Origin: Candidatus Adlerbacteria bacterium
GTDB taxonomy: Bacteria > Patescibacteriota > Minisyncoccia > Phycocordibacterales > SBAW01
DNA length: 64,000 nt
Reading direction: 5' to 3'
NCBI GenBank assembly: GCA_903851045.1
Contig: CAINNF010000017.1
Span: 34,353-98,352 of the forward strand
The notes under the pieces were generated by a model. The model had not been told where the DNA came from. It ran no database searches and saw only the letters and a list, made by a program, of their open reading frames with translations. The position numbers were made by a program, and so were the translations under genes. Numbering within the stretch: position 1 is the first letter of the stretch; every line of letters begins with the position of its first letter. Positions 1 to 64,000 of this stretch are shown here, piece by piece.

Positions 1-1212
1 ATGGTCCTCGCCATACTTCGCGCGTGCATAACGGATGACCTCGTCGCGCCGGTCGTCAGCGAAGTCCATGTCGATATCGGGGGCGGAGGGTCGCTCCGGG
101 TTGAGGAAGCGCTCGAAGGGAATCTTGTACTCCAGCGGATCGATCTTCGTAATTTGCAGAAGGTACGTCGTCATCGAACCGGCGACCGAACCTCGAATGT
201 TGGTGTAGATATTGTTCTCGCGCGCGAAGCGGATGAGGTCTTCTACCACAAGAAAATACATCGCGTAGCCTTTGAACTTGATGATGCCGAGCTCATACTC
301 GAGGCGTTCCATAACATCGGGCTTGCCTTCGAGCTCGCGCGCCTGCATGCCAGCCATGCACAACTCGCGCAGGACATCGTCGGCGCTCTTCCCAGGTGGG
401 AGCGGGAACTCGGGGAAGACGAACTTGCCGAGCACGAGGTCGACGGTACAGCGCTCCGCGATCTTATTGGAATTTTCCAATGCTGCGGGGAAGTCGGCGA
501 ACAGCTCCTCCATCTCGGCTGCGCCACGAAAAGCATAATCTTCTTCTAAACTATTTTCGTTGTCAGCATTCTCGATCTTACGCATCGTCTGCCACGCGAG
601 CCGGTCGTCGCGGTCGATGTAGTAGGTCTCTTGGCCGGCCACCAGCGGTACATCATATTTTTTAGCGAATGCGGTCAGCAGCGCGACCGTCGTCTCATGG
701 CCATCCAACTCTTCGTGCATCGACAGTTCGAGGAACAGATTATCTTTTCCAAAGATCGCCAGATATTCGTCGAGCGTTCGCTTCGCGCGCCCTTCGTCGT
801 TGGCGCGCAGCGCCGCTGGTATCTCGCCACGCAAGCAGGGAATCACCGCGATGAGTCCCGCCGAGTGCGCGCGCAAAGTCTCATGCGTCATCGTCGGCCG
901 CCCCGCATGCTCGGTCATATACGACTCGGTGACGAGCCGCAGGAGGTTGCGATACCCTGGGTCGTTTTCGGCATATAAAAGGAGTCGCGCATCGTCCGGC
1001 AGGTAGGCCTCGATCCCGATGATAGGCTTGATCTCCTTCTTGCGACAATCCATCACGAACTCGATAGCCCCATACAAATTGCCAAGGTCGGTCAGCGCGA
1101 GCGAGGTGCACCCCTGAGCCTTAGCCGCCTTCACCAAATCCGGCAACTTCGGCAGCGCCTGCAACAAAGAGTAATGAGAATGGATATGCAGCGGCGTAAA
1201 CGTGGCAGACAT
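1..1212 (-). CDS. dnaE: DNA polymerase III alpha subunit DnaE, N-terminal (PHP domain) portion; gene runs off the window start
   Basis: Minus-strand translation from ATG (complement of 1210-1212) reads MSATFTPLHIHSHYSLLQALPKLPDLVKAAKAQGCTSLALTDLGNLYGAIEFVMDCRKKEIKPIIGIEAYLPDD..., the typical Pol III alpha PHP start. No stop before position 1, so the track shows only antisense shadow ORFs here. Confidence 0.85.
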   Translation of the reverse strand, partial: MSATFTPLHIHSHYSLLQALPKLPDLVKAAKAQGCTSLALTDLGNLYGAIEFVMDCRKKEIKPIIGIEAYLPDDARLLLYAENDPGYRNLLRLVTESYMTEHAGRPTMTHETLRAHSAGLIAVIPCLRGEIPAALRANDEGRAKRTLDEYLAIFGKDNLFLELSMHEELDGHETTVALLTAFAKKYDVPLVAGQETYYIDRDDRLAWQTMRKIENADNENSLEEDYAFRGAAEMEELFADFPAALENSNKIAERCTVDLVLGKFVFPEFPLPPGKSADDVLRELCMAGMQARELEGKPDVMERLEYELGIIKFKGYAMYFLVVEDLIRFARENNIYTNIRGSVAGSMTTYLLQITKIDPLEYKIPFERFLNPERPSAPDIDMDFADDRRDEVIRYARAKYGEDH

Positions 1213-1298
1213 GGGAGTAGTATATCGTTTCGAGTGATACTGGGCGAGTTTTGGCTAGAATCATTGCCGCGTAGTCTCTAATTAGATACATTTATTGT

Positions 1299-1751
1299 AT
1301 GTGGACATATCTACAAAGATGGCAGGTTATAAATTGTCTCTATCATTTTCAAATGAGGCGCGGTGGAGTAAGGTGGGTGCAAGAACACGATTTAATTGCC
1401 TGGATAGGTGGGTCAGACTTACGTACCCAGCAGCATGATACTATCTTGTCTTCATTTCGGGCAAATCTTTCATACTTTTTCTTTGGCGTTAAAAATCATG
1501 ATGATTTATATACCAAAATAAGGAATGTAATTAATGAATGTGAGGATAAGGATGTAAACTGGATCGTCCGGGAAAAAGATAAGCATAGCATTTCTGACTA
1601 CCTGAATTTGACGACAAGAGGACGGGAGGTTTATACCTACTCACACCTATTAGGTTTATTGTTCGGAAATTCCTATATTAAATGGGGCGTTACTTCTTTA
1701 GTCGTATGGCTTCTCGCCACTCATTTCAACATAGTTATCCAACCAAAATAA
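1299..1751 (+). CDS. hypothetical protein (150 aa) in a visibly AT-rich patch
   Basis: ATG at 1299. ORF ends 3 nt before the pepE-like start. Composition is much AT-richer than flanks. No recognisable motif. Confidence 0.4.
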   Translation: MWTYLQRWQVINCLYHFQMRRGGVRWVQEHDLIAWIGGSDLRTQQHDTILSSFRANLSYFFFGVKNHDDLYTKIRNVINECEDKDVNWIVREKDKHSISDYLNLTTRGREVYTYSHLLGLLFGNSYIKWGVTSLVVWLLATHFNIVIQPK

Positions 1752-1754
1752 TTT

Positions 1755-2363
1755 ATGAAAAAACTCATCCTCGCCTCCAGTGTAAGCCCCACCATCTACA
1801 ACGCAGAGCATTTGTTTGGGAAGCCTTTTTCGCAGTTACGGATCGCGGTTGTGCCGACGGCAGCTAATGCGGAGACGGGAGACAAACAGTGGCTTGAGAA
1901 TGATTTAAAGGTTTTCCGCGACAAAGGGTGCACTTTGTTCGATGTGCAGCTGGAGGGCGAGAGTGAAGCGCAGTTGCGTACTGAGTGTGCAGGGGTGGAT
2001 GCTGTTTTTGTGACGGGTGGGAATACGTACTACTTGCTCTACCACATGCGCCAGAGCGGGTTTGACCGTGTGGTGACCGACTTGGTGAACAGTGGGGTGG
2101 TGTACATAGGCTCCAGCGCCGGCTCGGTCGTCGCGTGTCCCAACATCAACACAGCGAGTGGGGATGACGCGTCGGTCGTGCCGCTCACCGACTACACCGG
2201 GCTCGGCTTCGTCGACTACTGCATCATGCCGCATATGAATAAGGAGAAGTACGCGACCATCGCCCAGGAGTTGGTAAAGAAAGATGACACCCACCCCTAC
2301 ATTGGCCTCGCCGACTCCCAGATCCTCGTTGTGCAAGGGGCTTTCACCGAAATATTGGCGTAG
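1755..2363 (+). CDS. pepE: peptidase S51 family (dipeptidase E / cyanophycinase-like)
   Basis: Motifs VFVTGGNTYYLL and YIGSSAGSVVACP match the PepE GGGNTF / SAGA nucleophile-elbow region. Length is 202 aa. Confidence 0.8.
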   Translation: MKKLILASSVSPTIYNAEHLFGKPFSQLRIAVVPTAANAETGDKQWLENDLKVFRDKGCTLFDVQLEGESEAQLRTECAGVDAVFVTGGNTYYLLYHMRQSGFDRVVTDLVNSGVVYIGSSAGSVVACPNINTASGDDASVVPLTDYTGLGFVDYCIMPHMNKEKYATIAQELVKKDDTHPYIGLADSQILVVQGAFTEILA

Positions 2364-2386
2364 TAAGCGCGTGGTATCATTTGCTA

Positions 2387-2629
2387 ATGTCTATGGAGAA
2401 ACCACCCAGTGTTCGAGCGACGCAAGAAGCGAGCGCTGAGTATGTTCCAACGAGAGAAGAGATTTTCGCGCAAATTAATAAATTTTGTGAATGTGCAACA
2501 GCAGAGGTTGTACAAGAACTGAGCGACGAGAAGGGTATATATCGTCTAGAGGTGTGGGGACCGACTCATGATGACGGAACACGCACCATGTATGGATATC
2601 TTAGAACAGGTGGCCCGTTCGATATTTAA
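2387..2629 (+). CDS. hypothetical small protein (80 aa)
   Basis: The track ORF begins at TTG 2381. The first ATG is at 2387 (MSMEKPP...). No known motif. Confidence 0.4.
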   Translation: MSMEKPPSVRATQEASAEYVPTREEIFAQINKFCECATAEVVQELSDEKGIYRLEVWGPTHDDGTRTMYGYLRTGGPFDI

Positions 2630-2755
2630 ACGTCACCCACTACTCGTATCTATGCTATTGAATTTGATGGTGAAGATATTGTCGGTGGTCGCGATGTTGT
2701 AGAATATGATCCGCACACGAAGGGGTGGGAGGTAAAATAATACAGTTGCAAGTCT

Positions 2756-3001
2756 ATGAAAACCAAAAGTTGCGAAAGTTGTTTGATGCCGTTGAGTCAG
2801 GACCCGGGGAAGAGTGAGTCGGAGAGGTATTGTAGTTACTGCTTCAAGGATGGGAAGTTGTGCTACGAGGGGACTGATCTGAAAGAATTTCAAAAGCGGG
2901 CGTATGAAAGTATGCGAGCGAAGGGGATGAACAAGTTTCAGGCGAAGTTCTTCACCTGGCTCATCCGCTTTGCTCCGCGGTGGCGCACACAGACAAGGTA
3001 A
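2756..3001 (+). CDS. putative zinc-ribbon domain protein
   Basis: N-terminal CESCLMPL...YCSYCFKDG (CxxC...CxxC) followed by a basic helical tail. Resembles the small Zn-ribbon proteins of Pfam Zn_ribbon_2. Confidence 0.5.
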   Translation: MKTKSCESCLMPLSQDPGKSESERYCSYCFKDGKLCYEGTDLKEFQKRAYESMRAKGMNKFQAKFFTWLIRFAPRWRTQTR

Positions 3002-3072
3002 AGCTGTAGGCGCTCGACGGAGACGCATATGTACTGTATTTTCCTTGTAGTTCGGTACAAAGGAGATTTCGT

Positions 3073-3426
3073 ATGTCTGACGACGTGTTGCGCTATCTTG
3101 CGTCCGCCCTTGCGCAGGAGGAAGACGCACAACAACAACGACTCAAGGCGATCAGAGCTGCGAGGCGTACGTTTCAGCGGAGAAGGGGGGTGCCGACGCT
3201 ACGGTTTCGGATCGTGCTGTCCAGTCTGTGGAAAGCGGAAGGTGAGCGTGATGTCGAGATGGAGGGGACTGGTTCCCTGCAAATGATCATCGCTTGCGCG
3301 GTCAGTGAGTTCAAACAAAGGAATCATCGCGCTGACGTACAGGCGAACTGGCATATCCAGACGATACTGCCGAGTGGTTTAGTGATGGACCTGCCCAGCA
3401 AGTTGTGGGACCATCTCAGACCCTAA
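3073..3426 (+). CDS. hypothetical protein (117 aa)
   Basis: ATG-initiated ORF followed by a canonical intrinsic terminator. No motif recognised. Confidence 0.45.
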   Translation: MSDDVLRYLASALAQEEDAQQQRLKAIRAARRTFQRRRGVPTLRFRIVLSSLWKAEGERDVEMEGTGSLQMIIACAVSEFKQRNHRADVQANWHIQTILPSGLVMDLPSKLWDHLRP

Positions 3427-3446
3427 CCATGACACGTTCGCGTCAT

Positions 3447-3481
3447 AACCCACCAGGTACGTCCGGTGGGTTATTTTTTTG
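3447..3481 (+). terminator. rho-independent terminator
   Basis: aacccacc-loop-ggtgggtt stem followed by attttttt. Confidence 0.6.
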
Positions 3482-3542
3482 GAACTTTTGCCGCGAACTG
3501 GTGGTAGTATAGATACACTTTATCGGTTTATCGCTACACCAT

Positions 3543-4460
3543 ATGGCAAACATATATAAGCGCGCTTTTCTCAAACACAAGATCGTCTCTCTGGCGGACG
3601 CGAACCTGAGCGTCGCGAGCGCAGCAGTGTTGTATGGACTCAGCGTGTATACCGTATTCCCCGTATCGAAGACGAGCAAAGGACTCGTGGCATTCCGACT
3701 GCGCGACCATTACCAGCGCCTCGTGAACTCGGCTCGCATCATCGGGCTCGATACGTTCGAACCCGCGTGGAGCTTCGAAAAGTTCACCAAGGTGGTGAAG
3801 GAGCTTGTAGCGGCGAACAAGCCGACCAAGGATGTGTTCGTGCGCGCGACCGTACACGTGGACGAATTGGTGCCCGGCACGCGTTCGCGCGGACTCTCGA
3901 CCTCGCTCAGTATGTTCGTGTACGAAGCGAAGCCAATCCTGCCGCAGGATGGTGCGCGACTCAAGACGAGCGTGTGGCGGCGCATCCCAGACTACGCTAT
4001 CCCTTCGCGTGCGAAGGTGAACGGTGCGTACGTGAACTCGGTGCTCGCACGACAGGATGCGATAGACTGCGGCTATGACGACTGCATCTTCTTGGATGGA
4101 CATGGCCACGTGTGCGAGCTCTCCGCTGCCAACATCTTCATCGTTCGTGACGGCGTATTGATCACACCCGACACCATGAGCGACCTGCTCGAGGGGATCA
4201 ATCGTAAGACGGTGTTGGAACTCGCGCACGACCTAAAGATCCCCGTCGTCGAGCGCGGGGTCGACCTCACCGAACTTTACATAGCGGACGAGGTGTTCGC
4301 GTGCGGGACCTCGGCCTATATCGCGTCGGTCAAAGAAGTGGATGCTCGCATAATCGGTACCGGCAGTATCGGCCCCATCACGCAACGGATCCGCGACCGA
4401 CACGCCAAGCTTCTGCGTGGCAGCGACCCCACCTTCGCGAACCTTATCACCTATCTCTAA
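3543..4460 (+). CDS. ilvE: branched-chain amino acid aminotransferase (class IV PLP fold)
   Basis: KVNGAYVNSVLARQDA, CELSAANIFIV, INRKTVLELA and ADEVFACGTSAYIASV match the BCAT/D-aminotransferase fold-type IV signatures. 305 aa. Confidence 0.8.
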   Translation: MANIYKRAFLKHKIVSLADANLSVASAAVLYGLSVYTVFPVSKTSKGLVAFRLRDHYQRLVNSARIIGLDTFEPAWSFEKFTKVVKELVAANKPTKDVFVRATVHVDELVPGTRSRGLSTSLSMFVYEAKPILPQDGARLKTSVWRRIPDYAIPSRAKVNGAYVNSVLARQDAIDCGYDDCIFLDGHGHVCELSAANIFIVRDGVLITPDTMSDLLEGINRKTVLELAHDLKIPVVERGVDLTELYIADEVFACGTSAYIASVKEVDARIIGTGSIGPITQRIRDRHAKLLRGSDPTFANLITYL

Positions 4461-4489
4461 CATAAAAGGATTGGCCCTTATAAAGTAGT

Positions 4490-5098
4490 ATGCGGACACG
4501 GGCACAGTGGGTCATTGGTGTCGACGAAGCGGGGCGCGGACCCCTGGCCGGACCAGTCGCGGTCGGTGTCGTGCTCGCGCCCAAAGGATTCGATATCAAA
4601 AAGGCATTCCCCGGTGTTGCTGACTCCAAGAAGCTTTCTGAGAAAAAACGAGAAGCGATCTTTTCGATGCTCGAACGGTGGTCGGATGACGATGTTAGAT
4701 ATGCGGTCGTGTTCGCATCTGCGAAGACGATAGACGGTAAGGGGATCAGCGCTGCTATTCGCGAGTCGGTGGCTCAAGGGGTGCGCATGCTCGCGCCGAA
4801 CGCACGCGACGGGTGTGTGCTGCTCGACGGGTCGTTGCATGCACCTGCAGCGTATACGCAACGAACGATCATCAAAGGTGACGCGACCGAACCGATCATC
4901 TCGCTCGCGTCAATCGCGGCGAAAGTGACTCGCGATCGACGTATGAAAAAGCTCGCTCAAAAATATCCAGTCTATGGGTTCGAGCGGCATAAAGGCTATG
5001 GCACAAAGGCGCACTATGCGGCGCTGCAGCAGCATGGGTTATCCCCAGAACACCGCACCACCTACCTTACAAACGTTTTGCCTCGCATACAGAAGTGA
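4490..5098 (+). CDS. rnhB: ribonuclease HII
   Basis: GVDEAGRGPLAGPV N-terminal motif and overall RNase HII length/organisation. Confidence 0.9.
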   Translation: MRTRAQWVIGVDEAGRGPLAGPVAVGVVLAPKGFDIKKAFPGVADSKKLSEKKREAIFSMLERWSDDDVRYAVVFASAKTIDGKGISAAIRESVAQGVRMLAPNARDGCVLLDGSLHAPAAYTQRTIIKGDATEPIISLASIAAKVTRDRRMKKLAQKYPVYGFERHKGYGTKAHYAALQQHGLSPEHRTTYLTNVLPRIQK

Positions 5099-5193
5099 AG
5101 TATAGTGAAATTTGCGTTCGGGGGTGTCGTACAAAACGTAAAAGCTCTATCAAAAAGAGCTCTCGATAACACCACAAGATAAGGGAGTCCGCC

Positions 5194-5457
5194 GTGCCGC
5201 GAGCATTGTCTGCACTAGAACAAATCGAGCATTTTGTCGATCAAGATCTACTCCTAGAAGTGCTGGGGGGTCGGGGGATCATGAGGGCCTGCGTCGCATG
5301 TGTGCACCGGGGTGATTGTGGATCGGAGACTGACCAGCTCGGTCTGTGCGAATTCTACGATCTGGACCTGCGAGATCCGATCAAGACAGAACAGAGTATC
5401 GAAGCGGCGCTCGTTGCCCCTCGGTGTCCTGAGCCTGTGTTGGCGGTCGCCGCCTGA
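5194..5457 (+). CDS. short DUF177/YceD-like protein (87 aa)
   Basis: GTG start at 5194 with AGGGAG RBS 6 nt upstream. Cys pattern CVACV...C...LC...PRC plus acidic D/E-rich segment loosely matches the C-terminal half of YceD, which normally precedes rpmF. A strong terminator follows. Confidence 0.4.
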   Translation: MPRALSALEQIEHFVDQDLLLEVLGGRGIMRACVACVHRGDCGSETDQLGLCEFYDLDLRDPIKTEQSIEAALVAPRCPEPVLAVAA

Positions 5458-5512
5458 AGTGCAGTGTTCGTCAGAACGTGCCCAAACCATCTTCGCCTCT
5501 ATCGTCCCACGT

Positions 5513-5553
5513 AACCCCTTCCTGGTCTATCCACGGGAGGGGTTTCTTTTTTT
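5513..5553 (+). terminator. rho-independent terminator upstream of rpmF
   Basis: 10-bp stem aaccccttcc / gggaggggtt (one G-U) with a 12-nt loop, followed by tctttttttaa. Confidence 0.65.
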
Positions 5554-5577
5554 AATAGACTATGGTACATTCGGTCC

Positions 5578-5817
5578 ATGGTAGTCCGAATGAGACATAC
5601 GAGGGCGCACACTGCGAACCGACGTTCGCACCATGCGCTCAAGGCCCAAACGCTCGCCAAGTGCGAGTGTGGAGCGACGCGTGTGTCACATCGCGCCTGC
5701 CCAAGCTGTGGGCGTTACCGTGGGCGTGTGGTCGTCGACAAGGTCAAACAGGCCGAGTCGAAGGCGGCGAAGAAGAGTGCGAAAGGTGGGAGCAAGAGCG
5801 AGGCATCGAAGAAGTAG
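5578..5817 (+). CDS. rpmF: 50S ribosomal protein L32 with Lys-rich C-terminal extension
   Basis: RHTRAHTANRRSHHAL plus CxxC...CPSC zinc-ribbon spacing typical of bL32. Basic C-terminal tail KVKQAESKAAKKSAKGGSKSEASKK. Confidence 0.8.
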   Translation: MVVRMRHTRAHTANRRSHHALKAQTLAKCECGATRVSHRACPSCGRYRGRVVVDKVKQAESKAAKKSAKGGSKSEASKK

Positions 5818-5875
5818 ATCGATCTTGGCTTTTGGTTCTGGTTTTTTTACTGGTGCATAGTTGTTACTTTGAAAT

Positions 5876-6772
5876 ATGGCTAACAGGCACCTCTCACGGT
5901 CGATCGTCCTCCAAACACTCTTCGAGTGGGACTTTCGGAATTGTTCCCCTCAAGACACCGAGGAGGTACTGCTTCGCAACATCGAAGAGTTCGCACCCAA
6001 TGCATCCGACATCGCTTTCATGGAGGATCTGTTGAAGGGTACGGTCGCTCGAAAAGATGATCTTGATCTTGTCATAGAGAAGGCCGCTCCGGAGTGGCCC
6101 CTTTCGCGTATAGCGCCGGTCGACCGTAACGTGCTCCGGCTTGGGCTCTATGAGCTCCTGTTCGCCGATCGCGACAAGGTACCAGCGAAGGTTGCCATCA
6201 ACGAAGCTATCGAACTTGCGAAAAGTTTCGGTGGCGAGAACAGCGGCCGGTTCGTCAACGGTGTTCTTGGTGCGGTCTACAAAGAGCTCGGTGAACCCGG
6301 TAAGGACGAGACCTCGAAGAAGAAGAAAAGCGTGCCTTATGAAGAGATGCCACAGGAACGCCTCGTGGGAGCGGTGGTCTATTGTCGCAAGAGCGGGGAA
6401 CTGCAGCTCGCCCTTGTACACGACATCTTCGGACACTGGACGCTCTCGAAGGGGAAGCTCACTCCCGAAGAAACTCCCGAAGATGGAGTGGTGCGAAAGA
6501 TAAAAGAGGAGATAGGACTCGATGTGAAGCCGGTCGAGCGACTGGGCGAGAACGAGTATATCGCCTCCGACCCAGAGGTTGGCAAGAAGCGCAAGCACGT
6601 CATCTACTTCCTTGCCGAATCCGAACATACCCCGATCGAACTCGCGAAGAAAGGCGGACTCGATGATGCGAAATGGTTCCCCGTATCCCAAGCGACCGAA
6701 CTCAACTTCTATGACGACATGCTCCCGATAGTCACGAAAGCGATCCAGAAATTATTACCCGGTACCGACTAA
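5876..6772 (+). CDS. nusB: NusB (transcription antitermination) fused to a C-terminal NUDIX hydrolase domain
   Basis: Residues 1-140 match NusB (RSIVLQTLFEWDF, VLRLGLYELLF, VAINEAIELAKSFGGENSGRFVNGVLG). Residues ~160-298 carry a perfect Nudix box GKLTPEETPEDGVVRKIKEEIGL (Gx5Ex7REUxEExGU). Confidence 0.85.
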   Translation: MANRHLSRSIVLQTLFEWDFRNCSPQDTEEVLLRNIEEFAPNASDIAFMEDLLKGTVARKDDLDLVIEKAAPEWPLSRIAPVDRNVLRLGLYELLFADRDKVPAKVAINEAIELAKSFGGENSGRFVNGVLGAVYKELGEPGKDETSKKKKSVPYEEMPQERLVGAVVYCRKSGELQLALVHDIFGHWTLSKGKLTPEETPEDGVVRKIKEEIGLDVKPVERLGENEYIASDPEVGKKRKHVIYFLAESEHTPIELAKKGGLDDAKWFPVSQATELNFYDDMLPIVTKAIQKLLPGTD

Positions 6773-6844
6773 CAAACGACATGCGTCCGACGGATGAGCC
6801 GAATCTTAAAGGATGATTCGGCGCAATCCAGCAGGATTGCATGA

Positions 6845-7552
6845 TTGCAACTAACTCAAATGGCTAAAGACCTTAGTTCGTTCGAAGAGATAATCAACGT
6901 ACCATTTACCGATCAGCTACTGCTCCGTCAGGCATTCACGCACCGCTCGTATCTGAACGAACATCGTGGCGAGGTCGTCGGGCACAACGAACGTCTTGAG
7001 TTCTTGGGAGACGCGGTGCTCGAGCTTGTCTCGACGCATTTTTTATATGTACGATTCCCTGAGAAGGATGAGGGTGAGCTGACCGCCTATCGTGCGTCGC
7101 TCGTGAACGCAGTGACCTGCGCCGAGGTCGCGACGGACCTGGGTATGAACGACTACCTGTTGCTCTCCAAAGGAGAGGCGAAGGACCAGGGTCGTGCGCG
7201 CGGCGTGCTCCTCGCGAACGCCTTCGAGGCGCTCATCGGTGCTATCTATATAGACCAAGGCTACGAGACCGCACAGGCGTTCATCGCGCGCTACCTGCTC
7301 CCCAAGATTGACGACATCGTCCAGAAGCGCCTCTGGCAGGATGCGAAGTCGACCTTGCAGGAAAAGGTGCAAGAGCACGACGGCGTGACGCCGATTTATG
7401 CGGTGCTCAAAGAGACCGGCCCTGACCATGACAAACACTTCCTCGTCGGTGTCTTTGCGCGTGACACGAAGATCGCCGAAGGCGAAGGCAAGTCCAAACA
7501 AGAAGCCGAACAATCCGCAGCGAGAGCAGCGCTCGAACTACGGGGGTGGTAA
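6845..7552 (+). CDS. rnc: ribonuclease III
   Basis: ERLEFLGDAVLELV catalytic signature plus C-terminal dsRBD. Confidence 0.9.
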   Translation: MQLTQMAKDLSSFEEIINVPFTDQLLLRQAFTHRSYLNEHRGEVVGHNERLEFLGDAVLELVSTHFLYVRFPEKDEGELTAYRASLVNAVTCAEVATDLGMNDYLLLSKGEAKDQGRARGVLLANAFEALIGAIYIDQGYETAQAFIARYLLPKIDDIVQKRLWQDAKSTLQEKVQEHDGVTPIYAVLKETGPDHDKHFLVGVFARDTKIAEGEGKSKQEAEQSAARAALELRGW

Positions 7553-7606
7553 AAAGTATTTTGTGCCTTTATAGTACGAGCGTGTGTATGTTGAATGGAG
7601 GAGTAG

Positions 7607-7825
7607 ATGCCTAAACCACTGTTGTTCTTAGCGAGTTCCTTGATCCTGGGGCTGTGTGCCACTCTTGTGCTGTACTGCATGGGCGCGAGCGAACGATTGA
7701 TCTTTATCGTGTCGCTGTCTGGGCAGGTCGTGGGGGTAGGAGGAGTCATCGGTATGTACTTTCTTGAGAGACTGAGTGCTTCGTGGATCGGGCGCCTGTT
7801 CAATCAATGTTTCGGGAGGAAGTAA
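7607..7825 (+). CDS. small hydrophobic membrane protein (72 aa)
   Basis: Two predicted TM segments. Stop overlaps the next start (TAATG). Confidence 0.4.
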   Translation: MPKPLLFLASSLILGLCATLVLYCMGASERLIFIVSLSGQVVGVGGVIGMYFLERLSASWIGRLFNQCFGRK

Positions 7826-8400
7826 TGGACGTGCATCTGTATGCGAGTCATCATGACTTGCCGTATTGGGGAGGCGCTCACCCGTCGTGGGGACGATTCG
7901 TGCCGCACGACATGCGTGACTGGGCATTCAACACCGGAGAGTCTGCGGAACCCCTGCAAGATGCGCTTAAGGGGACCGTGTGGGTATTCTTGGAAGCCCT
8001 GCATCGGATGCCTCGTCCGCTACTTGAAGCACATGTTTCGGTCGGCGTACCAATTAGCGATGGCAACGAAGTTATGATTATGTGTCCACATCGCATGTGG
8101 GTGCAGATCATTGCTCCGTCAGCGGTACCTGTTCCTTCTCGCGAAGCGAGCAATGATGCGTTGGCGTGCGTGTGGGGGAGGGATAATCGTACCTATCGCT
8201 TTGGGAACCTTCTCTCTTCTCAAGAGTGGGTGGAATTTCAAACCCTCGGTACGGTCGAGGAGCGTATCGCCTTCGTCCAAGCGTTCTTCGAGCGTCAACT
8301 GCACCGGGTGCAGCAGCTCCGGATGGAAAGCATCCTCGATCTCTCGAGTGCAGCAGCTGCGCATGCGAAAGCTGTGCAAGCCATCTTGGCGACAGGTTGA
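7825..8400 (+). CDS. hypothetical protein (191 aa)
   Basis: Start re-placed at ATG 7825 (MDVHLYASHH...), overlapping the upstream stop. A terminator follows. Confidence 0.5.
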   Translation: MDVHLYASHHDLPYWGGAHPSWGRFVPHDMRDWAFNTGESAEPLQDALKGTVWVFLEALHRMPRPLLEAHVSVGVPISDGNEVMIMCPHRMWVQIIAPSAVPVPSREASNDALACVWGRDNRTYRFGNLLSSQEWVEFQTLGTVEERIAFVQAFFERQLHRVQQLRMESILDLSSAAAAHAKAVQAILATG

Positions 8401-8407
8401 TGGTCAT

Positions 8408-8445
8408 GGTCGCGAGCACCTAACAGGCGCTCGCGGCCTTTTTTC
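8408..8445 (+). terminator. rho-independent terminator
   Basis: ggtcgcgagc / gctcgcggcc stem followed by ttttttc. Confidence 0.6.
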
Positions 8446-8526
8446 TTGCTATCTGCAGCAAAAGTGGTATTTTCTGTCAAGATGTTTTTGGGGTGCACGC
8501 CCCGTTTTTCTTTGGAGGTAAAGACG

Positions 8527-8883
8527 ATGCGTAAGCACATCTCGGCAATGGTTATTGCTCTGGCTTCTCTGGCGGGAGCAGTTCCCTCAGTACAGGCTCA
8601 GCTGGGCGGGCTTGATGCGGGATACGTATCAATTGCAATTACGGCGATAGATTCGGCCCCGGAGTCTTCGCTTCTGTGTGCTGTTCGTGTCTGCTGGGTG
8701 GTGGATGGGTATCGCAAGGGTCGAGTCGTGGCACACGAACTGCGAACTCAAGCGAGAACAGTCGAGTTCTCTGCTAGGGATTGGGCTCTGGAGCAGGGAA
8801 CTACTCGTGTGTATCTGCCTACAAGTCCTGGTTGGTTCGAGGAGATGGGTCGAAATGCAGGGACTGGTGGGGCTCGTTTCTGA
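8527..8883 (+). CDS. small secreted protein (118 aa)
   Basis: Internal ATG 8527 gives MRKHISAMVIALASLAGAVPSVQAQ, a Sec signal peptide with AQA cleavage motif. The track N-terminal extension is probably spurious. Confidence 0.5.
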   Translation: MRKHISAMVIALASLAGAVPSVQAQLGGLDAGYVSIAITAIDSAPESSLLCAVRVCWVVDGYRKGRVVAHELRTQARTVEFSARDWALEQGTTRVYLPTSPGWFEEMGRNAGTGGARF

Positions 8884-9021
8884 GTGATGAGATACGGTAT
8901 TTGTAGTATAACCATGCTGTGTTCGATGTTCGAAGGAGGGTTGTGTGACCAGGTTTCTTTGGACCCACCTGGACTCGATGGGCTCGTGTCATGACGTTGT
9001 ATCGGGGTTAACAGCGATACG

Positions 9022-9054
9022 TGGCTCATTCCTCGGGATGAGCCATTTCTTTTG
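9022..9054 (+). terminator. rho-independent terminator
   Basis: tggctcat / atgagcca stem followed by tttcttttgg. Confidence 0.6.
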
Positions 9055-9068
9055 GTACAATAGGGAGG

Positions 9069-11339
9069 ATGCGACTGAAGTCGATAGAGTTGTCGGGATT
9101 TAAATCGTTCGCGCGCAAGACGGAATTGCAGTTTTCGTCGGCTATTACTTCGATCGTCGGACCCAACGGGTCGGGCAAGTCCAATATCGCGGAGTCCTTT
9201 CGGTTCGTGCTCGGTGAGCAGTCGATGAAGTCGATGCGCGGCAAGCGGGGCGAGGACATGATCTGGAATGGCTCCAACTCGACCCCACGCGGCTCGCGGG
9301 CGTCGGTCAAGCTCGTGTTCGACAATGCAGACCGAGCGTTGAACCTAGACTTCGACGAGGTTGCTATCGAGCGCGTAGTCTACCGCGACGGCGCGAACGA
9401 ATATCTGCTCAACGGCTCCCAGGTTCGGCTACGCGACATCAACGAACTGCTCGCACAAGCGAACATCGGCTCCTCTGGCCACCATATCATCTCGCAAGGT
9501 GAGGCGGATCGTGTGTTGTCGGCAACCGCTCGTGAGCGCCGCGAGATGATAGAGGACGCGCTCGGGCTCACGGCGTATCTATATAAACGAGAGGAGGCGG
9601 AACGTAAGCTCGTGAAGACGGCCGAGAACAGCGCCCAGGTCGAGGGGCTTCGTCGCGAGCTCGCACCGCATCTGAAGTTCTTGCAGTCACAGGTGCGCAA
9701 GATCGAGGAGTCGCAGAAGCTGCGCGACGATCTCGCGCTCAAATATGTGGAATATCTCAAACGCGAGAGCGTCTATCTTCATGTCACCCATGGACTCCTT
9801 ACCGCAGCATATGACGCACCCGAGCGCGAGCATACGGAGCTTAACCACAAGATCACCGAGCTTCGCATGGCGCTCGAGCGAAAGGGGAGTGACGCGGGAG
9901 CGTCCGAGTTGGTGCGGCTGGAGGAGGCGGGCAGGCGCGCGGCGCATAGGCGCGACATGCTGGGTCGTGAGCTCGGACGCATCGAAGGCGAGTTGGTCGC
10001 CGAAGAGCGGATCTTGAAGGTGGTCGAACGGGCGGTACCCGAAGCGCAAGCGCGCGAGTTCGCCAACCGTGTGGAGGCTGAGCTCGAAGAATCGATGCAG
10101 CTCTCGGAGGCAGAGATCAAACAGCGCATGGCCGCGCTCATTATTTTAGTAAAGGATTTCTTGCGTCGCATCACGCACGTCGAGCAGGTCCGCGAGGGTC
10201 GCTCGAAGGAAGAATTGCTGGAGCGCAAGCAGCAACTCGAACAGGAACTCCACACGACGGGGGAAGATGAGCGGCGCATAGCGGGGGCGGTCGCGCATCT
10301 GCGCATCAGCATCGAGAGCGAAAAGGACGCGTCGCGCGAAGCGGAGCGTGACCTGTTCGCGGCGATGGCACGCAGGAGCGAGCTGGAGACGAAGATCAAC
10401 AGTATCCGCTCGAAGGTAGAGATGCTCGAGCGCGAGACCGCGGCTTTTAGATCGGAGGTCGGCGAGGCGGGGGCGATACTGGGGCGCGCGGTCCAGTCGT
10501 ACGAGGACCACGTGGTGAGGAGCGCTTCGGGTGAGCTGGTGACGGACGCGGAGATGGTGGACGAGCCGCGCTCGCAGCAAGAAGATCGACGTAAAAAGAT
10601 CGAGCGGCTCAAGATCCGTCTCGAAGAGGCGGGCTTGGGTAATACGGCCGAGATCCTGCGCGAACACGAGGAGACCGTGGAGCGCGACCGATTCCTCGCG
10701 CGCGAGCTCCTCGACCTCGAGACGTCGGCCCAGTCGCTGCGCGAACTGATCGATGAGCTCACGAAGACGCTTTCGGCACGGTTTGCCGAAGGTATCACCA
10801 AGATAAATACCCAATTCGACGCGTTCTTTAAGCTGATGTTCGGTGGAGGAGACGCGGCGCTGTCGCTCGTTACCGAAGGGAAGGTACGGCCATACGCGGC
10901 GAAGCTTGCAGACGATGACCGCCCCAACGTCGCCCGCGGTGACGACGTGTCGGATGATGCAGAGTTAGATGCCGACGAAAAGGAAGAGGGGATAGAGATA
11001 ACGATTTCCCTGCCGCACAAGCGCATCAAAGGACTCCACATGCTTTCGGGCGGGGAGCGTGCGCTCACCTCGATAGCACTCATCTTCGCTATGTCACAGG
11101 TCAACCCGCCACCGTTCCTTATCCTCGACGAGACCGACGCCGCGCTCGACGAAGCCAACTCTCGCCGCTACGGCGACATGATCTCGACGCTGGGCAAGCG
11201 CTCGCAGCTCCTCCTCATCACCCACAACCGCGAAACCATGTCCCGAGCCGGCATCCTCTACGGCATCACCATGGGCTCCGACGGTGTCTCCAAGCTCCTC
11301 TCGGTCAAGTTCGAAGAGGCACTTGCGGTTGCTAAATAA
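9069..11339 (+). CDS. smc: SMC-family chromosome segregation ATPase, unusually short (756 aa) and apparently hinge-less
   Basis: N-terminal head IVGPNGSGKSNIAESFRFVLGEQS (Walker A). C-terminal LSGGERALTSIALIFAM signature plus LILDETDAALD Walker B. The middle ~400 aa is charged coiled-coil with no Gly-rich hinge motif. Confidence 0.8.
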   Translation: MRLKSIELSGFKSFARKTELQFSSAITSIVGPNGSGKSNIAESFRFVLGEQSMKSMRGKRGEDMIWNGSNSTPRGSRASVKLVFDNADRALNLDFDEVAIERVVYRDGANEYLLNGSQVRLRDINELLAQANIGSSGHHIISQGEADRVLSATARERREMIEDALGLTAYLYKREEAERKLVKTAENSAQVEGLRRELAPHLKFLQSQVRKIEESQKLRDDLALKYVEYLKRESVYLHVTHGLLTAAYDAPEREHTELNHKITELRMALERKGSDAGASELVRLEEAGRRAAHRRDMLGRELGRIEGELVAEERILKVVERAVPEAQAREFANRVEAELEESMQLSEAEIKQRMAALIILVKDFLRRITHVEQVREGRSKEELLERKQQLEQELHTTGEDERRIAGAVAHLRISIESEKDASREAERDLFAAMARRSELETKINSIRSKVEMLERETAAFRSEVGEAGAILGRAVQSYEDHVVRSASGELVTDAEMVDEPRSQQEDRRKKIERLKIRLEEAGLGNTAEILREHEETVERDRFLARELLDLETSAQSLRELIDELTKTLSARFAEGITKINTQFDAFFKLMFGGGDAALSLVTEGKVRPYAAKLADDDRPNVARGDDVSDDAELDADEKEEGIEITISLPHKRIKGLHMLSGGERALTSIALIFAMSQVNPPPFLILDETDAALDEANSRRYGDMISTLGKRSQLLLITHNRETMSRAGILYGITMGSDGVSKLLSVKFEEALAVAK

Positions 11340-11363
11340 CACTTTTTTGTGCGTGGCAACCTA

Positions 11364-11391
11364 TTGACAATATAACTAAGGTGTGTATAAT
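11364..11391 (+). promoter_or_regulatory. consensus sigma-70 promoter (TTGACA-16 nt-TATAAT)
   Basis: TTGACA at 11364-11369 and TATAAT at 11386-11391 with a 16-nt spacer, ~50 nt upstream of ATG 11444. Confidence 0.65.
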
Positions 11392-11443
11392 AGCAACTGG
11401 CTGTACTACATACATAACTAGAGAATACAGAGGGATAAACCCC

Positions 11444-12307
11444 ATGTCGGATGTTGTCTCAGTCTCCGCCCGAGAGGTGGAGATACAGCAGCAGTTCGGT
11501 GCACGTTTGCAACGAAGCCTGCTTTTCAGGCGTATCGTCGTCGGTGGTGCTGTGCTCATTTCGCTTGCACTCATTCTGCCGTTGGCGATCGCCGCCCTAC
11601 AGGCCGGCCTTGCGCTGCTCGCGCTTGCTGTCCTGTCCCTGCTCGCGCTGGGCTCCTGGAAGATGCTCCCCTGGTGGATCCTCTCCATCGAGAACCGGGT
11701 GCGGGAACGTATCCAAGTTGAGAAGAATCGCAGTCTCGCCGCCCTCAAGGCGGAGGCGCGAGCCAACCCGATCGAGCAGTTGCAGAACTATCTGCTCGGG
11801 GAGAAGCGAAAGCTGGATGGGTTCAAGCAGGCCCTCGCTCAGATCGGTGCGCAGGTCGAGACCATGTCCGACATGCTCCGGGAGCGGAAGAAGGCGAAGC
11901 CGAACTCGGACTACACCAACAAGGACCGGCATCTCGACTCGATGAGGCAGGTGTTCGCACAACTGCTCAAATCGGCGAAGGATGGTGACGAAGCGATTGC
12001 GGCACTGCGTGAGGCGATCGACGATAAGAAGTTCGACTGGCAGTTCGCGCAGGTCGGTCAGGCCGCTATGCAGCACTTCAAGGCTATGAACGGCCAAGAT
12101 CTGCTAAACGAGCTGCTTGCTGACGAGTCCTTCGCAGCAATTCGCGACAACTTCAACAGGGTGTTCGCGGATATCGAGGTCCAGATCGGAGGTATCAATT
12201 CCCAAAGAGCGTTGACCTTCGGCGAAGGCACTGACGCCTTCACTATCGACCTCTCGCAGATACGAGTTGGTACGCCGGAACTCGTTCCGGCTTCGGCAAC
12301 CAAGTGA
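11444..12307 (+). CDS. membrane-anchored coiled-coil protein (288 aa), function unknown
   Basis: ATG 11444 with GAGGG RBS. N-terminal TM hairpin (IVVGGAVLISLALILPLAIAALQAGLALLALAVLSLLALGSW) then a long charged helical region. The track start at 11381 is a longest-ORF artefact. Confidence 0.55.
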   Translation: MSDVVSVSAREVEIQQQFGARLQRSLLFRRIVVGGAVLISLALILPLAIAALQAGLALLALAVLSLLALGSWKMLPWWILSIENRVRERIQVEKNRSLAALKAEARANPIEQLQNYLLGEKRKLDGFKQALAQIGAQVETMSDMLRERKKAKPNSDYTNKDRHLDSMRQVFAQLLKSAKDGDEAIAALREAIDDKKFDWQFAQVGQAAMQHFKAMNGQDLLNELLADESFAAIRDNFNRVFADIEVQIGGINSQRALTFGEGTDAFTIDLSQIRVGTPELVPASATK

Positions 12308-12317
12308 AGGTGCTCAC

Positions 12318-12500
12318 ATGAGCGATCAACCGAAGGTAACGCTCGATAAGCCGCAGGGCTTCTCGAGATTGATCGGACGCGCCCTCGCGGTCGTGTTCCT
12401 GATCGTCGCGGGTGTCATAGTGTTCTTTCTCCTGAACGACGATTCCTCCACAACGGTACGTCCGAGTCTGGGATCGTCCTCCGGCATTCATCTCCGCTAA
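12318..12500 (+). CDS. small single-pass membrane protein (60 aa)
   Basis: ATG 12318 (MSDQPKVTLDKPQGFSRLIGRALAVVFLIVAGVIVFFLLNDD...). Sits between the coiled-coil protein and the TAXI gene. Confidence 0.4.
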   Translation: MSDQPKVTLDKPQGFSRLIGRALAVVFLIVAGVIVFFLLNDDSSTTVRPSLGSSSGIHLR

Positions 12501-12522
12501 ACCTGAAAGGAAGGATACTCGC

Positions 12523-13491
12523 ATGATTATGACACGTTTGCTCGCGTCGGCGCTCGTTTGGGCGTTCAGCGCGACACTGCCCGCGCTTGCGCAGCAGGCG
12601 CAGGCACCTGCGAAGATGCAGTTCATCGTCGCGGCAGCATCGTCGTCCGGTACCTACATGGAGATGCTCAAGCAGATCGGGGGGGTGTGCAACAGCGACG
12701 ACTTTACCATCGTTGAAGCTGATGTGAAGGGCGGTGCCACGGACAATCTGTCAGCACTGCTCGGCAACAAGGTCAGCGCGGCATTCCTGCATTCGGACGT
12801 GATCTACTTCTACGGCCAGACCGAACCGAAGTATCACGACTACAAGACCCTCGTCTCGCTCTACCCCGAAGACATCCACATCGTGGCGCTTCGGAATTCG
12901 GGTCTCAAGGCAGGTGGTTATGCGGGTACGGGCATCGGTGCCAAGCTTGTCGAGTTCACGACGATGACCGATCTCGCTGGCTACAAGGTCGGCGCGGCGG
13001 GTGGCGGCGTGATTACGGCGCGGATCCTTGCGGGCCAGGGCGATGGGCGCTTCGAAGTCGTCCAGTTTAACTCTGGTTCCGAGGTGCTTCCTGCGCTGGA
13101 GCGGGGCGAGATCCAGGCGGCAGTGTTTGTCGGCGGCGCGCCGCTGACGAATATCTCTGGGCTCTCGGCTGACAAGTTCAAGCTGCTTTCGATCAACGAG
13201 ACGGCCGCGAACAAGCTCTCCGGTGTCTACCGGCGTACGACAATCAACTATGTCAACCTGCGCAGTGACAACATCCCAACTCTTGCGCCCATGGCGGTGA
13301 TCGTGACGCGCAAGTATACAGTGGCGAAGTTCGTCGCGCCGCAGCGGCACTTCCGTGAGTGCTTCCTTGCAGGTCTGTCCGAGTTGCAGGAGACGCCGGG
13401 CAACCACCCCAAGTGGCAGTTGGTCGACTCCGCTGACCATGGGGTTTGGGAGTGGCTCGAGATTCCCGGTGCTGCTGCTCCGACGAAGTAG
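12523..13491 (+). CDS. TAXI-family (TRAP-associated) periplasmic solute-binding protein, orphan with no TRAP permease nearby
   Basis: Signal peptide plus blocks AAASSSGTYME, VKGGATDNLSALLGNKVSAAFLHSDVIYF, LVSLYPEDIHIVALRNSGLKA and DLAGYKVGAAGGGVITARIL, matching COG2358/TAXI conserved blocks. Confidence 0.7.
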   Translation: MIMTRLLASALVWAFSATLPALAQQAQAPAKMQFIVAAASSSGTYMEMLKQIGGVCNSDDFTIVEADVKGGATDNLSALLGNKVSAAFLHSDVIYFYGQTEPKYHDYKTLVSLYPEDIHIVALRNSGLKAGGYAGTGIGAKLVEFTTMTDLAGYKVGAAGGGVITARILAGQGDGRFEVVQFNSGSEVLPALERGEIQAAVFVGGAPLTNISGLSADKFKLLSINETAANKLSGVYRRTTINYVNLRSDNIPTLAPMAVIVTRKYTVAKFVAPQRHFRECFLAGLSELQETPGNHPKWQLVDSADHGVWEWLEIPGAAAPTK

Positions 13492-13506
13492 TATTTGTAC
13501 GAACCA

Positions 13507-13536
13507 CGGCCCACCCCTCAAAAGGTGGGCCGTTTT
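13507..13536 (+). terminator. rho-independent terminator
   Basis: cggcccacc / ggtgggccg stem followed by tttt. Confidence 0.65.
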
Positions 13537-13600
13537 CTATGATGGGGGAAGGGGATCGGGATATTTTTTTGGGACAGTAATAATCATGAAATACTGGTCG

Positions 13601-13637
13601 GTCAATATATTGACATTTTATTAATATAAGTTAAGAT
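13601..13637 (+). promoter_or_regulatory. sigma-70-like promoter whose -35 overlaps a perfect 14-bp palindrome GTCAATATATTGAC (candidate operator)
   Basis: Palindrome at 13601-13614. TTGACA at 13610-13615, 16-nt spacer, TAAGAT at 13632-13637. Lies in the AT-rich gap between a terminator and the 13714 operon. Confidence 0.5.
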
Positions 13638-13713
13638 GCCCAACGGACTCGGAAAGGTACTTTGATAATGATCTCTTTCCAGTCGACTCCCACCCATTCT
13701 TCAGGAGGATCGC

Positions 13714-15474
13714 TTGAATACGCCACGACGTATGTTGTCGGCGCTCTGTGCGCTGTTGTTGCTCGTCGGTATGACACCGAACTCGTTCGGTGCTTCGACA
13801 TACACATCTTCGACTCGAGCCGCGCCGTCGCCCGCCGCTCCCAGTACTTGGGGTCGGTCGCCGCCACCGCAGGTTACCAACAGTAGTGGCTTTGGTCGCC
13901 CTACGGCACCATCTTCGTCCGGCACAGTGCCGAACGCAGTAACGCCCTCAAGAGCTGCGCTGCCACAGGCGACGTCCAGCAACGGTTTCGGACGGTCGAC
14001 CGCTTCGACCACGCCGCAACCCGCAACGCTTGGCAAGCCTCAGCCTGCCGTCACGGCTGGCAGACCGCCACCGACGCGTACGACGCTCGATCGGGCAGTC
14101 GTAGCCAGTCAGTCTGCCGCCGCACTCGCTGAGATGCGGGCAAAGCAAGCTTCGTTCAGGGCGCCGCCACCGCGGGTGGAGACACCTGCGGCGACCAATG
14201 TGTGGATTAACACCGTGCGTCCGGCGAGCACGCCGCGACCTTCTGTCTCGGTGTACTACGTTGAGCGCAACCACTACTACGAGAACACCGGTTGGCATCC
14301 GTTGGCCTACATGGCGCTCGGTGCCGCTGCTTATGGTGTCTACGACTCCATGTTCGTCTGGCACAACATGGACACACACCCCGAATGGTTCTACCACCAT
14401 TATGACGACCCGGCGTATCGCGCCTGGCGCAGTGATGCGGACAGGATTGCTCAGTCTCCGGACAATGCCGATCTGCGTGCCAAGCTTGCGAAGCTGGACC
14501 AGGACGTCGCCGATCTGAAGGCGAAGAATGTTCCGGTTAATACGACCTACTTGCCGTCCGACATCAAACCTGACGTCGCGCTTGCGGCCGAGGTGGTGAC
14601 GGGTGTCACGGCGCCGGACCTTTCGTTCGCGAGCGGTCCAGACGGGACCACCTACAACTCGCTATGCGCGAGTGACGGCGGGTTTAAAGACTCCGCCAAT
14701 GACACGATGAACGTGACGTGCGTATCGACCGACGGTGCCTGGGACAACGTGATCGGTTATCTCGCCCACAAATACTCGGCCATCTTCGCGACGACCGACG
14801 TCATCGATGCCGCACTGCGCGCCAGGTCGACCAGCGGTGGGAAGACCACGCTTGGCCGGCAACAACTGAGCGCCTACAACGAACTGATGTTCCTGTTGGT
14901 GAACAAGGATTCACCAATCTGGAGCGTCACCGACCTGAAGCCTGGGCGAGACGTGCTCTATGTCGGGCCTTCGGGTTCCGGCACAGAGATCTCCTACCAG
15001 AACTTGGCGCATCACGCGACCACGAGTTCGTGGGGCGTCTTCTCGAACCACAACGCGCAGTACGAGGGCGTGGTCACAAAGAACGAATCCTACGACGAAG
15101 CGGTCCGCGAGGTCTCGACGAATCCGAACGCGGTGCTCCTCGTCATGATGCCCGGACATTCCAATTATGTGTCCGGTATCGAGACAAAATATGGTGATCG
15201 CGTACGACTTGTGCCGATGAATGGCGACGCGAGCTTCACCAACGTGCGTGACCAAGACGGCAATGACGTCTACCACGAGTGCGAACTCGCGAGTGGCTTG
15301 TATCCCAAGCTGCTCGGCGCGAAGACCGTCGAAACGCTCTGCGTACAGGCGGTGGTCGCAGTGTCGGACGACTGGGTGCGCAAGAGTCCAAACGGTGAGG
15401 ACCTGTTCCTCACTGCATGGGCGTACATGCTTCCCAAACTGCAGGGCATTAACGCGGGAGTCGAGCAACAATGA
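13714..15474 (+). CDS. secreted protein: signal peptide, ~170-aa Pro/Ser/Thr-rich linker, then a TAXI-like binding domain
   Basis: TTG start 13714 with AGGAGG 5 nt upstream. MNTPRRMLSALCALLLLVGMTPNSFGAST signal peptide. C-terminal blocks LMFLLVNKDSPIWSVTDLKPGRDVLYVGPSGSGTEISYQNL and LYPKLLGAKTVETLCVQAVVAVSDDW parallel TAXI conserved blocks. Stop overlaps the next ATG (ATGA). Confidence 0.65.
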   Translation: MNTPRRMLSALCALLLLVGMTPNSFGASTYTSSTRAAPSPAAPSTWGRSPPPQVTNSSGFGRPTAPSSSGTVPNAVTPSRAALPQATSSNGFGRSTASTTPQPATLGKPQPAVTAGRPPPTRTTLDRAVVASQSAAALAEMRAKQASFRAPPPRVETPAATNVWINTVRPASTPRPSVSVYYVERNHYYENTGWHPLAYMALGAAAYGVYDSMFVWHNMDTHPEWFYHHYDDPAYRAWRSDADRIAQSPDNADLRAKLAKLDQDVADLKAKNVPVNTTYLPSDIKPDVALAAEVVTGVTAPDLSFASGPDGTTYNSLCASDGGFKDSANDTMNVTCVSTDGAWDNVIGYLAHKYSAIFATTDVIDAALRARSTSGGKTTLGRQQLSAYNELMFLLVNKDSPIWSVTDLKPGRDVLYVGPSGSGTEISYQNLAHHATTSSWGVFSNHNAQYEGVVTKNESYDEAVREVSTNPNAVLLVMMPGHSNYVSGIETKYGDRVRLVPMNGDASFTNVRDQDGNDVYHECELASGLYPKLLGAKTVETLCVQAVVAVSDDWVRKSPNGEDLFLTAWAYMLPKLQGINAGVEQQ

Positions 15475-16334
15475 GCGGTTTCTACAGAGCGTACGCGCAG
15501 CTTCTCGCCGCGCGTACGACGGCGAAGGTGTCGGCACTGATGCGGGGATCCCGCACGGACCGCGACCTTCCGCTGAAGCTTCGGATTGGCGGGTCGATTC
15601 TCTTCAATGACCCGACGAAATCCATTCTCGCCGCAGGTGCTGGACACCTCGTCCGGTTCCCTGCGTCGGGAGTGGCCAAGATCGTCGCCTGGGGGAGCAT
15701 GCGCTACCTCGGGCGGCACACGATCAATCGCTTCTACCTCGACACCGGCGACGCGGCGGATGATCTCATCCTCCAAGTCGTCGTGGGTTCCGACGGACTC
15801 GTCTACAATGACGAGATCCGCCTTCTGCGGCTCGTGCGTGAGATCACGCCGTCGTCCGCGGACGAGTGGACTATCTGGCTCCCCGGCGCCAAAGGCTTCC
15901 GCGAACAACAACTGCGCGAGCTCGGATGGACCAAGGTGCAGATCCAGGCGCAGCTCGACCAAGAGTACCCGGATGGCCAGGATCGCTATCTCATCGGGCA
16001 GAGCGTCTTCGATGTTCCCGATGAGCATAATCCCTCGGCGCCCCTGACGCGGTACTACCGCATCTGGCCGAAGGAGGGTGCCGAGTTCGTCGAACCTATC
16101 GAATTCGACGAGTCACTTCACACCGACCCCTGGGCCCAGCCGATCAGCGTTACACATCGCGCGATGCTGTACGGCCGGACTCTGACTGCGCCGCAAGGCT
16201 CCGAAGGGATTACCTTTCCCGACGAGTGGATGTGGCTGCAGGCAAGTGAGGTTGGGGACGAGGCGAGAGTGCAGCTACTGGCTGGTCTCTCGCTCGCGAC
16301 GACGGACTTCGCGGTCGTGCCACCCAGCGCCTAG
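15471..16334 (+). CDS. hypothetical cytoplasmic protein (287 aa), translationally coupled to the upstream secreted protein
   Basis: ATGA start/stop overlap at 15471-15474. No signal peptide. Possibly related to PspA-associated DUF families (YjfK/DUF2491-like), but I cannot confirm this from memory. Confidence 0.55.
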   Translation: MSGFYRAYAQLLAARTTAKVSALMRGSRTDRDLPLKLRIGGSILFNDPTKSILAAGAGHLVRFPASGVAKIVAWGSMRYLGRHTINRFYLDTGDAADDLILQVVVGSDGLVYNDEIRLLRLVREITPSSADEWTIWLPGAKGFREQQLRELGWTKVQIQAQLDQEYPDGQDRYLIGQSVFDVPDEHNPSAPLTRYYRIWPKEGAEFVEPIEFDESLHTDPWAQPISVTHRAMLYGRTLTAPQGSEGITFPDEWMWLQASEVGDEARVQLLAGLSLATTDFAVVPPSA

Positions 16335-16430
16335 CGCTGGTTGACGCGTTCTCTAGGTCCTGTTACTTTGTCTATACGCTGCGCCTCAGAGCGGTTACAG
16401 CTGAGGTTTCTTTTCAGGAAGAAACACCAC

Positions 16431-17207
16431 ATGGCTTTCGCGTTCATCAAGAACCTCGCTGGCCTCAAGGCGAGCGGAGTCGTTCAGGCCGGTGTCGAAG
16501 CGTATGTACGGTGGGACCCCAAAGGTTCAACCGCAGCCGAGCTTTTGACCATGGAGCAGCACCTGGACGTGTTGAACCAGCAGGTTTCCGAAGCACGGCA
16601 AGCCTTCAATAAGGAGAGGCAGGAGGCGGTCGCAATCGTGGCGCTGCACAACCAGCGCCTGGCGGCGGCCGAATTGCTGCAGAAGCAGATAGATGCGGCG
16701 ACCGACCCGGCGGTGAAAGCCGAGCTTGAAAAGAGTCTGGGCACACAGCTCACTTTGATCGAGCGGATGGCCCCGGATGTCGAGCGCGAGCAGGCTGAGG
16801 CAGCCGACGCCAAGGATGTGCTTGAGACGCTCGATGCCTCCTTCCAGGAGGCTGGACAGAAGCTGCTCGAGGGTCGTGCGCAGCTCGAGCAGGCAGAGCG
16901 TGACATGAAGCGTGCCGTGACACAGCGCGAATCGGCTGAGCGGCAGGCAGAAGCCGCTCGCCGAGCAGCCGGTCTGACGCAAGTCACCAGCGGACTGACG
17001 GTGGCTTTGAAAGCGATGCAGGACGCGGCGGCTAAGGATCTCGTGTCGGCGGATGCCGCGGCAAACAAGGCAAAGCTGTTGCGGCAGACCAAGCCTGAGC
17101 AGGACGACCCGCATATCGCGGCCGCGATGGCTGCGGTGTCCGGAAAGCCGGTGGCGGCCACGTCGCTGGCGGGGCGCCTCGCTGCGTTGAAGGAGAGGGC
17201 GGCCTGA
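16431..17207 (+). CDS. PspA/IM30 (phage-shock protein A / Vipp1 / ESCRT-III-like) family protein
   Basis: ATG 16431 with AGGAAG RBS. N-terminal amphipathic MAFAFIKNLAGLKA, a WDPKG...ELLTMEQHLDVLNQQVSEAR block paralleling PspA EDPQK...LMIQEMEDTLVEVR, then ~200 aa of Ala/Glu/Gln/Arg coiled-coil. 258 aa. Confidence 0.55.
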   Translation: MAFAFIKNLAGLKASGVVQAGVEAYVRWDPKGSTAAELLTMEQHLDVLNQQVSEARQAFNKERQEAVAIVALHNQRLAAAELLQKQIDAATDPAVKAELEKSLGTQLTLIERMAPDVEREQAEAADAKDVLETLDASFQEAGQKLLEGRAQLEQAERDMKRAVTQRESAERQAEAARRAAGLTQVTSGLTVALKAMQDAAAKDLVSADAAANKAKLLRQTKPEQDDPHIAAAMAAVSGKPVAATSLAGRLAALKERAA

Positions 17208-17367
17208 CGGTCTCCTGATCGTGACTAGCTAGTTCTTTTTACAGGGGTTCGTATCTACTGGGCGTGCAGCATCCGTGCTGCACGCCTTTTCTATATCCAG
17301 AAGCACACATTGACATTTTCTACAGAAACTGTATGGTACTGTTGCCTGCAATCGCAAAGGATATCAA

Positions 17368-17650
17368 AATGCGTAAGATGACGTTGGGTCAGATCGTCGT
17401 GTGTGCCATGGTGGCACTGCTCATCCTTGTCCCGTTCTGGTACCCATTGTTGGTGGGAGTGTGGTGGTTGATTGTCCTCGCATGGTCGCTGGCCTGGGGG
17501 TTAGTGAAGATCGTTTTTGCCGTCCTGTTTTGGCTCCTGCTACAGGTCGTCAGCTCCATGATCAGCGCTGTGGCTGTAGTGCTGGTCATTGGCGGGGTGG
17601 CGTGCTTTGCCTACTATAAGTTGCGTGCTGCGCCGACGCGCGCGCAGTAG
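17368..17650 (+). CDS. small polytopic membrane protein (94 aa), likely PspA partner
   Basis: ATG 17368 with AAGGA RBS. Three or four Trp/Leu-rich TM helices. Followed by a strong terminator. Confidence 0.5.
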
Positions 17651-17660
17651 CGTTTCTATC

Positions 17661-17696
17661 GGCCCGCCCTTACAAAGGCGGGCCGACTTCTTTTTG
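17661..17696 (+). terminator. rho-independent terminator
   Basis: ggcccgcc / ggcgggcc stem followed by gacttctttttgt. Confidence 0.7.
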
Positions 17697-17725
17697 TATG
17701 GGTAAAACATTTTATATATGTAAAA

Positions 17726-17753
17726 CCGGCTGCCAGTAGAGACTGGCAGCCGG
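17726..17753 (-). terminator. hairpin terminator serving the minus-strand small ORF
   Basis: Perfect 12-bp stem ccggctgccagt / actggcagccgg with 4-nt loop. On the minus strand it is followed by TTTTACATAT. Confidence 0.5.
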
Positions 17754-17774
17754 GTAGAAAATGAGGCCCCGCAA

Positions 17775-17969
17775 TTATGCGTGGAGCCTATGCACTCTTT
17801 CTTCAGCACTCATAGCACGTGCAAGATAGCTAGGGGTAACCGGAAGGTCATGCTCGTTGAGACGACGCTCCCAAGCTTGACGTCGTTCGCGCAAGGCAGC
17901 GATTGCCTTGTCGTCGGTCGGCCAACCCTTCAAGGGGTCGAACGATGCTCCACCCGCAACTGCACCCAT
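17775..17969 (-). CDS. small hypothetical protein (64 aa)
   Basis: ATG (complement 17967-17969) is preceded by AGGAGA RBS at 8-nt spacing, and the ORF is followed immediately by the 17726-17753 hairpin. Protein-like composition (MGAVAGGASFDPLKGWPTDDKAIAALRERRQAWERRLNEHD...). Confidence 0.4.
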   Translation of the reverse strand: MGAVAGGASFDPLKGWPTDDKAIAALRERRQAWERRLNEHDLPVTPSYLARAMSAEERVHRLHA

Positions 17970-18147
17970 CTCTGGTATCTCCTACTGGCAGAGACCCACG
18001 TTTCTGCCACGGGCAGTATGTCATTTACTAAAAAAAGTGCAACTGGGTTGTGCACTTGCCGCTGTTCAATATCGTTCTGGCTTAATGTGAGAAAAAATGA
18101 TTAGATAGAAATATCCGCGCCATTAGCAGTGCATCAACGCGGAAGTA

Positions 18148-18342
18148 ATGAAAGGGCGTGCTCGTATGTGTGAGAATCCGGATCCAACCCCTGAACTGAA
18201 GGATTGGCAGCCCAATGGGCGTCTGATCGGCGACGAAACGGGTGCTCAAACCCACGGACCAAGGCGTCGCCGGATTGTGGAGTGGGACGGTGCCGCCATG
18301 GTATCGGTCCCTGTCGATGATGAGAGCATCGAGGGCATGTAG
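18148..18342 (+). CDS. possible small ORF (64 aa)
   Basis: ATG 18148 with a GGAAG-like RBS. Convergent with rnr. Weak support only. Confidence 0.2.
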   Translation: MKGRARMCENPDPTPELKDWQPNGRLIGDETGAQTHGPRRRRIVEWDGAAMVSVPVDDESIEGM

Positions 18343-18356
18343 TCGCCCAAAAGTGT

Positions 18357-20408
18357 CTAGGCTAGTTCGAAATCCAGCGTGCGAGCCGAGAGGTCGGCAG
18401 CGACCAACTTGACTCGCACCCTGTCTCCAAGCGTAAATCGCTTCTTCGTACGCTCTCCCACGAGAGCGTATTTTTTTTGGTCATGAGTGAAGAAGTCGCT
18501 CCCGAGCGAACGGACGCGCACCAAGCCCTCAGCCGAACTTTCTTCATCTTCGACATAGATACCCCAGTCGGTGACGCCCGAGATGATGCAGTCGAACTCA
18601 CGGCCTACTTTATCGAGCATATACTCGACCTGTTTGTAGCGGATGGAGTCGCGCTCGGCCTCGACCGCCTTGGCCTCTTGTGCACTGGCGTTGAGGCACA
18701 TGCGCTCCAGGCCGCCGAACTCGCGGCTGGTGAGCGGGTGACCGTCGAGGTGCGATGCGACGATGCGGTGCACGAGCAGGTCGGGGTAGCGGCGGATAGG
18801 GGAGGTGAAGTGGGTGTAATACTCGAACGCAAGCCCGAAGTGACCGATGTTCTTGGTCGAGTAGATCGCCTTCGCCATGGAGCGAAGGGTGGCGGTGCGG
18901 ATAAGATGCTCCTCGGGCTTACCCTCGATCTGCTTGAGCAAGCTCGCAATATCTCGAGCAGATATTTTTTTCTTTGGTGTGTGGGTCGCTCCGGAGTGGG
19001 ATGCGTCCCGCGGAGCTTTAGCGGAGTGGGAGAAGTCGTATCCGAGCGCACGGACGAACGTGCCGAGGTCGTCGATACGGTCTGCCTTGGGTTCGTCGTG
19101 GATGCGGTAGAGGAAGATGGGCGCCTCTTGTGCTTGGTTGGAAAGTTTTGAAATATATTTCGCGACCTCACGGTTGGCGAGCAACATGAACTCCTCGATA
19201 AGCGAGTTGGTCTCGATGCGCTCCTTGCGCACCACTTTGAGAGGCTTGCCCTCCTCGTCGAGCACGAAGCGGACCTCATTGTCGCCGAAGTCTATCGCGC
19301 CCTCTCGCTCGCGACCTTTCTTGAGGATGCGCGCGATGGTGCGCAGATGGTTGAGCTCGGTGAGGTATGGGCCATCCTGCTTGTCGAGGATCTCCTGCGC
19401 CTCTTCATAGACGAAGCGCTTGTTGGAGCGGATGATAGTACGCTCGAACTTTCGCTCCAGTACTTGGCCGGAGGAGGTGATATGAAAGATGGCTGAGAAG
19501 GCGAGTCGGTCCTCGTCCTGTTTGAGACTACAGACGTTGCCCGAGAGCTCGTGGGGGAGCATCGGGATGGTCGCGTCGACAAGATAGACGGAGGTGCCGC
19601 GCTTCACCGCCTCGTCGTCCAGCCGTGTGCCGGGGCGCACGAAGAAGCTCACGTCGGCTATGTGGATACCGATCTCGAAGATGTGGCCGCCAAGGTCGCG
19701 GATAGAGAGTGCATCGTCGTAGTCTTTGGCGTCCGCCGGGTCGATAGTGAAGGTGGTTCGGTCGCGGAAGTCACTTCGGTTCTTTGCCTCGCTTTCGATC
19801 GTGTGGGCATAGTTTCGCTCGATCTCCTTCGCCTCGCGTGCGACATCGTCGGGGAAGGAGGTCGCGAAGCCGTGCTCGAGCACGATGGCGTTCATCTCGG
19901 TACGATGGTCGCCGGCGGTGCCGATGATCTGTGTCACCGAGCCAGTCGGGTCAGCCTTGCCGTCGAACGCCTCTAACTTCACGAGCACCTTCATCCCGAC
20001 CTGCGCGTCGTCGGGGACCGAGAGGAGTTTGAAGGTGCGATACATGCGGGCATCGTCAGGAGTGGCGCTCCACACCGCGCCCTGTTTTTTGAGCACACAG
20101 ACGAACTCGCTGCGTGAGCGCTCCTCGACCTTCTTGACGACCCCTTTGGGGCGGGGGAAGAGACCGGTCAACTCGACCGACACGATGTCGCGGTTAAGCG
20201 CACCACCAAGATGCTCCGGCGCGACCTCTATATCTTGCAAAGCCGAGACGCCCTCCTTCGCCGAGGCTTCGAAGGGCAAGTACCCCACGCCTTTTCGCGT
20301 GACCGATATACTGCCTGTTACGAGCTTTTTCTGCGCCGGATTTCCCTGGTGCCGAGAAGCTCCTGTGCTGGGGCCGCGGCCCTTACCTGGAGTCATTGAT
20401 ACAGACAC
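18357..20408 (-). CDS. rnr: ribonuclease R (RNase II family 3-prime to 5-prime exoribonuclease)
   Basis: RNB-domain signatures HFGLAFEYYTHFTSPIRRYPDL and YLVDATIPMLPHELS. Cold-shock and S1-like flanks. 683 aa. Confidence 0.9.
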   Translation of the reverse strand: MSVSMTPGKGRGPSTGASRHQGNPAQKKLVTGSISVTRKGVGYLPFEASAKEGVSALQDIEVAPEHLGGALNRDIVSVELTGLFPRPKGVVKKVEERSRSEFVCVLKKQGAVWSATPDDARMYRTFKLLSVPDDAQVGMKVLVKLEAFDGKADPTGSVTQIIGTAGDHRTEMNAIVLEHGFATSFPDDVAREAKEIERNYAHTIESEAKNRSDFRDRTTFTIDPADAKDYDDALSIRDLGGHIFEIGIHIADVSFFVRPGTRLDDEAVKRGTSVYLVDATIPMLPHELSGNVCSLKQDEDRLAFSAIFHITSSGQVLERKFERTIIRSNKRFVYEEAQEILDKQDGPYLTELNHLRTIARILKKGREREGAIDFGDNEVRFVLDEEGKPLKVVRKERIETNSLIEEFMLLANREVAKYISKLSNQAQEAPIFLYRIHDEPKADRIDDLGTFVRALGYDFSHSAKAPRDASHSGATHTPKKKISARDIASLLKQIEGKPEEHLIRTATLRSMAKAIYSTKNIGHFGLAFEYYTHFTSPIRRYPDLLVHRIVASHLDGHPLTSREFGGLERMCLNASAQEAKAVEAERDSIRYKQVEYMLDKVGREFDCIISGVTDWGIYVEDEESSAEGLVRVRSLGSDFFTHDQKKYALVGERTKKRFTLGDRVRVKLVAADLSARTLDFELA

Positions 20409-20499
20409 TATACAGGATTTATTGACTTTGTACTAGAACCTGCTAAAGTCTCTATATCCCTACTCGGGTCCGCCGGTTGGCGGAATTTTAAGATAAACT

Positions 20500-20874
20500 A
20501 TGATAACCATCCGACTCCAGCGCCGCGGCCGAAAAAATGACCCGTCCTTTCGTGTAATCGTCGTTGACTCAAAGAAGAAGCCGAAGACCGGCAGCTACCT
20601 CGAAATGGTCGGTTCCTACGACCCACGCACCGATCGTGTCGAGCTAAAAGGTGATCGCATCAAGACATGGATCAGCAATGGCGCGACCGTCTCTGGCACA
20701 GTGCACAACCTCCTTATTTCGAACAAGATCATCGAAGGAAAGAAGGTGAACGTGTTGCCAAAGAAAACCCCTCCGAAGAAAGAGCCAGTAGCGGCTGCCG
20801 CCCCGGCAGCGCCAGTTGTAGCGACCCCAGCGCCTGTGGACGCCGCGGTTGCAACCCCCGCAAGTGCAGAGTAA
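20500..20874 (+). CDS. rpsP: 30S ribosomal protein S16 with Ala/Pro-rich C-terminal extension
   Basis: MITIRLQRRGRKNDPSFRVIVVDSKKKPKTGSYLEMVGSYDP matches the bS16 N-terminus. Tail KKTPPKKEPVAAAAPAAPVVATPAPVDAAVATPASAE. Confidence 0.9.
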   Translation: MITIRLQRRGRKNDPSFRVIVVDSKKKPKTGSYLEMVGSYDPRTDRVELKGDRIKTWISNGATVSGTVHNLLISNKIIEGKKVNVLPKKTPPKKEPVAAAAPAAPVVATPAPVDAAVATPASAE

Positions 20875-20912
20875 TCTTAATAGGATCACTTTAACAAACT
20901 AAATATACGGCC

Positions 20913-21278
20913 ATGGCAGAAAAAGATCAGGAGTTTTTGGAATTTGTGGTGAAAGGGTTGGTCGAGAATCCAGACGAGGTAAAGATCGGTCGGTCGGTAG
21001 ATGAGATGGGAGTCCTGTTGACGCTCGACCTCAATCCTGACGACATGGGTAAGGTCATCGGCCGCTCCGGCAATACCGCCAAAGCTATCCGTACGCTCCT
21101 GCGCGTCGTCGGCATGAAGCACAATGCCCGCGTCAATCTTAAGATCAACGAACCAGCGGGCGGCACTCGCGCAGCAAGTACCGGCAGCGCCGACACCGGC
21201 TGGGACGGTACCCACGAAGCCCCCGTCACCCCCGCGATGAAGTCGATAGACGAAGCGATGGGCTCGCTCGACCTCTAG
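20913..21278 (+). CDS. KH-domain RNA-binding protein (YlqC/UPF0109-like)
   Basis: GKVIGRSGNTAKAIRTLLRVVG KH core. Sits in the canonical position between rpsP and trmD. Confidence 0.75.
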   Translation: MAEKDQEFLEFVVKGLVENPDEVKIGRSVDEMGVLLTLDLNPDDMGKVIGRSGNTAKAIRTLLRVVGMKHNARVNLKINEPAGGTRAASTGSADTGWDGTHEAPVTPAMKSIDEAMGSLDL

Positions 21279-21335
21279 TTTTTCTTTCAAGACAAAAAAC
21301 AAGATCCGTGTTACTTTGGTGACACGGATTTTTGT

Positions 21336-22133
21336 ATGAATTTTCATGTCGTTACCTTATTCCCCGAAGTGGTGGACGCTTATGCACAGGCGTCTATTCT
21401 TGGTCGTGCTCAAGAAGAGAAGAAGTTGAGCGTGAAGACGTACCAGCTGCGGGATTTTGTAACGAACCACGTAAAACCGCTTCGCGGCCACGTGGCAGGT
21501 ACGTGGGGATACAAGAAGGTCGATGAGCGGCCGTATGGTGGTGGCCCAGGGATGGTACTGCAGGCCGAGCCTTTCATCCGCGCCATTGAGACAATCCAAA
21601 AAAAGATCAACAAAAATAAACGTAGTCAGACTGCGTTAGTTGGGAGTGGGCGGAAGGTGCGTGTGTTGGTGACTGCTGCGGGTGGTAAGACGCTTACCAA
21701 CGCGTATGCTAAGGCGCTCACGAAAGAGGAGAACGTCATCATTTTGTGCGGACGATACGAGGGGATCGATGAGCGGGTGAAGAAGGTTGCGACTGCTTTG
21801 GGTGCGAAGGTTGAGGAGGTTTCGGTTGGCCCCTACATCCTCACTGGGGGTGAGCTGCCCGCGCTCACTATCATCGATGCGGCTGCTCGCCAGATACCGG
21901 GAGTACTCGGTAAGTTCGAATCTCTGGAGGAGGGAAGGGTTGCCAGCCACGAGATCTACACCCGACCGGAGGTCTTAGAGTGGAAGGGGAGGGACGGCAA
22001 GGTAAAAAAGTATCGAGTCCCGAAGGTCCTTTTGTCCGGCAACCACGCCAAAATGGACGAATGGAAGGCCAAAAAGCGCTCAATGGGGGCAGATGTGGAC
22101 AAACAGGCCCCAAAAGGCTTGACTCGCCTCTAA
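21336..22133 (+). CDS. trmD: tRNA (guanine37-N1)-methyltransferase
   Basis: MNFHVVTLFPE start, YGGGPGMV and CGRYEGIDERV SPOUT-knot motifs. Confidence 0.9.
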   Translation: MNFHVVTLFPEVVDAYAQASILGRAQEEKKLSVKTYQLRDFVTNHVKPLRGHVAGTWGYKKVDERPYGGGPGMVLQAEPFIRAIETIQKKINKNKRSQTALVGSGRKVRVLVTAAGGKTLTNAYAKALTKEENVIILCGRYEGIDERVKKVATALGAKVEEVSVGPYILTGGELPALTIIDAAARQIPGVLGKFESLEEGRVASHEIYTRPEVLEWKGRDGKVKKYRVPKVLLSGNHAKMDEWKAKKRSMGADVDKQAPKGLTRL

Positions 22134-22458
22134 ATACCCTTATACTTGTAGATGAAACCAAAAGCGGGCAGTCCTAGGCGAAAGCTGAAGGGCGAAACGA
22201 GTGAGTAACGAGAGCGGGGTTTCTCACAAAAAACAGGGTGGCACGAAATAATTAAAGCTTCATAGAGGAAGCCGGGAGCATTGTATATGCGCCCCTTATT
22301 TGCGTGTTTGGGAGGTGTTGATATCTCCCTTGCTCCGTCTTCGACTTTGAGATACCTACAGGGATCTCACGTGTGGATAGCGAGCTTGCGTCGATAGTAG
22401 AAAAGGTGGTAGCGGGATTTTACTAACTTTATAAACGTTCGATAAGAGAAACACGTAT

Positions 22459-25400
22459 ATGCGAGAGAAAAAGTATTTCAGCCGGTTCCGTGCGCCGCGT
22501 GTCGAGACGCCGAATCTCGTCGAGGCACAGGTCGAGTCCTATAAGGAGCTTCTGAAGGGTGGCGTGAAGGATATCTTCAAGGAGTTCACTCCTATCAAGG
22601 ACTACTCCGGCAAGAAGTTCGACCTTGAGTTCGTGAAGATCGAGCTCGGTGAGCCGAAATTCGACGAGCACTACGCCAAGGAGCAGAAGATGACGTTGGA
22701 TATGCCGCTACGCGGTATCGTTCGGTTGCGCAACAAGACCACCGGCTCCGAGAAGGAGCAGGAGATCTTCCTTGCGGACTTCCCCGTGATGACCGACCAC
22801 GGTACCTTCATCATCAACGGTGTCGAGCGTGTCATCGTCCCCCAGCTGGCACGCTCCTACGGTGTCTTCTTTACCGCCGAAGAGGTGAAGGGTAAGCGTC
22901 ACTTCGGCGCGAAGCTTATCCCGGCCCGCGGCGCATGGATCGAACTCGAAGCTGAGTCTGACGGCGGTCTCGCTGTCCGTATCGACCGTAAGCGAAAGTT
23001 CCCCGCGCTCTCCCTCCTGCGCGTGTTTGGTGCGACCTCCGACGAAGATCTCAAGAAGCTCTTTGCCGACTCCGAGCACGGACTTCGCTGGATCGAAGAC
23101 GCGCTTTCCAAGGATGTGACCAAGTCCGTCGATGATGCGTACGTCGAGATCCACAAGCGTTTGCGTGATGGTGACTTGGCGACCGTTGCGAACGCTCGCG
23201 AATACATCAACTCCATCTTTAGTGAGGACCGCTACGACCTTTCCCGCGTCGGGCGCTTCCGCTTCAACCAACGCTTCGACCTCTCGCTCGAAGAGGCTGA
23301 CCTCGCACGCAAGACACTCTCGCTCGCTGACCTTGTCATCGTCTTCAAGCACATCCTTGAGCTCGAGAACGACCCTGATGCGGTCGAGGACAATATCGAC
23401 CACCTCGGCTCGCGCCGCGTCCGCTACGTCGGCGAGATGCTCCAGCAGCGCCTTCGTGTCGGCCTCACCCACATGAAGCGCAACATCCAGGACCGCATGT
23501 CGACGATCGACACCGATGCGTCCATGCCACAGCAGTTCGTTAACCCGCGACCACTGCAGGCCCGTATCAAAGAATTTTTTACCACCAACCAGCTCTCCCA
23601 GTTCATGCAGCAGGAGAACGCGCTCACCGAGCTCGAACACCTGCGAACGCTCTCGGCACTGGGTCCCGGAGGTCTCACGCGCGAGCGCGCGGGCTTCGAG
23701 GTTCGCGACGTCCACCCATCCCACTACGGACGCCTCTGCCCGATCCACACCCCTGAAGGCCCGAACATCGGCCTTATTCTGCGTCTCTCGACGTTCGCCC
23801 GCGTCAACGCGTTCGGCATGATCGAGACGCCGTACGTCAAGGTTGAGAATGGTCATATCACGAAAGAGATCGTCTATCTCAACGCTGCAGAAGAAGAGAA
23901 GCGTTCTATCGCACACGGTGCGGTCAAGGTCGTCAACGAGAAGTTCGTCGATGAGTTCGTCGATGCGCGTCTCAACAGCGTCCCGACACGCGTCGCCGCG
24001 AAGGATGTCGAACTGATGGATGTGACGCCGGAGCAACCGTTCTCGGTCGCAACCTCAATGATTCCGTTCCTTGAGCACGACGACGCGAACCGTTCGCTCA
24101 TGGGTTCGAACATGCAGAAGCAGGCGACCCCGTGCATCCTTCCTGAGGCGCCGCTCGTCGGCACCGGTATGGAGGAGCGTGCTGCAAAGGACACTGGCCG
24201 CCTCATCATCGCGAAAGAGGATGGTATGGTGGTCCAAGCAGACGGCAAGCACATCATCGTTCGCAACCAGAAGGGGAAGGACACCGAATATCCGCTCATC
24301 AACTTCGTCCGTACCAACGGCTTTACCGCGCTCCATCAGCGACCAAGTATCTCGGTCGGCACCGCGGTCAAGAAGGGTGACCTGCTCGGCGACACCTCGT
24401 CGACCGACGGCGGCCAGCTCGCACTCGGGCAGAACTGCCTCGTCGCCTTTATGTGTTGGTCGGGTGCGAACTACGAAGACGCCATCATCATCTCTGAGCG
24501 CATGGTCAAGGACAGCAAGTTCTCCTCTATCCACATCGAGGAGTTCGTCTGTAACGTGCGCGACACCAAGCTTGGCGCCGAAGAGACCACTCACGATATC
24601 CCGAACGTCTCCGAGACGAAGCTCCGCAACCTCGACGAGGACGGCGTGGTTCGTGTCGGTTCCGAAGTGCGCCCAGGCGACATCCTGGTCGGCAAGATCA
24701 CACCGAAAGGCGAGACACAGCTCACTCCTGAGGAGCGACTCCTTCGTTCGATCTTCGGTGACAAGGCGCGCGATGTGAAGGACTCGTCCCTTCGCATGGA
24801 GAATGGCAAGCGCGGTCGCATCATCGGCGTCAAAGTCTTCTCCCGCGAAGCGGGCCACCAGCTCGAAAGCGGCATCATCAAGCGCATCCACATCGAGGTC
24901 GCGCAGCTGCGCAAGGTCTCGGTCGGCGACAAGCTCGCAGGTCGTCACGGCAACAAGGGCGTTATTTCCCGCATCCTGCCCGAAGAGGATATGCCATACA
25001 CCGCGGACGGTCGTCCGGTCGACGTCATCCTGACACCGCTGGGCGTGCCGTCTCGTATGAACCTCGGACAAATTTTGGAGCTGCACCTCGGACTCGCTGC
25101 GAACACCCTTAACTACCAAGCTATCTGTCCGCCGTTCGCGGGAGCGACCGAAGTCGAGATCCGCGAGGAGTTGAAGAAGGCCGGCTTTAACGAAAGCGGC
25201 AAGATGCAGCTCTTCGACGGTCGTACCGGCGAGGCGTTCGAGCAGGACATCTCGGTCGGCTACATGTACATCTTGAAACTCCACCACATGGTCGAGGACA
25301 AGATCCACATGCGCTCGATCGGACCGTACTCTCTTATCACCCAGCAGCCACTGGGCGGTAAGGCACAAGGCGGCGGTCAGCGCTTCGGCGAAATGGAGGT

Positions 25401-28400
25401 GTGGGCACTGCTCGGCTACGGCGCGTCATATACGCTGCGCGAGATGCTCACGATCAAGTCCGACGACATCAGTGGTCGGTCCGCAGCCTTCGACTCTATC
25501 GTGCGCGGTGAGCGCATCAACCACCACTACGCGCCGGCATCCTTTAACGTGCTCCTCCACACCCTGCGCGGTCTCGCGCTCGACGTCGAGCTGATGCGCG
25601 GCGGCAGTGCGGTCACCAACGCGCGCAAGACGCCGGGTGCCGAGGCCTCCGACTTCGACTCGGTGCGCATCCGACCAGCATCCCCTGAACGCATCTTGGA
25701 ATGGTCGCACGGCGAGGTCACCAAGCCTGAAACCATCAACTACCGCACCCAACGTCCAGAGAAGAACTCGCTCTTCGACGAGAAGATCTTCGGTCCTGAG
25801 CGCGACTATGAATGTTACTGCGGTAAGTATCGCGGCATTCGCTACAAGGGTATCGTCTGCGAGAAGTGCGGTGTCGAGATCACTCGCTCAATAGTCCGTC
25901 GCGAGCGCATGGGTCACGTCGACCTGGCGGTCCCGGTCGCACACGTATGGTTCCTTCGCGCTATTCCGTCGCGTCTCGCCATGGTGCTCGGCATCTCTGG
26001 GGGCGATCTCGAGAAGGTCGTCTACTTCGCGGGCTACATCGTCAACCAGGTTCACCGTGAGGAAAAGGAGCGCATCATCGGCGAACTCGAAGCTGAGTAC
26101 AAGTCGAAGATGAAGAATCTCCAGGACGAGAAGTCGAAGGACAAGATGAAGGACCTCTTCCTCGATGCCAAGCGCGACATCGACTCTATCGTCATCGGTG
26201 CGGTACTCGACGAGCCACGCTACCACCGCTATGTCATCAAGTACGGCGCGATGTTCGAGGCCGGTATCGGTGCCGAAGCGCTCTACAACCTGTGCAAGAA
26301 CCTCGATGTGAAGCAGATGATCGCCGACACGGTCACGGCGCTCGAAAAGGCCGGTGCCGCAGAGCGCGAGAAGCTCGGCAAGCGACTCTCGATCCTGCGC
26401 GGTATGGCGAAGTCCAACATTCGCCCCGAGTGGATGTTCCTGACCCGCATCCCGATCATCCCGCCAGGCCTGCGACCGATGGTCGCGCTCGACGGCGGCC
26501 GTCATGCGACCTCCGACATCAACGACCTCTACCGACGCGTCATCAACCGCAACAATCGTCTCAAGAAGCTCATCGAGATCCATGCGCCGGACGTCATCCT
26601 CCGCAACGAGAAGCGCATTCTGCAGGAAGCGGTCGACACGCTCATCGACAACTCTATCCGCCATGGCGGCGCGGCGTTCTCTGCGACGACCCAGGCGCGC
26701 ACACGACCGCTCAAGTCGCTCTCCGACAACCTCAAAGGTAAGCACGGTCTCTTCCGTCAGAACCTGCTGGGTAAGCGCGTCGACTACTCGGGTCGCTCTG
26801 TCATCGTCGTCGGTCCAGAACTTCGGCTCAACCAGTGCGGTCTGCCGAAGCACATGGCACTGGAACTCTTCCGTCCGTTCGTCATCGGCAAGCTCCTCGA
26901 GAAGGAACTCGCCTATAACATCCGCGGCGCGGGTCGTCTTATCGACGAAGGCGTACCGGAGGTATGGGCGATCCTCGAAGATGTCATCCGCGACAAGTAC
27001 GTGCTGCTTAACCGCGCACCGACCCTCCACCGCTTGGGTATTCAGGCCTTCCAGCCGATCCTTATCGAAGGGAACGCTATCCAGCTGCACCCGCTCGTCT
27101 GTTCGGCGTTCAATGCGGACTTCGACGGCGACCAGATGGCCGTCCATGTGCCGCTCTCACCTGAGGCGCAGGCGGAGGCTCGCGAGATCATGTCCGCGAC
27201 CAAGAACATCCTCAAGCCGGGTAACGGCGAGCCGGTCATCGCATCCAAACTGCTCGACATTCTGCTCGGTACGTATTGGATGACCAAGGAAGTGAAGGGC
27301 GCAAAGGGCGAGGGTCTCGCATTCTCGAGTCCGAACGCCGCCATTCTCGCGTACGACCACGGTCGCGTCGGCTTCCAGGCGAAGATCCGTGTGATGCCGA
27401 GTGAGAAAGAGAAGTATGCCGCGTTCGGCAATCAGCTCTTCGAGACGACCGCAGGCCGACTCCTCTTCAACACCGTCTTCCCGAACGACTACCCATTCGT
27501 CAATACTGCGATCGACAAGAAGGGTCTCGCGAAACTCGTCGACAACCTTATCGACCGTTATGGACTCGAGAAGATCCCGGATACCATGGACAAGATCAAG
27601 AACTTCGGTTTCCGTTACGTCACCCAGTCCGGTATCACCTGGTCGCTCGACGACATACGTGTCCCGGCCGAGAAGGATGGCATCATCATCGAAGCACAGC
27701 GCAAGTCGCACGAAGTCGTCGAACACTGGGAGCAAGGCTTGCTCTCCGAGGAAGAGCGCTATCGCATGAACATCGAGATCTGGCACGACGCGAAGTCACA
27801 GGTCGAGAAGTGCATCCCAGCGACGCTCCCGATCGACGGTTCGGTCTCCGACATGATCAAGTCAGGCGCCCGCGGCTCTATCGGACAAGTGACGCAGATG
27901 GCCGGCATGAAGGGTCTCATCTCATCACCATCGGGTGATACGATCGAACTCCCGGTGACGAAGTCCATGAAGGAAGGTCTCTCGCCACTTGAGTACTTCC
28001 TCACGACGCACGGTTCGCGCTCGGGCCTCGCCTCAACGGCGCTCTCGACCGCGAAGGCCGGGTACCTCACGCGCCGACTCTTTGACGTCGCACAAGACAT
28101 CGTGGTCTCCAGCGACGAATGCGGCACGAAAGAGGGTCTCACGATCCACCGTGTCTCCGCATCCGGCATCGGTACCTTCCTTGCGAAGAACATCGAAGGT
28201 CGCTACTTGGCAGAGGATGTCATGCACGACGGTAAGCTCATCTATAAGAAGGGGCAATTCCTGCTCGGACCGGACGCTCGTCATATCGAAGAGCTCGGTG
28301 TGCAGTCGGTATACGTTCGCTCTCCTGTAGGTTGTAAGTCACACCGCGGCATCTGCGGGCACTGTTATGGTGCGGACCTCTCGACCGGCAAGCCTGTCGC

Positions 28401-29301
28401 GCTCGGTGAGGCGGTCGGTACGGTCGCCGCACAGGCTATCGGCGAGCCGGGTACCCAGCTCACGATGAACATCAAACACGCCGGCGGTGCGGCATCCGCA
28501 GCCGGTGACGTGACCCAGGGTCTCCCGCGCGTCGAAGAAATCTTCGAGCGCCGCTCTCCGCGCAACCCAGCGGTCGTTTCGACCATCTCGGGTGAGGTTG
28601 TCGAGATCCGCTCGACCGACAAGGAGAAGGTCATCTGCATCGCACCGGACCTAGAGCATCGTGGTAAAGGCAAGAAGGACGTCTTCGAGTTCGAATGCCA
28701 CCTGCGCCGCTTGCCGCTCGTGAAGGTGGGGGAGAAGGTCACGAAGGGTCAGATCATCACCGATGGTTCTGCCGACCTCGCCGACCTCTTCGCCTACGCC
28801 GGTAAGGAAACGACACAGGAATACATCATCACCGAGGTCCTCAAGATCTATGAGCTCCAGGGAGCAAGTATCTCCATCAAGCACCTCGAAACGATCATCC
28901 GCCAGATGTTCTCGCGCGTGAAGATCGTGAAGTCGGGCGACACGGAGTACTCCAAGGGTGATGTCGTCGCCGAGGCTGACATGACCTATGCCAACAATGC
29001 GGCAGAGGCTGCAGGCGGCGAGAAGGCGACCACCGAGCCGCTCGTCATGGGCATCCTCGATGTCTCACTCTCACGCCCGAGCTTCCTTTCGGCAGCATCC
29101 TTCCAGAACACGACACGCATGCTCATCCGTGCCTCGATGTACGGCTCGGTCGACAAGCTCGAAGGTCTCAAAGAGAACGTCATCATCGGCCGCCTCATCC
29201 CAGCCGGCACCGGCTTCAAGGGTTCACCAAAAGAAAAGTTGGTCAACCGCTACGCCCCCGTCGACCATGCGGACGTGGTGACGGAGAAGGAGACGGTCTA
29301 G
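22459..29301 (+). CDS. rpoBC: DNA-directed RNA polymerase beta and beta-prime subunits fused in one 2280-aa ORF
   Basis: The N-terminal ~1060 aa is RpoB ([77 protein letters not shown]). It continues without a stop through ...[49 protein letters not shown] into RpoC (zinc finger [22 protein letters not shown], catalytic [14 protein letters not shown]). Confidence 0.9.
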   Translation: [2280 protein letters not shown]

Positions 29302-29369
29302 TCGTTCGAAAAATTAGAACATAAAAAGTCAGCGGCCCGACAGGATGATTCCTGCCGGGCCGTTTGGCG

Positions 29370-29735
29370 TTAGTGTGAATCAGTGGGGTGGGGTAGCAAG
29401 AATATTTGTTCGACACGACCCGTTATTCTCCGTCTCCCATCTTCATTGTCCATTATGATTATTTTGCCAACTTGGACAAAATATATTTTCCAAATCCCTT
29501 GGTATCCTGCCGTCATGCCACCACTTGTTATGCATTGATACATCCGAGCCACGAATCCGTCTTTGGCGGCACCTATCACCTCAAAAAAGTACGCATTCCC
29601 CGACCTCGTGTGAATGCGCACCACTGTCTTGGGACTCAATGTCTCTAAGTTGAGGTCTTTGACGACCGCTGTGCCGTAGTGGCACAACAGTCGGAGCACT
29701 TCTTCGGTTCCGACTTGCGAAAGGTCTTTCTGCAA
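29370..29735 (-). CDS. hypothetical protein (121 aa), AT-richer than flanks
   Basis: ATG-initiated minus-strand ORF convergent with rpoBC. No motif recognised. Confidence 0.4.
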   Translation of the reverse strand: MQKDLSQVGTEEVLRLLCHYGTAVVKDLNLETLSPKTVVRIHTRSGNAYFFEVIGAAKDGFVARMYQCITSGGMTAGYQGIWKIYFVQVGKIIIMDNEDGRRRITGRVEQIFLLPHPTDSH

Positions 29736-29834
29736 AGTACTTCCTCCTGCCCCCTATGGGTGATTGTACTACTCGATGGATAGTCTAAACCCAAGTAGTA
29801 TATATTGTCAACACCCAAAGATACGATACTGGCT

Positions 29835-29876
29835 ACAAAAGAAAGTGGGCGCAGGTTCCGGCTGGAACCTGCGCCC
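29835..29876 (-). terminator. strong rho-independent terminator on the minus strand
   Basis: 13-bp stem gggcgcaggttcc / ggaacctgcgccc with 4-nt loop. On the minus strand it is followed by CTTTCTTTTGT. Confidence 0.65.
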
Positions 29877-29890
29877 TTGTACATACCATG

Positions 29891-30040
29891 CTACGGTGTG
29901 TAGGTGAAGTAGAGGAAGAAAAGCACACCGGCGATGATGAGCGACGCGCCGGGATTGCCGCCCATCGACGCGGAGATGCCTCCGACGACAAGCGCCCCGC
30001 TTCCGGCCATACCCAGGTGTCGTACTTCGATAAGTTTCAC
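29891..30040 (-). CDS. small glycine-rich hydrophobic peptide (49 aa)
   Basis: GTG start (complement 30038-30040) with GGGAGG RBS 4 nt upstream. Reads VKLIEVRHLGMAGSGALVVGGISASMGGNPGASLIIAGVLFFLYFTYTP, stop at 29891-29893, terminator 15 nt downstream. Not in the ORF track (under 60 aa). An Arg-rich 98-aa ORF in another frame is listed there instead. Confidence 0.4.
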   Translation of the reverse strand: MKLIEVRHLGMAGSGALVVGGISASMGGNPGASLIIAGVLFFLYFTYTP

Positions 30041-30060
30041 ACAACCCTCCCTTTGTTACA

Positions 30061-30144
30061 TCAGTCGCTACTGGATAGGGCGACATACCCCACCACCACG
30101 ACATAGACCAGTACCGGTACTGCGATTTGCCAGGGAATCGTCAT
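30061..30144 (-). CDS. tiny hydrophobic peptide (27 aa), loosely KdpF-like, first gene of the small-peptide pair
   Basis: ATG (complement 30142-30144) with AGGTGG RBS 6 nt upstream. Reads MTIPWQIAVPVLVYVVVVGYVALSSSD. Stop is 20 nt before the next small ORF, whose RBS lies in that gap. Confidence 0.3.
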   Translation of the reverse strand: MTIPWQIAVPVLVYVVVVGYVALSSSD

Positions 30145-30381
30145 TATAGGCCACCTGTTTCCTTAAAAGCGAAGCATCGAGACGATGTCTCGTGCATCTT
30201 CTTGAAGAATCGTAAAGTACTCCAGTCTGCTCAGTATGCCGAGAGCGAAACACGCTGCCGAAAGAGCAAGCAGTATATCCATTGCAGCCTCCAGTGATGC
30301 CGTCAACAATCTACTACTAAACGAGTATTGTGGCAACCCCTCTGCAAGGATGCCGAAACCGACTAGAATAGAGGGGCTGTT

Positions 30382-32016
30382 ATGAGCGACCAGATACAAG
30401 AAATTAAGGACCGGCTGAGCATCGTTGATGTGGTTGGGCAGTATGTACAGCTCAAGCGAGCGGGGAGGACGATGACGGCTCGGTGCCCCTTTCATAAAGA
30501 GCGGACGCCGTCGTTCCATGTGTCGCCTGAGCGGGGTACCTACATCTGTTTTGGGTGTGGCGAAAAGGGTGATATCTTCTCGTTCGTCGAGCGTATCGAA
30601 GGGGTGGATTTTAAGACGGCACTGGAGGAGTTGGCGGCGAAGGCGGGGATCAAACTGGAGCGTCGTCATGGTCAGGAGGCGGAGCATAAAGAGAAGGACG
30701 AGAAGCTGCGCGAAGTGTGTGAAGCGGCGACGCAGTACTACGAAGCACAGCTCGCGAAGCGGCCGGATGTGTTGGAGTATCTGAAGAAGCGTGCGGTCAC
30801 CGACGAGACCATCAAACACTGGCGCATCGGCTACGCGCCTGCGCACTGGCAAGACGTGAGCGATCATCTAGTATCGCTGAAGTTCTCCAAAGACGACATT
30901 GCGGACGCGGGACTCGCGGCGAAGTCAGAGCGCAAGCCGGGCGAGATATATGACCGCTTTCGCGGTCGTATCATGTTCCCGATCAGTGATGCGCAGGGGA
31001 GAGTTATCGCGTTCTCGGGGAGATTTTTTGAGGATGTGGTGAGCGAAGCCCGCAAAGCTCCTTCGGAGCCGCGGGCCGAGCCCGCGAAATATGTGAACAG
31101 TCCCGAGACGTTGCTTTTTAAAAAGTCGCGAGTCATGTACGGGTTCGACAAGGCGAAGAATGCGATCCGCAAAGCTGACTGCGTGCTGCTCGTCGAGGGT
31201 CAGTTCGACCTTATCATGTCTCACCAGTCAGGACTGCCGTTCGCGGTCGCAATTTCAGGCACGGCGCTGACCCCTGAACACCTGTCACTTTTGGGGCGAC
31301 TGACAAAACGCCTTATTTTGGCGCTCGATGCGGACGATGCGGGTGTGCGTTCGGGGCTCAGGAGCGCTCAGATGGCGCTCCAGGTTGGGTTCGATGTAAA
31401 GGTGCCAACCTTCCCACACGGTAAGGATCCGGCTGATGTCGCGAAAGAAGACCCCGAGGCGCTCAAACAAGCGATCCGGGCATCGAAGACTTCGGTCGAG
31501 TTCTTTCTCGAGGCACTGCGCTCGGGTATCAAAGATGAACGTGCGTACAAAAAGGTGGTCGAAGCGCAGATACTGCCGCTTATCGCCGCGATGCCGAGCA
31601 AGATCGAGCAAGAACACTTCATCCGTATCGTCGCAGGCAAGATCTCCGTCTCGGAACTTGCGGTGCGCGAAGAGGTAGCGAAACGAAAGGTGTTGCCGCT
31701 GGAGATGGAGGATGTTGGCACGGTATCTCCGGCCAAAGAGAGCGCACCGACCGAGCTCGACCCCATAGAGAAGAAGGCAGCCATGCTCCTCTTCACCTTT
31801 GCACCCGATTCTCCCCAGGCAGTTAAGTTGGTAACCTTGCTGGGTGAAGAAAAGATCAACACCTTACGCGATCGCCTCCAGGCCGAGGCCGAGGTGTGGC
31901 GATTCAAGTTCGAAGCGGAGCTCGCTGAACATTCACCTGATGTGATCGCAGAGGACATGCTCGCAGATATCGAACGGACCGTGACACGGCAGCGGTTGAA
32001 GATGCGGTTTCGATAA
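30382..32016 (+). CDS. dnaG: DNA primase
   Basis: Zinc finger CPFHKERTPSFHVSPERGTYICFGCGEKGD, TOPRIM motifs LLVEGQFDLI and ALDADDAGVRSG. 544 aa. Confidence 0.9.
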   Translation: MSDQIQEIKDRLSIVDVVGQYVQLKRAGRTMTARCPFHKERTPSFHVSPERGTYICFGCGEKGDIFSFVERIEGVDFKTALEELAAKAGIKLERRHGQEAEHKEKDEKLREVCEAATQYYEAQLAKRPDVLEYLKKRAVTDETIKHWRIGYAPAHWQDVSDHLVSLKFSKDDIADAGLAAKSERKPGEIYDRFRGRIMFPISDAQGRVIAFSGRFFEDVVSEARKAPSEPRAEPAKYVNSPETLLFKKSRVMYGFDKAKNAIRKADCVLLVEGQFDLIMSHQSGLPFAVAISGTALTPEHLSLLGRLTKRLILALDADDAGVRSGLRSAQMALQVGFDVKVPTFPHGKDPADVAKEDPEALKQAIRASKTSVEFFLEALRSGIKDERAYKKVVEAQILPLIAAMPSKIEQEHFIRIVAGKISVSELAVREEVAKRKVLPLEMEDVGTVSPAKESAPTELDPIEKKAAMLLFTFAPDSPQAVKLVTLLGEEKINTLRDRLQAEAEVWRFKFEAELAEHSPDVIAEDMLADIERTVTRQRLKMRFR

Positions 32017-32090
32017 CCGTCATCGGACAGATGTATTGTTCGACCACATCATTTTGCAAACGCGGTATGGACGAGAGATAATTGGGTAGC

Positions 32091-32708
32091 ATGAAGCATT
32101 TCCGCATACTGCCGTCCCGGTACTCTTTTCGTTTGGTCACGAAAAAAGATTTCCCACGTTCATCCACCGTTCAACCTCGTGCCGCGCCACTGTCCGAAGT
32201 GGTCGTCGAAGCAAACGGCACCGAGGTTGATGTAAGTAAACGAATGTTCCTTAAGCTCGCGGGTCTCGCGGGTCTTGGTGTCGTGGCATCGCAGATGCTC
32301 CCCGGCAAAGCGAGTGCGTATGTGATGGGTAGCACACCAACATCTCCAGTCGTCGGACTAAAGGATTCGACGAACACGAGGATAGACCCTGCGACCGCTG
32401 CGGGTCTTGGGGTGAGTAAGGTGTCGACGTCGCTCTCGTCGTCGGGAGTCGTATATACGCCCACATCCGGCAAAAAGATACACGTGTATGCGTGCCGTTT
32501 TTCGCTGACCGCCGATGCAACCTCGGTGTCGTTTCGATTCACCTCCGGTGGGACCGATTATGAGATGTATGTGTCACCGAAGGCGGGCGGTCTCTATGGA
32601 GCGAACAACCACCCGAACTATATTGAGGGTGGGGCGAACCAAGCGCTGTACTGTGTGATATCGGGGACGACTACGGTGCAAATTAACATTGACTACCTTG
32701 AGGCATAG
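32091..32708 (+). CDS. secreted protein with Tat-like (KR) signal peptide and beta-rich domain (205 aa)
   Basis: ATG 32091. SKRMFLKLAGLAGLGVVASQMLPGKASA resembles the twin-arginine motif S-R-R-x-F-L-K with KR substitution. First gene of the island. Confidence 0.5.
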   Translation: MKHFRILPSRYSFRLVTKKDFPRSSTVQPRAAPLSEVVVEANGTEVDVSKRMFLKLAGLAGLGVVASQMLPGKASAYVMGSTPTSPVVGLKDSTNTRIDPATAAGLGVSKVSTSLSSSGVVYTPTSGKKIHVYACRFSLTADATSVSFRFTSGGTDYEMYVSPKAGGLYGANNHPNYIEGGANQALYCVISGTTTVQINIDYLEA

Positions 32709-32736
32709 TCATGTATAATCAAAGATAATATCCATT

Positions 32737-35700
32737 ATGGCCAGACGAGTAGTAGAAGAAATATTTACCGGTGCGACGGTGCCGTACACATCGTATGACT
32801 CCACGAAGATAGTCACCGGGGATCTTATCGAGCAGTACATCGGCGCGAATCCGTCCGACAAATATATTGGTCCAACTCGTGTTGGGCGTGATTCGACGGG
32901 GACCATCTATGGCATGGGTCGTCCGTTCGAGGCGACCGCCGGTGTAGCGGGCGTATTTCCCCATGTTGTCCGTTGGGCGAATAAGTCTGGATACTATACG
33001 ACCGGTACGGTCGCTGTCTCTGGTACGAGCGTCACTGGTAGCAGCACGGCATGGCTCACCAATGGCGTGCCCATCGGTGCGACCATCGGCTTTGGCACCA
33101 CCGACCCGACGCAGGTGACCACCTGGTATACCATCAACGCTATTACGTCGGATACAGCGATTACGATAGGCACTTCGGCCGGTACTATCGCGGGCGGTAC
33201 ATCCTTCGTTATCAACAAGACCTTGCAGACCGACTGGGTATTTTTGGGAGACGGTTCTGCGGCTGCGGCAACCCGCAAGATACAGCTCTATGAGTTCAAC
33301 CGAAGCACCTCTGCTTTTACTGCAAAAGGATATGCGACACTTAACTACCCCTATGCCGGCACACAGGGCACCTATGTGCTGCACGGCCTTAAGGTGTCCT
33401 ATCAACCCTATACCACGGGTACTGTCCAATCCGGCGGCATGACGCCCAATGGTGCCTATTACAGCACTGGCACCGTTGCTGTCACGACTACGGCTGTGAC
33501 AGGCACTGGTACTACGTTCACTGCCGCTATGCAGGGTATGATGATCGGGTTTGGCTCGACCAACCCAGATTCCATCGCTACGTGGTACTACATCCAGACG
33601 TTTGGTTCGACCACAGCCCTCACACTTGCGACTTCAATTGGTGCAACTGCGATACCTGCAAGTACGCCCTATGTCATAGCGACCATATACAATGTCGGTA
33701 CCGTTGCGGTATCGGGTACGGGCGTCACGGGTACCGGCACCACCTTCTCCAACACCGGTATCTACAATGTGGCAGGTATGGCCATCGGCTTTGGCTCTGT
33801 GAACCCCGGCCAGATTACCACGTGGTATACCATCCAAACATGGGGCTCGAGCACGTCACTCACACTCTCAACATCAGCAGGGAGTCTCGGCTCTGGTCTC
33901 TCATATGTAATTGTTATCATGGCAGGTACGGCGTCGGTGTCGGGCAACGCGGTCACTGGTGTTGGTTCAAGCTTCTCGACCACGACCCAGGCGGGTATGC
34001 TCATTGGTTTTGGCTCGGTCAACCCCGCTTCGATAAGTAATTGGTATGTGATTAGTGCGGTCGGATCGACGACCGCGATGACTCTGGTGACCAGTCCGGG
34101 CACGGTCGGAGCCGGTCCATATGTCATCGTTATCGGTTCGATCGTTGGTTCGGGGACTTTGTGGTCCACGAGTAGAATCGCGGTCGGTTCGCGCATAGGC
34201 TTTGGTTCGACCGACCCAACACAGATATCCACCTGGTACTACGTCAACGCTATCGACAGCGATACTATCATGAATATCCAAGCGTCCGCGACAGCGACCG
34301 GTGTCGGAGGCGCCATGGTCGCGCTCTCGCTCGCCGCGAGTACGCCGTATGTGATAGAAGATCTTAAGATAGTCACCACTGCCACGAACGGCACCACTGC
34401 CACGAACGGTGGGCTATTCGTCGCCATGGGCCTTTCCTATGGCGATTTTGTGAACAGCGGCACCACTATCTCTGCCGCAACGATGATCGACAAGATAAAA
34501 GCGAACTACTGGCTCGGTGACGCAGCCACCTCGAACAACACCACCGCGTGCGCCTGTGTTATCGACGACTTCGTCTCGTGGACGACGCAGTACCGCTACG
34601 TCATCGACGGTGCCGGCGGTACCAGCGCAAGAGTCTACAAATATAATATTCGCAGCGGTCTATCCATACCCACCAGTGGTACCAACGGTAAGGACATCAC
34701 GGCGTTCATGTTCAGCACGTTGGCCCAAACGACGGCCAACAACCTACCTGCTATCGCTGCCAACAACAGTGTCGCATGCATCGCCACGCTCAACCATGGC
34801 CCTGGCGCAGGTGTGAAATGTCTCTATTTCATGAGTATTGCAAAGATACATCGTGCCAGAATTAGCGACATTACCACCAACGCATCGACCTGGTGGACAG
34901 ACTCCATGGTCGAAATACCGACTGGCGGTGCGGCAACCTACACCGCCTCGAGCGTGCTCAACCAAATTGCCGTGGACACCCAGATAGATCGCCTCGTCAT
35001 CACCACCAGCGGTGCCGCCACGTCGCCCGCCTCGAACCGCGCGTATGTCACCCAGTACAATGCGGTCAATAGTCCGATGGATCATATGTTCTTGGTCGAA
35101 TCCAGACAGCTCGACCAGTCATCCGAAGATGGCGCGGCTGCTCCGCACCCGAGCCTCATCGCCAGTACCTTCCTGTCGCTTTGGTCAGAAGGGGGGATAA
35201 CCTATATCGCTAAGACTGGCGCTGCTGCTACGATAAGTCAGATATATGCACTGCCTCTGGGTGCTGACTGGGCGTACGCGAACGGGACGGTCAACCAACG
35301 TCTGATAACCCCGGCGCTCGCCACCACGAATGCGGTCAAACTGGTGCGTGTGTATGTGAACAGTCAACCCTTTGCGGGGAGCGCGAACGTCTCGTCTCCA
35401 GGCAACCTGACGATTCCAAGCGAACCGTACCGACTACTCTATCGAACATCTGGTATCAGTGACAACTCGGGGACATGGACGGCGCTCACCGACTATACGG
35501 GGGATCTCTCGGGAGCGACCCCGGGGTCACAGATACAATTCGCGATCGAGTTTCGTACTATCGGCACGTTCTGTATTCCTAATAGAGTCTATAATCTCGC
35601 CTGTGTGTACGAAGATAATACGACCGACAGTCACTACCAACCGTCCGCTGGCCTCTCTTCGGTCACGACCAAGACGTTCGCATGGCGCTTTGCGACCGCG

Positions 35701-35955
35701 TGGGGCGGCACGGTGCCAACCTTGCGCGTGACACTTTTCGACGCGGTGAGCGGCGCACAGCTGTTCACCGACACGACCGCAGCATCACCCTTGCTCTGGC
35801 AAAAGACGACGAGCGGTGCCGGCGGATGGGGTGCGTATGACACGAACGATCTCACCGCATCTCCGGATGCGAAGTATAGCAATACATACATCAGCTACAC
35901 GCCGACGTCCCTTGGAGACAATATTAAGGTTCGCGCTCTGCTCACACAGGCATAA
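32737..35955 (+). CDS. 1072-aa Gly/Thr/Ser/Ala-rich repeat protein, no signal peptide
   Basis: Five or more ~75-aa repeats of the form TGTVAVSGTxVTGTGTTF...IGFGSxNPxxITTWYTIQTxGSxTxLTLxTS between ~33.0 and 34.3 kb. The remainder is beta-rich low-complexity. ATG 32737 is 29 nt after the upstream gene. Confidence 0.65.
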   Translation: MARRVVEEIFTGATVPYTSYDSTKIVTGDLIEQYIGANPSDKYIGPTRVGRDSTGTIYGMGRPFEATAGVAGVFPHVVRWANKSGYYTTGTVAVSGTSVTGSSTAWLTNGVPIGATIGFGTTDPTQVTTWYTINAITSDTAITIGTSAGTIAGGTSFVINKTLQTDWVFLGDGSAAAATRKIQLYEFNRSTSAFTAKGYATLNYPYAGTQGTYVLHGLKVSYQPYTTGTVQSGGMTPNGAYYSTGTVAVTTTAVTGTGTTFTAAMQGMMIGFGSTNPDSIATWYYIQTFGSTTALTLATSIGATAIPASTPYVIATIYNVGTVAVSGTGVTGTGTTFSNTGIYNVAGMAIGFGSVNPGQITTWYTIQTWGSSTSLTLSTSAGSLGSGLSYVIVIMAGTASVSGNAVTGVGSSFSTTTQAGMLIGFGSVNPASISNWYVISAVGSTTAMTLVTSPGTVGAGPYVIVIGSIVGSGTLWSTSRIAVGSRIGFGSTDPTQISTWYYVNAIDSDTIMNIQASATATGVGGAMVALSLAASTPYVIEDLKIVTTATNGTTATNGGLFVAMGLSYGDFVNSGTTISAATMIDKIKANYWLGDAATSNNTTACACVIDDFVSWTTQYRYVIDGAGGTSARVYKYNIRSGLSIPTSGTNGKDITAFMFSTLAQTTANNLPAIAANNSVACIATLNHGPGAGVKCLYFMSIAKIHRARISDITTNASTWWTDSMVEIPTGGAATYTASSVLNQIAVDTQIDRLVITTSGAATSPASNRAYVTQYNAVNSPMDHMFLVESRQLDQSSEDGAAAPHPSLIASTFLSLWSEGGITYIAKTGAAATISQIYALPLGADWAYANGTVNQRLITPALATTNAVKLVRVYVNSQPFAGSANVSSPGNLTIPSEPYRLLYRTSGISDNSGTWTALTDYTGDLSGATPGSQIQFAIEFRTIGTFCIPNRVYNLACVYEDNTTDSHYQPSAGLSSVTTKTFAWRFATAWGGTVPTLRVTLFDAVSGAQLFTDTTAASPLLWQKTTSGAGGWGAYDTNDLTASPDAKYSNTYISYTPTSLGDNIKVRALLTQA

Positions 35956-35963
35956 TCTCGCAT

Positions 35964-36626
35964 ATGAAAGTACGCATCTATCAAGACCAACCGGTACCTG
36001 ACAGCCCAGGCATCCTCGTGTTGTCACCGACGGGGGACTATGCCCCGTTCGATTTTATCGAGTGTTACCTTGCGGGTATGCCGGGGCAGTCGTACTGTGC
36101 GCATCAAGCGCAGTTCGTTAAGTTCGGTAGCATCGTATATCGAGAGGTAGAGTATATCAATCTGCTTAACCAGCTTGGGTTAGTGAACATCCAGCCAGAA
36201 ACGCTCCAGGATATGTTGTTGAAGGACCAATCGACCATCGTGATAGACAAGGATCCACAAGACATCGTCACACCGACGGCAGTATCGGCGGTCGTGGCGG
36301 ATGTGACGGTGACCGCACCTGCGAACCAATACTCCACCACGACGGACGAGATCATTCCTCCCACGACGACCACGACCGATACGGTTGCGAGCTCGACCCA
36401 AGCTGTTTCGCTGCCCATCGATACGAGTACCACTACTCCTGTGACTATTCCCGACGCCACCTCCACGCCACCTCTGGAAGGGTTTAGCACAACGACGGTG
36501 CCGATACTTGATGCAAGCACGACCACGTCAGCCGACCCGACTGCCGCGAGCACGACAGACACGACGGCGAGCACCTCGACCGCTGCGCAAGTTCCCGCAT
36601 CCGACTCACGATTAACCGCCTTCTGA
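35964..36626 (+). CDS. hypothetical protein with Thr/Ser/Pro-rich C-terminal half (220 aa)
   Basis: ATG 35964, 9 nt after the upstream stop. The C-terminus is TTTTTD...STTTP...ASTTD low complexity. Confidence 0.5.
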   Translation: MKVRIYQDQPVPDSPGILVLSPTGDYAPFDFIECYLAGMPGQSYCAHQAQFVKFGSIVYREVEYINLLNQLGLVNIQPETLQDMLLKDQSTIVIDKDPQDIVTPTAVSAVVADVTVTAPANQYSTTTDEIIPPTTTTTDTVASSTQAVSLPIDTSTTTPVTIPDATSTPPLEGFSTTTVPILDASTTTSADPTAASTTDTTASTSTAAQVPASDSRLTAF

Positions 36627-36634
36627 TTTTGCGT

Positions 36635-36820
36635 ATGGCTCTTACCGATATCGATTTTCAAAATGGTGAGGGTCAGGATTTTATCCTTGAGTTGCCGAGT
36701 GTGGTATATAGCGGCGTATTAACCGACATACTCATCGAGCCCAGCGGGAGTCAGTTTTTTGTGCTCGAGACGGCGAAGATAGTCAACTCGGGCAACAAGA
36801 TCTTTATCATGTCCGAATAA
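36635..36820 (+). CDS. small hypothetical protein (61 aa)
   Basis: ATG 36635 (the track uses TTG 36629). Ends 6 nt before the tatC ATG. Confidence 0.35.
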   Translation: MALTDIDFQNGEGQDFILELPSVVYSGVLTDILIEPSGSQFFVLETAKIVNSGNKIFIMSE

Positions 36821-36826
36821 GTGTGT

Positions 36827-37609
36827 ATGGACCGCCTGACCGCATACGTCGAGACCTACGGAGACTACTTAGAGGACGTTCGTCGTCGTTTGTACGTGGT
36901 CGTGATCATTTTCGTGTGCATCTTCGTCGCTGGATTCTTTGCGACACCCTATTTGGTCAAGCTCATGACGAGTTTCTTGAAGATCTCGAGCGTGTCTATT
37001 GTCGCGACCGCACCCTTTCAGCTTATCGATCTGGCGATGGATGTCGGGTTCTTTTTGGCTGTCGTGTTCACGAGTCCGGTGCTTTTGTATCACATCTATC
37101 AGTTCCTTCGTCCCGGACTCCTCTACGCTGAGCGCCGCATTTTCTTTTTTCTCATACCGGTCGGGGTGGTGCTTTTCATGCTCGGCTTTACGTACGGTTT
37201 CGCCATCATGTACTGTGCGCTCGGTGCGGTGGCGATTGTTAATCAGAGTGTCGGCATCGTGAATCTTTGGGACATCAGTCTGTTCATGTCGCAGATGTTG
37301 CTCACCTCGACGCTGCTCGGTTTGTTGTTCGAATTTCCCATCATCATCAGTTTTCTTATTCGTCTCGGGGTGGTGCAAGTCGACTTTCTGCGTGCGAAAC
37401 GTCGGCATGCGATCGTGATTATCTTTTTGTTCGTTGGACTGCTGCCACCAACGGATGGTTTGTCGCTTATCCTTATGTCCGCACCGCTCGTGGCGATCTA
37501 CGAGCTTACGATTATACTTAATGCACAGCGTGTGGGGGTGGCAACCACGCGGTGCTTATCGTGTTCTTGTTCGGTGCGAAGAAGATTCCAGAGCTCACGA
37601 GCGGTGTAG
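36827..37609 (+). CDS. tatC: Sec-independent (Tat) translocase subunit TatC
   Basis: Six-TM topology with TatC-like N-terminus MDRLTAYVETYGDYLEDVRRRLYVVVIIF and C-terminal PPTDGLSLILMSAPLVAIYELTIIL. The last ~25 codons (VGVATTRCLSCSCSVRRRFQSSRAV) are probably read-through into the degenerate tatA copy, so the true C-terminus is uncertain. Confidence 0.75.
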   Translation: MDRLTAYVETYGDYLEDVRRRLYVVVIIFVCIFVAGFFATPYLVKLMTSFLKISSVSIVATAPFQLIDLAMDVGFFLAVVFTSPVLLYHIYQFLRPGLLYAERRIFFFLIPVGVVLFMLGFTYGFAIMYCALGAVAIVNQSVGIVNLWDISLFMSQMLLTSTLLGLLFEFPIIISFLIRLGVVQVDFLRAKRRHAIVIIFLFVGLLPPTDGLSLILMSAPLVAIYELTIILNAQRVGVATTRCLSCSCSVRRRFQSSRAV

Positions 37610-37692
37610 CGGACGCCATCCGTCACTTGCGCGGCGCGTTCCGGGACGAGCCAGGTGCTGACACAGTGGTCGCCACTACTAGAAAAAAATAA
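37521..37692 (+). pseudogene. degenerate tatA paralog (frameshifted / N-terminally truncated)
   Basis: Frame 1 from 37552 encodes VLIVFLFGAKKIPELTSGVADAIRHLRGAFRDE, parallel to intact TatA LIVFLFGSKKIPEFGKMFADGIRTLRSGFKDE, and shares the 22-nt stretch cttatcgtgttcttgttcgg with it. The nearest upstream ATG (37521) is in a different frame. Copy 1 is 11 nt shorter than copy 2 between ATG and the shared block. Confidence 0.4.
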
Positions 37693-37705
37693 GAACGTAC
37701 ATCGT

Positions 37706-37876
37706 ATGCCATTCGACCTCGGTGCTAAAGAACTGTTAATTATAGCCGCGCTTATCGTGTTCTTGTTCGGATCGAAGAAGATTCCCGAATTCGGGAAAAT
37801 GTTCGCTGACGGTATCCGCACCCTGCGAAGCGGCTTCAAGGACGAGGTCGCGGTACAGGCGGTAGCAAAGAAATAG
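37706..37876 (+). CDS. tatA: Sec-independent (Tat) translocase subunit TatA/E
   Basis: MPFDLGAKELLIIAALIVFLFGSKKIPEFGKMFADGIRTLRSGFKDE: TM helix, FG hinge, amphipathic helix. 56 aa. Confidence 0.8.
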   Translation: MPFDLGAKELLIIAALIVFLFGSKKIPEFGKMFADGIRTLRSGFKDEVAVQAVAKK

Positions 37877-37918
37877 GAGCATCACCGCTCTCATGGGGGA
37901 GAGGTATTTCGTATATCT

Positions 37919-40900
37919 ATGAGGATAGAAAGATTTTTCGTATTGCACATCTTGCGGCCCGCGCCAGCGTTTTTTCTCTTTCTTCTACTTTTGTGCGTCC
38001 CCGCATTATCTTTAGCAGGTAGTTATCCACAGTATCCGGCGGGCTCCGTGGTCACGATTGGCGAGTTCGTCTACAACGACGACTACTCACCAACCACCGA
38101 CAACTGCGACGTGACAGTGTATGATCCGACCAACACGAAGGTGGTGTACGCTTCGACCACCGCACGGTCGGATGGATGGCACTCCTATACATTTACTCCA
38201 GCATCTGTCTTGGGTGTATGGTCGTCCAACATCTCCTGTGGTTCGAGCGCGGGGGGCACGCTGGTACGACAAGATGAATCGTTCGTGGTAGTGAGTCCTC
38301 CTGCATTGCAGTCTGATATCCAAACTGCCTCATCTTCGATCGCTGCGGTCGTGAACGCACATACTGATGCTGCGACCGGGAACGTCACCTCAGGTGTGAA
38401 TGCGCACACTGACGTTGCGTCGTCATCTATCGGCACGATGCTGTTGTCGATACCTTTGGCGGTATGGAATATCACTGCCAGCACCTTGACCACGGTCGGC
38501 TCGATCGGTAAGCAGCTTGCGACCAATGTAGACTCGGTACTTTCGGGAATTTCAAGTGGTATCGCACTGGCCGTCAACGGTCACACCGACACGGCGCTCA
38601 ACACCGCCTCATCCTCAATCGCTGCAGTCGTCAACGGCAACACCAACACTGCAACAGCTGGCATCACTTCAGGTGTGAACAGTCACACGGATTCGCAACT
38701 TGCGCTTGCAACCTCGTCGGTTAATGCACACACCGACTCCGCGACTGCGGGCATTACTTCAGGCGTCAATGGTCACACCGACACGGCGCTCAACACGGCC
38801 TCTTCTTCAATCGCTGCGGTCGTCAACGGCAACACGAACACTGCTACAGCTGGCATCACAACTGGCGTGAACGGTCACACGGATTCGCAACTTGCGACCG
38901 CAACCTCTTCGATTGTTGCTGTTGTGAACGGTCATACTGATTCGGCCGCTGCTGGCATTACCACAGCTGTTAATGGGCACACGGACATAGCATCTTCGTC
39001 GATCGCAGCCGTCGTCAATGGTAATACAAATACACAAACGAGTGGCATCGCGTCAGCAGTTAACACTAATACTAACAATATCGTCACTGCCGCATCCTCC
39101 TCGCTTGGTAGCACTCTCGGTTCGATCGCGTCCTCCATCCTCTCGGTGCCGGCGAACGTGTGGTCCTTCACTGGCCGCACGCTCGACTCCTTTGGCTCAA
39201 TCACCGGTGATGTTGCCACCGCCGTCTGGAGTGCAGCCACACGCACCCTCACGGGAGCTTCTCTCACAACGGGTTCGCTCGCGACTCAGTCTGATGTGAA
39301 CACCGCCTCATCCTCAGTCACGACCCTCGTGAACACACACACCGACTCCGCCACTGGCGGTATCGCATCGACAGTCAATGGTCACACCGACACTGCGCTT
39401 AACTCGGCATCCTCTTCAATAGCCGCTGTGGTGAATGGCAACACGAACACTGCGACCGCGGGTATCACGTCTGGCGTCAACGGGCACACCGATACTGCGC
39501 TCAATACCGCATCCTCGTCAATCGCCGCGGTCGTCAACGGCAATACGAACACTGCGACCGCGGGTGTAACTTCAGGGGTGAACTCCCACACGGACACACA
39601 ATTGGCGCTCGCTACGTCGTCGGTCAATTCTCACACCGATACGGCGACCGCGGGTATCACGAGCGCTGTTAATGCGAACACCACGAACATAGTTACTGCG
39701 GCATCATCCTCTCTCGGTTCCACCCTTGGTTCGATTGCATCCTCAATCCTCTCGGTGCCTGCGAACGTCTGGTCCTTCACTGGTCGTACACTCGACTCCT
39801 TTGGCTCGATTACAGGAGATGTGGCGACTGCGGTCTGGGGCGCAGCGACTCGAACACTCACTGGGGCAACTCTCACTACTGGCTCGCTTGCGACTCAGTC
39901 TGACGTAAACAATGCTTCTTCGTCAGTTGCGGCAGGTGTGAATGCACATACAGACTCAGCGACCGGTGGTATTGCGTCCACAGTCAATGGACACACAGAT
40001 ACCGCACTCAATACCGCCTCGTCTTCGATTGCCGCGGTCGTCAACGGCAACACGAACACTCAAACTGCGAGTATTACCTCGGGTGTGAACGGACACACCG
40101 ACTCGCAGCTCGCTACCGCAACCTCCTCGATCGCCGCTGTGGTCAACGGTCATACTGATTCGGCCACTGCTGGCATTACCACAGCTGTTAATGCGCACAC
40201 GGACATAGCCTCTTCCTCGATCGCGGCTGTAGTGAATGGTCACACCGACTCAGCGGCCGGTGGTATCGCTGCAGCGGTCAATACCAACACCACCAACGTC
40301 GTTACTGCCGCATCCTCTTCGCTGGGATTGACGCTCGGTTCTATTGCGTCTTCGATTCTCTCAGTACCTGCGAATGTGTGGGCATACTCGGGACGTACTC
40401 TGACCTCCTTCGGCACGATTACCGGCGACGTTGCGACCGCGGTCTGGGGCGCTGCCTCGCGAACACTCACGGGAGCTACCCTTACCACCGGCTCACTCGC
40501 AACTCAGACTGACGTGAACAATGCTTCGTCCTCGGTCGTGGCTGGAGTGAATGCGCATACGGACTCTGCAACCGGCGGCGTCGCATCAACGGTTAATGGA
40601 CACACAGACACCGCACTCAATGCTGCTTCGTCTTCGATCGCTGCGGTCGTCAACGGCAACACCAACACTGCGACTGCTGGCGTAACGACCGCAATCAACG
40701 CGCACACCGACTCCGCGACCGCAGGTGTCGCTTCGGCAGTCAACACCAACACCACTAACGTCGTCACCGCTGCATCGTCATCGCTCGGCTCGACGCTCGG
40801 TTCGATCGCGTCGGCTATCGTGTCGATGCCAGCGACGATAGTGTCGAGCGTGTGGAGCGCGACGTCTCGCACGCTCACCTCACTGAGTTTGTCATCCCAG

Positions 40901-41854
40901 AGTCCATGGGTGGTATCGCTTTCAAACTCGAGCACTGTTGCAGCGGGCAGTACGTACTATGCGACCGTTACCACAACCTACAATGGTACGTTGACCGACT
41001 CGGCGAATATCCCAACGATTACCATCTATGATCCAAGCAGGAACGTGATAGTCAACGCAGGCACCATGACGCGTACCGGTGTTGGTACCTACCAGTACAC
41101 CTACCTCACCAGCGGCAGCGCGCCGGGCGGCGTATGGGAGACCGATGTCACCGCGAATGTTGCGACCGGTCAGACGCTACCTGGTACGCAGTATTGGAAC
41201 CTCACGACATCTCCCGCGCAGGTCATAGTGAATAGTGTGAGCGCGGTCACCGTGCCTACCATCGGGGCGAACATTACGATCACCAACGAAGGTCTTGGCG
41301 GATATGAATATCACTATGCGTGGTGTGTCGTCGCCGATATCAGTACGCCCTGCGATGGAAGCAGTAACGACGTATTCTACGCGAACGCGGCGAAGTTCAT
41401 AAATCCGGGCGACAGCTTTAACACCACGCTCACTGCCACCGTGCCAACACCCGGTTCGTACTACTTTAAAGTCATCGCATACTTCGGAACCGAAAGTTCC
41501 GGTGCGTCACGTCAGTTTACCGCTACGGCGGGGAGCTCGAATAACGGCGGTTCCGGTGGCTCAGGTAGTTCCGGTGGCGGCAGCTCTGGGGGCGGCGGTT
41601 CGGGTGGTGGCGGAGCTGCTGTGGTGACCGCGGTACCATCGACACCAGCAGGGCAATGCAACGGGGCTGATCTGAATGGTGATCATGTGGTTAACTATAT
41701 CGACTTTTCAGTGCTGCTGTATTTCTGGCATACGCAGCCACCATTTAGGAATCCGTGCGTCGACATCAATCAAGACGGCAAGGTCGACGCACGAGACTTC
41801 TCCATCATGCTTTCCCAGTGGAAGACCGCAGGCACACCGTTTAAAAAGAGATGA
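37919..41854 (+). CDS. 1311-aa secreted fibrous protein with ~2.5 kb of hendecad-type tandem repeats, Gly/Ser linker and C-terminal dockerin domain
   Basis: Signal peptide MRIERFFVLHILRPAPAFFLFLLLLCVPALSLA. About 840 aa of VNGHTDTALNT / ASSSIAAVVNG / NTNTATAGITSG 11-residue units. Linker SSNNGGSGGSGSSGGGSSGGGGSGGGG. Duplicated dockerin segments DLNGDHVVNYIDFSVLLYFW and DINQDGKVDARDFSIMLSQW. Confidence 0.8.
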   Translation: MRIERFFVLHILRPAPAFFLFLLLLCVPALSLAGSYPQYPAGSVVTIGEFVYNDDYSPTTDNCDVTVYDPTNTKVVYASTTARSDGWHSYTFTPASVLGVWSSNISCGSSAGGTLVRQDESFVVVSPPALQSDIQTASSSIAAVVNAHTDAATGNVTSGVNAHTDVASSSIGTMLLSIPLAVWNITASTLTTVGSIGKQLATNVDSVLSGISSGIALAVNGHTDTALNTASSSIAAVVNGNTNTATAGITSGVNSHTDSQLALATSSVNAHTDSATAGITSGVNGHTDTALNTASSSIAAVVNGNTNTATAGITTGVNGHTDSQLATATSSIVAVVNGHTDSAAAGITTAVNGHTDIASSSIAAVVNGNTNTQTSGIASAVNTNTNNIVTAASSSLGSTLGSIASSILSVPANVWSFTGRTLDSFGSITGDVATAVWSAATRTLTGASLTTGSLATQSDVNTASSSVTTLVNTHTDSATGGIASTVNGHTDTALNSASSSIAAVVNGNTNTATAGITSGVNGHTDTALNTASSSIAAVVNGNTNTATAGVTSGVNSHTDTQLALATSSVNSHTDTATAGITSAVNANTTNIVTAASSSLGSTLGSIASSILSVPANVWSFTGRTLDSFGSITGDVATAVWGAATRTLTGATLTTGSLATQSDVNNASSSVAAGVNAHTDSATGGIASTVNGHTDTALNTASSSIAAVVNGNTNTQTASITSGVNGHTDSQLATATSSIAAVVNGHTDSATAGITTAVNAHTDIASSSIAAVVNGHTDSAAGGIAAAVNTNTTNVVTAASSSLGLTLGSIASSILSVPANVWAYSGRTLTSFGTITGDVATAVWGAASRTLTGATLTTGSLATQTDVNNASSSVVAGVNAHTDSATGGVASTVNGHTDTALNAASSSIAAVVNGNTNTATAGVTTAINAHTDSATAGVASAVNTNTTNVVTAASSSLGSTLGSIASAIVSMPATIVSSVWSATSRTLTSLSLSSQSPWVVSLSNSSTVAAGSTYYATVTTTYNGTLTDSANIPTITIYDPSRNVIVNAGTMTRTGVGTYQYTYLTSGSAPGGVWETDVTANVATGQTLPGTQYWNLTTSPAQVIVNSVSAVTVPTIGANITITNEGLGGYEYHYAWCVVADISTPCDGSSNDVFYANAAKFINPGDSFNTTLTATVPTPGSYYFKVIAYFGTESSGASRQFTATAGSSNNGGSGGSGSSGGGSSGGGGSGGGGAAVVTAVPSTPAGQCNGADLNGDHVVNYIDFSVLLYFWHTQPPFRNPCVDINQDGKVDARDFSIMLSQWKTAGTPFKKR
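38320..40870 (+). repeat. near-identical in-frame tandem repeats: 33-nt (11-codon) units nested in a ~600-nt higher-order repeat, 3 full copies plus one partial
   Basis: The motif block ASSSLGSTLGSIASSILSVPANVW...TGSLATQSDVN recurs at ~39.10, 39.70, 40.31 and (truncated) 40.78 kb. The intervening NxHTDxAxxG units are repeated dozens of times. Confidence 0.8.
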
Positions 41855-42744
41855 GACACTACCGAAACATATTTTGGATCATAGCCGTGCTCACCGTACT
41901 CCCAGGTTCGGCTCATGCCGCTACCGACGTATTGACGATAGAGCCACCGATTGGCGTTGTGTCGGTTGGAGATACGGTGCTGGTGCCTGTCTACCTTTCG
42001 ACCTTGCGGAATGTGAACGCGGTGGATGGGGAAGTGAGCGTCATCGGTCCAGTGACTGTCGTCTCGAATGACACGAGCGGCTCGGTGTTGACGCTCTGGC
42101 CACTGCCGCCGTCTCTGAGTGGTAGCGCGATATCCTTCACTGGTGGTGCGGTCACCAGCTTGACCGGGGCGCATCTAAAATTATTCTCTATCGCGGTGAA
42201 GATCACTGGTGCAGGACCCATCACGTTCAAAGTACAACATGGCACCGCCTATCTGGCGGATGGACAAGGGACTCCGCTTTCACTTACGGGTGTTGCGGCA
42301 GGGGTCACGGCGGGTACGGGTGCGTCAGCACGAAACGATCTTGCGATCGAGATACAACATGACACGACTCCACCCGAGCCGTTCACTATCGACTATGGGA
42401 GAGATCCACAGGTGTACGGTGGTAACTATTTCATTAGCTTTGGAGCGGTCGACACGCTGGGTGGCATAGACCACTACGATGTCACCGAAGGGACTCTCCC
42501 ATCGGTGCGCAGCGGTGATACATACGTGCTTCAGCGCCAGGGTCAGGACGAGACGATTACAGTCACCGCATATAACAAAGCCGGCCGTGCCCGCGTATCA
42601 ACCTACACCGTCTCGGTGTCTCGTCCAGCCGGAGGGGTGGAGTGGATGTGGCTCTTGATTATACCACTGCTGTTGTTCGCTGCTGTCTCATACGTACTCT
42701 ATTGTCGAAGTACGAGACGTCGTGTGAAAAAGAGGAAGAGATAA
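41851..42744 (+). CDS. membrane-anchored cohesin-domain protein (297 aa)
   Basis: ATGA overlap with the upstream stop. Signal peptide. Cohesin-like beta-sandwich blocks (VSVGDTVLVPVYLSTLRNVNAVDGEVSV...LTLWP...ISFTGG...ITFKV). C-terminal TM (WMWLLIIPLLLFAAVSYVLY) plus basic stop-transfer tail RRRVKKRKR. Confidence 0.6.
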   Translation: MRHYRNIFWIIAVLTVLPGSAHAATDVLTIEPPIGVVSVGDTVLVPVYLSTLRNVNAVDGEVSVIGPVTVVSNDTSGSVLTLWPLPPSLSGSAISFTGGAVTSLTGAHLKLFSIAVKITGAGPITFKVQHGTAYLADGQGTPLSLTGVAAGVTAGTGASARNDLAIEIQHDTTPPEPFTIDYGRDPQVYGGNYFISFGAVDTLGGIDHYDVTEGTLPSVRSGDTYVLQRQGQDETITVTAYNKAGRARVSTYTVSVSRPAGGVEWMWLLIIPLLLFAAVSYVLYCRSTRRRVKKRKR

Positions 42745-42748
42745 TACT

Positions 42749-44278
42749 ATGTTGTGCACGTCATCTGTCAAACAAGTCACGCGCCTCTCCGTTCGCATGT
42801 TCGTGGTGTCCGTGCTCATGATGCTACTGTGCGGTCCCCACGCAGCGCGCGCAGCCACGGTGTCGTTGACGCCGATGGTGTCGTCGATCTCAGCGGGGAA
42901 CATCGTTACGGTACACGTCATGGTGAACACGCAGGGAGTTGCTATCAACGACGGGAGCGCCACGATCCAGTTCCCGACCGATCTTCTTGAGGTGGTGTCG
43001 GTTTCGAAAAGTTCATCCATTTTCTCGCTCTGGGTCGAAGAGCCAACGTTCTCCAACAGCGCCGGTACGGTGACGTTCGATGGTGGGGTACCGACGCCGG
43101 GGTATCAGGGAGGTAGTGGAGACATGCTCGATATTACCTTTCGCGCAAAAAAGACAGGTGCCGCTTCGATACTGGTTACGAACGTGAACGTGCTCGCCAA
43201 CGATGGACAAGGGACGGACGTATTCAGCGGGTCGAGCAATGACACTATCACCATCACGCCGTCAGTACCAGCCGCGCCGATCCAGACACCTGCACCCATA
43301 GCAAAGCCTGCTGCGACACCGACCGTCATACAGACCACCCCGACCGACACGACGGTGCACATCACTTCCTCGACCCATCCATCACAGACTGCCTGGTATG
43401 CGCAGAACACGGCACAGCTGGGGTTCGACCTACCCCCGAAGACCGCCGCGATCAAATTCTTGGTGAGTCAGGACCAAACGACGGTTCCGACAAAGACATA
43501 CAAGCCTGCGATCACACAAAAGTCGACCGACGCGCTCACCGACGGCACATGGTACGTCCAAGTAAGTGCACTTGCGGGCGGGGTATGGGGTCCGGTGAGC
43601 ACCTATACGCTCAATATCGATACTATGCCGCCTCGGTTGAGTATTACATCGCTCGTCTATTCGTCGGACACCAAGACTGTCACGGTCACCGGCTCAGCAC
43701 AGGACGATACCTCTGGGTTTGGGTCACTGTCGCTGGTGGTCGATGGCGTCGATGCGCGAAGTGACGTGGCGGGACTGTTGACCCAGGGGACGGTCCAGGT
43801 ACCGCTTGATGCGTCTCCGGGGCAGCATGTCGTAAAAGTACGAGCGGTCGATCGAGCGGGGAATTATATGGATTCGCAAGACTTCTACGTCATGGTACCG
43901 GCCGAACCGTACGTGCCCAAGGGCGTAGTGGCGGTCACGACGTGGTATGTCGAGACGCACGGCTCGATGGTACTGGTCGTGTTAGCGCTCTGCATCTCGT
44001 TGTTGTCGTTGATCTTCAATGTCATACTTTGGAACAAACTCCGCATCTACCGAAAACGACCACACTCCGGGGTTGTGCACATGAGAGAGCAGACGAAAGA
44101 GCGGCTTATGGACCTCAAAAAAGATCTTCACAAACAGGCAAAGCTGTACGATAAGACGGGTACCCACAAGGCGACTACGAAGGAAGAGGCTGACTACGCG
44201 AAGAAGATGCAGGCCCATATAGCCGATGTCGAACAATATGTGGACCGCAAGATACAGGACATAACGAAGCGTCCCTGA
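42749..44278 (+). CDS. membrane-anchored cohesin-domain protein with Ig-like spacer and charged cytoplasmic tail (509 aa)
   Basis: Signal peptide. Cohesin-like blocks (ISAGNIVTVHVMVNTQGVAINDGSATIQFPTDLLEVVSVSKSSSIFSLWVEEPTFSNSAGTVTFDGG). Pro/Thr linker, beta-rich middle, TM MVLVVLALCISLLSLIFNVILW, ~90-aa helical cytoplasmic tail. Confidence 0.6.
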   Translation: MLCTSSVKQVTRLSVRMFVVSVLMMLLCGPHAARAATVSLTPMVSSISAGNIVTVHVMVNTQGVAINDGSATIQFPTDLLEVVSVSKSSSIFSLWVEEPTFSNSAGTVTFDGGVPTPGYQGGSGDMLDITFRAKKTGAASILVTNVNVLANDGQGTDVFSGSSNDTITITPSVPAAPIQTPAPIAKPAATPTVIQTTPTDTTVHITSSTHPSQTAWYAQNTAQLGFDLPPKTAAIKFLVSQDQTTVPTKTYKPAITQKSTDALTDGTWYVQVSALAGGVWGPVSTYTLNIDTMPPRLSITSLVYSSDTKTVTVTGSAQDDTSGFGSLSLVVDGVDARSDVAGLLTQGTVQVPLDASPGQHVVKVRAVDRAGNYMDSQDFYVMVPAEPYVPKGVVAVTTWYVETHGSMVLVVLALCISLLSLIFNVILWNKLRIYRKRPHSGVVHMREQTKERLMDLKKDLHKQAKLYDKTGTHKATTKEEADYAKKMQAHIADVEQYVDRKIQDITKRP

Positions 44279-44293
44279 TTGTGGACGCGAGGG

Positions 44294-44322
44294 TTGATTT
44301 TTCCCCAGTATTAGGATATACT
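44294..44322 (+). promoter_or_regulatory. sigma-70-like promoter for rpoD (TTGATT-17 nt-TATACT)
   Basis: TTGATT at 44294-44299 and TATACT at 44317-44322, 16 nt upstream of the rpoD ATG. Confidence 0.5.
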
Positions 44323-44338
44323 GCTTGCACTTACGCAA

Positions 44339-45622
44339 ATGCCAAAACCAAAAAAAGGAGTCAAAAAGGTGGTTTCCAAGACGGCCCGACCAGCACGGTC
44401 GGGCGGTGCTTCTCGTGCTGTTAAAAGTGTCGTAGCCAAGGCGAAGAAGTTTCGTGATGCGGCAGCGACTCGCCGAGTCAAACTGGCGCCTAAAAAGACG
44501 GTTGTGAAGGGTGCGAAAACCGCTACAAGTAAGGCGGCGGCTAAGGTCGCCAAGCCGACCAATGAACGCGACAAGAAGGCCGAGTCGCTCATGGCGCGTG
44601 GCCGACAGAGCGGGTTCATCACCTATGATGAAATTCTCAAAGTGTTCCCGACCATCGAGACGGACGTCAACTTCCTGGAAGAACTATACGAGAAGTTCGC
44701 CGCCGCCCATATCGACGTGCTCGAAGGCGGCGGCATGCTCGAGATCGTCGATGATGCTCCCGAGAAGGGGTACGCGCGTTCCGACTCGCAGTACGACTCG
44801 ATCCAAATGTACCTGCGCGAGATAGGGAAGTATCCACTGCTCAACGCACAATCCGAGCGCGACCTCGCGAAGCGTATCGTCGATGGTGACGAAGAGGCAC
44901 GCAACCTGCTTGCGCGCGCGAACCTGCGCCTCGTCGTCTCTATCGCCAAGAAGTATGTCGGTCGTAGCCCTGACCTGACACTGCTCGACCTCATCCAAGA
45001 GGGCAACCTTGGCCTCTTCAAGGCAGTCGACAAATTTGATTACACCAAGGGATACAAGTTCTCGACCTACGCGACGTGGTGGATCCGCCAAGCTATCACC
45101 CGTGCGCTCGCCGACCAGTCGCGCACCATCCGCATCCCTGTCCACATGGTGGAGACCATTGCGAAGTACAAGCAAGTCTCGCGTCGCCTCTCCCAAGACC
45201 TCGGCCGCGACCCACTTGCCGAGGAGATCGCGCTCGAAATGGGTGTCGATGTCGACAAGATATACCAGATCGAGAAGATCGACCAAGACACCGTGTCGCT
45301 CGAAAGCCCAGTGGGCGACGAGAGCGAAGATGGCAAGTCAGTCTTGGGCGACTTCATCAAAGACGATAAGATTCTCTCGCCCGACCAAGAGGTCTCCCGC
45401 CGTATCCTCGCCGACCAGCTCAAAGAGATCCTCGACGAACTCAGCCCGAAAGAGCGCGAGATCCTCAAACTCCGCCACGGGCTGGAGGACGGCATCTACC
45501 ACACGCTGGAAGAGGTTGGCAAAAAGTTCGGCGTCACCCGCGAACGCATCCGCCAAATCGAAGCCAAGGCTTTAGAGCGCATCCGCACCCACGACAAAGC
45601 AAAACGACTACGGAGCTATTAG
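44339..45622 (+). CDS. rpoD: RNA polymerase primary sigma factor (sigma-70) with ~80-aa Lys/Ala-rich N-terminal tail
   Basis: Regions 1.2-4 ([84 protein letters not shown]). N-terminus [23 protein letters not shown]...[41 protein letters not shown]. Confidence 0.9.
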
Positions 45623-45798
45623 GTTTAGAAGATTTTCCTATTTTCGGTTGAGTTTATATGCGTGCTACTTTCTATAGTTCTCCCTTATCTTGATTGTTAG
45701 GGGAAAAGTATTCTACTTGCCTTTTTGCAGGTTGGGTGTAGTATGAGTACATAAACGGCTTCGGCCTACCCCCCGCCCACAAGGCGGGGGGGCAACGT

Positions 45799-46203
45799 TT
45801 AGGGGTTCAAATCAGGAAAGCACACGCCTATGACGGCCTTTGTGAGCGCGCGAAAAACGTCCTTGTCCATAGTTGCAATTTTTACGGTCAATCGTTTGCG
45901 ATCCACGAATCGAATCTGTGATAAGACGGCTACCGCGTCTCTCCCGGATACTGCTCCTACGGAGAAGTAATATTTTCCTTCCTTTGGTCTGGCTGTCAGT
46001 GGAACAATAAGACAAGTGTCGAGATTGAATTTTGATAGTATGACGACAGGTCGAGTAAACAATTCACTTCCACCATCTTGTTCGTAGCCAACATTGGTGC
46101 CAAGTGTGCACCACCACACCTCTCGCTCATGAAAGAGGGCAGTTCCTTTTGTGTTGTTAATTTCCTCTTTCTTCGTATGCCATCGCCAAAAGTCTTTTTT
46201 CAT
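45799..46203 (-). CDS. MazF/PemK-family endoribonuclease toxin, no adjacent antitoxin found
   Basis: FHEREVWWCTLGTNVGYEQDGGSELFTRPVVILS and LDTCLIVPLTARPK parallel MazF GDLIWVDFDPTKGSEQAGHRPAVVLS...GMCLCVPCTTQSK. Start taken at ATG (complement 46201-46203). A GTG 18 nt upstream is also possible. AT-richer patch. Confidence 0.6.
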   Translation of the reverse strand: MKKDFWRWHTKKEEINNTKGTALFHEREVWWCTLGTNVGYEQDGGSELFTRPVVILSKFNLDTCLIVPLTARPKEGKYYFSVGAVSGRDAVAVLSQIRFVDRKRLTVKIATMDKDVFRALTKAVIGVCFPDLNP

Positions 46204-46255
46204 TTTGGGAGAGCTTACCACCAGTCAGAATTTTATCAACGGCCACCTATTTAGA

Positions 46256-46831
46256 ATGGATGCATGTGCTACAATGCCGGAAATGACCCCAAAAGACGCA
46301 GTATTTATTACGGGGAATCAGAAGAAGGCGGAGTATCTCTCTCGCTACTTGGGGCATTCGGTTGAGCACAGCAAGGTTGAGTTGGAGGAGATACAGTCGC
46401 TTGATCTACAGGAAGTTGTCCGGCACAAGGTACGCCAGGCGTATGCGCAGGTGGGGCGGCCGGTGTTGGTGGAGGATGTGTCGCTGGAGTTCGTGGCACT
46501 TGGGCGATTGCCGGGGACGTTCATTCGCTGGTTCCAAGAAGAGTTGTCGCCAGCGGAATTATGTAGGCTGCTTGATGGCAAGGACCGTTCTGCAATCGCC
46601 CGCTGCATGTTCGGCTACTATGATGGCATGGCAGAGCACTATTTCGAAGGTGAGTTGCGCGGGCGTGTTGCCGAAAAACCTGCTGGCACAGATGGCTTTG
46701 GTTGGGACTCCATTTTTATCCCCGAAGGGTACGATGTCACTCGAGCTGAACTGAGCGAAGATGATGATCGGTTAACCTACCTTACGCTCAAACCGTTCAC
46801 GCAGATACGAACTTTTCTCTTGGGGGAATAG
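46256..46831 (+). CDS. non-canonical purine NTP pyrophosphatase (Ham1/RdgB/ITPase family)
   Basis: AVFITGNQKKAEYL N-terminal signature and FGWDSIFIP C-terminal motif. True start may be ATG 46274 or 46283. Confidence 0.75.
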   Translation: MDACATMPEMTPKDAVFITGNQKKAEYLSRYLGHSVEHSKVELEEIQSLDLQEVVRHKVRQAYAQVGRPVLVEDVSLEFVALGRLPGTFIRWFQEELSPAELCRLLDGKDRSAIARCMFGYYDGMAEHYFEGELRGRVAEKPAGTDGFGWDSIFIPEGYDVTRAELSEDDDRLTYLTLKPFTQIRTFLLGE

Positions 46832-46847
46832 CTGGACCTTCCTGCTC

Positions 46848-47066
46848 TTGTGGTGCATACTCCTTCTTGTTCTTGGATATACAGCAAAGGTGTATAGGGG
46901 CATGGATCCTCTTACTGTATTGGGAGCTAGCATGGCTCTTATAGTCTGGGGCGTTGGGTATGGTCTTGGGTTGTCTTGGAAGTGGAGCCTTGGGCTCGCT
47001 TCTGTGGCACTGATCGCTTTGATGGGTGTCTGTGCGTACTTCGGCGCTATTGGCGAAGGTTTCTAA
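46848..47066 (+). CDS. small membrane protein (72 aa)
   Basis: Two predicted TM helices. Weak support. Confidence 0.3.
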   Translation: MWCILLLVLGYTAKVYRGMDPLTVLGASMALIVWGVGYGLGLSWKWSLGLASVALIALMGVCAYFGAIGEGF

Positions 47067-47175
47067 CCATACCATGGCACGCATGGACTCGCGGGTGCAT
47101 GTATGGTTAGATACCATTGGACTACAGAGGCACATCCGGGCAATAGTGCATCAACACCCTGAAAGGGAATAGGTC

Positions 47176-47859
47176 ATGGAAACCGGTTTTCTGGTAGCGA
47201 ACCCACTGTCGGTGGGCATACCCTCGGTCTTGTTCTTCTTGCTGTTCGTGGGGGCAAGTCTGCTCCCGCTGGCTGTCGCGGGGTTGGCGGGATATTTCGA
47301 CGCTTGGGGGGCGCACCCTCCTCGGACGTGGGCGCAGGAGGTTGCAGAGTGGGTAAGTCCTTCGTTGACGACCGTGTTCCTGTGCCTGCCAGCGCTCTTG
47401 TGGCGTCTGCAGTGCGACTGGACGCGCACGCCCGTGTCGCCTGAGTGGCAAGCAGCATGGTTCCTCGTGCTGTTCGTGGCAGCAACCGGTGTACTCGCGG
47501 TCGCGAGATTGATTCGCAAGCGTAATGGAACAGAGGGTGTGATGGATACGATTGCTGATATAGACTTTCAGCTTGATGGTGTGCCGTCAGACTTGGCGGC
47601 ACTGGTGCGGACCAAGAAGAGTCTGCGCACTGCTCTTATCGAGATGGGAGCGGCCGGGGTCCGGCTGGTAGAGCTTAAGGCTGGGTGGAGCAACCCCGAC
47701 CTTGAGATCCGCAAGGCGCAAGCGTTCGAGGTGCAGGTGCTGGGTCGACCACTTACCAGCGACACGACATTCGGCCCGTTCGGCAAGTGTTTCGTGCAAT
47801 TGGGCAAAGGCGAGTGGGCGCTCATGAACGCACACAGTCCAGGCTTCGAAACCGCGTAA
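47176..47859 (+). CDS. membrane protein with 4 TM helices and a C-terminal soluble domain (227 aa)
   Basis: ATG 47176. Followed by an intrinsic terminator. No motif recognised. Confidence 0.5.
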   Translation: METGFLVANPLSVGIPSVLFFLLFVGASLLPLAVAGLAGYFDAWGAHPPRTWAQEVAEWVSPSLTTVFLCLPALLWRLQCDWTRTPVSPEWQAAWFLVLFVAATGVLAVARLIRKRNGTEGVMDTIADIDFQLDGVPSDLAALVRTKKSLRTALIEMGAAGVRLVELKAGWSNPDLEIRKAQAFEVQVLGRPLTSDTTFGPFGKCFVQLGKGEWALMNAHSPGFETA

Positions 47860-47874
47860 TATATAACCGACACA

Positions 47875-47905
47875 GACGATCACCCTCCAGTGGTCGTCTT
47901 TTCTT
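47875..47905 (+). terminator. rho-independent terminator
   Basis: gacgatcac / gtggtcgtc stem (one mismatch) followed by ttttctt. Confidence 0.5.
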
Positions 47906-47933
47906 GTCTTAGTGAAAGGACCGGTCCTTTCTG

Positions 47934-49505
47934 TTACATATCCCCGCCGGTGTAGGAGAGACTAAAGCTTTTGTTGATGAGCGGGAAGTCGGGCACCACG
48001 TTGCCTTTTCCAGCGTAGCCGACGCACGGCCAGTTAAGGAGCGACGGGTCGCGCATATCGACGCGTGAGATTGAGCCGGTCGAGTCGGTGGCGACGAGAC
48101 ACACCATGTCACCACGCCAGCCTTCGGTGATCGAAACGGCGAAGGCGTTCTTCGGTAGTACGGGTGGCTGTAGTTTCGCGATACTATCGCTGGGGAGCGC
48201 TTCGAGCGCCTGGAGGATCAGGTCGATGGACGTATAGACCTCTTCGATGCGTACCGTGAAGCGGGCTTCGACATCGCCTTCTTGTGCGCCCGCCATGGTG
48301 AAGCGAAGCGACTCGTACGCTGCGTACGGGTACTGCGCGCGTGCGTCGTTCTGTATGCCTACGGCTCGACCGGCCACACCGGTACACCCATGGTCTCGCG
48401 CGATCTTCGGGTCGAGGATGCCGGTATCCTTCAGACGATTGATGAGCGAGCTGGAGTCCGCGGCTATCGCCATAACTTCGGCGAAGTCGGTGCGCAGCTC
48501 CACAAGCTCTTCGCTCAACGTGTGTGCAGCCTCTTTCGAAAGATCCTTGGTGACACCGCCGATCGTGTTCACGCCCCGGAGGAACCGACTACCGGTCAGG
48601 CGGTCACAGATACGCATGACACGCTCGCGCAAGCGTGCGCCTTGCGCACCTCCGAAGTTGAACCCGGTGTCGGTCATGATTGCCCCGATGTCACTGAAGT
48701 GATTCGCCAATCGTTCGAGCTCGGAGTAGACGACGCGTAGGTGTTTTGCTCGGGCGGGTACGACGATGTTCATGAGCGTCTCGACCGCCTGGCAGAATGC
48801 GAGCGAATAGGTAAAGGACGAATCGCCGGCGATGCGCTCGGAGAGCTGCACCTTCTTCTCCAAAGGCAGCGTCTCGAACAATTTTTCGGTCCCTTTGTGC
48901 GAGTAACCGAGTCTTGGTTCGAGGTTCAGTATCTCTTCGCCCGCAAGGTGGAAGCGGAAGTGCCCTGGCTCGATGATACCCGCGTGGACCGGTCCTACAG
49001 GCAGTTCGTAGATACCTTCTTCTCCGCCGATATGTGCGAATGAGAATGGTGTATCGGTGTCGGTCATCGGTGGGCGCTCGTTCCAAAGGAACTTCTTTCT
49101 TAGTGGGTATGTTCCCTTTGGCCAGTTGTCATGCAGGATGATCGAGCGCGGGTGCGGGTGTCCCGTTGGCGAGAGACCGAAGAGCGAGTTGATCTTTCGC
49201 TCATACAAGCTCGCCTCGTGGATGGAAGGTGTAAGCGAGGGGAACTCGCTCACGGTCTGGAGCGATAAGGTGATGAACTTGTGCGCCTGGGGGATACCGA
49301 ACACATACAGTATGCGATAGAGGCCGCCGTCCCGTGTCTCGTCGAGCGCGGTGATCATCTTCAGCGGCAATCGGTGTGCACGATACAGACCGTTCGCCAA
49401 GGCCACGAGGTCCGCAGCTTTGACCGGGACGATGATGCAGTTGCCCGAGATGCTGACCTCGGTATGCTCTGGCAGATATTTTTGTATAAGATGTTTGGTG
49501 TCCAT
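47934..49505 (-). CDS. fused NuoC-NuoD-like subunit (HycE/EhrL-like) lacking NiFe-binding cysteines
   Basis: VGPVHAGIIEPGHFRF and GYSHKGTEKL NuoD/large-subunit signatures. The ~140-aa N-terminus resembles the NuoC/30-kDa fold. No RxCGxC or DPCxxC NiFe ligands. Confidence 0.75.
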   Translation of the reverse strand: MDTKHLIQKYLPEHTEVSISGNCIIVPVKAADLVALANGLYRAHRLPLKMITALDETRDGGLYRILYVFGIPQAHKFITLSLQTVSEFPSLTPSIHEASLYERKINSLFGLSPTGHPHPRSIILHDNWPKGTYPLRKKFLWNERPPMTDTDTPFSFAHIGGEEGIYELPVGPVHAGIIEPGHFRFHLAGEEILNLEPRLGYSHKGTEKLFETLPLEKKVQLSERIAGDSSFTYSLAFCQAVETLMNIVVPARAKHLRVVYSELERLANHFSDIGAIMTDTGFNFGGAQGARLRERVMRICDRLTGSRFLRGVNTIGGVTKDLSKEAAHTLSEELVELRTDFAEVMAIAADSSSLINRLKDTGILDPKIARDHGCTGVAGRAVGIQNDARAQYPYAAYESLRFTMAGAQEGDVEARFTVRIEEVYTSIDLILQALEALPSDSIAKLQPPVLPKNAFAVSITEGWRGDMVCLVATDSTGSISRVDMRDPSLLNWPCVGYAGKGNVVPDFPLINKSFSLSYTGGDM

Positions 49506-49511
49506 AGTTTT

Positions 49512-50954
49512 TTATATCGAGCTTGCTGCTGCGTGTAGTAACGTACGTATCTCTTCCGGCACGTACAATCCGAGGAGGATAAGGATGATGAGCAGGGTGA
49601 GCGACGGCACGACCGTGAGATAGTTCGATTCTCCTGGCGCCACTTCCGACGGTGCATCACCGTATGCGAGTCCGGTCACGTGTCGCAGGAAGCCGACGAA
49701 CACCAGTGCTAACCCGAACACGGCCGCAGCGGCGACGTATGGATGTAGAGCGAACCCGGCGATTATGATATACAGCTCGGTCATAAAGATACCGAACGGC
49801 GGTAACCCGACAACCGCGAGAAACGCAGTAAAGAACAGTATCGTTGTGGTCGGGAGCGTGGTAAGCAGCCCGCGCACGTTCTCTATCTTGGTCGAGCTGT
49901 ATTTGAGGAAGATATTGCCGGCACAAAAGAAGAGCGACGACTTCGCGAGCGAGTGGTAGATCATGTGCAGGAGTGCAGCGAAAGTCCCGACCCCACCGAA
50001 GCCGAACCCCAGCACCATAATACCCGCATGTTCGATACTGGAGTATGCCAGGAGGCGCTTGTAGTTCCATTGCGTAAAGATGATGAGGCCCGCGACGAGG
50101 ATGGTGAAGAGTCCGAAGCCTATGAGAAGGTACTGAGTGAAGTTCGAGTGGAGCGCGAGATCGGTCACTCCCTTAAAGCGCAGGAGCGCCAAGAGCGCGA
50201 CGTTGAGCAGTGCACCCGAGAATAGGGCGACGACCGGTGTCGGTGCCTTACTGTACGCGTCCGGTTTCCAGGTGTGCATGGGAGCTAGCCCGATCTTGGT
50301 GCCGTAGCCGATCAGCACCATAACGAACCCGATCTTTGCCACGAGCGGGTCTATGGCGCCTGCACTCGCTCGGAGCATGTCCCAGGTAACGAACTCGGCA
50401 CCGCCTGCGTCACGAAACGCGGTGAAGTAGAGAAGCGTGCCCAAGAACCCAAGCAGCAGCCCGACCGAGTTGATGATGAGATACTTCCATGCGGCCTCCA
50501 TCGCTGAGCGTTTGTTATAGAAGCTGACCAAGAAGGCGGTCGCGAGCGTCGTCGCTTCGACCGCGATCCACAACAAAATAGGTGCGGTCGTCACGACCGC
50601 GAAGAACATCGCGAATAGGAAAAGATGCACAAGCACGAAGTATTCGCGCACGCGGCGGAAGCCGATGATACCCTTCGACACCTCCTCCCGCAGGTATCCG
50701 ACCGAATAGAGCGCGGTGAAGAACCCGATGATAGCGACCGTACAGATGACAATCGCGCCGAACGCGTCGATCGAGAACGCGCCATTGTACGTTTGTGTCG
50801 CGATCGATGCACGCTGTGCGAGCACCAGGGCCGCGCCCAGTTCGAGTCCTGTCGTGAGGATCGCAACTATGTCGAGCACCAACGACTTCCGCGCGATGAC
50901 GGACAATAGTGCGGCGAGTAATGGGGTCGAAAGAAGGATAAGTAGTGTGGTCAT
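49512..50954 (-). CDS. NuoN/NuoM/MrpD-like proton-pumping antiporter subunit
   Basis: 14-TM protein with WKPDAY...IEHAGIM-type blocks (KIGLAPMHTWKPDAYSKAPTPVVALFSGALL, LLAYSSIEHAGIMVLGFG). Confidence 0.8.
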   Translation of the reverse strand: MTTLLILLSTPLLAALLSVIARKSLVLDIVAILTTGLELGAALVLAQRASIATQTYNGAFSIDAFGAIVICTVAIIGFFTALYSVGYLREEVSKGIIGFRRVREYFVLVHLFLFAMFFAVVTTAPILLWIAVEATTLATAFLVSFYNKRSAMEAAWKYLIINSVGLLLGFLGTLLYFTAFRDAGGAEFVTWDMLRASAGAIDPLVAKIGFVMVLIGYGTKIGLAPMHTWKPDAYSKAPTPVVALFSGALLNVALLALLRFKGVTDLALHSNFTQYLLIGFGLFTILVAGLIIFTQWNYKRLLAYSSIEHAGIMVLGFGFGGVGTFAALLHMIYHSLAKSSLFFCAGNIFLKYSSTKIENVRGLLTTLPTTTILFFTAFLAVVGLPPFGIFMTELYIIIAGFALHPYVAAAAVFGLALVFVGFLRHVTGLAYGDAPSEVAPGESNYLTVVPSLTLLIILILLGLYVPEEIRTLLHAAASSI

Positions 50955-51610
50955 AGTGTTGTATCAGAAAGATTTTTCATCAAGGTGACGTCGAGCGAGC
51001 CGAACTGTCGATACAGCATCGAGATGAAGACGGTCGCGATAGCGACCCATACCAGGATGTCGAAGGTGATACCGAGCTCTAGTGCCGGACTTTGTTCGAG
51101 TCCGGTGAAGAGTGCGAACGCGACGATGCTGTTCTCGACCGAGAGGATGCCGAGCATCTGCGAGAGTGCGCCTTTCTTGTTGACGAGCAGGAAGAGCGAG
51201 ATGAAGAATGATGCTAGTGAAAGGAGCACGAGCGTCGGACTTTCGGGACTAAGGTTCGCGAGCGGCGCGAAGTAGTGGCTAAAGCTCAGTGCCACGATGA
51301 GCGCGAGCACCAGCAAGGTTTCGGGGCTACTCAGGTAGGTGGTGCTCGAGAAACGGAGCTGATTGCGGCGCACAAGACGCGCGAGGAAGTATGGCGCTAG
51401 GATGACCTTCACCGCAGCGGTGACCACGATGGCGATGATCGCGATCGTGGAGAAATCGCCGGCACCGGTAAGCAGTATCGCGATGGCGCCCGACTGGAGC
51501 GCATACAGCGAAATGGCGGTCCGATTCTTCTTCACGAGGTGTTGTAATACGCTCGACATGAACACGATGACGCCGAGGATGAGGATCAGTTGTGGTGCGA
51601 TGAGTGACAT
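50951..51610 (-). CDS. HyfE/EhrC-like small membrane subunit
   Basis: Start re-placed at ATG (complement 51608-51610), MSLIAPQLILILGVIVF. About 220 aa with 6-7 TM helices. The track N-terminal extension overlaps the upstream gene and is spurious. Confidence 0.55.
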   Translation of the reverse strand: MSLIAPQLILILGVIVFMSSVLQHLVKKNRTAISLYALQSGAIAILLTGAGDFSTIAIIAIVVTAAVKVILAPYFLARLVRRNQLRFSSTTYLSSPETLLVLALIVALSFSHYFAPLANLSPESPTLVLLSLASFFISLFLLVNKKGALSQMLGILSVENSIVAFALFTGLEQSPALELGITFDILVWVAIATVFISMLYRQFGSLDVTLMKNLSDTTL

Positions 51611-51615
51611 ACGGT

Positions 51616-52542
51616 TTAGATGATGAGTCCGATAGCGATGATCCCGAGCAGGCAGGAGGTAAAGAGGAGGTCGGGCAATCGGAAGATGCGTAGTTTCGAG
51701 ATGCTCGACTCGAGCGTTGCGATACACAGACACAGAAGCGACACCTTCGCGACGAGGATGATAAGACCGACGACTATGGCACCGAGCGACAAGGTGTGGG
51801 CGAGTCCCCAAGGGAAGAATAAGGTGGCACCGAGCGTAAGGAAGAGCAGATACTTGTTCGCCGCGGACCACTCCATGAGTGCGAGACGCTTGCCGGAGTA
51901 TTCGAGGATCATCGCTTCGTGGACCATCGTGAGTTCAAGGTGGGTCGCCGGGTTGTCGAACGGATATCGGGCGGTCTCGGACAAGAGCGCGATAGCGAAC
52001 GCGAGCAAAGCTATCGCCACTGGGGCGATGCTCGAGAAGGGAAGCGACCGCATGGTCGTGGCGACGCTTGAAAGGTCGGTGGTGCCGCTGAGCAACACCA
52101 AGGTGAGGAGCGAAAGGATGAGCCCACCTTCGGTAAAGGCGGCGAGCATCATCTCGCGGCTGGAACCGAACCCGCCGAAGGCACTGCCAGTGTCGAGCCC
52201 TGCGAGCGCAAGCCAAAAGGTGCCGAGTGCGAAGAGGTAGATGACGACCAAAAAGTCGCCCACCGGTGATGCCGATAGTGCACTGGAGACGATGGGAATG
52301 CATGCGCCGATGGCGAGCGTCACACCAAAGGTCACGAACGGTGCCATACGGAAGATCCACGATGCATCCTCGCTGATGACCTCGTCCTTGTGGAACAGTT
52401 TATAGAGGTCGCGGTACGGCTGGAAGATGCTCGCTCCTTTGCGGTTCTGGAACTCAGCCTTGATCTTGCGGGTCAGACCGATGAACACCGGCGAGAGGAC
52501 CGGGATGAACAGCAGTTGTAGTATCCAAAGGGTGATGGTCAT
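51616..52542 (-). CDS. NuoH/HycD-like membrane subunit
   Basis: MTITLWILQLLFIPVLSPVFIGLTRKIKAEFQNRKGASIFQPYRDLYKLF is the hallmark NuoH N-terminus. 308 aa. Confidence 0.8.
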   Translation of the reverse strand: MTITLWILQLLFIPVLSPVFIGLTRKIKAEFQNRKGASIFQPYRDLYKLFHKDEVISEDASWIFRMAPFVTFGVTLAIGACIPIVSSALSASPVGDFLVVIYLFALGTFWLALAGLDTGSAFGGFGSSREMMLAAFTEGGLILSLLTLVLLSGTTDLSSVATTMRSLPFSSIAPVAIALLAFAIALLSETARYPFDNPATHLELTMVHEAMILEYSGKRLALMEWSAANKYLLFLTLGATLFFPWGLAHTLSLGAIVVGLIILVAKVSLLCLCIATLESSISKLRIFRLPDLLFTSCLLGIIAIGLII

Positions 52543-52545
52543 ACG

Positions 52546-54585
52546 TTATAGCGATATAAGCACTAACAGCGCCACGAGCGCAAGCAATATATAGAGGATG
52601 TACGCATTGATGTTACCATTTTGCATGAGTCGCACCTCTCGTGAGAGCCAGGACAGTCCGCCCGACATGCGCACGTAAAAGTTGGTGTAGATGTCCGGTA
52701 CGCCAAAGTGGACCTTGCTCGATTTGGGGAAGTATCGTAGCGCTGCGTCATGATACTCGACCTCGGTCTGGCGGGTCGGTCGCAGAACCCCGCGCATGAC
52801 GATAATGATCGAGTGCGAGAACCCGGTCGCCGTTATCTCCATGCGGCGGGTGAGCGCGGTGCCGCAGTCCCAGGTGAGGTCGATGACGCTCTTTTGTTTG
52901 CGCGAAGCGACTTCGGTCAGTGCCCATGCGGCCACGAGTCCAAGCACCACGATACTCAGCAGTAGTGGCATCGAAAGAACGGCGAACCCGTCACGCACGG
53001 AGGCGGCGGGTAGCGAGAAGGTCCCCATCGCTCGTACTCCTTCGAAACGGGCCGTCGTACCGGCGATCGTGGCGAGTACGTTCGAGATCGCACCAGCGCC
53101 AAAGCCGACCACGACCGTCAAGAGCGCCAGTGTCGCCATGCTTGCTTTCATCAGCAGCGAGTCTTCGCGTGCGTACACGACCGCGTCGGAGCGTGGGCGT
53201 GCGAGGAAGGCGGCACCGAACGCTTTGACGAAACAAGCAGCCGCAAGACCGCTGGTGAACGCGAGCGACACGATTGACAGCACGAACAAGAACTTCATCG
53301 GTGAGGCGAGAGACACACCCGCGAACATTCCCTGGAAGGTGAGCCACTCGCTGAAGAATCCGTTGAACGGCGGTAGCCCCGATATCGCCATGGAGCCGAT
53401 CAGGAAACAAGCGGCCGTCACCGGCATGTAGCGGATCAATCCGCCGTATTTTTCGATATTGCGAGTATGCATCTGTGACACGGTCGCACCTGCGGAAAGG
53501 AAGAGAAGCGCTTTGAATATCGCATGGTTGAGCGTGTGAAAGAGCGCCGCCATGAGTCCGAGCATCGCGAGTTCGGGCTGGTGGTAGGAGGTGAAGATGA
53601 GCGCGCTGCCCATGCCGAGGAGGATGATGCCGATGTTCTCGATCGAGTGGTACGCGAGCAGTCGCTTGAAGTCATGCTCCGTGAGCGCGTAGAGCACGCC
53701 CAAGAGCGAGGAGGTCGCGCCGAGCGCGAGGATCATGACGCCCCACCACACCGGCCCCGGTGGCAGAATGTCGAAGTACATACGCATCAGCATGTAGATG
53801 CCAGTCTTGATCATGACGCCCGACATGAGCGCCGAAACCTGGCTCGGTGCCGCAGGGTGCGCGCTTGGCAGCCAGATATGCAGCGGCACGATACCCGCCT
53901 TGATGCCAAACCCGATGAGCGATGTGAGAAAGATGATGCTCGCGAGCGTCGGCGAGATCGCGGCACTCCCAAGGTGCATGTTAGTGAAGTCCTGCGCCCC
54001 GGTCGCCTGGTAGAGGAGTAGGAACGAGAGCAGAATGAACGCCGTACCCGTGTGCGTCATGATGAAATAGAGGAACCCTGCGCGGATGTTCTCCTTGTTC
54101 CTGTGTTCGAACGAGACGAGGAAATAGGAGGTGAGCGCCATGATCTCCCATACGATAAGGAAGAGCGTGATCGTGTGGGCGGTCACCACCGCCAGGGTCC
54201 CAAGCACGAAGAAGTTATAGAAAAAGCCGAGCAGACCGATGTTGTAGTGGCCGAAGAGGTGTCGGACGTATCCTATGGCGTAGAGGGAACACAGGAACGC
54301 GATAAGCGAAACGACGGCCATAAAGAACGCCGACAAAAAATCGAGATGGAACGAGAGCTGCAAGAGTGGGAACGAGGTCGGGATCGTGTATGTCGGTGTC
54401 GAGCCCGACATGAGTACCGTCGTCGCGCACAGAAAGGCAACCAACGATCCGAGCGCCGCAAAGCTATTGCCCCACCAGTTCGCCACCACGTCGTCGTGCA
54501 TCCATGCAAGCGAGCCGAAAGCTCCTACCATGAAGAGGATGCACATACTGAAGAAACCGGATTGTGAGAGTAGGAAGGTTGCCAT
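52546..54585 (-). CDS. NuoL/HyfB/MrpA-like antiporter subunit
   Basis: 679 aa, ~16 TM helices, with LLAYHSIENIGIILLGMG and GIVPLHIWLPSAHPAAPSQVSALMSG blocks. Confidence 0.8.
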   Translation of the reverse strand: MATFLLSQSGFFSMCILFMVGAFGSLAWMHDDVVANWWGNSFAALGSLVAFLCATTVLMSGSTPTYTIPTSFPLLQLSFHLDFLSAFFMAVVSLIAFLCSLYAIGYVRHLFGHYNIGLLGFFYNFFVLGTLAVVTAHTITLFLIVWEIMALTSYFLVSFEHRNKENIRAGFLYFIMTHTGTAFILLSFLLLYQATGAQDFTNMHLGSAAISPTLASIIFLTSLIGFGIKAGIVPLHIWLPSAHPAAPSQVSALMSGVMIKTGIYMLMRMYFDILPPGPVWWGVMILALGATSSLLGVLYALTEHDFKRLLAYHSIENIGIILLGMGSALIFTSYHQPELAMLGLMAALFHTLNHAIFKALLFLSAGATVSQMHTRNIEKYGGLIRYMPVTAACFLIGSMAISGLPPFNGFFSEWLTFQGMFAGVSLASPMKFLFVLSIVSLAFTSGLAAACFVKAFGAAFLARPRSDAVVYAREDSLLMKASMATLALLTVVVGFGAGAISNVLATIAGTTARFEGVRAMGTFSLPAASVRDGFAVLSMPLLLSIVVLGLVAAWALTEVASRKQKSVIDLTWDCGTALTRRMEITATGFSHSIIIVMRGVLRPTRQTEVEYHDAALRYFPKSSKVHFGVPDIYTNFYVRMSGGLSWLSREVRLMQNGNINAYILYILLALVALLVLISL

Positions 54586-54588
54586 ACG

Positions 54589-55140
54589 TTATGCGTGTTC
54601 GCGCAAGCGCGGTAAGCCGTTTCGTTCGATATCGGAAAGTATGCCGAGCAGCGATGAAAGGATCACCTCCGGTGTCGGCGGGTCGCCGGGGATGGTGTAG
54701 TCGACCGGGATGACCCCCGACGCGCCGTCGCACACCGCGTACGAACCTTTGAATATACCGCCGTCGATGGCGTCATCGCCGAGCGCGACCACGATCTTGG
54801 GGTCAGGGGTCGCGTTGTAGGACTTTTTGAGCGCTTCGGCCATGTTGCGGCTGACAGGACCGGTCACGATGAGCATGTCTGCATGCCGAGGCGAGGCGAC
54901 GATATGGACACCGAAACGTTCGACGTCATAGTACGCGTTGCCGAGCGCGATCAGCTCTTGTTCGCAGGCGTTGGTGGAACCGGCGGTCACCACCCGGATA
55001 GCCAGCGAGCCGCTAAAAAGGGAGCCGACCTTCTCTCGCAATGCCTCGCCGACCGCAAAAAACTCAGCGTTCTGGGGCTGAGGTGCGAGAAGTGACACGG
55101 ATTGCTGAGCAGATACTATCTTTGAGAAAAGCCTAAGCAT
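54589..55140 (-). CDS. NuoB-like (small-subunit-like) protein with Fe-S ligand cysteines lost
   Basis: YDVERFGVHIVASPRHADMLIVTGPVS and VIPVDYTIPGDPPTPE match the NuoB core, but the GCC, SC and PGC cysteines are replaced (STNAC, DDAIDGG, PGDPP). Confidence 0.75.
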   Translation of the reverse strand: MLRLFSKIVSAQQSVSLLAPQPQNAEFFAVGEALREKVGSLFSGSLAIRVVTAGSTNACEQELIALGNAYYDVERFGVHIVASPRHADMLIVTGPVSRNMAEALKKSYNATPDPKIVVALGDDAIDGGIFKGSYAVCDGASGVIPVDYTIPGDPPTPEVILSSLLGILSDIERNGLPRLREHA

Positions 55141-55343
55141 ACGGGTGTATACGGGCGTCCTATCAGAAATTCATTATGAAATGGATTGGTGAAATCGGCG
55201 TCCTGTGTGTCGCAACTGATGAAGGATACTACAAGCCACGAGCTCAGGCAAGGCGTACTATGAACAGCCTTTCTGGGTAAAAAAAGTCCTACCGAGGGTG
55301 AGTCGGTAGGACCGTAGGGCCGAGCCATTGTTACAGGCGACAG

Positions 55344-55952
55344 TTAGGCGGCGAGTTCTCCGTACAACTCGGGAAGTCGCTCGGGGTGGTGTCTTTGCAT
55401 CCAGGCAAAGAATTTTTGTCGGTTTAGAAAATAGCTTGCGAAGCGTCTTTTGGTCCGATGCCCAAGATAGTCGATGTGTACGAGGCAGCGCGCGTCGCAG
55501 TGGGGTATCTCTTCCCGGAGCCGCTCCTTCGCCTGTACGTGCAGAATAAGAACATCCAACACGCTCAGGTTGTGTTCGTTCGCAATCGCACAAGGGAAGT
55601 GCGCAAAACTCAAGACGTGTGGGGTTTGTTTGAAACCCAGCGCGTTTTCGATGTCCTGCAGGAGTGTTAGGTCGTGATGCAGAGCCACCCCCTTCCGGTG
55701 TGTCCTTGCGAACGGTGAGTCGCGGGCGAGAACCAGTGCGCCACCATGTTTGGTTAATGGATGCACGTTCCTCCCACAGGCACAGGTCGCATGCTCGTAT
55801 CCGTCGCCGAACCGATGCCCGTCTGCGCACAGTACTGCGACTACGATGTCTTGCTTGATCTCGCCGATATCGACATGTTCGAAGACGCCCTCCTCATGAA
55901 GCGACCGAAGCAACTGGTAGTCAGCTCCGGTAATAGTGCTTGGCCCCTGCAT
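55344..55952 (-). CDS. hypothetical His/Cys-rich protein (202 aa) upstream of the complex-I-like cluster
   Basis: Longest ORF in the interval. LCADGHRFGDGYEHATCACGRNVHPL cluster suggests metal binding. No confident family. Confidence 0.35.
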   Translation of the reverse strand: MQGPSTITGADYQLLRSLHEEGVFEHVDIGEIKQDIVVAVLCADGHRFGDGYEHATCACGRNVHPLTKHGGALVLARDSPFARTHRKGVALHHDLTLLQDIENALGFKQTPHVLSFAHFPCAIANEHNLSVLDVLILHVQAKERLREEIPHCDARCLVHIDYLGHRTKRRFASYFLNRQKFFAWMQRHHPERLPELYGELAA

Positions 55953-56063
55953 TCGTTAGCTCCCGCAAGTGAAGTTCCGAAGAACGTATAAACCTAGACC
56001 ACAGTACCACCAAGACTACGCTTGTCAAAAAAGAAAAGTGCACAACTTTGATATACTTCTGGC

Positions 56064-56924
56064 ATGCGGTCTCCTACGGTACCGAAATCTCGACGAAGTA
56101 TCAAGAACGCCTCTGTGCCTATCAAGTACTGGAGTCATTCGTCATTGATGGCGTTTTTGCGCAATCCTTTAGCGTGGTACAAGCGCTACGTCGAGGAGAT
56201 ATACGATACCCCGTCATCTCCTTCGGGTATCGTCGGTCGCGCGGCGCATACGGCACTCCAGCACTATTACGGCGGCATAGACAAGGTGGGCGCAGTCGCT
56301 TTAGGACTCGAATATCTGCGCGGTGTTCCTGATTTCGAGATCAATTTCGGCAAGGCGCGTACGCGTGCGGCGAAGAAGGAGAAACGACTCTCGATGGAGC
56401 GGGAGTATCTGCAAGCGGTCGGTTTTTATCTTGAGCGACCTCCGAAACATGATGTGGTCGGGGTCGAAGTGAAAGGGATGGCGACGGTCAAAGGACTTCC
56501 ACTCCCGCTCAAGGCGGTCTCCGACCTCGTCGTGAAGTCTCGGGTAGAGAAGGGGGCGCTGGATATCGTCGACCACAAGTTCGTCGACACGTTCAGCAAG
56601 AGCGGGGCGGGGAAGTCGCTCTTCGTCATCCAAGCGCTCTTCAACTATTACACCGTGCGCGAAAAGTACGAGAAACCCGTGCGGCGATTCATCGTGATCG
56701 AGTGCAAGAAGTCGAAGAATGCCGACGGGAAGCGCCAGCTGCGTCGGTATACCATCGACTTCAAGGATCATACCGAGGAGTTCGCGCTGTTCCACCGACT
56801 TATCAAAGATGCGACGGCCGAGATAGCTCGTCGTCGCATCTATTTGCCGAACCCATCCGACATGTTCGAAGGGGAGGATTCGTTTGCCGTGTATCGGCTT
56901 CAGTTGGTCGAGACTAATTCGTAG
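56064..56924 (+). CDS. PD-(D/E)xK nuclease superfamily protein
   Basis: N-terminal WSHSSLMAFLRNPLAWYKRYV (SxSxLxxYxxCP-like) and LDIVDHKF ... IECKKS core. 286 aa. Confidence 0.5.
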   Translation: MRSPTVPKSRRSIKNASVPIKYWSHSSLMAFLRNPLAWYKRYVEEIYDTPSSPSGIVGRAAHTALQHYYGGIDKVGAVALGLEYLRGVPDFEINFGKARTRAAKKEKRLSMEREYLQAVGFYLERPPKHDVVGVEVKGMATVKGLPLPLKAVSDLVVKSRVEKGALDIVDHKFVDTFSKSGAGKSLFVIQALFNYYTVREKYEKPVRRFIVIECKKSKNADGKRQLRRYTIDFKDHTEEFALFHRLIKDATAEIARRRIYLPNPSDMFEGEDSFAVYRLQLVETNS

Positions 56925-57663
56925 GCGTAGTGGTCGCTTGCCCTGAGCCTGTCGAAGGGGAGACCGTACCCGCACCGCCTGGAAGCTGGGCGAGTACCGC
57001 GTCTATTGCAGCGCGCATAGAGTCGTATGGTTGGTTACCTTCAAGTGTGACCGCGTCTTTGCCGACCATGATGAGGATGTGCGGTGTCCCTTGGGCACCC
57101 AAAGCAATCGCTTCGTTATAGCTCGCGGTGATCTTCGAGGTGTACTTGCCGCTGCTGAGGCACTGGTTGAACGTATCGACATTGAGTCCGATGTTCTTGG
57201 CGATGACGGGGAGCTGTGCAAGGTCGAGGTTGTTCTCTCCTGGCGTGATCAGGTAGACCTGGTCAAGATATTTGTAGAACGAAGCGTCGCCCCCCTGGTC
57301 AGCCGCGCACTCGGCCGCCTCTGCCTCTTTTGGTGCCTTGGAATGGATCTGGGTGAGCGGGAACGGTCGGTAGACCCAGGCGACCTTGCCCGATGGCCCG
57401 TAGTAGTCCATGACCTGATGCATGGTGGTGTTGAAGGTCTTACAAAACGGACATTCGAGATCGGCATACTCGATGACCTTGACCGGTGCGCTCGGGTCGC
57501 CAAGGATATGGTCGACCGTTGGCTGATACTCGCGTGCAGCGGTCGTTTTTTGCGTTCCGCCCGCAGCACCCGGGTTGTTCGATTTACCGACCAAAAACAC
57601 CGCACCCGCAATAAGTGCACCGGCGACCACTATGGTTATGGGAAGAAGATATTCGCTTTTCAT
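56914..57663 (-). CDS. membrane-anchored DsbA-like thiol:disulfide oxidoreductase
   Basis: N-terminal TM anchor. Thioredoxin-fold active site CPFC. GTPHILI cis-Pro loop region. Confidence 0.75.
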   Translation of the reverse strand: MKSEYLLPITIVVAGALIAGAVFLVGKSNNPGAAGGTQKTTAAREYQPTVDHILGDPSAPVKVIEYADLECPFCKTFNTTMHQVMDYYGPSGKVAWVYRPFPLTQIHSKAPKEAEAAECAADQGGDASFYKYLDQVYLITPGENNLDLAQLPVIAKNIGLNVDTFNQCLSSGKYTSKITASYNEAIALGAQGTPHILIMVGKDAVTLEGNQPYDSMRAAIDAVLAQLPGGAGTVSPSTGSGQATTTPTN

Positions 57664-57872
57664 ATGAGACTATAAAGTTAGTATGCGGATATTGTAGCAT
57701 AGGCGCCACGAGAGCTCTATTGTTGGAAGGATGCATGTCCGTAGCGGTGCTGGTCAAGCCGACGAGTGCAGGGTATTAACAACATGCTTATTGTTGTATT
57801 AGATTTATATCGGAGCCCTGTACGTTGTAAGCGCCTTTACATCCCACCGCTACATATGTGGGTGGAGGTATC

Positions 57873-58451
57873 GTGCACAACCAGGTATCGCTCCACAACC
57901 AACGAAAGGATACTGACGTGACTCAGGATACAGCGAAAGGTACTCAAGCGATTTCCCCCTCCGAGGAGGTTTTCGCCAAGATTTTGGTTGCGGTGATCTT
58001 GGGTAAAGTTCGACCCAATGCCCATCGTGGCGAGCCACCGTTCCTGCAGAAGTTTCGAAGTCTTGCGCTCCAGCTGCGTCGAGAGACCAGTACCGAAGCG
58101 CTCAATGCTTTTTTTGAAGATTGGAGGCCCGCACTCCATGTCTACCTGGACGCGCTTTTCGACGCTCTGACGGGATTTGCCGAGAGTGAAGCGACGGTGG
58201 CAAAACTGTCAGGACTTCCGATACCGCAACGGCTCGTCATCGAACGACTCGTTGCGACTCAGACCGGAAGGGGTGATCGTCATGGTCGTTGGGCTGATGA
58301 GCTCTGGGAGCTCAAAAACTGGCTGATTGCCACGACCGACAGCTCTCCCAGCGGACTGACCCTGGAGCAGGTTCGAGTCGGTTTCGATAGTATTGCACAC
58401 CGCGCGCTTAATCTGTTGCTCGACAATCGCCAGCTGTTGATGGGCTCGTAA
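57873..58451 (+). CDS. hypothetical protein (192 aa)
   Basis: GTG 57873 with GGAGG RBS 4 nt upstream. The track start 57858 lies inside the RBS. A terminator follows. Confidence 0.45.
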   Translation: MHNQVSLHNQRKDTDVTQDTAKGTQAISPSEEVFAKILVAVILGKVRPNAHRGEPPFLQKFRSLALQLRRETSTEALNAFFEDWRPALHVYLDALFDALTGFAESEATVAKLSGLPIPQRLVIERLVATQTGRGDRHGRWADELWELKNWLIATTDSSPSGLTLEQVRVGFDSIAHRALNLLLDNRQLLMGS

Positions 58452-58482
58452 GGGATCATACCTCGCAGCTCTGTGCTGCAAA

Positions 58483-58514
58483 GGCTTCACGACTCGTTCG
58501 TGGAGCCTTTTTTT
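58483..58514 (+). terminator. rho-independent terminator between convergent genes
   Basis: ggcttcacga / tcgtggagcc stem followed by ttttttt. Confidence 0.6.
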
Positions 58515-58521
58515 CTACATT

Positions 58522-59097
58522 CTAGAACGGCAGTGTGTGGGTTATTGCTGGGGCGTCTTCGATGACCTCCCACTTCGACGGATTGAGTTTCACTTCGCGG
58601 ATGCCGTCGAAGTCTTTGTACTTGAGGGATTTATTTTTCTTGGCGTATTCGTAGATGTCTTTGGTGATGCGGACGTCCTCCTCGCAGTACTCGCGTAGTT
58701 TGTCGAGCTCGCCATTTTTGAACCATTCGACCGCTTCGAGGCCGTGACCGATCTTGTTTCGCCCTAGTGTCGCCTCGGCGATGTTGTCGAGCTTGAGTCG
58801 GCGGCCGAGCACGTTCTTGACCTCCTTCAGCAGGTCGACACTTTTTATCTTGGTGAGGTCGCCCGAGTAATATTTGTTGAGGATAGGGATGTCGAAGTGG
58901 TCGGAGTTGTAGCCGATGAGGAGGTCGGCACGCTCCAGGATGCTCCAGAGTTTTGGGAGTTCATCGCGAAAGTAACTCGAGAATTTGCCGGTCTTGGAGT
59001 CGTGGATACTGACGATCGTCAGTTCTTGCGCGTTGAAGTCGAAGCTACCGTTCGCAGATTCGCCCGTCGTCTCTATGTCGAAAACGATACGTCGCAT
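58522..59097 (-). CDS. DEDDy-type 3-prime to 5-prime exonuclease (DnaQ-like fold)
   Basis: Exo I FDIETTG, Exo II YNSDHFDIPIL, Exo III YCEEDV. Stop/start adjacent to hisS (same strand). Confidence 0.7.
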   Translation of the reverse strand: MRRIVFDIETTGESANGSFDFNAQELTIVSIHDSKTGKFSSYFRDELPKLWSILERADLLIGYNSDHFDIPILNKYYSGDLTKIKSVDLLKEVKNVLGRRLKLDNIAEATLGRNKIGHGLEAVEWFKNGELDKLREYCEEDVRITKDIYEYAKKNKSLKYKDFDGIREVKLNPSKWEVIEDAPAITHTLPF

Positions 59098-59099
59098 AG

Positions 59100-60347
59100 C
59101 TAGCGTGTGGTGAAGTACCCTACTAATTCGTCCCGTCGTAGCGACACCTCTTTACCGGTGTCGAGCGAACGCACTTTGAACTCGCCCGAACGCTGTTCAT
59201 CCTCGCCAACGACGATGACGAACGGGATCTTGTGTTTGGTGGCGGCCTTGATCTGGTCGCCGAGCTTCCTGTCGGCAAAGTCCACGGCGGTATTCACTCG
59301 ACCCGTGCGTAGTTCGTGCGCGATCCCGAGTGCAAAGGGGACAAGCTCTGCGTCGGTGACGACGAGATAGACCTTGGTCGGCGGGATGTAGGGCGGCAGG
59401 AGGTCGCGCACAGCGAGGAAGTCGCGAATGGTCACGTCGCCCATGCCGAAGCCAACACCCGAGATGGACTCGTCATCGAAGAGTGCGGTGAGGTTGTCAT
59501 AGCGCCCACCACCAAAAAGCGCACGGTTGTTCTCGGGGTGGGTGTCGTACACCTCGAACACGAGTCCCGTGTAGTAGTTGAAACCGCGCACAATCGACGG
59601 GTCGAAGTGTGCGTTCCCGACACCGACGTCTTCGAGAAGCTGCAACACCTGGGTGACCTCTTCAGGTTCTTCGTTGCCCGAGATACTGCTTAGCGGCACA
59701 CCCAAGACTTCGAGCTTCACTTCGAACTCTTCGGCCGGCATCTTGCCGCGTCGGTCAAGGAGCGCAACAAGTGCGCGCGAACTTTCGGGAGAGAGCCCAT
59801 GTCTGAGCGCGAGCTCATCGAGGAACGCACGGCTGCCGATCTTGATAACGAAGTCGGACGACTTCGCGCCGAACGCGAACATAAGATCGTGCGCGACCAT
59901 CATCAGTTCGGCGTCCGAGGCGAGCGACTTCGACCCAAACAGGTCGACGTTGAGCTGCCAGTGCTCGCGGAGTCGCCCACGCTGGGGGCGCTCATAGCGA
60001 AAGACGTTCGGGATAGAGAACAGTCGTAGTGGGAAGCCGAGTTCGCGGCGACGGCCGGACACCATGCGCGCCACGGTTGGCGTCATCTCGGGGCGCAGCG
60101 TCACCTCTCTGCCACCACGGTCGATGAAGGTGTAGGTCTGTTCGTTGACCATCTCTTCGTTCTCGGCACCTTTGGCTTTGTAGAGCTCCGCTGGCTCCAG
60201 CACCGAGGCATGGTACTCGACATAGCCGAAGCGTTGCACCGCATCGCGGCAGGTCGCCACGAGATAGTTGAAGAACGCTTGGTCCTCTGGATAAAAGTCA
60301 CGGACGCCCTTGTAGGCCTCGGTCGATAGCTTCTCTTTTTTGCTCAT
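59100..60347 (-). CDS. hisS: histidine--tRNA ligase
   Basis: Start re-placed at ATG (complement 60345-60347), MSKKEKLSTEAYKGVRDFYPED. Class II motifs FRYERPQRGRLREHWQ and GGGRYDNL. The track N-terminal extension is spurious. Confidence 0.9.
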   Translation of the reverse strand: MSKKEKLSTEAYKGVRDFYPEDQAFFNYLVATCRDAVQRFGYVEYHASVLEPAELYKAKGAENEEMVNEQTYTFIDRGGREVTLRPEMTPTVARMVSGRRRELGFPLRLFSIPNVFRYERPQRGRLREHWQLNVDLFGSKSLASDAELMMVAHDLMFAFGAKSSDFVIKIGSRAFLDELALRHGLSPESSRALVALLDRRGKMPAEEFEVKLEVLGVPLSSISGNEEPEEVTQVLQLLEDVGVGNAHFDPSIVRGFNYYTGLVFEVYDTHPENNRALFGGGRYDNLTALFDDESISGVGFGMGDVTIRDFLAVRDLLPPYIPPTKVYLVVTDAELVPFALGIAHELRTGRVNTAVDFADRKLGDQIKAATKHKIPFVIVVGEDEQRSGEFKVRSLDTGKEVSLRRDELVGYFTTR

Positions 60348-60384
60348 ATCGCTGTTACAGAGTATTCTAGCAGAAAACAGCTCT

Positions 60385-61191
60385 ATGGACGATATCGAAC
60401 ATGACACACTAACCACACCAAAACGAGCGGGCGACAGAGTGCTCAATTTGTACAAGAACTTGTGCGAGACTCCACGCGAGCGCCTGGAACGTCTGCGCCG
60501 TGAGAAGCCGGAGTACGCGCACGAAGTGCTCTCGTATGCAGGAAGGCTCGACCCGATGGCCGAGGGCGTGCTTTTGGCGCTGGTCGGCTCGGCCAACACC
60601 AATCGTGCCGCGTATCTCGACATGAGCAAAGAGTACGTGCTCGATGTCTTGTTCGGCTTCTCGACCGATACCTACGACATCCTTGGGCGTGTCATGGAGA
60701 CCGGTGACGCGACGCGCATCACGAAGGGTGTGATAGAGAAGAGTCTGAACGAGTTTCGCGGGACGCGGTCGCAGGAGTATCCGCCATACTCGTCCAAGAC
60801 GGTCGACGGCAAGTCGCTTTTCGACTGGGCGCGCTCCAGCATGTTGTCGTCGATCACCATCCCAAGCAAGACGGTGACCGTCTATGATATCGAACTGACG
60901 TCGGTCTATAAGTTGAGCGAGAAGACCTTGTTGAACTATATAGAGAAGAGTGTGGGAGGCGTGCAAGGAGACTTCCGTCAGGACGAGATACTCCAGACCT
61001 GGGCGCGCACGCTTCGCAAGGATGGCGGTCGTGACTTTCCCTGTGCGACCATCAAGTTCTCCTGCTCCTCGGGCGTCTACGCGCGCTCGATAGCGCACGG
61101 CATGGGCCAAGACCTCGGCGTCCCCGCGCTCGCGCTCCACATCCTGCGCACCAAGGTGGGGGAGTACACAGTGGAGAAGAGTTTGAAGTAG
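60385..61191 (+). CDS. truB: tRNA pseudouridine synthase, TruB family
   Basis: GRLDPMAEGVLLALVG catalytic Asp motif and FGFSTDTYDILGRV block. ATG 60385, divergent from hisS. Confidence 0.7.
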   Translation: MDDIEHDTLTTPKRAGDRVLNLYKNLCETPRERLERLRREKPEYAHEVLSYAGRLDPMAEGVLLALVGSANTNRAAYLDMSKEYVLDVLFGFSTDTYDILGRVMETGDATRITKGVIEKSLNEFRGTRSQEYPPYSSKTVDGKSLFDWARSSMLSSITIPSKTVTVYDIELTSVYKLSEKTLLNYIEKSVGGVQGDFRQDEILQTWARTLRKDGGRDFPCATIKFSCSSGVYARSIAHGMGQDLGVPALALHILRTKVGEYTVEKSLK

Positions 61192-61223
61192 ACGAATCTG
61201 TCGGGTCGTTGTACCTTTTCACC

Positions 61224-61754
61224 ATGGCCACTCCGCTGCAGCGACCCAAAGAGGACCAAAATATATGGAACTTTGTGCTATCGCTGTTCTTTGTGCTCGT
61301 GCTTGTGCTCGCCCTGTGGGAGGTCTTCGGCGAACAGCATGCCTTCCCGCACACGGTCCCTGTGTTCGACGCGGTGCTCATGGCGCTCGCGACCTTTCGG
61401 GTGACGCGGCTTATCGTGTATGACAAGATCACGCGCTGGTTCCGTGAACTGTTCGTACACAAGCGAGAGACCAAAAAGGACGACGGCGTGTGGGTCGAGC
61501 TGATACCGTACCGCAGCGGCTTCCTCGCCACCGTCCACGACCTCCTCGGGTGCCCCTGGTGCATCAGCTTCTGGTCGGCGCTCATCATCGCCTTCATCTA
61601 CTTCATATTTCCCTGGGCATGGTTCGTCATTTTCCTCCTTGCGCTCGCTGGTGCCGGCTCGTTCGTCCAACTCGCTGCCAACCTCGTCGGCTGGCAAGCC
61701 GAAAACCTCAAACAAGACTCTCACGAAAAGGAATCCCGCGCCGCGGGAAAATAA
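61224..61754 (+). CDS. membrane protein with CPWC motif (DUF1360-like)
   Basis: ATG 61224. Four TM helices with LLGCPWCISFWSALIIAF. Assignment to DUF1360 is from memory only. Confidence 0.45.
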   Translation: MATPLQRPKEDQNIWNFVLSLFFVLVLVLALWEVFGEQHAFPHTVPVFDAVLMALATFRVTRLIVYDKITRWFRELFVHKRETKKDDGVWVELIPYRSGFLATVHDLLGCPWCISFWSALIIAFIYFIFPWAWFVIFLLALAGAGSFVQLAANLVGWQAENLKQDSHEKESRAAGK

Positions 61755-61818
61755 AAGGTATGGTTTTCTTAAAAAATTGACCCGAGGTACTCGTTGACGT
61801 TCTTTACTTGTATGTGGT

Positions 61819-62403
61819 ATGGTTCTTTCAGTCGTGATGGAGGTTTGTGCTGTGGGAAATGTTGCTGTGTCAGGTCCTATGTGGCGCGAGGAGGACGGTA
61901 TTATCTATCTTTCGGTCACCTCAGATGGGACAACGGGTCCCGACTGGATTGATCGTCTTGAACGCGACGAAAGGTTTGGGCAAAAAGGTTTCGGTCTTTG
62001 TTCCGATGCTGAGAAGCTGATCGGTACTATGGAGTTCGTATCGACGACTGGTGTGGAGATGGAGATTGCAATCCTGAAAGGTTCGCGCCTTGTGCACGGC
62101 AATCGCACCCTGCGGCAGGTCTATGAAGAATCATTTGCTCGGCAGTATGCATCGTTGACCGTTGAAGCCGCCTGCCTTGTTCGTGTTGCGGTTACGGACG
62201 AAGATATTGCGGCCATGGGGTTGCAGGCGGTCGTCGTGATGCACGAGCCAGCCTACGACCAAGACCATCAGTTTCGGTATGTGATCGAAGTGCCACGTGA
62301 GAAAGATGACTTCATCTTGGATGTGTACCCCCACTACCTCGATGAAGAAGTGTCAGAGGATACAGGGTTCGCTTTCTTGGTGCCAAAGGCCCGGTCTGCA
62401 TAA
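61819..62403 (+). CDS. hypothetical protein (194 aa)
   Basis: ATG ORF followed by a terminator. No motif recognised. Confidence 0.45.
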   Translation: MVLSVVMEVCAVGNVAVSGPMWREEDGIIYLSVTSDGTTGPDWIDRLERDERFGQKGFGLCSDAEKLIGTMEFVSTTGVEMEIAILKGSRLVHGNRTLRQVYEESFARQYASLTVEAACLVRVAVTDEDIAAMGLQAVVVMHEPAYDQDHQFRYVIEVPREKDDFILDVYPHYLDEEVSEDTGFAFLVPKARSA

Positions 62404-62431
62404 TCGATCGAAATCTAATGCCGTTGCGTGG

Positions 62432-62464
62432 CCCCGCTCCTCACCGAGCGGGGTTTATCTTTTG
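62432..62464 (+). terminator. rho-independent terminator
   Basis: ccccgctc / gagcgggg stem followed by tttatcttttg. Confidence 0.65.
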
Positions 62465-62589
62465 TAGGACAGGGGCAAGGCACCGTGTTTTTTCTCGCTT
62501 GCGTCCAAGCTATTGAACCATTACGCACCTATGGACAATGTCGCATGTTTGTTATACGGTATTTCAAGATCCCATAGTGAGCACAGGAG

Positions 62590-63159
62590 ATGATCGTGAA
62601 TATCGCGCAGTGGCTACAAGAAGAGCCCCGTGGAGTACGACAGACTCTACGGACGGGTGTGTTCGTATGGCTGAGCATGGTAGTGTTCACTGTTTGTGTG
62701 GCGGGATCGATAAGTGTGATCGCTGTACTGCTTGGCGTCGACACGACGGATGCACTGCGGCACTTCGGTATGTTCCTGGACCCAACCGAAGAACTTCAGT
62801 ATTTCAAGATAACGCCCTCGCTCGACTCGATCGTGCATCTGTCGATCGCTGCGCCACTCGAAGAGCTGCTGTTTCGTGCGCTACCACTGCTGCTCGTGAT
62901 AGTGTTGGTCACCAAGCGCTTGAGCGGTGTCATCACGGTCGCAGTGCTGTCTTCGGGAGTGTTCGGCTGGCTTCACGGAGGATGGGGGTATGTGCCGTTC
63001 TACGGCATGATCGGACTCATACTGTCCGCACTCTTTCTGAAGTGTGGAGGAATGCGAGGTGCCTTCGAGAAGCCTTATCTCGTCGCATCACTAACCCATC
63101 TCGCTATCAACCTGACAAACTTGGCGTATGACGCGCTGCTTCTGATGTTGGTGCGGTGA
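62590..63159 (+). CDS. CPBP-family (CAAX / Abi) intramembrane metalloprotease
   Basis: EELLFRALPL, FGWLHG and HLAINL conserved motifs. The GTG at 62596 has better RBS spacing than ATG 62590. Confidence 0.7.
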   Translation: MIVNIAQWLQEEPRGVRQTLRTGVFVWLSMVVFTVCVAGSISVIAVLLGVDTTDALRHFGMFLDPTEELQYFKITPSLDSIVHLSIAAPLEELLFRALPLLLVIVLVTKRLSGVITVAVLSSGVFGWLHGGWGYVPFYGMIGLILSALFLKCGGMRGAFEKPYLVASLTHLAINLTNLAYDALLLMLVR

Positions 63160-63243
63160 TCGTTATCTCATATACAAGAGGGGACTCGCGACAACAGGGC
63201 GGCGATCAGTAGATGGCCGCCTTTTTCTATATACAAAACATCA

Positions 63244-63693
63244 TTAAAACCGTACTGGTATCTCGATTCGCTTGTCTTTGGTGGGGTCGCCGGAAGGGTT
63301 GTCGTTTTTGAGGATAAGGGTGCCGGTCGTGGTTGTTGGTGTAGTGAAGGTGAGCGTAACGGTAAAGGGTACGAAGTCGGTGGTCGTCCATTCGCCTTGG
63401 GCGGTGATATGGCCGGACGCTACGACGGTGCCGCTCGCATCCAACAAGAAGATAGGCGCTGAACCCTCGAAGTACCATGGGCCGCGCGCTTTGCCGGATA
63501 TGACGAGCGGGGAGCGAACGGTGGTACCTGGGAGTGGCGAGTTGACAACGACCAGGTCTGGCCGTGTCGCGGGTTCTACCGAGGTCGTCTGTTGGTTGGT
63601 CGGAGCTCGAAGCTCGCTTGGTATGCCGACACTAATGAACGCAATGACAATCGCGAAGAGTAGTATGACAAAAGCGATGATTCTTTTGCTCAT
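63244..63693 (-). CDS. secreted Gmad2-type immunoglobulin-like domain protein
   Basis: N-terminal signal anchor. LVISGKARGPWYFEGSAPIFLLDASGTVVASGHITAQGEWTTTDFVPFTVTLTF matches the Gmad2 (GerM-associated Ig-like) domain. Confidence 0.6.
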   Translation of the reverse strand: MSKRIIAFVILLFAIVIAFISVGIPSELRAPTNQQTTSVEPATRPDLVVVNSPLPGTTVRSPLVISGKARGPWYFEGSAPIFLLDASGTVVASGHITAQGEWTTTDFVPFTVTLTFTTPTTTTGTLILKNDNPSGDPTKDKRIEIPVRF

Positions 63694-63717
63694 ATGTGCA
63701 TGGGCGAAGTGACGGTG

Positions 63718-64000
63718 TTAGTGGATCTTGTTCGTGAGAGTTTCGATGAAGGCTTCTGTCTCGTGCGGGCCAAAGACCGCGTGGGTCGGTATGCCGGTCT
63801 CGAGGACGACCGAATCGTTGCCGCCCTCGTCGAGCGCGTCGCCGACATACAGCATCTCGGTGATCGGCACCTTCGTCAGTTCGGAGAGTCGTACGACGCC
63901 ATATGCTTTGGTGATACCTTTGCGAGTAATGTCGATGGTGGTCATGCCGCCCATGGCGACCGCGAAGTCTGGTAGGGTCTTGATAAGGATGCTGTAGAGA
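63718..64000 (-). CDS. HAD-superfamily (Cof-like, subfamily IIB) hydrolase, C-terminal part; gene continues beyond the window end
   Basis: Minus-strand frame open to position 64000 reads ...LPDFAVAMGGMTTIDITRKGITKAYGV...EMLYVGDALDEGGNDSVV (HAD motif GDxxND). Confidence 0.7.
   Translation of the reverse strand, partial: LYSILIKTLPDFAVAMGGMTTIDITRKGITKAYGVVRLSELTKVPITEMLYVGDALDEGGNDSVVLETGIPTHAVFGPHETEAFIETLTNKIH

Follow-up and report, generated by a model that had tools for sequence, protein, structure and literature searches.

Between dnaG and rpoD, the window (the whole stretch of 64,000 nucleotides that was analysed) carries a block of genes packed tightly on one strand, whose order and content are conserved across many Patescibacteria (Paceibacteria/Parcubacteria-type genomes) and whose position here is a lineage-specific placement. 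Combining TatAC export, phage-related proteins and a cohesin-dockerin fibre, this conserved module most likely represents, judging from its genes, a cell-attachment device of an ultra-small bacterium. We found no published description of the module in the literature searched. The features of the block and its flanks are as follows.

30382..32016, +, dnaG (DNA primase), left flank; Pfam DNAG_N (132 bits), Zn_ribbon_DnaG and Toprim
32054..32082, +, putative promoter-like site TTGCAA-17-GATAAT in the 74-nt dnaG-ORF1 spacer; 9/12 in the consensus scan
32091..32708 (alternative TTG start 32082), +, ORF1, 205 aa; Tat-type leader and C-terminal head domain
32737..35955, +, ORF2, 1072 aa; family shared with phage adsorption-gene clusters
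35964..36626, +, ORF3, 220 aa; conserved ~100-aa N-terminal domain and Thr/Pro-rich low-complexity tail (alignment with L011-L013)
36635..36820, +, ORF4, 61 aa; conserved C-terminal ...IFIMSE motif (alignment)
36827..37609, +, tatC; PF00902, 137 bits
37548..37692, +, tatA1 remnant (three-frame translation); overlaps the tatC 3' end in another frame
37706..37876, +, tatA2, 56 aa, the only intact TatA; PF02416, 33 bits; TIGR01411, E = 2e-11
37919..41854, +, giant dockerin protein, 1311 aa; Dockerin_1, 27.9 bits (cut-off 22.9)
41851..42744, +, cohesin anchor 1, 297 aa; signal peptide, cohesin domain, Ig/FN3-like domain, C-terminal TM helix
42749..44278, +, cohesin anchor 2, 509 aa; signal peptide, cohesin-like domain, Ig-like domain, TM helix
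44294..44322, +, putative promoter-like site TTGATT-17-TATACT, 16 nt 5' of rpoD; 9/12 consensus match
44339..45622, +, rpoD (primary sigma factor), right flank; Pfam Sigma70 r1.1, r1.2, r2, r3 and r4

Placement and conservation of the module

The genes rpsU, dnaG and rpoD form the macromolecular-synthesis operon of E. coli and many bacteria. In the window, dnaG and rpoD likewise lie on the same strand, but 12.3 kb lies between them, in the sister species as well, and a fused rpoB-rpoC, not rpsU, precedes the window dnaG. A sequence-only reading of this DNA had reported the split, which is real, with all intervening genes on the + strand, and it is unusual among relatives: wherever a relative shows both genes, dnaG is directly adjacent to rpoD (L006, L008, L009, L010, L011, L033 and L035). 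In L006, L008 and L009 (DnaG 65-70% and RpoD 86-89% identical), rpoD follows 20-42 nt past dnaG and the upstream synteny of S16, KH, trmD, fused rpoBC and dnaG is also kept; compared with the closest relatives at hand, the block is an insertion. The sister species (L014/L015; RpoD 96% identical) carries the same block immediately 5' of rpoD, indicating that the placement predates the split between it and the window lineage. The window dnaG itself is 100% identical to copies on contigs of five other assemblies. As for the inventory, the eleven ORFs counted previously come from a list that sums to ten, and we observe nine intact genes plus one tatA remnant; the gaps, given as 0-40 nt, measure -4 to 96 nt, while the labels assigned (Tat signal, tatC, tatA, dockerin, cohesins) all hold.

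Elsewhere on the chromosome, roughly 50-70 species-level genomes of Patescibacteria carry the module, in the order ORF1, ORF2, ORF3, ORF4, TatC, TatA (one or two), dockerin protein and two cohesin anchors. Across a census of 78 species-level genome loci with an ORF2 homologue, TatC occurs in 68, TatA in 69 (duplicated in 21 of the 78), ORF1 in 63, ORF3 in 59, ORF4 in 61, and the dockerin protein and cohesin 1 in 55 each. The block has diverged from L014 as a mosaic: protein identity between the window and L014 is 96-97% for ORF2, ORF3, ORF4 and RpoD, and 71%, 63% and 79% for the fibre, cohesin 1 and cohesin 2, respectively. In the same comparison, dS ranges from 0.03 to 2.2 and dN/dS stays below 0.15 except in the 61-codon ORF4 (0.52), values that indicate a module under purifying selection.

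With respect to tatA, which had been read as two copies, the gene at 37706-37876 is intact and that at 37548-37692 has lost its start codon to a 69-nt deletion, the DNA alignment with L014 showing an intact 59-aa tatA1 there. The 69 nt absent relative to L014 comprise the tatC stop, the spacer and the first tatA1 codons, and because of this deletion the final ~26 tatC codons run out of frame into the tatA1 remnant. The L014 TatC has 243 aa and the C-terminus ...GVAATPE; the window tatC scores 124 bits against TIGR00945, under the 132.7 cut-off. Identical across three independent assemblies, the deletion has destroyed one of two ancestral tatA genes in the window copy. With tatA1 gone and a changed TatC tail, this copy of the module may be impaired.

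Phage-related proteins and the Tat-type leader

ORF1 has a long N-region and a leader, then a single fibre-shaft-like repeat, and at its C-terminus a conserved head domain of ~100 aa. The leader is of a KR-type, twin-arginine-like form (SKRMFLK, an h-region and ASA, nt 32235-32318), and the pattern [KR]R-x-F-L-K plus h-region recurs in 104 of 150 ORF1 family representatives (92 KR, 12 RR), with the leader also closing in A-x-A among the aligned homologues. Within the 64-kb window, ORF1 is the sole protein in which such a motif is followed by a cleavable-type signal; a second motif match, at 11528, resembles a membrane-protein segment. Against TIGR01409, ORF1 reaches 14.7 bits, under the 16.7 cut-off, and only 6 of 20 aligned ORF1 relatives match that model at E <= 0.1. 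The leader being KR rather than RR would count against a Tat-export reading.

The all-beta ORF2 combines a six-bladed beta-propeller with five 'IGFG...WY' repeats of ~70 aa. It has no signal peptide, its N-terminus being conserved between cellular and viral forms and so not a signal peptide. Its top Foldseek match is a phage tail complex, and its structural matches are generic six-bladed propellers (sialidases, GH43 enzymes, lactonases and phytases); the fold is equally compatible with an enzyme role.

In uncultivated phage and prophage contigs, ORF2, ORF3, ORF4 and the ORF1 head domain form one contiguous cassette, situated beside tail-fibre, adsorption and lysis genes. We observe ORF2 relatives on 132 viral contigs, where ORF1, Tat, dockerin and cohesin genes are missing. 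ORF3-like and ORF4-like genes each occur in 18 of 80 viral loci, the ORF3 N-domain relatives adjoining viral ORF2 and most ORF4-like genes lying directly 3' of it. Viral relatives of the ORF1 head domain lack the leader, and in two loci (L177 and L178) such a leaderless ORF1-like gene is immediately 5' of an ORF2-like gene. The viral neighbours include collagen-like tail fibres (L100), a terminase (L099), a holin and endolysin (L178) and an 'adsorption associated tail protein' (L073). The arrangement resembles phage tail-fibre/receptor-binding genes that have small partner or chaperone genes downstream, in that the small ORF4 and ORF3 come after viral ORF2 and the ORF1-like gene comes before it. 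It differs from them in that the family is absent from PHROGs and no ORF2 relative was found in deposited, annotated phage genomes; a phage role of the cassette is therefore suggested by the identity of the neighbouring genes. The cellular copies, furthermore, have a Tat leader and no other virion genes nearby.

The cohesin-dockerin fibre and the proposed attachment device

The giant protein has a Sec-type signal peptide, Thr/Ser/Ala-rich repeats of 203 aa and 34 aa, a Gly/Ser linker and a C-terminal dockerin (nt 41669-41809), the dockerin call made from the sequence being borne out by the Pfam score above cut-off. In 55 genome loci, 57 ORFs lying upstream of cohesin genes encode proteins that end in the same dockerin, and both Ca-loop motifs are present in 51 of these 57. 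The two cohesin proteins reported earlier are also upheld, although Pfam gives no direct cohesin match in either window anchor protein. The AlphaFold model of anchor 1 (pLDDT 90) finds cohesin modules as its best Foldseek matches (2w1n, E = 1e-8; 2xdh, TM 0.77; 2jh2, TM 0.80), its profile matches the cohesins 5aoz and 5m2o, and PF00963 is matched by 21 of the 34 sequences of its alignment (A3). The N-terminus of anchor 2, which ends in a ~75-aa charged cytoplasmic tail, is 31% identical to the anchor 1 cohesin domain (E = 2e-9), and the protein is a full-length homologue of P0255 (E = 2e-38), which bears PF00963 and PF19077.

Compared with known cohesin-dockerin systems, the module shares the cohesin fold (TM 0.77-0.80 to 2xdh and 2jh2), a type-I-like C-terminal dockerin with two Ca-loop motifs and, with 2w1n, the cohesin-plus-FN3/Ig architecture of the window anchor. 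We take 2w1n (C. perfringens GH84C) and 2xdh (Archaeoglobus fulgidus) to be non-cellulosomal cohesin-dockerin pairs. Unlike cellulosomes, such as those with the anchoring scaffoldins of Clostridium thermocellum, the module holds its cohesins by a C-terminal TM helix, not by SLH or sortase, and contains no carbohydrate-active enzymes; it also differs in having a single dockerin protein whose length varies strongly (312-2290 aa) with two cohesin proteins, and in that the Pfam cohesin model does not directly reach the window proteins.

Our preferred explanation, to which we give somewhat more than an even chance, is that a clade module sits at dnaG-rpoD, exports a phage-type complex in folded form via TatAC and displays a cohesin-anchored fibre. 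The ORF1-ORF4 proteins would descend from, or have been exchanged with, a phage receptor-binding assembly, which would normally fold and oligomerise in the cytoplasm. In cells, ORF1 would have a twin-arginine leader of the KR type and the module would bring along a minimal TatAC translocase of its own, and from these two features we infer that a pre-folded ORF1-ORF2 complex passes through the dedicated TatAC, the signal-less ORF2 riding along as a 'hitch-hiker' and ORF3 and ORF4 possibly acting as partners or chaperones. The complex itself is predicted purely from the conserved adjacency of the two genes in cells and phages. The giant repeat protein would be exported by Sec, its dockerin tethering it to the cohesin domains that both membrane-anchored proteins carry; all parts together would form a surface attachment device of an ultra-small, probably episymbiotic, cell, with the outward-facing fibre and cohesins swapped between lineages by recombination.

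A substrate-dedicated minimal TatA-TatC translocase encoded beside its cargo is known from phoD-tatAd-tatCd of Bacillus subtilis. The module is similar in having TatA and TatC, with no TatB, clustered with a protein bearing a twin-arginine-type leader; it differs in its mainly K-R, not R-R, leader with a long conserved N-region in front, in its cargo (a phage-related structural set, not a cofactor enzyme or phosphodiesterase) and in the additional cohesin-dockerin surface system. Tat 'hitch-hiker' co-export is known for E. coli hydrogenase-2 HybO/HybC and for DmsA/DmsB, and the small, leader-bearing ORF1 adjoining the larger, signal-less ORF2 is comparable, whereas we detected neither a redox cofactor nor a maturation chaperone family in the module, and the predicted export complex would be very large.

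It is much less probable, though the strongest of the alternatives, that two unrelated neighbours are involved: a dedicated Tat operon whose secreted, soluble product ORF2 would be an enzyme (a propeller-type glycosidase or a sialidase-like hydrolase) for feeding on host or environmental glycans, and an ordinary cohesin-dockerin surface protein set. The propeller fold and the signals of the fibre and cohesin proteins, which are Sec-type and not Tat-type, fit such a division, as does the divergent orientation of the dockerin/cohesin genes and the Tat half in 14 of 49 complete modules elsewhere (colinear in 35), which indicates that the halves can be separate transcription units. Nevertheless, the full set occurs in 33 of the 38 loci whose flanks are long enough, despite such rearrangements, and it is this co-occurrence that suggests a functional tie between the halves. 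Phage relatives of ORF2, moreover, have adsorption and tail-fibre genes as neighbours and not metabolic ones, and no catalytic family was found for ORF2 by Pfam, NCBIfam or PDB sequence searches.

Origin of the block and promoter-like sites

We regard it as improbable that the block is a foreign genomic island, acquired horizontally, which inserted into the dnaG-rpoD operon and is now transcribed by read-through together with it, and the island claimed from the sequence is not supported. Its absence from the junction in relatives with 65-70% DnaG identity would agree with such an origin, as would the fact that, the sister species apart, the closest relatives of ORF2 are only ~56% identical. 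The G+C of the block equals that of its flanks. Codon usage shows a measurable but mild shift: GC3 in the block lies at 0.59-0.68, where most flanking genes have 0.61-0.78 and two fall lower (0.58 and 0.61), and the RSCU distance between block and flanks, pooled, is 0.099, above the null (0.059 +/- 0.011, maximum 0.090). Dinucleotide and tetranucleotide signatures deviate across 32-44 kb as well, but this deviation is confounded by Thr/Ser/Ala/Gly-rich proteins. Against a foreign island, Pfam matches no integrase or transposase domain in the block ORFs scanned, the 64-kb window contains no tRNA gene, and no flanking repeats of the block were found; the block is shared with the sister species and under purifying selection, and any donor would have to be another Patescibacterium. 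A clade-typical module was placed at dnaG-rpoD, rather than an exotic island picked up.

Least plausible is that the block is a decayed prophage, a phage-derived, tailocin-like particle or a decoy displaying phage receptor-binding proteins to block infection: four of its genes do have phage homologues in a phage-like arrangement, and ORF2 has its phage tail match, yet PHROGs and Pfam find no capsid, portal, terminase, lysis, tail-tube, sheath or baseplate homologue in the block, and its gene order with TatAC and cohesin/dockerin is kept in dozens of species under purifying selection, which prophage remnants do not do.

Two contigs from independent assemblies (L004 and L005) stop at window position 32080, in the dnaG-ORF1 spacer. 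Inside the block, we found no convincing intrinsic terminator. The promoter-like element described before rpoD does exist at 44294-44322, in a region with 19 matches of such quality against a chance expectation of 11.4 +/- 4.0, and in L014/L015 both hexamers and their spacing are kept while the neighbouring spacer has diverged. The suggestion that rpoD acquired this element is unneeded, since a -10-like TATACT or TATAAT is found close upstream of rpoD in block-free relatives as well.

The interval between dnaG and rpoD

In the window, dnaG and rpoD are separated by 12.3 kb of same-strand genes, in agreement with the sequence-only reading that this pair, adjacent in most bacteria, is split. In L006, L008 and L009, the nearest relatives without the block at this site (DnaG 65-70% and RpoD 86-89% identical), rpoD starts 20-42 nt after dnaG, and the two genes are also adjacent in the more distant genomes L011, L033 and L035. 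The upstream genes of L008 and L009 are those of the window (tRNA methyltransferase, fused rpoB-rpoC and dnaG, in L009 also S16 and a KH protein); the L006 contig starts at dnaG. The window is from a Patescibacteria genome, and the best database matches of DnaG carry the names Paceibacterota, Parcubacteria or Adlerbacteria. The MMS operon order (rpsU-dnaG-rpoD) is not found in the window, where dnaG lies 12.3 kb from rpoD and is preceded by the fused rpoB-rpoC and a small minus-strand ORF.

Table. Genes of the block and the two genes that border it (window coordinates, strand, description)
30382-32016, +, dnaG (Pfam)
32091-32708, +, ORF1
32737-35955, +, ORF2, 1072 aa
35964-36626, +, ORF3
36635-36820, +, ORF4
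36827-37609, +, tatC (PF00902)
37706-37876, +, tatA2 (PF02416)
37919-41854, +, giant repeat protein, 1311 aa, with a C-terminal Pfam dockerin
41851-42744, +, cohesin anchor 1, 297 aa, signal peptide and C-terminal transmembrane helix
42749-44278, +, cohesin anchor 2, 509 aa, signal peptide and C-terminal transmembrane helix
44339-45622, +, rpoD (Pfam)

The block holds nine intact genes and one remnant, rather than the eleven ORFs first counted, with intergenic distances of -4 to 96 nt instead of 0-40 nt. The remnant, tatA1, had been taken for a second tatA copy, but its TatA-like frame has no start codon in the window. Alignment with the sister-species locus L014, where tatA1 is an otherwise intact 59-aa gene, reveals a deletion of 69 nt that took away the stop codon of tatC, the spacer behind it and the first tatA1 codons; start codon and transmembrane helix are lost with it, and by PF02416 match plus intact helix the remnant does not pass as a TatA. 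The deletion is identical in three independent assemblies and is therefore not an assembly error of one contig. TatA2 matches PF02416 (33.4 bits, cut-off 21) with its N-terminal transmembrane helix intact, and TatC matches the full PF00902 model (positions 1-208; 136.7 bits, gathering cut-off 25.1), with a TIGR00945 equivalog score (124.3) below the cut-off of 132.7.

The block is an insertion relative to the nearest available relatives, being absent from their dnaG-rpoD junction. However, the sister species (L014 and L015; RpoD 96% and ORF2 96% identical) carries these genes too, in unchanged order and with 60 nt left before rpoD, so that the insertion is neither recent nor strain-specific. 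Among 78 genome loci with an ORF2 homologue, only the window and the sister species have these genes between dnaG and rpoD. We dropped the idea that they are ancestrally tied to dnaG-rpoD, since dnaG or rpoD is found at a distance of up to 10 kb in only 5 of the 78 loci, which belong to distant lineages and differ in orientation; such a count is near chance expectation in genomes of about 1 Mb. No match to an "empty site" or variant junction was found in JGI metagenomes queried with the 31 nt preceding the block.

The marks usual for mobile islands are missing from the block. The scanned ORFs have no Pfam, NCBIfam or PHROG match to an integrase, recombinase or transposase, the window has no tRNA gene, and no direct or inverted repeats flank the block (best local alignment 15, compared with 13.8 +/- 2.0 for shuffled sequence). 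Composition gives a mixed signal: GC3 is lower (0.59-0.68, against mostly 0.61-0.78 in flanking genes, two of which are as low as the block) and the pooled RSCU distance of 0.099 exceeds both the null (0.059 +/- 0.011) and all 500 random flank-gene partitions, but G+C content equals that of the flanks and the dinucleotide and tetranucleotide deviation is confounded by the Thr/Ser/Ala/Gly-rich proteins.

With respect to transcription signals, a promoter-like site (TTGATT-17-TATACT, 44294-44322) does precede rpoD and is conserved in the sister species; that rpoD acquired it with the block need not be assumed, since a -10-like element also lies upstream of rpoD in relatives without the block. A weaker promoter-like site is present in the dnaG-ORF1 spacer. 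A search for terminators within the block gave nothing significant, and the hairpin downstream of tatA2 (37888-37903), considered as a possible internal terminator, folds no better than shuffled sequence (z = -1.1 in the window, 0.0 in L014). An Rfam scan of the window returned nothing. The 15-mer GGATATACTGCTTGC, which includes the TATACT of the rpoD site, occurs twice in the window (30266-30280, minus strand, and 44314-44328, plus strand; 0.08 expected). The copy on the minus strand faces a hydrophobic minus-strand ORF of 39 aa (29891-30010) between rpoBC and dnaG. Downstream of this ORF is a strong GC-rich terminator-like hairpin of 13 bp (29847-29876), and the ORF may be an independently transcribed small gene.

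Two further features flank this region. The fused rpoB-rpoC (22459-29301, plus strand) is a 2280-aa ORF in which Rpb2 domains 1-7 precede Rpb1 domains 1-5; the fusion recurs in L008 (2279 aa) and L009 (2290 aa), rpoC is separate in the L011 lineage, and a literature search for rpoBC fusion in the candidate phyla radiation found nothing. After rpoD there is a second lineage-specific block (46151-55140), with a Ham1-type ITPase (46151-46831), a 227-aa ORF without family match (47176-47859) and a minus-strand operon encoding a fused 30-kDa/49-kDa subunit, two Proton_antipo_M proteins, NADHdh and Oxidored_q6, which looks like a [NiFe]-hydrogenase of group 4 or an Mrp complex. In L009, rpoD is directly followed by PDDEXK_1 and thioredoxin genes, and in the window the second block separates them from rpoD; in the sister locus L014 the gene after rpoD is another one, of 270 aa.

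A module conserved across Patescibacteria

Homologues of ORF2 number more than 1200; none is named, and many are in Pacebacteria or Parcubacteria bins. The three inspected in context have the same neighbours as in the window. When one genome per species was scanned and loci were mapped with phmmer, the 78 loci with an ORF2 homologue were found to encode the other components at the following frequencies.

Table. Components found at the 78 loci with an ORF2 homologue
TatA, 69 loci
TatC, 68 loci
ORF1, 63 loci
ORF4, 61 loci
ORF3, 59 loci
Dockerin-ended protein, 55 loci
Cohesin protein 1, 55 loci

The whole gene set is present in 33 of the 38 loci that have enough flanking DNA. Its arrangement is colinear in 35 loci, with the dockerin and cohesin genes divergent from ORF1 in 14; two tatA genes occur in 21 loci, and 14 species-level genomes (L070, L072, L078, L080, L082-L085, L087 and others) have three tandem ORF2 paralogues instead of one. 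ORF2 of the window has five copies of a ~70-aa "IGFG...WY" repeat, compared with one to three in other family members. The module's chromosomal neighbours vary between genomes. We consider the block to be one copy of a conserved module, relocated here, and hold this with much higher confidence than any detail of export or assembly; the break between dnaG and rpoD, real as it is, is a minor curiosity beside it. What the break chiefly shows is that the module is able to relocate in these small genomes even though no mobility genes can be recognised.

Many module-bearing records (L017-L094) are titled "uncultured Gammaproteobacteria bacterium" or "uncultured Candidatus Saccharibacteria bacterium", which look like automatic or wrong labels. 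A search of JGI metagenomes for ORF2 relatives above 70% identity returned none above 51%. TatA and TatC have been noted in Paceibacteria (PMC9166423), and an essential dockerin-domain protein has been reported in a Saccharibacterium (PMC10633639). The literature searched (Patescibacteria, Parcubacteria or Paceibacteria with Tat, TatC, cohesin, dockerin or tail fiber) does not describe the module: its parts are of known kinds (Tat, cohesin-dockerin, phage fibre-type proteins), and their combination is without description there.

The sequence-only reading had assigned a dockerin to the giant protein and cohesins to the two proteins after it, and both assignments hold, on different kinds of evidence. 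The dockerin (residues 1251-1297) scores 27.9 bits against PF00404 (Dockerin_1; cut-off 22.9) and has two Ca-binding loop segments, DLNGDHVVNYIDF and DINQDGKVDARDF; 51 of 57 orthologous dockerin C-termini have both loops, and in other genomes the same dockerin ends proteins of 312 to 2290 aa. Calling the cohesins required a profile and a structure model: neither window anchor matches PF00963 even at E<=10, and sequence-only PDB searches with both returned nothing. PF00963 is, however, matched by 21 of the 34 aligned anchor homologues (best E-value 5e-10), and the family profile finds Ruminococcus cohesins in PDB. The AlphaFold model of anchor 1 (pLDDT 90) has cohesins as its best Foldseek matches (2w1n, E=1e-8; 2xdh, TM 0.77; 2jh2, TM 0.80; 1aoh, TM 0.70), and anchor 2 shares the domain by homology. 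All three proteins have Sec-type signals. Since the dockerin and cohesin genes are strictly adjacent in 55 of 78 loci, the anchor cohesins probably bind their cognate dockerin.

The ORF1 leader and phage relatives of ORF1-ORF4

The ORF1 leader reads S-K-R-M-F-L-K followed by LAGLAGLGVVASQMLPGKASA, with predicted cleavage before Y. It has a moderately hydrophobic h-region and A-x-A, a pattern shared by the homologues in L011-L013 and L016, and 104 of 150 ORF1 family representatives have [KR]R-x-F-L-K with an h-region (92 K-R, 12 R-R). The F-L-K of the S/T-R-R-x-F-L-K consensus is kept, and the twin arginine is mostly Lys-Arg. Against TIGR01409 the leader scores 14.7 bits, just under the curated cut-off of 16.7, which is why we call it Tat-type, of a Lys-Arg variety, with export predicted; 6 of 20 aligned ORF1 relatives match TIGR01409 at E<=0.1 (best E-value 0.0035). 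This reading draws on the conserved motif and on the strict linkage to tatC and tatA (68-69 of the 78 loci). Within the 64-kb window, ORF1 is the sole protein with both the motif and a cleavable-type signal, the other motif match (11528) being a membrane-protein-like segment. ORF2, ORF3 and ORF4 have no signal peptides, and the conserved ORF2 N-terminus packs into the predicted structure and is common to viral relatives.

Relatives of ORF2 are found in 132 IMG/VR viral contigs at 37-48% identity, as near as many cellular ones, and viral and cellular sequences are interleaved in clustering. These contigs are real phages or prophages. One, L099, has a large terminase (12124-16167, broken by intein and LAGLIDADG homing-endonuclease domains), in L100 collagen-like tail-fibre genes lie directly upstream of the ORF2 relative, and a holin and an endolysin are encoded in L178, one of the four further contigs described below. 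Of the 80 viral loci fetched, 18 have an ORF3-like and 18 an ORF4-like gene, mostly adjoining the ORF2 relative. The ORF1 head domain, without leader, is present in four further viral contigs, and in L177 and L178 the leaderless ORF1-like gene directly precedes the ORF2-like gene. Neither these four loci, found with the ORF1 profile, nor the 80 others have Tat, dockerin or cohesin genes. Given the viral homologues and the phage genes beside them, we read ORF1(head)-ORF2-ORF3-ORF4 as a phage adsorption-region cassette, from which the cellular one differs by the Tat leader on ORF1.

The block itself lacks capsid, portal, terminase, tail-tube/sheath and baseplate genes (PHROGs, Pfam), and a PHROGs search matched no virion protein: TatC fell into a family of unknown function, and the giant protein had a single match below threshold (E=0.008), likewise of unknown function. 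The ORF2 family is not in PHROGs, and the ORF2-type proteins of the window, L073 and L178 have no match in deposited phage genomes; the ORF1 profile has no match in PDB, nor do its head-domain relatives in PHROGs. The phage proteins concerned are therefore without annotated homologue in either phage resource.

ORF2-like genes without Tat or cohesin neighbours also occur in L067, L073, L086, L088 and L090 (labelled Armatimonadota, Lysinibacter, Planctomycetaceae, Dependentiae and Polaromonas), at up to 63% G+C. They are probably prophages of non-Patescibacteria hosts, since in L073 (63% G+C, a non-Patescibacteria genome) the gene shares an array with an "adsorption associated tail protein".

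Allelic divergence and a candidate attachment device

Divergence from L014 is highly uneven along the block. Protein identity is 96-97% for ORF2, ORF3, ORF4 and RpoD, 71% for the giant protein (hereafter the fibre), 63% for cohesin 1 and 79% for cohesin 2. Synonymous divergence (dS) is 0.03 for ORF4, 0.10 for ORF3, 0.30 for ORF2, 0.43 for tatC, 0.61 for tatA2, 0.65 for rpoD, 1.07 for cohesin 2, 1.2 for the fibre and 2.2 for cohesin 1, with dN/dS below 0.15 for all but the 61-codon ORF4 (0.52). Gene-wide positive selection on fibre and cohesins was rejected, their dN/dS being low (0.08-0.13) and their dS high or saturated. These values better fit recombination that would homogenise some segments and swap exposed ones for divergent alleles. 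In addition, contigs from three assemblies are interrupted where dnaG meets ORF1. L004 and L005 share an end at window position 32080, the P0002 contig ends within dnaG, and L014 starts at the last ORF1 codons. Such independent stops at or near one boundary hint that ORF1 is multi-allelic in natural populations.

Patescibacteria account for a considerable part of bacterial diversity, and most seem to live attached to other cells; we know of no described attachment machinery for the large Paceibacteria/Parcubacteria groups. The module offers a concrete, testable candidate, present in dozens of species-level genomes and with fast-diverging surface-exposed parts. From its gene content, conservation, fold assignments and phage homology we infer the following steps, with confidence well below that in a conserved, relocated module. 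Phage receptor-binding assemblies would fold and oligomerise in the cytoplasm, and a cell displaying one on its surface would have to export it folded, as the Tat pathway does; hence the proposal of Tat export. ORF2 would be carried out as the partner of leader-bearing ORF1, much as the large subunit of hydrogenase rides on its Tat-targeted small subunit, with ORF3 and ORF4 perhaps joining the complex as well or assisting its assembly. The fibre, exported by Sec, would be held at the membrane via dockerin-cohesin binding. Because the two halves co-occur (33 of 38 well-flanked loci with the whole set), they may form one surface device, most plausibly attaching to another cell.

We lean slightly towards this overall picture, in which a Tat-exported phage-type complex and a cohesin-anchored fibre make up a surface attachment device. 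It would be an unusual use of Tat, in which a structural complex of phage type, assembled in the cytoplasm, crosses the membrane behind a natural Lys-Arg leader. Distinctly more speculative, and rather doubtful as a whole, is the proposal that Patescibacteria took over a phage receptor-binding cassette for their own use and continue to exchange it with phages, gave one of its subunits a Lys-Arg Tat leader and a private TatAC for folded export of the complex, pre-assembled in the cytoplasm, and mounted it with the cohesin-dockerin-anchored fibre as a host-attachment organelle. If true, this would be a new case of phage structural genes recruited for a cellular function, and symbiont and phage would draw on one shared pool of host-recognition modules whose exposed parts are replaced by recombination.

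The N-region of ORF1, with its Tat-type leader and first shaft repeat, is common to many proteins of ~240-300 aa that match ORF1 N-terminally only (P0305-P0400) and may carry other C-terminal domains. In a 2604-aa protein (P0309) the shaft motif of ORF1 (VG.K....RINPATEETL) is repeated 29 times. These observations point to a broader family of putatively Tat-targeted, fibre-like proteins with interchangeable heads.

Follow-up and report, generated by a model that had tools for sequence, protein, structure and literature searches.

A conserved three-gene cohesin–dockerin unit proposed to anchor a surface fibre in Patescibacteria

A three-gene locus adjoining tatC and tatA

The DNA analysed is a 64-kb stretch (hereafter, the window) from a Candidatus Adlerbacteria bacterium, an ultra-small member of the Patescibacteria (CPR). 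The window encodes, at the positions originally predicted, three successive open reading frames on the + strand: a secreted dockerin-tipped protein (D) and two type I membrane proteins (C-short and C-long), together referred to as the trio. The genes of the locus are as follows.

32082–36820, + strand: upstream conserved genes X (208 aa, twin-arginine signal), Y (1072 aa, no signal peptide), Z (220 aa) and s (~61 aa), from synteny
36821–37876, + strand: tatC and tatA, directly upstream of the trio (Pfam TatC, 1.2e-39; TatA, 1.2e-8)
37919–41854, + strand: gene 1, D, dockerin-tipped fibre protein, secreted, 1311 aa (ORF)
41851–42744, + strand: gene 2, C-short (P2), type I membrane protein, 297 aa (ORF, family profile, hhalign)
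42749–44278, + strand: gene 3, C-long (P3), type I membrane protein, 509 aa (ORF, AF2, Foldseek)

The stop codon of gene 1 and the start codon of gene 2 overlap as ATGA, and genes 2 and 3 are separated by 4 nt. This overlap and abutment suggest translational coupling, in agreement with the close coupling of both anchor genes to D that had been predicted. In public annotations gene 1 begins at a GTG (38048) and encodes 1268 aa; a signal peptide is obtained only with the ATG start at 37919.

Within the window, the cluster holding the trio sits between dnaG and rpoD. The trio usually comes after tatC, with TatC found ahead of D at 27 species loci, and the conserved neighbours tatC and tatA may be functionally linked to it. 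A link of X, Y, Z and s to the trio is likewise suggested by synteny; none of the four had Pfam, PDB or PHROG matches.

The fibre protein D and its C-terminal dockerin

From its N-terminus, the mature D protein comprises the following parts.

38018–38293, + strand: head, an N-terminal beta-sandwich, residues 34–125 (AF2 pLDDT 80–93, all-beta)
38309–40888, + strand: repetitive stalk, residues about 131–990 (motif spacings, autocorrelation, hydrophobic power peak)
40901–41518, + strand: two C-terminal MG2/FN3-like beta-sandwich domains, residues 995–1200 (AF2 pLDDT ~90)
41531–41614, + strand: flexible Gly/Ser-rich linker, residues 1205–1232 (read from sequence)
41654–41827, + strand: dockerin, residues 1246–1303 (Pfam PF00404, alignment to solved dockerins, family HMM)

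These parts follow a signal peptide (residues 1–33), a hydrophobic N-terminus ending ...ALSLA/GS as read from the sequence. The head has two conserved Cys residues and a GEFVYxDD motif, and is kept across D orthologues.

The stalk is built from units of 15 residues (consensus VNGHTDtATAGITSg) and 19 residues (consensus VNGHTDTALNTASSSIAAV for the second unit), ordered in a 203-residue super-repeat that is broken by ~70-residue 'VW..RTLT' connectors. Spacings of the VN[GA][HN]T[DN] motif were 15 (22 times) and 19 (8 times), and the sequence autocorrelation was 0.14 at lag 11 (background ~0.10), 0.23 at lag 15, 0.28 at lag 34 and 0.59 at lag 203. Hydrophobic periodicity had its dominant spectral peak at 3.75 residues in every repeat block, a value that is also a harmonic of the 15-residue sequence repeat, yet the peak is dominant and recurs in divergent orthologues (3.72–3.82 in 18 orthologous D proteins of other species). 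AF2 gave long helices at low confidence (pLDDT 30–75), so the predicted helicity is supported mainly by the periodicity. These values fit a right-handed coiled coil of pentadecads (15/4 = 3.75; PMC4786415) and nonadecads (19/5 = 3.8) in a putatively alpha-helical segment. The original prediction of a right-handed stalk with a non-heptad period thus stands, with units of 15 and 19 residues in place of the 11 proposed; a hendecad (11/3) coiled coil was rejected given the near-background autocorrelation at lag 11 and a peak at 3.75, not 3.67.

In these respects D resembles the stalks of trimeric autotransporter adhesins (YadA, and STEC adhesins with pentadecad/hendecad units), which are long surface fibres with a non-heptad, right-handed period and polar core layers. 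Disorder is a frequent prediction for such polar-core stalks (PMC4786415, PMC13580157), which fits the low pLDDT of the D stalk. Pfam and PDB sequence searches detected no sequence homology between D and these stalks. Membership of this adhesin class was rejected: D ends in Ig-like domains, the linker and the dockerin, with no 12-stranded YadA beta-barrel as anchor. D differs further in that the cell has no outer membrane and in its proposed attachment, which is non-covalent and via the dockerin.

Foldseek matched the C-terminal beta-sandwich pair to RbmA and to MG domains of TEP1 and alpha2-macroglobulin, and PF01835 (MG2) is present in D homologues. The sole PDB sequence matches of the adjoining Gly/Ser linker were scFv linkers. 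Beyond it lies the duplicated dockerin that had been read from the sequence, now recovered above the Pfam threshold: Dockerin_1 (PF00404) scored 27.9 bits (cut-off 22.9) over residues 1251–1297, and two D homologues reached 34.9 and 47.4 bits. The domain was present in nearly all of the 25 D homologues found, and a family dockerin HMM built here matched D at E 3e-32. The layout is that of type I dockerins, with two tandem ~22-residue segments in which an EF-hand-like Ca loop of 12 residues (D1, N/D3, D5, D12) leads into a helix. On alignment both D-x-N-x-D...D loops, with their Ca-binding residues, are in register with the solved dockerins 2y3n_B, 6kg9 and 1daq. The two halves are DLNGDHVVNYID-FSVLLYFW and DINQDGKVDARD-FSIMLSQW, and conserved Cys residues flank the domain; dockerin halves are 45–80% identical to each other, and the dockerin pattern and consensus are kept across 66 loci.

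Two membrane-anchored cohesin proteins

C-long consists, in order, of a signal peptide, a cohesin, a Pro/Thr linker, two Ig-like domains, a transmembrane helix and a conserved cytoplasmic helix. C-short has a signal peptide, a cohesin (~residues 24–155), one Ig-like domain (DTTPPEPF...), a transmembrane helix (residues 267–285) and a 12-residue basic tail. The mapped domains are listed below.

41920–42315, + strand: cohesin domain of C-short (family HMM, PF00963 in homologues, hhalign)
42854–43258, + strand: cohesin domain of C-long, residues 36–170 (AF2 pLDDT 85–98, beta-sandwich; Foldseek)
43358–43894, + strand: two Ig-like spacer domains of C-long, residues 204–290 and 296–382, Big_13/DUF7743-like (profile search, AF2)
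43949–44275, + strand: transmembrane helix (~residues 401–428) and 81-residue cytoplasmic helical tail of C-long (AF2 helices 406–473 and 478–507)

The predicted topology of both anchors, with a signal peptide at the N-terminus, a membrane helix at the C-terminus and, in the second, an additional cytoplasmic helix, was borne out by these features. It is also a family property, as the transmembrane helix is followed by a tail of median 82 residues, conserved in sequence, in 63 of 64 long anchors and by a ~9-residue tail in 64 of 64 short ones.

The AF2 model of C-long (overall pLDDT 85) contains the nine-stranded jelly-roll beta-sandwich expected of a cohesin. Foldseek assigned it a probability of 1.0, with the cohesin-FN3 structure 2w1n as best match (E 2.6e-12) and target-normalised TM-scores of 0.70–0.75 to type I/II, archaeal and non-cellulosomal cohesins (1g1k, 2vn5/6, 5nrm, 4dh2, 2jh2 and 2xdh). 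Profile searches were less direct: the Pfam Cohesin profile (PF00963) matched neither C-short nor C-long at E<=1, though 15 of 48 C-long homologues matched it (best 2.8e-8), and the full-length C-long family profile matched no cohesin in the PDB by sequence. Of the two Pfam profiles proposed for checking, that of the dockerin matched the trio directly and that of the cohesin matched only homologues. The conserved motifs SIFSLWVEEP, GTIxFxGG and ANDGxGTD of the C-long cohesin map to strands 5, 6 and 8 of the model, which in solved complexes form part of the dockerin-binding face.

The cohesin-like domain of C-short was identified by homology to C-long. The C-long-family cohesin HMM matched its residues 22–142 at E 1.7e-10, PF00963 is present in the majority of its distant homologues (those at E 9e-16 or weaker), and hhalign gave a 100% probability of homology between the two families. 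By sequence, C-short is a truncated paralogue of C-long. Neither finding that had been named beforehand as refuting the prediction was obtained: both anchor proteins have an N-terminal domain of the cohesin fold family, and the end of D has both of its Ca-binding loops.

Cohesin and dockerin are the two signature modules of the cellulosome, and a minimal cellulosome-like enzyme display for polysaccharide degradation could be considered on that account. We give this reading scarcely any credence: Pfam, NCBIfam, PHROGs and fold searches found no catalytic or carbohydrate-binding domain in D, each anchor has one cohesin with no multi-cohesin scaffoldin present, and D is the single dockerin gene at the locus and in the whole window. 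With no dockerin-bearing catalytic subunit, the trio was not classed as a cellulosome.

Conservation across species and a proposed surface anchor

The order D, C-short, C-long on one strand was found in at least 66 of 80 other-species loci (62 by HMM and 4 by motif), mostly in named Parcubacteria lineages, and is kept despite divergence to 30–40% identity; in 8 of the 80, the long-cohesin gene stood alone, with no dockerin gene beside it. The long cohesin family comprises 1352 clusters (50% identity) at E<=1e-30, and at least 568 matched stretches in a one-genome-per-species collection encode a relative. The trio is a large conserved family, not a one-off, and is embedded in a bigger Tat-linked cluster. 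Since it recurs in 66 or more other species, it probably serves as an appendage fastening throughout the lineage.

The cargo varies far more than its attachment. D ranges from about 470 to >3300 aa across species and falls into two compositional classes, the second Gly-rich, whereas the dockerin is its most conserved part (mean pairwise distance 0.39) and, with the long cohesin, the most conserved segment of the trio. Dockerin distances correlated with those of both cohesins (r about 0.40), with a partial r of 0.30 once the adjacent Ig region was controlled for (permutation p=0.001) and a reverse partial of 0.08, a modest mirror-tree signal of a kind that rate differences can inflate. The kept gene order, a cargo without catalytic domain and co-variation beyond the Ig neighbour strongly support the non-cellulosomal display system originally predicted.

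Adjacency might instead reflect co-regulation only, the dockerin-like module being a Ca- or glycan-binding tail for another target (host surface, peptidoglycan or another protein) and the cohesin-like domains binding a different ligand. Non-cellulosomal dockerin-like and cohesin-like modules, as Peer et al. reportedly noted in 2009, often have no known partners, and C-short and C-long themselves fall below Pfam Cohesin. A further parallel is SEML1_0315 of Southlakia epibionticum (Saccharibacteria), a Patescibacteria envelope protein likened to D by its domain make-up of dockerin and Ig-like domains. It scored essential in Tn-seq (of the three columns, two gave ES and one GD). Unlike D, it has no cohesin genes beside it but an alpha/beta hydrolase gene and a tRNA gene, and its authors proposed glycan targeting (PMC10633639). 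Such independence of the two modules is nevertheless very improbable for the trio, in view of the order kept at 30–40% identity, the co-varying dockerin and long cohesin, and the location of the conserved C-long motifs on strands 5, 6 and 8.

We favour, at a probability of roughly 0.7, the trio as a dedicated non-cellulosomal cohesin–dockerin anchor for a cell-surface fibre, conserved across Patescibacteria, mainly Parcubacteria/Paceibacteria. The domain identities, topology signals, periodicity, kept synteny and dockerin–cohesin co-variation are observed; we infer the physical binding of cohesin and dockerin, as well as the oligomeric state, stoichiometry and biological role of the assembly. 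D would leave the cell via Sec. Its S/T/A/N-rich core would fold as an extended alpha-helical coiled coil with a right-handed twist, made up of pentadecads and nonadecads whose core layers are polar (His/Asn-Thr); a trimer is the probable form. The small beta-sandwich head would lie at the distal N-terminus, and the two Ig-like domains, Gly/Ser tether and Ca-binding dockerin at the proximal C-terminus. C-short and C-long would each carry one cohesin at the tip of a one- or two-Ig spacer that plausibly spans the wall, and non-covalent insertion of the dockerin into these cohesins would hold the fibre at the membrane. The conserved cytoplasmic helix of C-long (~80 residues) could oligomerise the anchors or link them to the cell interior. 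A constant anchor with a hypervariable cargo points to a likely role in host-dependent life, the display on the cell surface of an appendage for adhesion or contact; a part in host attachment itself is speculative.

The same parts and anchoring could alternatively serve an envelope scaffold, that is, an S-layer or canopy raised off the membrane on coiled-coil stalks, in which the heads of D form a lattice and the cohesin anchors are membrane posts. The comparison is with archaeal S-layers of the tetrabrachion type, whose stalks the right-handed coiled-coil stalk of D resembles. Tetrabrachion is named among the stalks of crenarchaeal surface proteins (PMC13580157). A core envelope function is also suggested by near-universal conservation and housekeeping surroundings (dnaG–rpoD in this window, with tatC/tatA adjoining), and the N-terminal head is kept across species. 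Against this, the more than seven-fold variation in D length and the second, Gly-rich class are more adhesin-like than lattice-like, and Pfam and Foldseek recognised no lattice-forming domain in D; we consider the scaffold unlikely.

An extension of the anchor reading, on balance doubtful, is that the trio forms the core of an unrecognised envelope apparatus that is near-universal in Parcubacteria and is the main host-holding device of these episymbionts. A trimeric polar-core fibre would present three near-symmetric dockerins, gripped by the two kinds of membrane cohesin (perhaps one for each dockerin face), and the conserved cytoplasmic helix of C-long would pass on contact or organise it from within. 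The apparatus would work with the co-conserved X-Y-Z-s-TatC/TatA cluster, in which X has the twin-arginine signal and the signal-less Y (800–1070 aa) could hitch-hike.

Among the known systems closest to the trio are cellulosome anchoring scaffoldins (C. thermocellum SdbA, OlpB and OlpC; R. flavefaciens ScaE), in which a cell-bound cohesin catches the C-terminal dockerin of a secreted protein, and the OlpC cohesin (4dh2) resembles that of C-long at a TM-score of 0.70–0.74. Scaffoldins are Firmicutes proteins attached by SLH domains or a sortase signal, whereas the trio belongs to Patescibacteria and has a C-terminal transmembrane helix (with the cytoplasmic helix in C-long), one cohesin per protein, a non-enzymatic coiled-coil fibre as cargo and a fixed, operon-like set of three genes. 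Cohesins outside cellulose degradation are exemplified by C. perfringens GH84C (2w1n), the best structural match to C-long, and by Archaeoglobus fulgidus (2xdh, TM-score 0.73 to C-long). Those modules occur in enzymes, toxins or proteins without a known membrane anchor, and none has a conserved dockerin-fibre gene with two transmembrane-cohesin genes.

We found no description of the trio in the searchable literature, where the tethering of structural fibres directly to the cytoplasmic membrane by single, transmembrane-anchored cohesins would be a new cohesin–dockerin role. With its constant anchor and swappable cargo, the unit could serve as a natural display scaffold. Patescibacteria (CPR) account for a sizeable part of the diversity of bacteria, and the majority are believed to live on other cells, attached to them; to our knowledge, their attachment hardware is largely unknown except for type IV pili. 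The trio is conserved and easy to recognise, and its proposed mechanism, Ca-dependent dockerin–cohesin binding, is clear and cheap to test; it would give a concrete handle on the surface biology of Patescibacteria.

The trio of genes and its dockerin and cohesin-like domains

A cohesin–dockerin surface-fibre module had been proposed at 37919–44278, and its three same-strand ORFs are present at exactly those coordinates. They encode a secreted fibre protein with a dockerin at its tip (D) and two membrane proteins with a cohesin-like domain (C-short and C-long), hereafter the trio:

37919–41854, + strand: D, ORF of 1311 aa
41851–42744, + strand: C-short, ORF of 297 aa
42749–44278, + strand: C-long, ORF of 509 aa

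The stop codon of D overlaps the start of C-short (ATGA), 4 nt separate the C-short stop from the C-long start, and purine-rich stretches precede both of these starts. Promoter and terminator scans of the sequence returned nothing informative. Public gene calls on identical contigs, which belong to a lake metagenome MAG (GCA_903951275.1), begin D at GTG 38048 (1268 aa), an internal start that deletes the signal peptide and explains why the protein collection contains no exact copy of the 1311-aa product. We kept the ATG at 37919 because it is the sole start giving a hydrophobic signal peptide. The relatives that bear names are Patescibacteria.

The C-terminus of D was confirmed as a dockerin. 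Residues 1251–1297 match Pfam Dockerin_1 (27.9 bits, above the 22.9 cut-off), and both Ca loops, DLNGDHVVNYID and DINQDGKVDARD, align in register with those of the solved type I dockerins 2y3n_B, 6kg9 and 1daq/2mte (phmmer against PDB). The domain is internally symmetric (halves 45–80% identical) and strongly conserved among the species loci, with the consensus DFNGDGKVNSVDFSILLYFWKTKPPFKNPCVDINKDGKVDSVDFSILLYQW. A Gly/Ser linker (1205–1232) lies ahead of it, and the scFv matches of D, its sole matches by phmmer against PDB, were set aside as spurious because they reflect only this linker.

The cohesin-like domains of the original prediction stood for C-long by AF2 modelling and Foldseek and for C-short by homology, whereas a direct Pfam Cohesin match was obtained for neither. 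Pfam and NCBIfam scans of the two proteins gave no cohesin match, and phmmer searches of PDB sequences with C-short, C-long and the full-length family profile recovered no cohesin, only the Ig-like adhesin SiiE and noise. C-long homologues number in the hundreds, and PF00963 was matched by 15 of the 48 that were aligned (best 2.8e-8). The AF2 model of C-long, built on the alignment of these 48 homologues (mean pLDDT 85), predicted the following layout:

Residues 36–170: beta-sandwich, followed by a Pro/Thr linker
Residues 204–290 and 296–382: two Ig-like domains
From residue 406: long helix comprising the TM segment and cytoplasmic tail

The top Foldseek PDB match of this model was the cohesin-FN3 module 2w1n (E 2.6e-12), and about half of the top 50 PDB matches were cohesins. 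Target-normalised TM scores reached 0.70–0.75 against the single-domain cohesins 1g1k, 2vn5/6, 5nrm, 4dh2, 2jh2 and 2xdh, which span type I, type II and non-cellulosomal cohesins. C-short shares 28% identity with C-long (E 4e-7), most distant C-short homologues carry PF00963, and hhalign joined the two families with 100% probability. C-short is a truncated paralogue of C-long in which both the middle Ig domain and the cytoplasmic helix are absent. Every one of the 64 short anchors finishes with a TM segment and a tail of ~9 residues, and in 63 of 64 long anchors the TM segment is followed by a tail of ~82 residues.

Stalk and head of the fibre protein

The stalk had been read as a hendecad (11-residue) repeat, a reading that had to be replaced: autocorrelation at lag 11 was near background, and the units are 15 and 19 residues long. 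Successive copies of the motif VN[GA][HN]T[DN] lie 15 residues apart in 22 units and 19 residues apart in 8, organised by a 203-residue super-repeat (self-identity 59%), and 'VW..RTLT' connectors of ~70 residues separate the repeat blocks. In each block the hydrophobicity spectrum peaked most strongly at 3.75 residues, equal to 15/4 (the nonadecad value, 19/5, is 3.8), and 3.75 is the period of pentadecad coiled coils, which have a strong right-handed twist (PMC4786415). The predicted core positions of the 15-mer (V1, H/N4-T5, A8 and I12) would give polar layers similar to those of trimeric autotransporter adhesin stalks; predictors often score such stalks as disordered (PMC13580157).

An AF2 monomer model of D, based on an alignment of 25 homologues, confidently placed a beta-sandwich head at the N-terminus and two beta-sandwiches near the C-terminus, with a core of long helices at low pLDDT. 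The C-terminal pair is similar to the FN3/MG domains of RbmA, TEP1 and alpha2-macroglobulin. As a rough estimate, a rise of 0.15 nm per residue over ~635 helical residues would make a stalk of ~100 nm. No catalytic domain was found in D with Pfam, NCBIfam or PHROGs, and a cellulosome was dismissed because the Pfam scan and fold search revealed no enzymes.

Conservation and genomic neighbourhood

Comparative genomics provided the principal new result. At least 568 stretches encode a C-long relative (scan with one genome per species), and an exhaustive HMMER search at E ≤ 1e-30 placed the C-long family in 1352 clusters at 50% identity. Gene order was scored on 80 fetched loci with purpose-built cohesin and dockerin HMMs: 62 carry D, C-short and C-long contiguously on one strand, and four others (L041, L044, L072, L077) have a dockerin ORF, recognised by motif, directly upstream. 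Most loci outside these two groups lie at contig edges or belong to a distinct class in which C-long stands alone. Among the named lineages are Adler-, Kaiser-, Nomura-, Taylor-, Zambryski-, Wolfe-, Niyogi-, Wildermuth-, Gribaldo-, Doudna- and Falkowbacteria. C-long stands without a dockerin or C-short neighbour in L009, L025, L056, L067, L073, L076, L079 and L082, and L024, L044 and L049 carry additional cohesin genes in tandem (CC or CCC).

The cargo of D is not conserved between species. One class has a GEFVYDDD head and an S/T/A stalk with a period of 3.72–3.82 (473–2140 aa). The other exceeds 3000 aa, is 22–29% Gly and is without the 3.75 periodicity (L010, L021, L022, L023, L027, L029, L035, L058); it is dockerin-tipped, extends past the locus edge and lies upstream of the same two cohesin genes, with C-short often shorter (~200 aa). 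Dockerin distances correlated with those of both cohesins at r of about 0.40, versus 0.30 for the adjacent Ig region; the partial r between dockerin and cohesin was 0.30 (p = 0.001), versus 0.08 in the reverse control.

Gene order in the window is dnaG, X, Y, Z, s, tatC, tatA, D, C-short, C-long, rpoD, where X, Y, Z and s are conserved genes 5' of tatC/tatA:

22459–29301, + strand: fused rpoB-rpoC, single ORF of 2280 aa (RpoB domains all at residues 19–1046, RpoC domains all at 1065–2165)
30382–32016: dnaG, flanking the cluster
32082–37876, + strand: X (208 aa), Y (1072 aa), Z (220 aa), s (~61 aa), tatC and tatA, directly upstream of the trio
44339–45622: rpoD, flanking the cluster
45799–46221, − strand: MazF/PemK-type toxin gene, just downstream of rpoD
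47934–55140, − strand: membrane-bound complex-I/group-4 [NiFe]-hydrogenase-like cluster with a fused NuoC-NuoD-like subunit (523 aa), two antiporter-like subunits, NuoH-like and NuoB-like subunits, unusual metabolic equipment in a Patescibacterium

dnaG and rpoD are classically neighbours in the macromolecular-synthesis operon; here the gap between them is ~12 kb and contains the whole cluster from X to C-long. TatC precedes D in 27 loci, and the order X-Y-Z-s-TatC-D-C-C is full or almost full in about a dozen species, the upstream X-to-tat cluster being found also in L006, L008, L015, L019, L028, L032, L047, L062, L072, L074 and L077.

X has a canonical twin-arginine signal behind a long N-terminal extension (SKRMFLKLAGLAGLG in the window, RRLFLK in others). 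Y (800–1070 aa) is without a signal peptide and has ~70-aa 'GFGSxNPxxIxxWYxI' repeats, and s is an acidic protein of 60 aa. A Pfam scan of X, Y, Z and s gave no match, nor did searches of Y against PDB or of Y and Z against PHROGs; with nothing meaningful from PHROGs for D either, a phage tail-fibre origin is unsupported. The X-to-tatA genes are possibly a Tat 'hitch-hiker' export set. D itself was dismissed as a Tat substrate: the signal peptides of the trio are Sec-type without a twin-arginine motif, and the RR motif lies on X, not on D. In L031, L043, L045, L065 and L075, an enlarged X-like gene (250–390 aa, with repeated 'FLPNTDSFLL' motifs) adjoins D on the opposite strand while Y, Z and TatC are absent, and X may therefore be the neighbour bound most closely to the trio.

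Proposed architecture and relation to known systems

The trio is best read as an invariant socket in the membrane into which a variable appendage plugs. The socket would consist of C-short and C-long, each raising a cohesin on Ig-like spacers above its TM anchor, and D would be the appendage, held there by its C-terminal dockerin with its head facing outward on the stalk. We infer that the dockerin binds the cohesins, and likewise infer the trimeric state, the stoichiometry and the biological role; for the role, a fibre for adhesion or host contact is most likely, and its main rival is an S-layer-like canopy.

Cohesin and dockerin are known modules, with non-cellulosomal examples. Literature searches, including full text, that paired either module with Parcubacteria, CPR, Patescibacteria, epibiont or DPANN turned up no account of the trio in CPR/Patescibacteria. 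The closest mention is SEML1_0315, an essential dockerin-domain envelope protein of the Saccharibacterium Southlakia (PMC10633639), which unlike D has no cohesin neighbours. The trio is of considerable interest for CPR cell biology.

Follow-up and report, generated by a model that had tools for sequence, protein, structure and literature searches.

We propose, with a probability of roughly 0.65, that the tandem repeats in a 1311-codon gene of the 64,000-nucleotide stretch of DNA analysed here (the window) form the stalk of a secreted CPR surface fibre, that this stalk is a coiled coil docked by a dockerin to cohesins of neighbouring membrane proteins, and that the repeat copies are old. In the fibre that we envisage, the helix would be broken every 203 residues by a ~50-residue double W-x4-RTLT module, the N-terminal domain would presumably be the distal tip, and the C-terminal dockerin, carried on a flexible Gly/Ser linker, would be the cell end and would plug into the cohesin domains of both membrane-anchored proteins encoded directly downstream. 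Such a fibre would rise from the cell surface to a length of the order of 100 nm, a figure that assumes 0.15 nm for each of ~630 helical residues plus the modules, and the number of repeats would set this length. We infer this orientation and length, and likewise an adhesive or spacer role.

Domain architecture and genomic context

The gene is chromosomal and belongs to a Patescibacteria/Paceibacteria genome close to Adlerbacteria; rpoBC, dnaG, rpoD, SMC, RNase R and nuo-like genes are carried in the same window. Its product runs from a signal peptide and an N-terminal domain through a stalk of ~850 residues to two C-terminal domains, a Gly/Ser linker and the dockerin (Table 1), and the same architecture is found in twenty homologues with 33-47% identity. 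The N-termini of the relatives are comparably hydrophobic to its signal peptide. The N-terminal domain gave only a weak match to MG2 (E 0.1). The C-terminal region, presumed to comprise two beta-rich domains, has a mean column identity of 67% in alignment A1; its sole Pfam-type matches were weak ones to MG2 and PirA-like, and the profile of this region found no match among PDB sequences. When the whole protein was used as query, the repeat region was unmatched in Pfam, NCBIfam, PHROGs and PDB sequences. Matches of the Gly/Ser linker to scFv linkers in the PDB were set aside as spurious.

Table 1. Coordinates of the repeat gene, its parts and the neighbouring genes within the window
Feature	Position	Strand	Basis or remark
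1072-aa repeat protein, conserved cluster	32737-35955	+	homologues upstream in 38 related loci
220-aa protein, conserved cluster	35964-36626	+	homologues upstream in 27 related loci
63-aa protein, conserved cluster	36629-36820	+	homologues upstream in 31 related loci
tatC	36821-37609	+	Pfam TatC, E 1e-39
Two tandem tatA copies, directly upstream of the fibre gene	37552-37692, 37706-37876	+	ORF list
Whole gene, 1311-aa secreted repeat protein with C-terminal dockerin	37919..41854	+	ORF
Signal peptide, ~aa 1-34 (MRIERFFVLHILRPAPAFFLFLLLLCVPALSLA/GS), Sec-like, without twin arginine	37919..38020	+	sequence reading
Conserved N-terminal domain, ~aa 35-135, GEFVY(N/D)DDY...	38021..38323	+	kept in all full-length relatives
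R0, diverged first repeat block, units 1-5	38351..38719	+	unit parsing
AVWxxxSxLTxxGSIGKxL-type module inside R0	38396-38572	+	also in relatives and viral proteins
R1, super-repeat copy 1, 609 nt: 7 units, then 90-aa spacer module	38720..39328	+	
W-x4-RTLT double module of R1 (SVPANVWSFTGRTLDSFGSITGDVATAVWSAATRTLTGASLTTGSLATQSDV)	39143..39298	+	shared with viral-contig proteins
R2, super-repeat copy 2, 609 nt	39329..39937	+	
R3, super-repeat copy 3, 609 nt	39938..40546	+	
Equivalent W-x4-RTLT modules of R2, R3	39752-39907, 40361-40516	+	
R4, truncated fourth copy: 4 units and shortened module with single W-x4-RTLT	40547..40879	+	
Conserved C-terminal region, ~220 aa, conserved W-C...C motif	40883..41542	+	alignment A1
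Gly/Ser-rich flexible linker	41543..41668	+	sequence reading
Type I dockerin (DLNGDHVVNYID... and DINQDGKVDARD...), aa 1251-1297	41669..41809	+	Pfam PF00404
Downstream gene 1, 297 aa: signal peptide, cohesin domain, FN3/Ig-like beta-sandwich, C-terminal transmembrane helix	41851..42744	+	
Downstream gene 2, 509 aa: signal peptide, cohesin-like, Ig-like, transmembrane helix, charged cytoplasmic tail	42749..44278	+	

Relatives of the gene number 170 among species-representative genomes, and their records are nearly all labelled Patescibacteria/CPR, together with a few MAG labels of 'uncultured Gammaproteobacteria' or 'uncultured bacterium'. In every one of 80 related loci both cohesin genes follow directly downstream, the first of them on the same strand, and tatC precedes the gene in 39 of the 43 loci whose sequence extends 3 kb or more upstream. 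The gene order of the conserved cluster is the same in the two related loci L001 and L002. Despite this conserved link with tatC/tatA, no protein of the cluster carries a canonical twin-arginine signal; the idea that the fibre, the cohesin proteins and the 1072-residue protein are Tat substrates found no support, twin arginines being absent or sporadic.

Organisation of the repeats

The first-pass annotation of this DNA had described a block, beginning ASSSLG, that recurs within super-repeats of about 600 nt, and both observations are upheld. The block starts at 39092, 39701 and 40310, with a diverged or truncated copy at 40772, and the self-similarity of the DNA within 38320-40870 is highest at a lag of 609 nt (0.61 identity), with a second peak at 1218 nt (0.58) and the next best lags at ~0.41. 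At the protein level self-identity reaches 0.61 at a lag of 203 residues, against 0.117 +/- 0.011 for a composition shuffle. A repeat search recovered three copies at a spacing of 609/609 nt (39014, 39623 and 40232) plus partial copies, and parsing in an independent frame placed R0-R4 as listed in Table 1. The large period is 609 nt (203 residues), with three full copies and diverged partial copies on both sides of them.

The inner unit had been read as 33 nt (11 codons), whereas the units are instead 15 or 19 codons long and open with V-N-x-H/N-T-D/N. There are 34 units that begin [VI]N.[HN]T[DNT], 21 of them with 15 residues and eight with 19, and the remaining five merge with either a spacer module or the C-terminal part of the protein. 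Small-unit periods are 45, 57 and 102 nt, and protein self-identity is 0.146 at a lag of 11 residues, 0.237 at 15 and 0.282 at 34. The consensus of the shorter unit is V-N-(G/A)-H-T-D-x-A-T-A-G-I-T-S-G and that of the longer one V-N-G-H-T-D-T-A-L-N-T-A-S-S-S-I-A-A-V; they differ by four residues, approximately one helical turn, and the 90-residue spacer equals six times 15. The youngest internal duplication sits in R2, where 39374-39475 and 39476-39577 repeat with a period of 102 nt. TRF detected this 102-nt sub-array only, because the other copies are too diverged.

The variation in length that had been anticipated for a surface fibre of this kind is seen among related species, whose predicted ORFs range from 268 to 2283 residues with 0 to 31 copies of the motif. 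Those below ~450 residues are nearly devoid of the repeat region and may be mis-called, and the credible range is roughly 450-2283 residues.

Age of the repeat copies

The copies are ~90% identical as protein and 72-81% identical as DNA. The statement that no more than a few synonymous and conservative changes set them apart is true of the protein but fails for the DNA, in which the spacers are 73-77% identical and the 90-codon spacer copies are separated by 43-47 synonymous and 8-16 non-synonymous codon differences. Identity within the longest DNA repeats is 64-81%, and the repeat search found no tract of near-identical DNA between copies. Synonymous divergence between copies is high (pS 0.65-0.66 and dS about 1.5, within overall ranges of 0.65-0.82 and at least 1.1-1.8), with dN of 0.06-0.12 and dN/dS of ~0.04-0.08, and a dS of 1.5 also separates the window gene from L047, the closest available orthologue. 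At identical amino acids 46 codons differ, against 53 expected from a random draw of the codon usage of the gene; in the unit motif the fraction of differing codons is 0.578 observed and 0.577 expected, and overall the choice of synonymous codons is 87-100% randomised between copies. Because synonymous sites are saturated by pS, dS and codon randomisation alike, the 609-nt duplication is old, and each copy is held by strong purifying selection. The 609-nt super-repeat arose through block duplication within the lineage of the window. Modules of the window protein share an identity of 0.83-0.96 with one another, compared with 0.32-0.65 for those of other species, and a 4-residue insertion is common to all three of its modules and absent from relatives.

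Predicted fold of the stalk

AlphaFold2 was run on a single chain with a 20-sequence alignment of repeat segments. In the resulting model (mean pLDDT 80) residues 2-81 form one helix, with pLDDT of 95-98 in its middle part, and helix is predicted again at 122-183, while the W-RTLT stretch is sparsely helical at pLDDT 43-60. Foldseek found no match to this model in the PDB, as expected for a lone helix. In the hydrophobicity spectrum of residues 145-990 a period of 3.76 residues dominates with a power of 398, the next peak reaching 67. This spacing corresponds to 15/4, 19/5 and 34/9, and both 15/4 (3.75) and 19/5 (3.8) are recognised for right-handed coiled coils (PMC4786415). From the model and this spacing we infer that the units join into an unbroken alpha-helix which would assemble into a right-handed coiled coil of 15/4 and 19/5 type; that the assembly is a trimer is a guess.

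In the lineage of the window H-T-D has replaced N-T-N in the unit motif, with His always paired with Asp, and through this change the stalk could have come to respond to pH or metal ions. The idea that the Asn/His of the motif occupies a central core position was set aside, since by our geometry from the unit consensus motif position 4 lies ~72 degrees off the hydrophobic seam at a 3.75-residue period and is therefore flanking, not central.

Dockerin and cohesin neighbours

The dockerin scored 27.9 bits against PF00404 with the whole protein and 29.8 bits with the C-terminal fragment, above a cut-off of 22.9. Its translation contains the two duplicated segments of Ca-binding loop and helix (D-x-N-x-D-...-D), DLNGDHVVNYIDFSVLLYFW and DINQDGKVDARDFSIMLSQW, and weak EF-hand matches fall on the second. 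PF00963 gave no match in the 297- or the 509-residue neighbour even at E values up to 10, nor among the 16 orthologues of alignment A2, which was built on the 297-residue protein. The profile of A2 did match PDB cohesins (5aoz, E 4e-4, a match that spans only ~60 residues; 5m2o, E 6e-4). Distant homologues found with phmmer (P0029-P0049) carry PF00963, and the 509-residue protein aligns over its full length with one of these, P0035, which has PF00963 and PF19077 (BLASTP E 2e-38). The AlphaFold2 model of the 297-residue protein has a pLDDT of 88.8, and its Foldseek list from the PDB consists mostly of cohesin modules (2w1n, E 1.8e-8; 2xdh, TM 0.77; 2vo8, TM 0.78). By this model the 297-residue neighbour has the cohesin beta-sandwich (jelly-roll) fold. 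Judging from the adjacency of the genes, the dockerin most likely docks into the cohesins of the two membrane-anchored neighbours.

Alternative explanations

It had been suggested that the repeat has expanded recently or undergoes gene conversion, so that its copies would be young or continually homogenised and the gene an active hotspot of length change. The close identity of the copies as protein, their greater likeness within one protein than across species and the strong variation in length among species would suit such a history, as would two pairs that are somewhat younger, 39938-40084 with 40547-40693 (17 codons differ where 27 would be expected) and the 34-codon pair at 39374-39577 (15 where 20.7 would be). 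However, with the DNA of the copies so far apart, synonymous divergence equal to that from the closest orthologue, codon choice near random and no near-identical tract to drive conversion or slippage, this history is largely refuted for the window gene and we consider it very improbable. The region had also been called a hotspot for assembly collapse, and short-read assemblies do break in the repeats of the family; among 80 loci, 26 have a contig end within the 2 kb preceding the C-terminal domain and two have one on its downstream side. For the window itself collapse is unlikely. That the number of 609-nt blocks is wrong, through repeats collapsed or mis-joined, would be in keeping with these broken contigs, with the closest relative being cut in its repeat region, and with two ENA metagenome contigs both beginning inside the repeats, at 38466 and 38952. 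These two contigs, which were reached via P0021, a protein identical to the neighbouring one, are nevertheless 100% identical to the window and colinear with it over 38466-42802 and 38952-42802, and may not be independent because they possibly derive from the same samples; 38320-38465 lies outside both, and an exact-sequence lookup of the 1311-residue protein in the contig index gave no match. The two assemblies are identical and gap-free over R2-R4, and one also over most of R0-R1. About a quarter of the bases differ between copies, enough for reads of 100-150 nt to be placed uniquely, and the frame is intact over 1311 codons with both conserved termini present. Such an artefact is thus highly unlikely, and the copy number in the window is probably reliable.

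Two further explanations concern the nature of the protein. The stalk might adopt a beta-solenoid or beta-roll fold with 15 residues per turn, similar to that of the YadA head, or be a spacer rich in Ser, Thr and Asn that is flexible and perhaps glycosylated. Its Gly/Ser/Thr/Asn-rich composition (three Gly in the 15-residue consensus) points in that direction, and unit-only stretches show a strong harmonic at 2.13-2.14 residues that could fit a beta pattern; in addition, the repeat model is without a structural match, and single-chain AlphaFold2 can over-predict helices in Ala-rich repeats. Against this stand the one uninterrupted helix at pLDDT 95-98 in the single-chain model, the dominance of the 3.76-residue period, phase-coherent across 850 residues, unit lengths exactly four residues apart, and a Pfam search that gave no Hep_Hag or YadA-head match, and we regard a stalk of either kind as unlikely. 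Anchoring and role would be the same under it as in the coiled-coil model. The gene might otherwise be a phage or prophage tail-fibre gene, with the repeats as the shaft of a viral receptor-binding fibre. The W-x4-RTLT module is present on 42 IMG/VR viral contigs (phmmer matches 38 of them), and the AVW...GSIGK module occurs there more rarely; these contigs encode portal, tape-measure and minor-tail genes, and some repeat-bearing proteins match phrog_1084, which PHROG labels 'unknown function'. The likeness to these uncharacterised, tail-fibre-like structural proteins extends to a shared 20-22-residue W-x4-RTLT-x-FG-T-L repeat, down to 'DVATAVWGAAxRTLT', and to an AxWxxxxxxLTxxGSIGKxL module. 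The viral proteins differ, however, in having no signal peptide, dockerin or 15/19-residue unit arrays, and the units themselves had no match on the viral contigs. The gene and its neighbours matched nothing significantly in PHROGs (the lone match had E 0.008), and tblastn of GenBank phages with the super-repeat and with P0186, a repeat-bearing relative, found none. Furthermore, housekeeping genes flank the gene on both sides in a bacterial chromosome, the window is without tRNA genes, and the cohesin/Tat context is kept in 80 loci from many species. A viral origin of this kind seems most improbable, and the earlier designation as a fibre gene is apt for a repeat-built, fibre-like surface protein but not, given its chromosomal context and the synteny of 80 loci, if a phage tail fibre was meant.

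Comparison with known systems and implications

The docked coiled-coil fibre that we favour recalls several known systems without coinciding with any of them. Cohesin-dockerin attachment, as in cellulosomes and in the non-cellulosomal systems of, for example, Clostridium perfringens and Archaeoglobus fulgidus, likewise employs a C-terminal type I dockerin with two Ca-binding segments and a partner of cohesin fold (Foldseek top matches 2w1n, 3kcp, 2xdh and 5nrm) on a carrier anchored to the cell. The cargo there is an enzyme and here would be a fibre, and anchoring is by SLH or sortase there and by a C-terminal transmembrane helix here. The cohesins of the window are also too divergent for Pfam, the operon is tied to tatC/tatA, and the host is a CPR bacterium. 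Our search of the literature on dockerins and cohesins in CPR/Parcubacteria, and on CPR coiled-coil surface proteins, found nothing describing the family of this gene.

Among fibres built on the bacterial surface, staphylococcal SasG/Aap have repeats that are nearly identical in DNA and variable between strains, and repeat number sets the projection from the cell; the copies in the window, in contrast, are 72-81% identical in DNA, and their synonymous sites are saturated. Trimeric autotransporter adhesins (YadA, BadA, SadA and STEC adhesins) are similarly long, modular fibres whose length depends on repeat number. Their stalks contain non-heptad (pentadecad, right-handed) coiled coils with many polar residues near the core, and their helical segments are broken by short connector modules (PMC4786415, PMC13580157, PMC2373917). 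They are anchored by an outer-membrane barrel, whereas the 1311-residue protein ends in a dockerin, gave no Pfam or NCBIfam match to a YadA-type beta-barrel anchor or TAA domains, and belongs to a host without an outer membrane. The V-N-x-H/N-T-D/N motif and the 19-residue unit are unmatched to TAA motifs. A sustained 3.76-residue period with a polar H-T-D/N-T-N motif would make the stalk a natural addition to the few strongly right-handed coiled coils.

There is also a lesson for genome analysis, in that near-identical protein repeats can conceal fully diverged DNA, and 'recent expansion' read from a translation is therefore unsafe. The W-x4-RTLT module, common to phage proteins and to a cellular fibre, points to an exchange of modules between the two.

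To our knowledge, host attachment in CPR/Patescibacteria is largely unexplained beyond the type IV pili of Saccharibacteria. The operon of fibre and cohesins, conserved across at least 170 species-level genomes, offers a concrete candidate for a further means of attachment or spacing. If the docking proposed here is true, the use of cohesin-dockerin anchoring would reach beyond the display of enzymes to that of fibres, in a bacterial lineage of deep divergence. More tentatively, the locus might be the core of an undescribed, Paceibacteria-wide apparatus composed of a ~100-nm coiled-coil/W-RTLT fibre, two cohesins, tatC/tatA and three conserved proteins. If this were so, ultra-small episymbionts would use the fibre to reach or hold their host cells.

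Repeat architecture of the fibre gene

The stalk of the fibre protein, its repeat region, is organised at two levels as the first-pass annotation had proposed, but the inner unit differs from the one described there. Over 38320-40870 the DNA matches itself best when shifted by 609 nt (self-similarity 0.61) or 1218 nt (0.58), both sharp peaks, with no other lag above 0.42, and self-identity of the protein at a lag of 203 aa is 0.61 against 0.117 +/- 0.011 on shuffling. A repeat search of the DNA returned three copies at 609/609 nt spacing plus partial ones, and copies of the ASSSLG... block start at 39092, 39701, 40310 and 40772, in agreement with the earlier positions. The proposed 33-nt (11-codon) inner unit was not recovered, self-identity at a lag of 11 aa being 0.146, near background, whereas lags of 15 and 34 aa give 0.237 and 0.282. 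When [VI]N.[HN]T[DNT] is taken as the start of each unit, the protein divides into 34 units, 21 of 15 aa and eight of 19 aa, which correspond to DNA periods of 45, 57 and 102 nt. From this parsing and the 609-nt periodicity, the architecture is therefore that of R0, three 609-nt blocks and a truncated R4, each full block comprising seven units and then a 90-aa spacer module.

Coordinates of the fibre gene, its repeat blocks and other features of the window
Feature	Positions	Strand	Description
Fibre gene	37919-41854	+	ORF of 1311 aa
R0	38351-38719	+	diverged block
R1	38720-39328	+	full 609-nt block
R2	39329-39937	+	full 609-nt block
R3	39938-40546	+	full 609-nt block
R4	40547 to about 40879	+	truncated block
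297-aa neighbour	41851-42744	+	
509-aa neighbour	42749-44278	+	
tatA-like genes	37552-37692, 37706-37876	+	tandem, directly after tatC
rpoB-rpoC-like ORF	22459-29301	+	2280 aa; all RpoB domains, then all RpoC domains
1072-aa protein	32737-35955	+	no signal peptide or Pfam match; in conserved cluster upstream of tatC
220-aa protein	35964-36626	+	C-terminal half an extreme Thr/Ser/Pro/Ala-rich low-complexity tract
Nuo/Mrp-like genes	47934-54585	-	NuoC/NuoD-fusion-like protein (Complex1_30kDa + 49kDa) adjoining two Mrp/NuoL-type antiporter-like subunits

Age and origin of the repeat copies

It had been suggested that the copies reflect recent expansion or ongoing gene conversion. Near-identity is, however, confined to the protein, and recent expansion is rejected: the DNA of the three 90-codon spacers is only 73-77% identical, with synonymous differences at 43-47 codons and non-synonymous ones at 8-16 (Nei-Gojobori pS 0.65-0.66, dS about 1.5-1.6, dN 0.06-0.12). 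The C-terminal domain of the fibre gene differs by the same amounts from that of L047, the closest orthologue available (dS 1.5, dN 0.10). Codon choice at conserved residues is close to what chance sampling of this gene's codon usage would give: at identical amino acids 46, 43 and 47 codons differ where 53, 48 and 51 were expected, and comparing the six-codon motif between every pair of units gives a codon-difference fraction of 0.578 against an expected 0.577. Neither synonymous divergence nor the codon-choice tests gave any sign of gene conversion between the copies. Only two local pairs are somewhat younger, 39938-40084 with 40547-40693 and a 34-codon pair at 39374-39577. Since pS and dS are saturated and synonymous codon choice is near random, the copies are ancient, and each is kept by purifying selection (dN/dS between copies about 0.04-0.08).

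The W-RTLT modules inside the fibre protein are 83-96% identical to one another and at most 65% identical to those of other species, and all three have a 4-residue insertion in common (52 aa as opposed to 48 aa). On these grounds the block duplication took place in the window's own lineage, and the dS and codon-choice results place it long ago.

Reliability of the copy number

No long near-identical DNA was found within the repeats, the best repeat families being 64-81% identical. Two ENA metagenome contigs, found via P0021 (a database protein identical to the 297-aa neighbour) and possibly from the same source as the window, are 100% identical to it and colinear over 38466-42802 and 38952-42802; both start within the repeats. 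Both contigs (L083 and L084) also stop at the identical base, 42802, which lies inside the second cohesin gene, 53 nt from its start; this suggests a shared assembly break, for which strain variation or paralogous cohesin sequence might be responsible. Across the family, the 2 kb on the upstream side of the C-terminal domain hold a contig end at 26 of 80 loci, as against two of 80 on the downstream side, and the repeat region clearly breaks assemblies.

Protein family and predicted structure

The fibre protein begins with a hydrophobic signal peptide, followed by an N-terminal domain that is conserved. Next come the stalk (aa 145 to about 990), ~220 aa of conserved sequence and a Gly/Ser linker, and at the C-terminus is a type I dockerin, which scores above the Pfam cut-off. 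Twenty homologues (33-47% identity, 721-1256 aa), with Candidatus Taylorbacteria and Pacebacteria/Paceibacterota among those named, have both termini in common and differ in the middle. A C-terminal-domain scan (one genome per species) gave 170 relatives, nearly all recorded as Patescibacteria/CPR; on a few there are MAG labels of the kind 'uncultured Gammaproteobacteria' or 'uncultured bacterium'. With 85% identity, the nearest relative belongs to a Candidatus Adlerbacteria MAG, in which the contig breaks off within the repeats. Among ORFs called complete, lengths run from 268 to 2283 aa and unit counts from 0 to 31; the ones shorter than about 450 aa contain almost no repeat region and are perhaps mis-called. 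The fibre protein is the family extreme in His-containing units, with 23 H-T-D, eight N-T-N and three N-T-T motifs, while the other family loci (L003-L082) hold 313 N-T-N, 27 N-T-D and 18 H-T-D. In both sets (38351-40738 in the window) His at position 4 always occurs with Asp at position 6, H-T-N numbering 0, and Asn at position 4 pairs with Asn or Asp.

A single-chain AlphaFold2 model of aa 539-722, built on a 20-row alignment of repeat segments, has a mean pLDDT of 80. It predicts one unbroken helix over model residues 2-81 (the units plus the initial part of the spacer; pLDDT 95-98), which starts again at residues 122-183 after the W-x4-RTLT stretch (pLDDT 43-60). Over aa 145-990 hydrophobicity recurs most strongly with a period of 3.76 residues (spectral power 398, against 67 for the second peak). 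This period equals 15/4 and 34/9 and is near 19/5, which are periodicities of coiled coils with a strong right-handed twist (PMC4786415). The 19-aa units exceed the 15-aa ones by four residues, roughly a single turn of helix, and the spacer amounts to 6 x 15 residues; both fit a helical rod that keeps its phase. The Gly-rich 15-residue unit and an additional 2.14-residue harmonic in unit-only stretches are caveats to the helical reading. Foldseek with the lone-helix model gave no match.

Distribution of the W-x4-RTLT module

A repeat-segment profile matched 1407 cluster representatives at E <= 1e-3 (390 of them at E <= 1e-10), mostly through the W-x4-RTLT part and in up to 23 stretches per protein; some of these proteins have dockerins and others are archaeal- or phage-like in appearance. 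The module is encoded on 42 IMG/VR viral contigs, in forms as close as 'DVATAVWGAAxRTLT', beside genes that include portal, tape-measure and minor-tail proteins. A few of the contigs also carry the AxW...GSIGK module; the 15/19-residue units had no match among them, nor did GenBank phages match the super-repeat or a repeat-bearing relative. Two database proteins, P0185 (1301 aa) and P0227 (1878 aa), with about 23 W-x4-R-N-L-T-Y repeats and many N-x-T sequons, look like archaeal surface proteins, and the W-x4-R(T/N)LT repeat is therefore spread far beyond the CPR fibre family. No protein scanned had a Pfam match on this repeat.

Genomic context and neighbouring genes

The window is bacterial chromosome, with fused rpoB-rpoC (the ORF looks like a single fused gene), dnaG, rpoD, SMC, RNase R, tatC and nuo/Mrp-like genes; no tRNA genes or Rfam families were matched in the 64 kb. 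The nuo/Mrp-like genes form a respiratory-complex-I or membrane-hydrogenase-like module in this CPR-type genome.

In all 80 related loci the 297-aa and 509-aa proteins have counterparts directly downstream on the same strand. Pfam calls no cohesin in either, yet three further lines of evidence concur in pointing to a cohesin: their profile matches the solved cohesins 5aoz and 5m2o, PF00963 is present in distant homologues, and the 297-aa protein, modelled with AlphaFold2 (pLDDT 88.8), has cohesin modules at the head of its PDB matches, the best being a cohesin+FN3 double module. Both have a C-terminal transmembrane helix.

The tatC gene is upstream in 39 of the 43 related loci with enough sequence, and most relatives keep tatC/tatA in synteny with the fibre-cohesin genes; despite this linkage, no canonical or consistent twin-arginine signal was found in the cluster proteins. 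Homologues of the 1072-aa, 220-aa and 63-aa proteins are also often conserved, the 220-aa one in 27 related loci, where it precedes tatC. The 1072-aa protein has internal repeats of ~80 aa (GTVAVxGTxVTGxGTxF...IGFGSxNPxxIxTWYxI) and belongs to a very conserved family (>1243 matches, about 50% identity, mostly 800-900 aa) with the N-terminus MAxRA[VI]EHxFTG; its members are all unnamed or 'hypothetical', the few with an organism name being Patescibacteria.

A model of the fibre

Trimeric autotransporter adhesin stalks are the closest functional analogues, but membership of that family is ruled out because their defining beta-barrel anchor is missing from the fibre protein. Cohesin-dockerin systems have the same anchoring logic, and uncharacterised phage fibre-like proteins have one module in common with it. 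No description of the family was found in the literature on dockerin/cohesin in CPR/Parcubacteria or on CPR coiled-coil surface proteins. We rate it as a probable coiled-coil surface fibre with putative cohesin-dockerin anchoring, both kinds being already known. In the most economical model, the dockerin would dock onto the membrane cohesins of the 297-aa and 509-aa neighbours and the N-terminal domain would project on a stalk perhaps ~100 nm long; the fibre may have an adhesive role.
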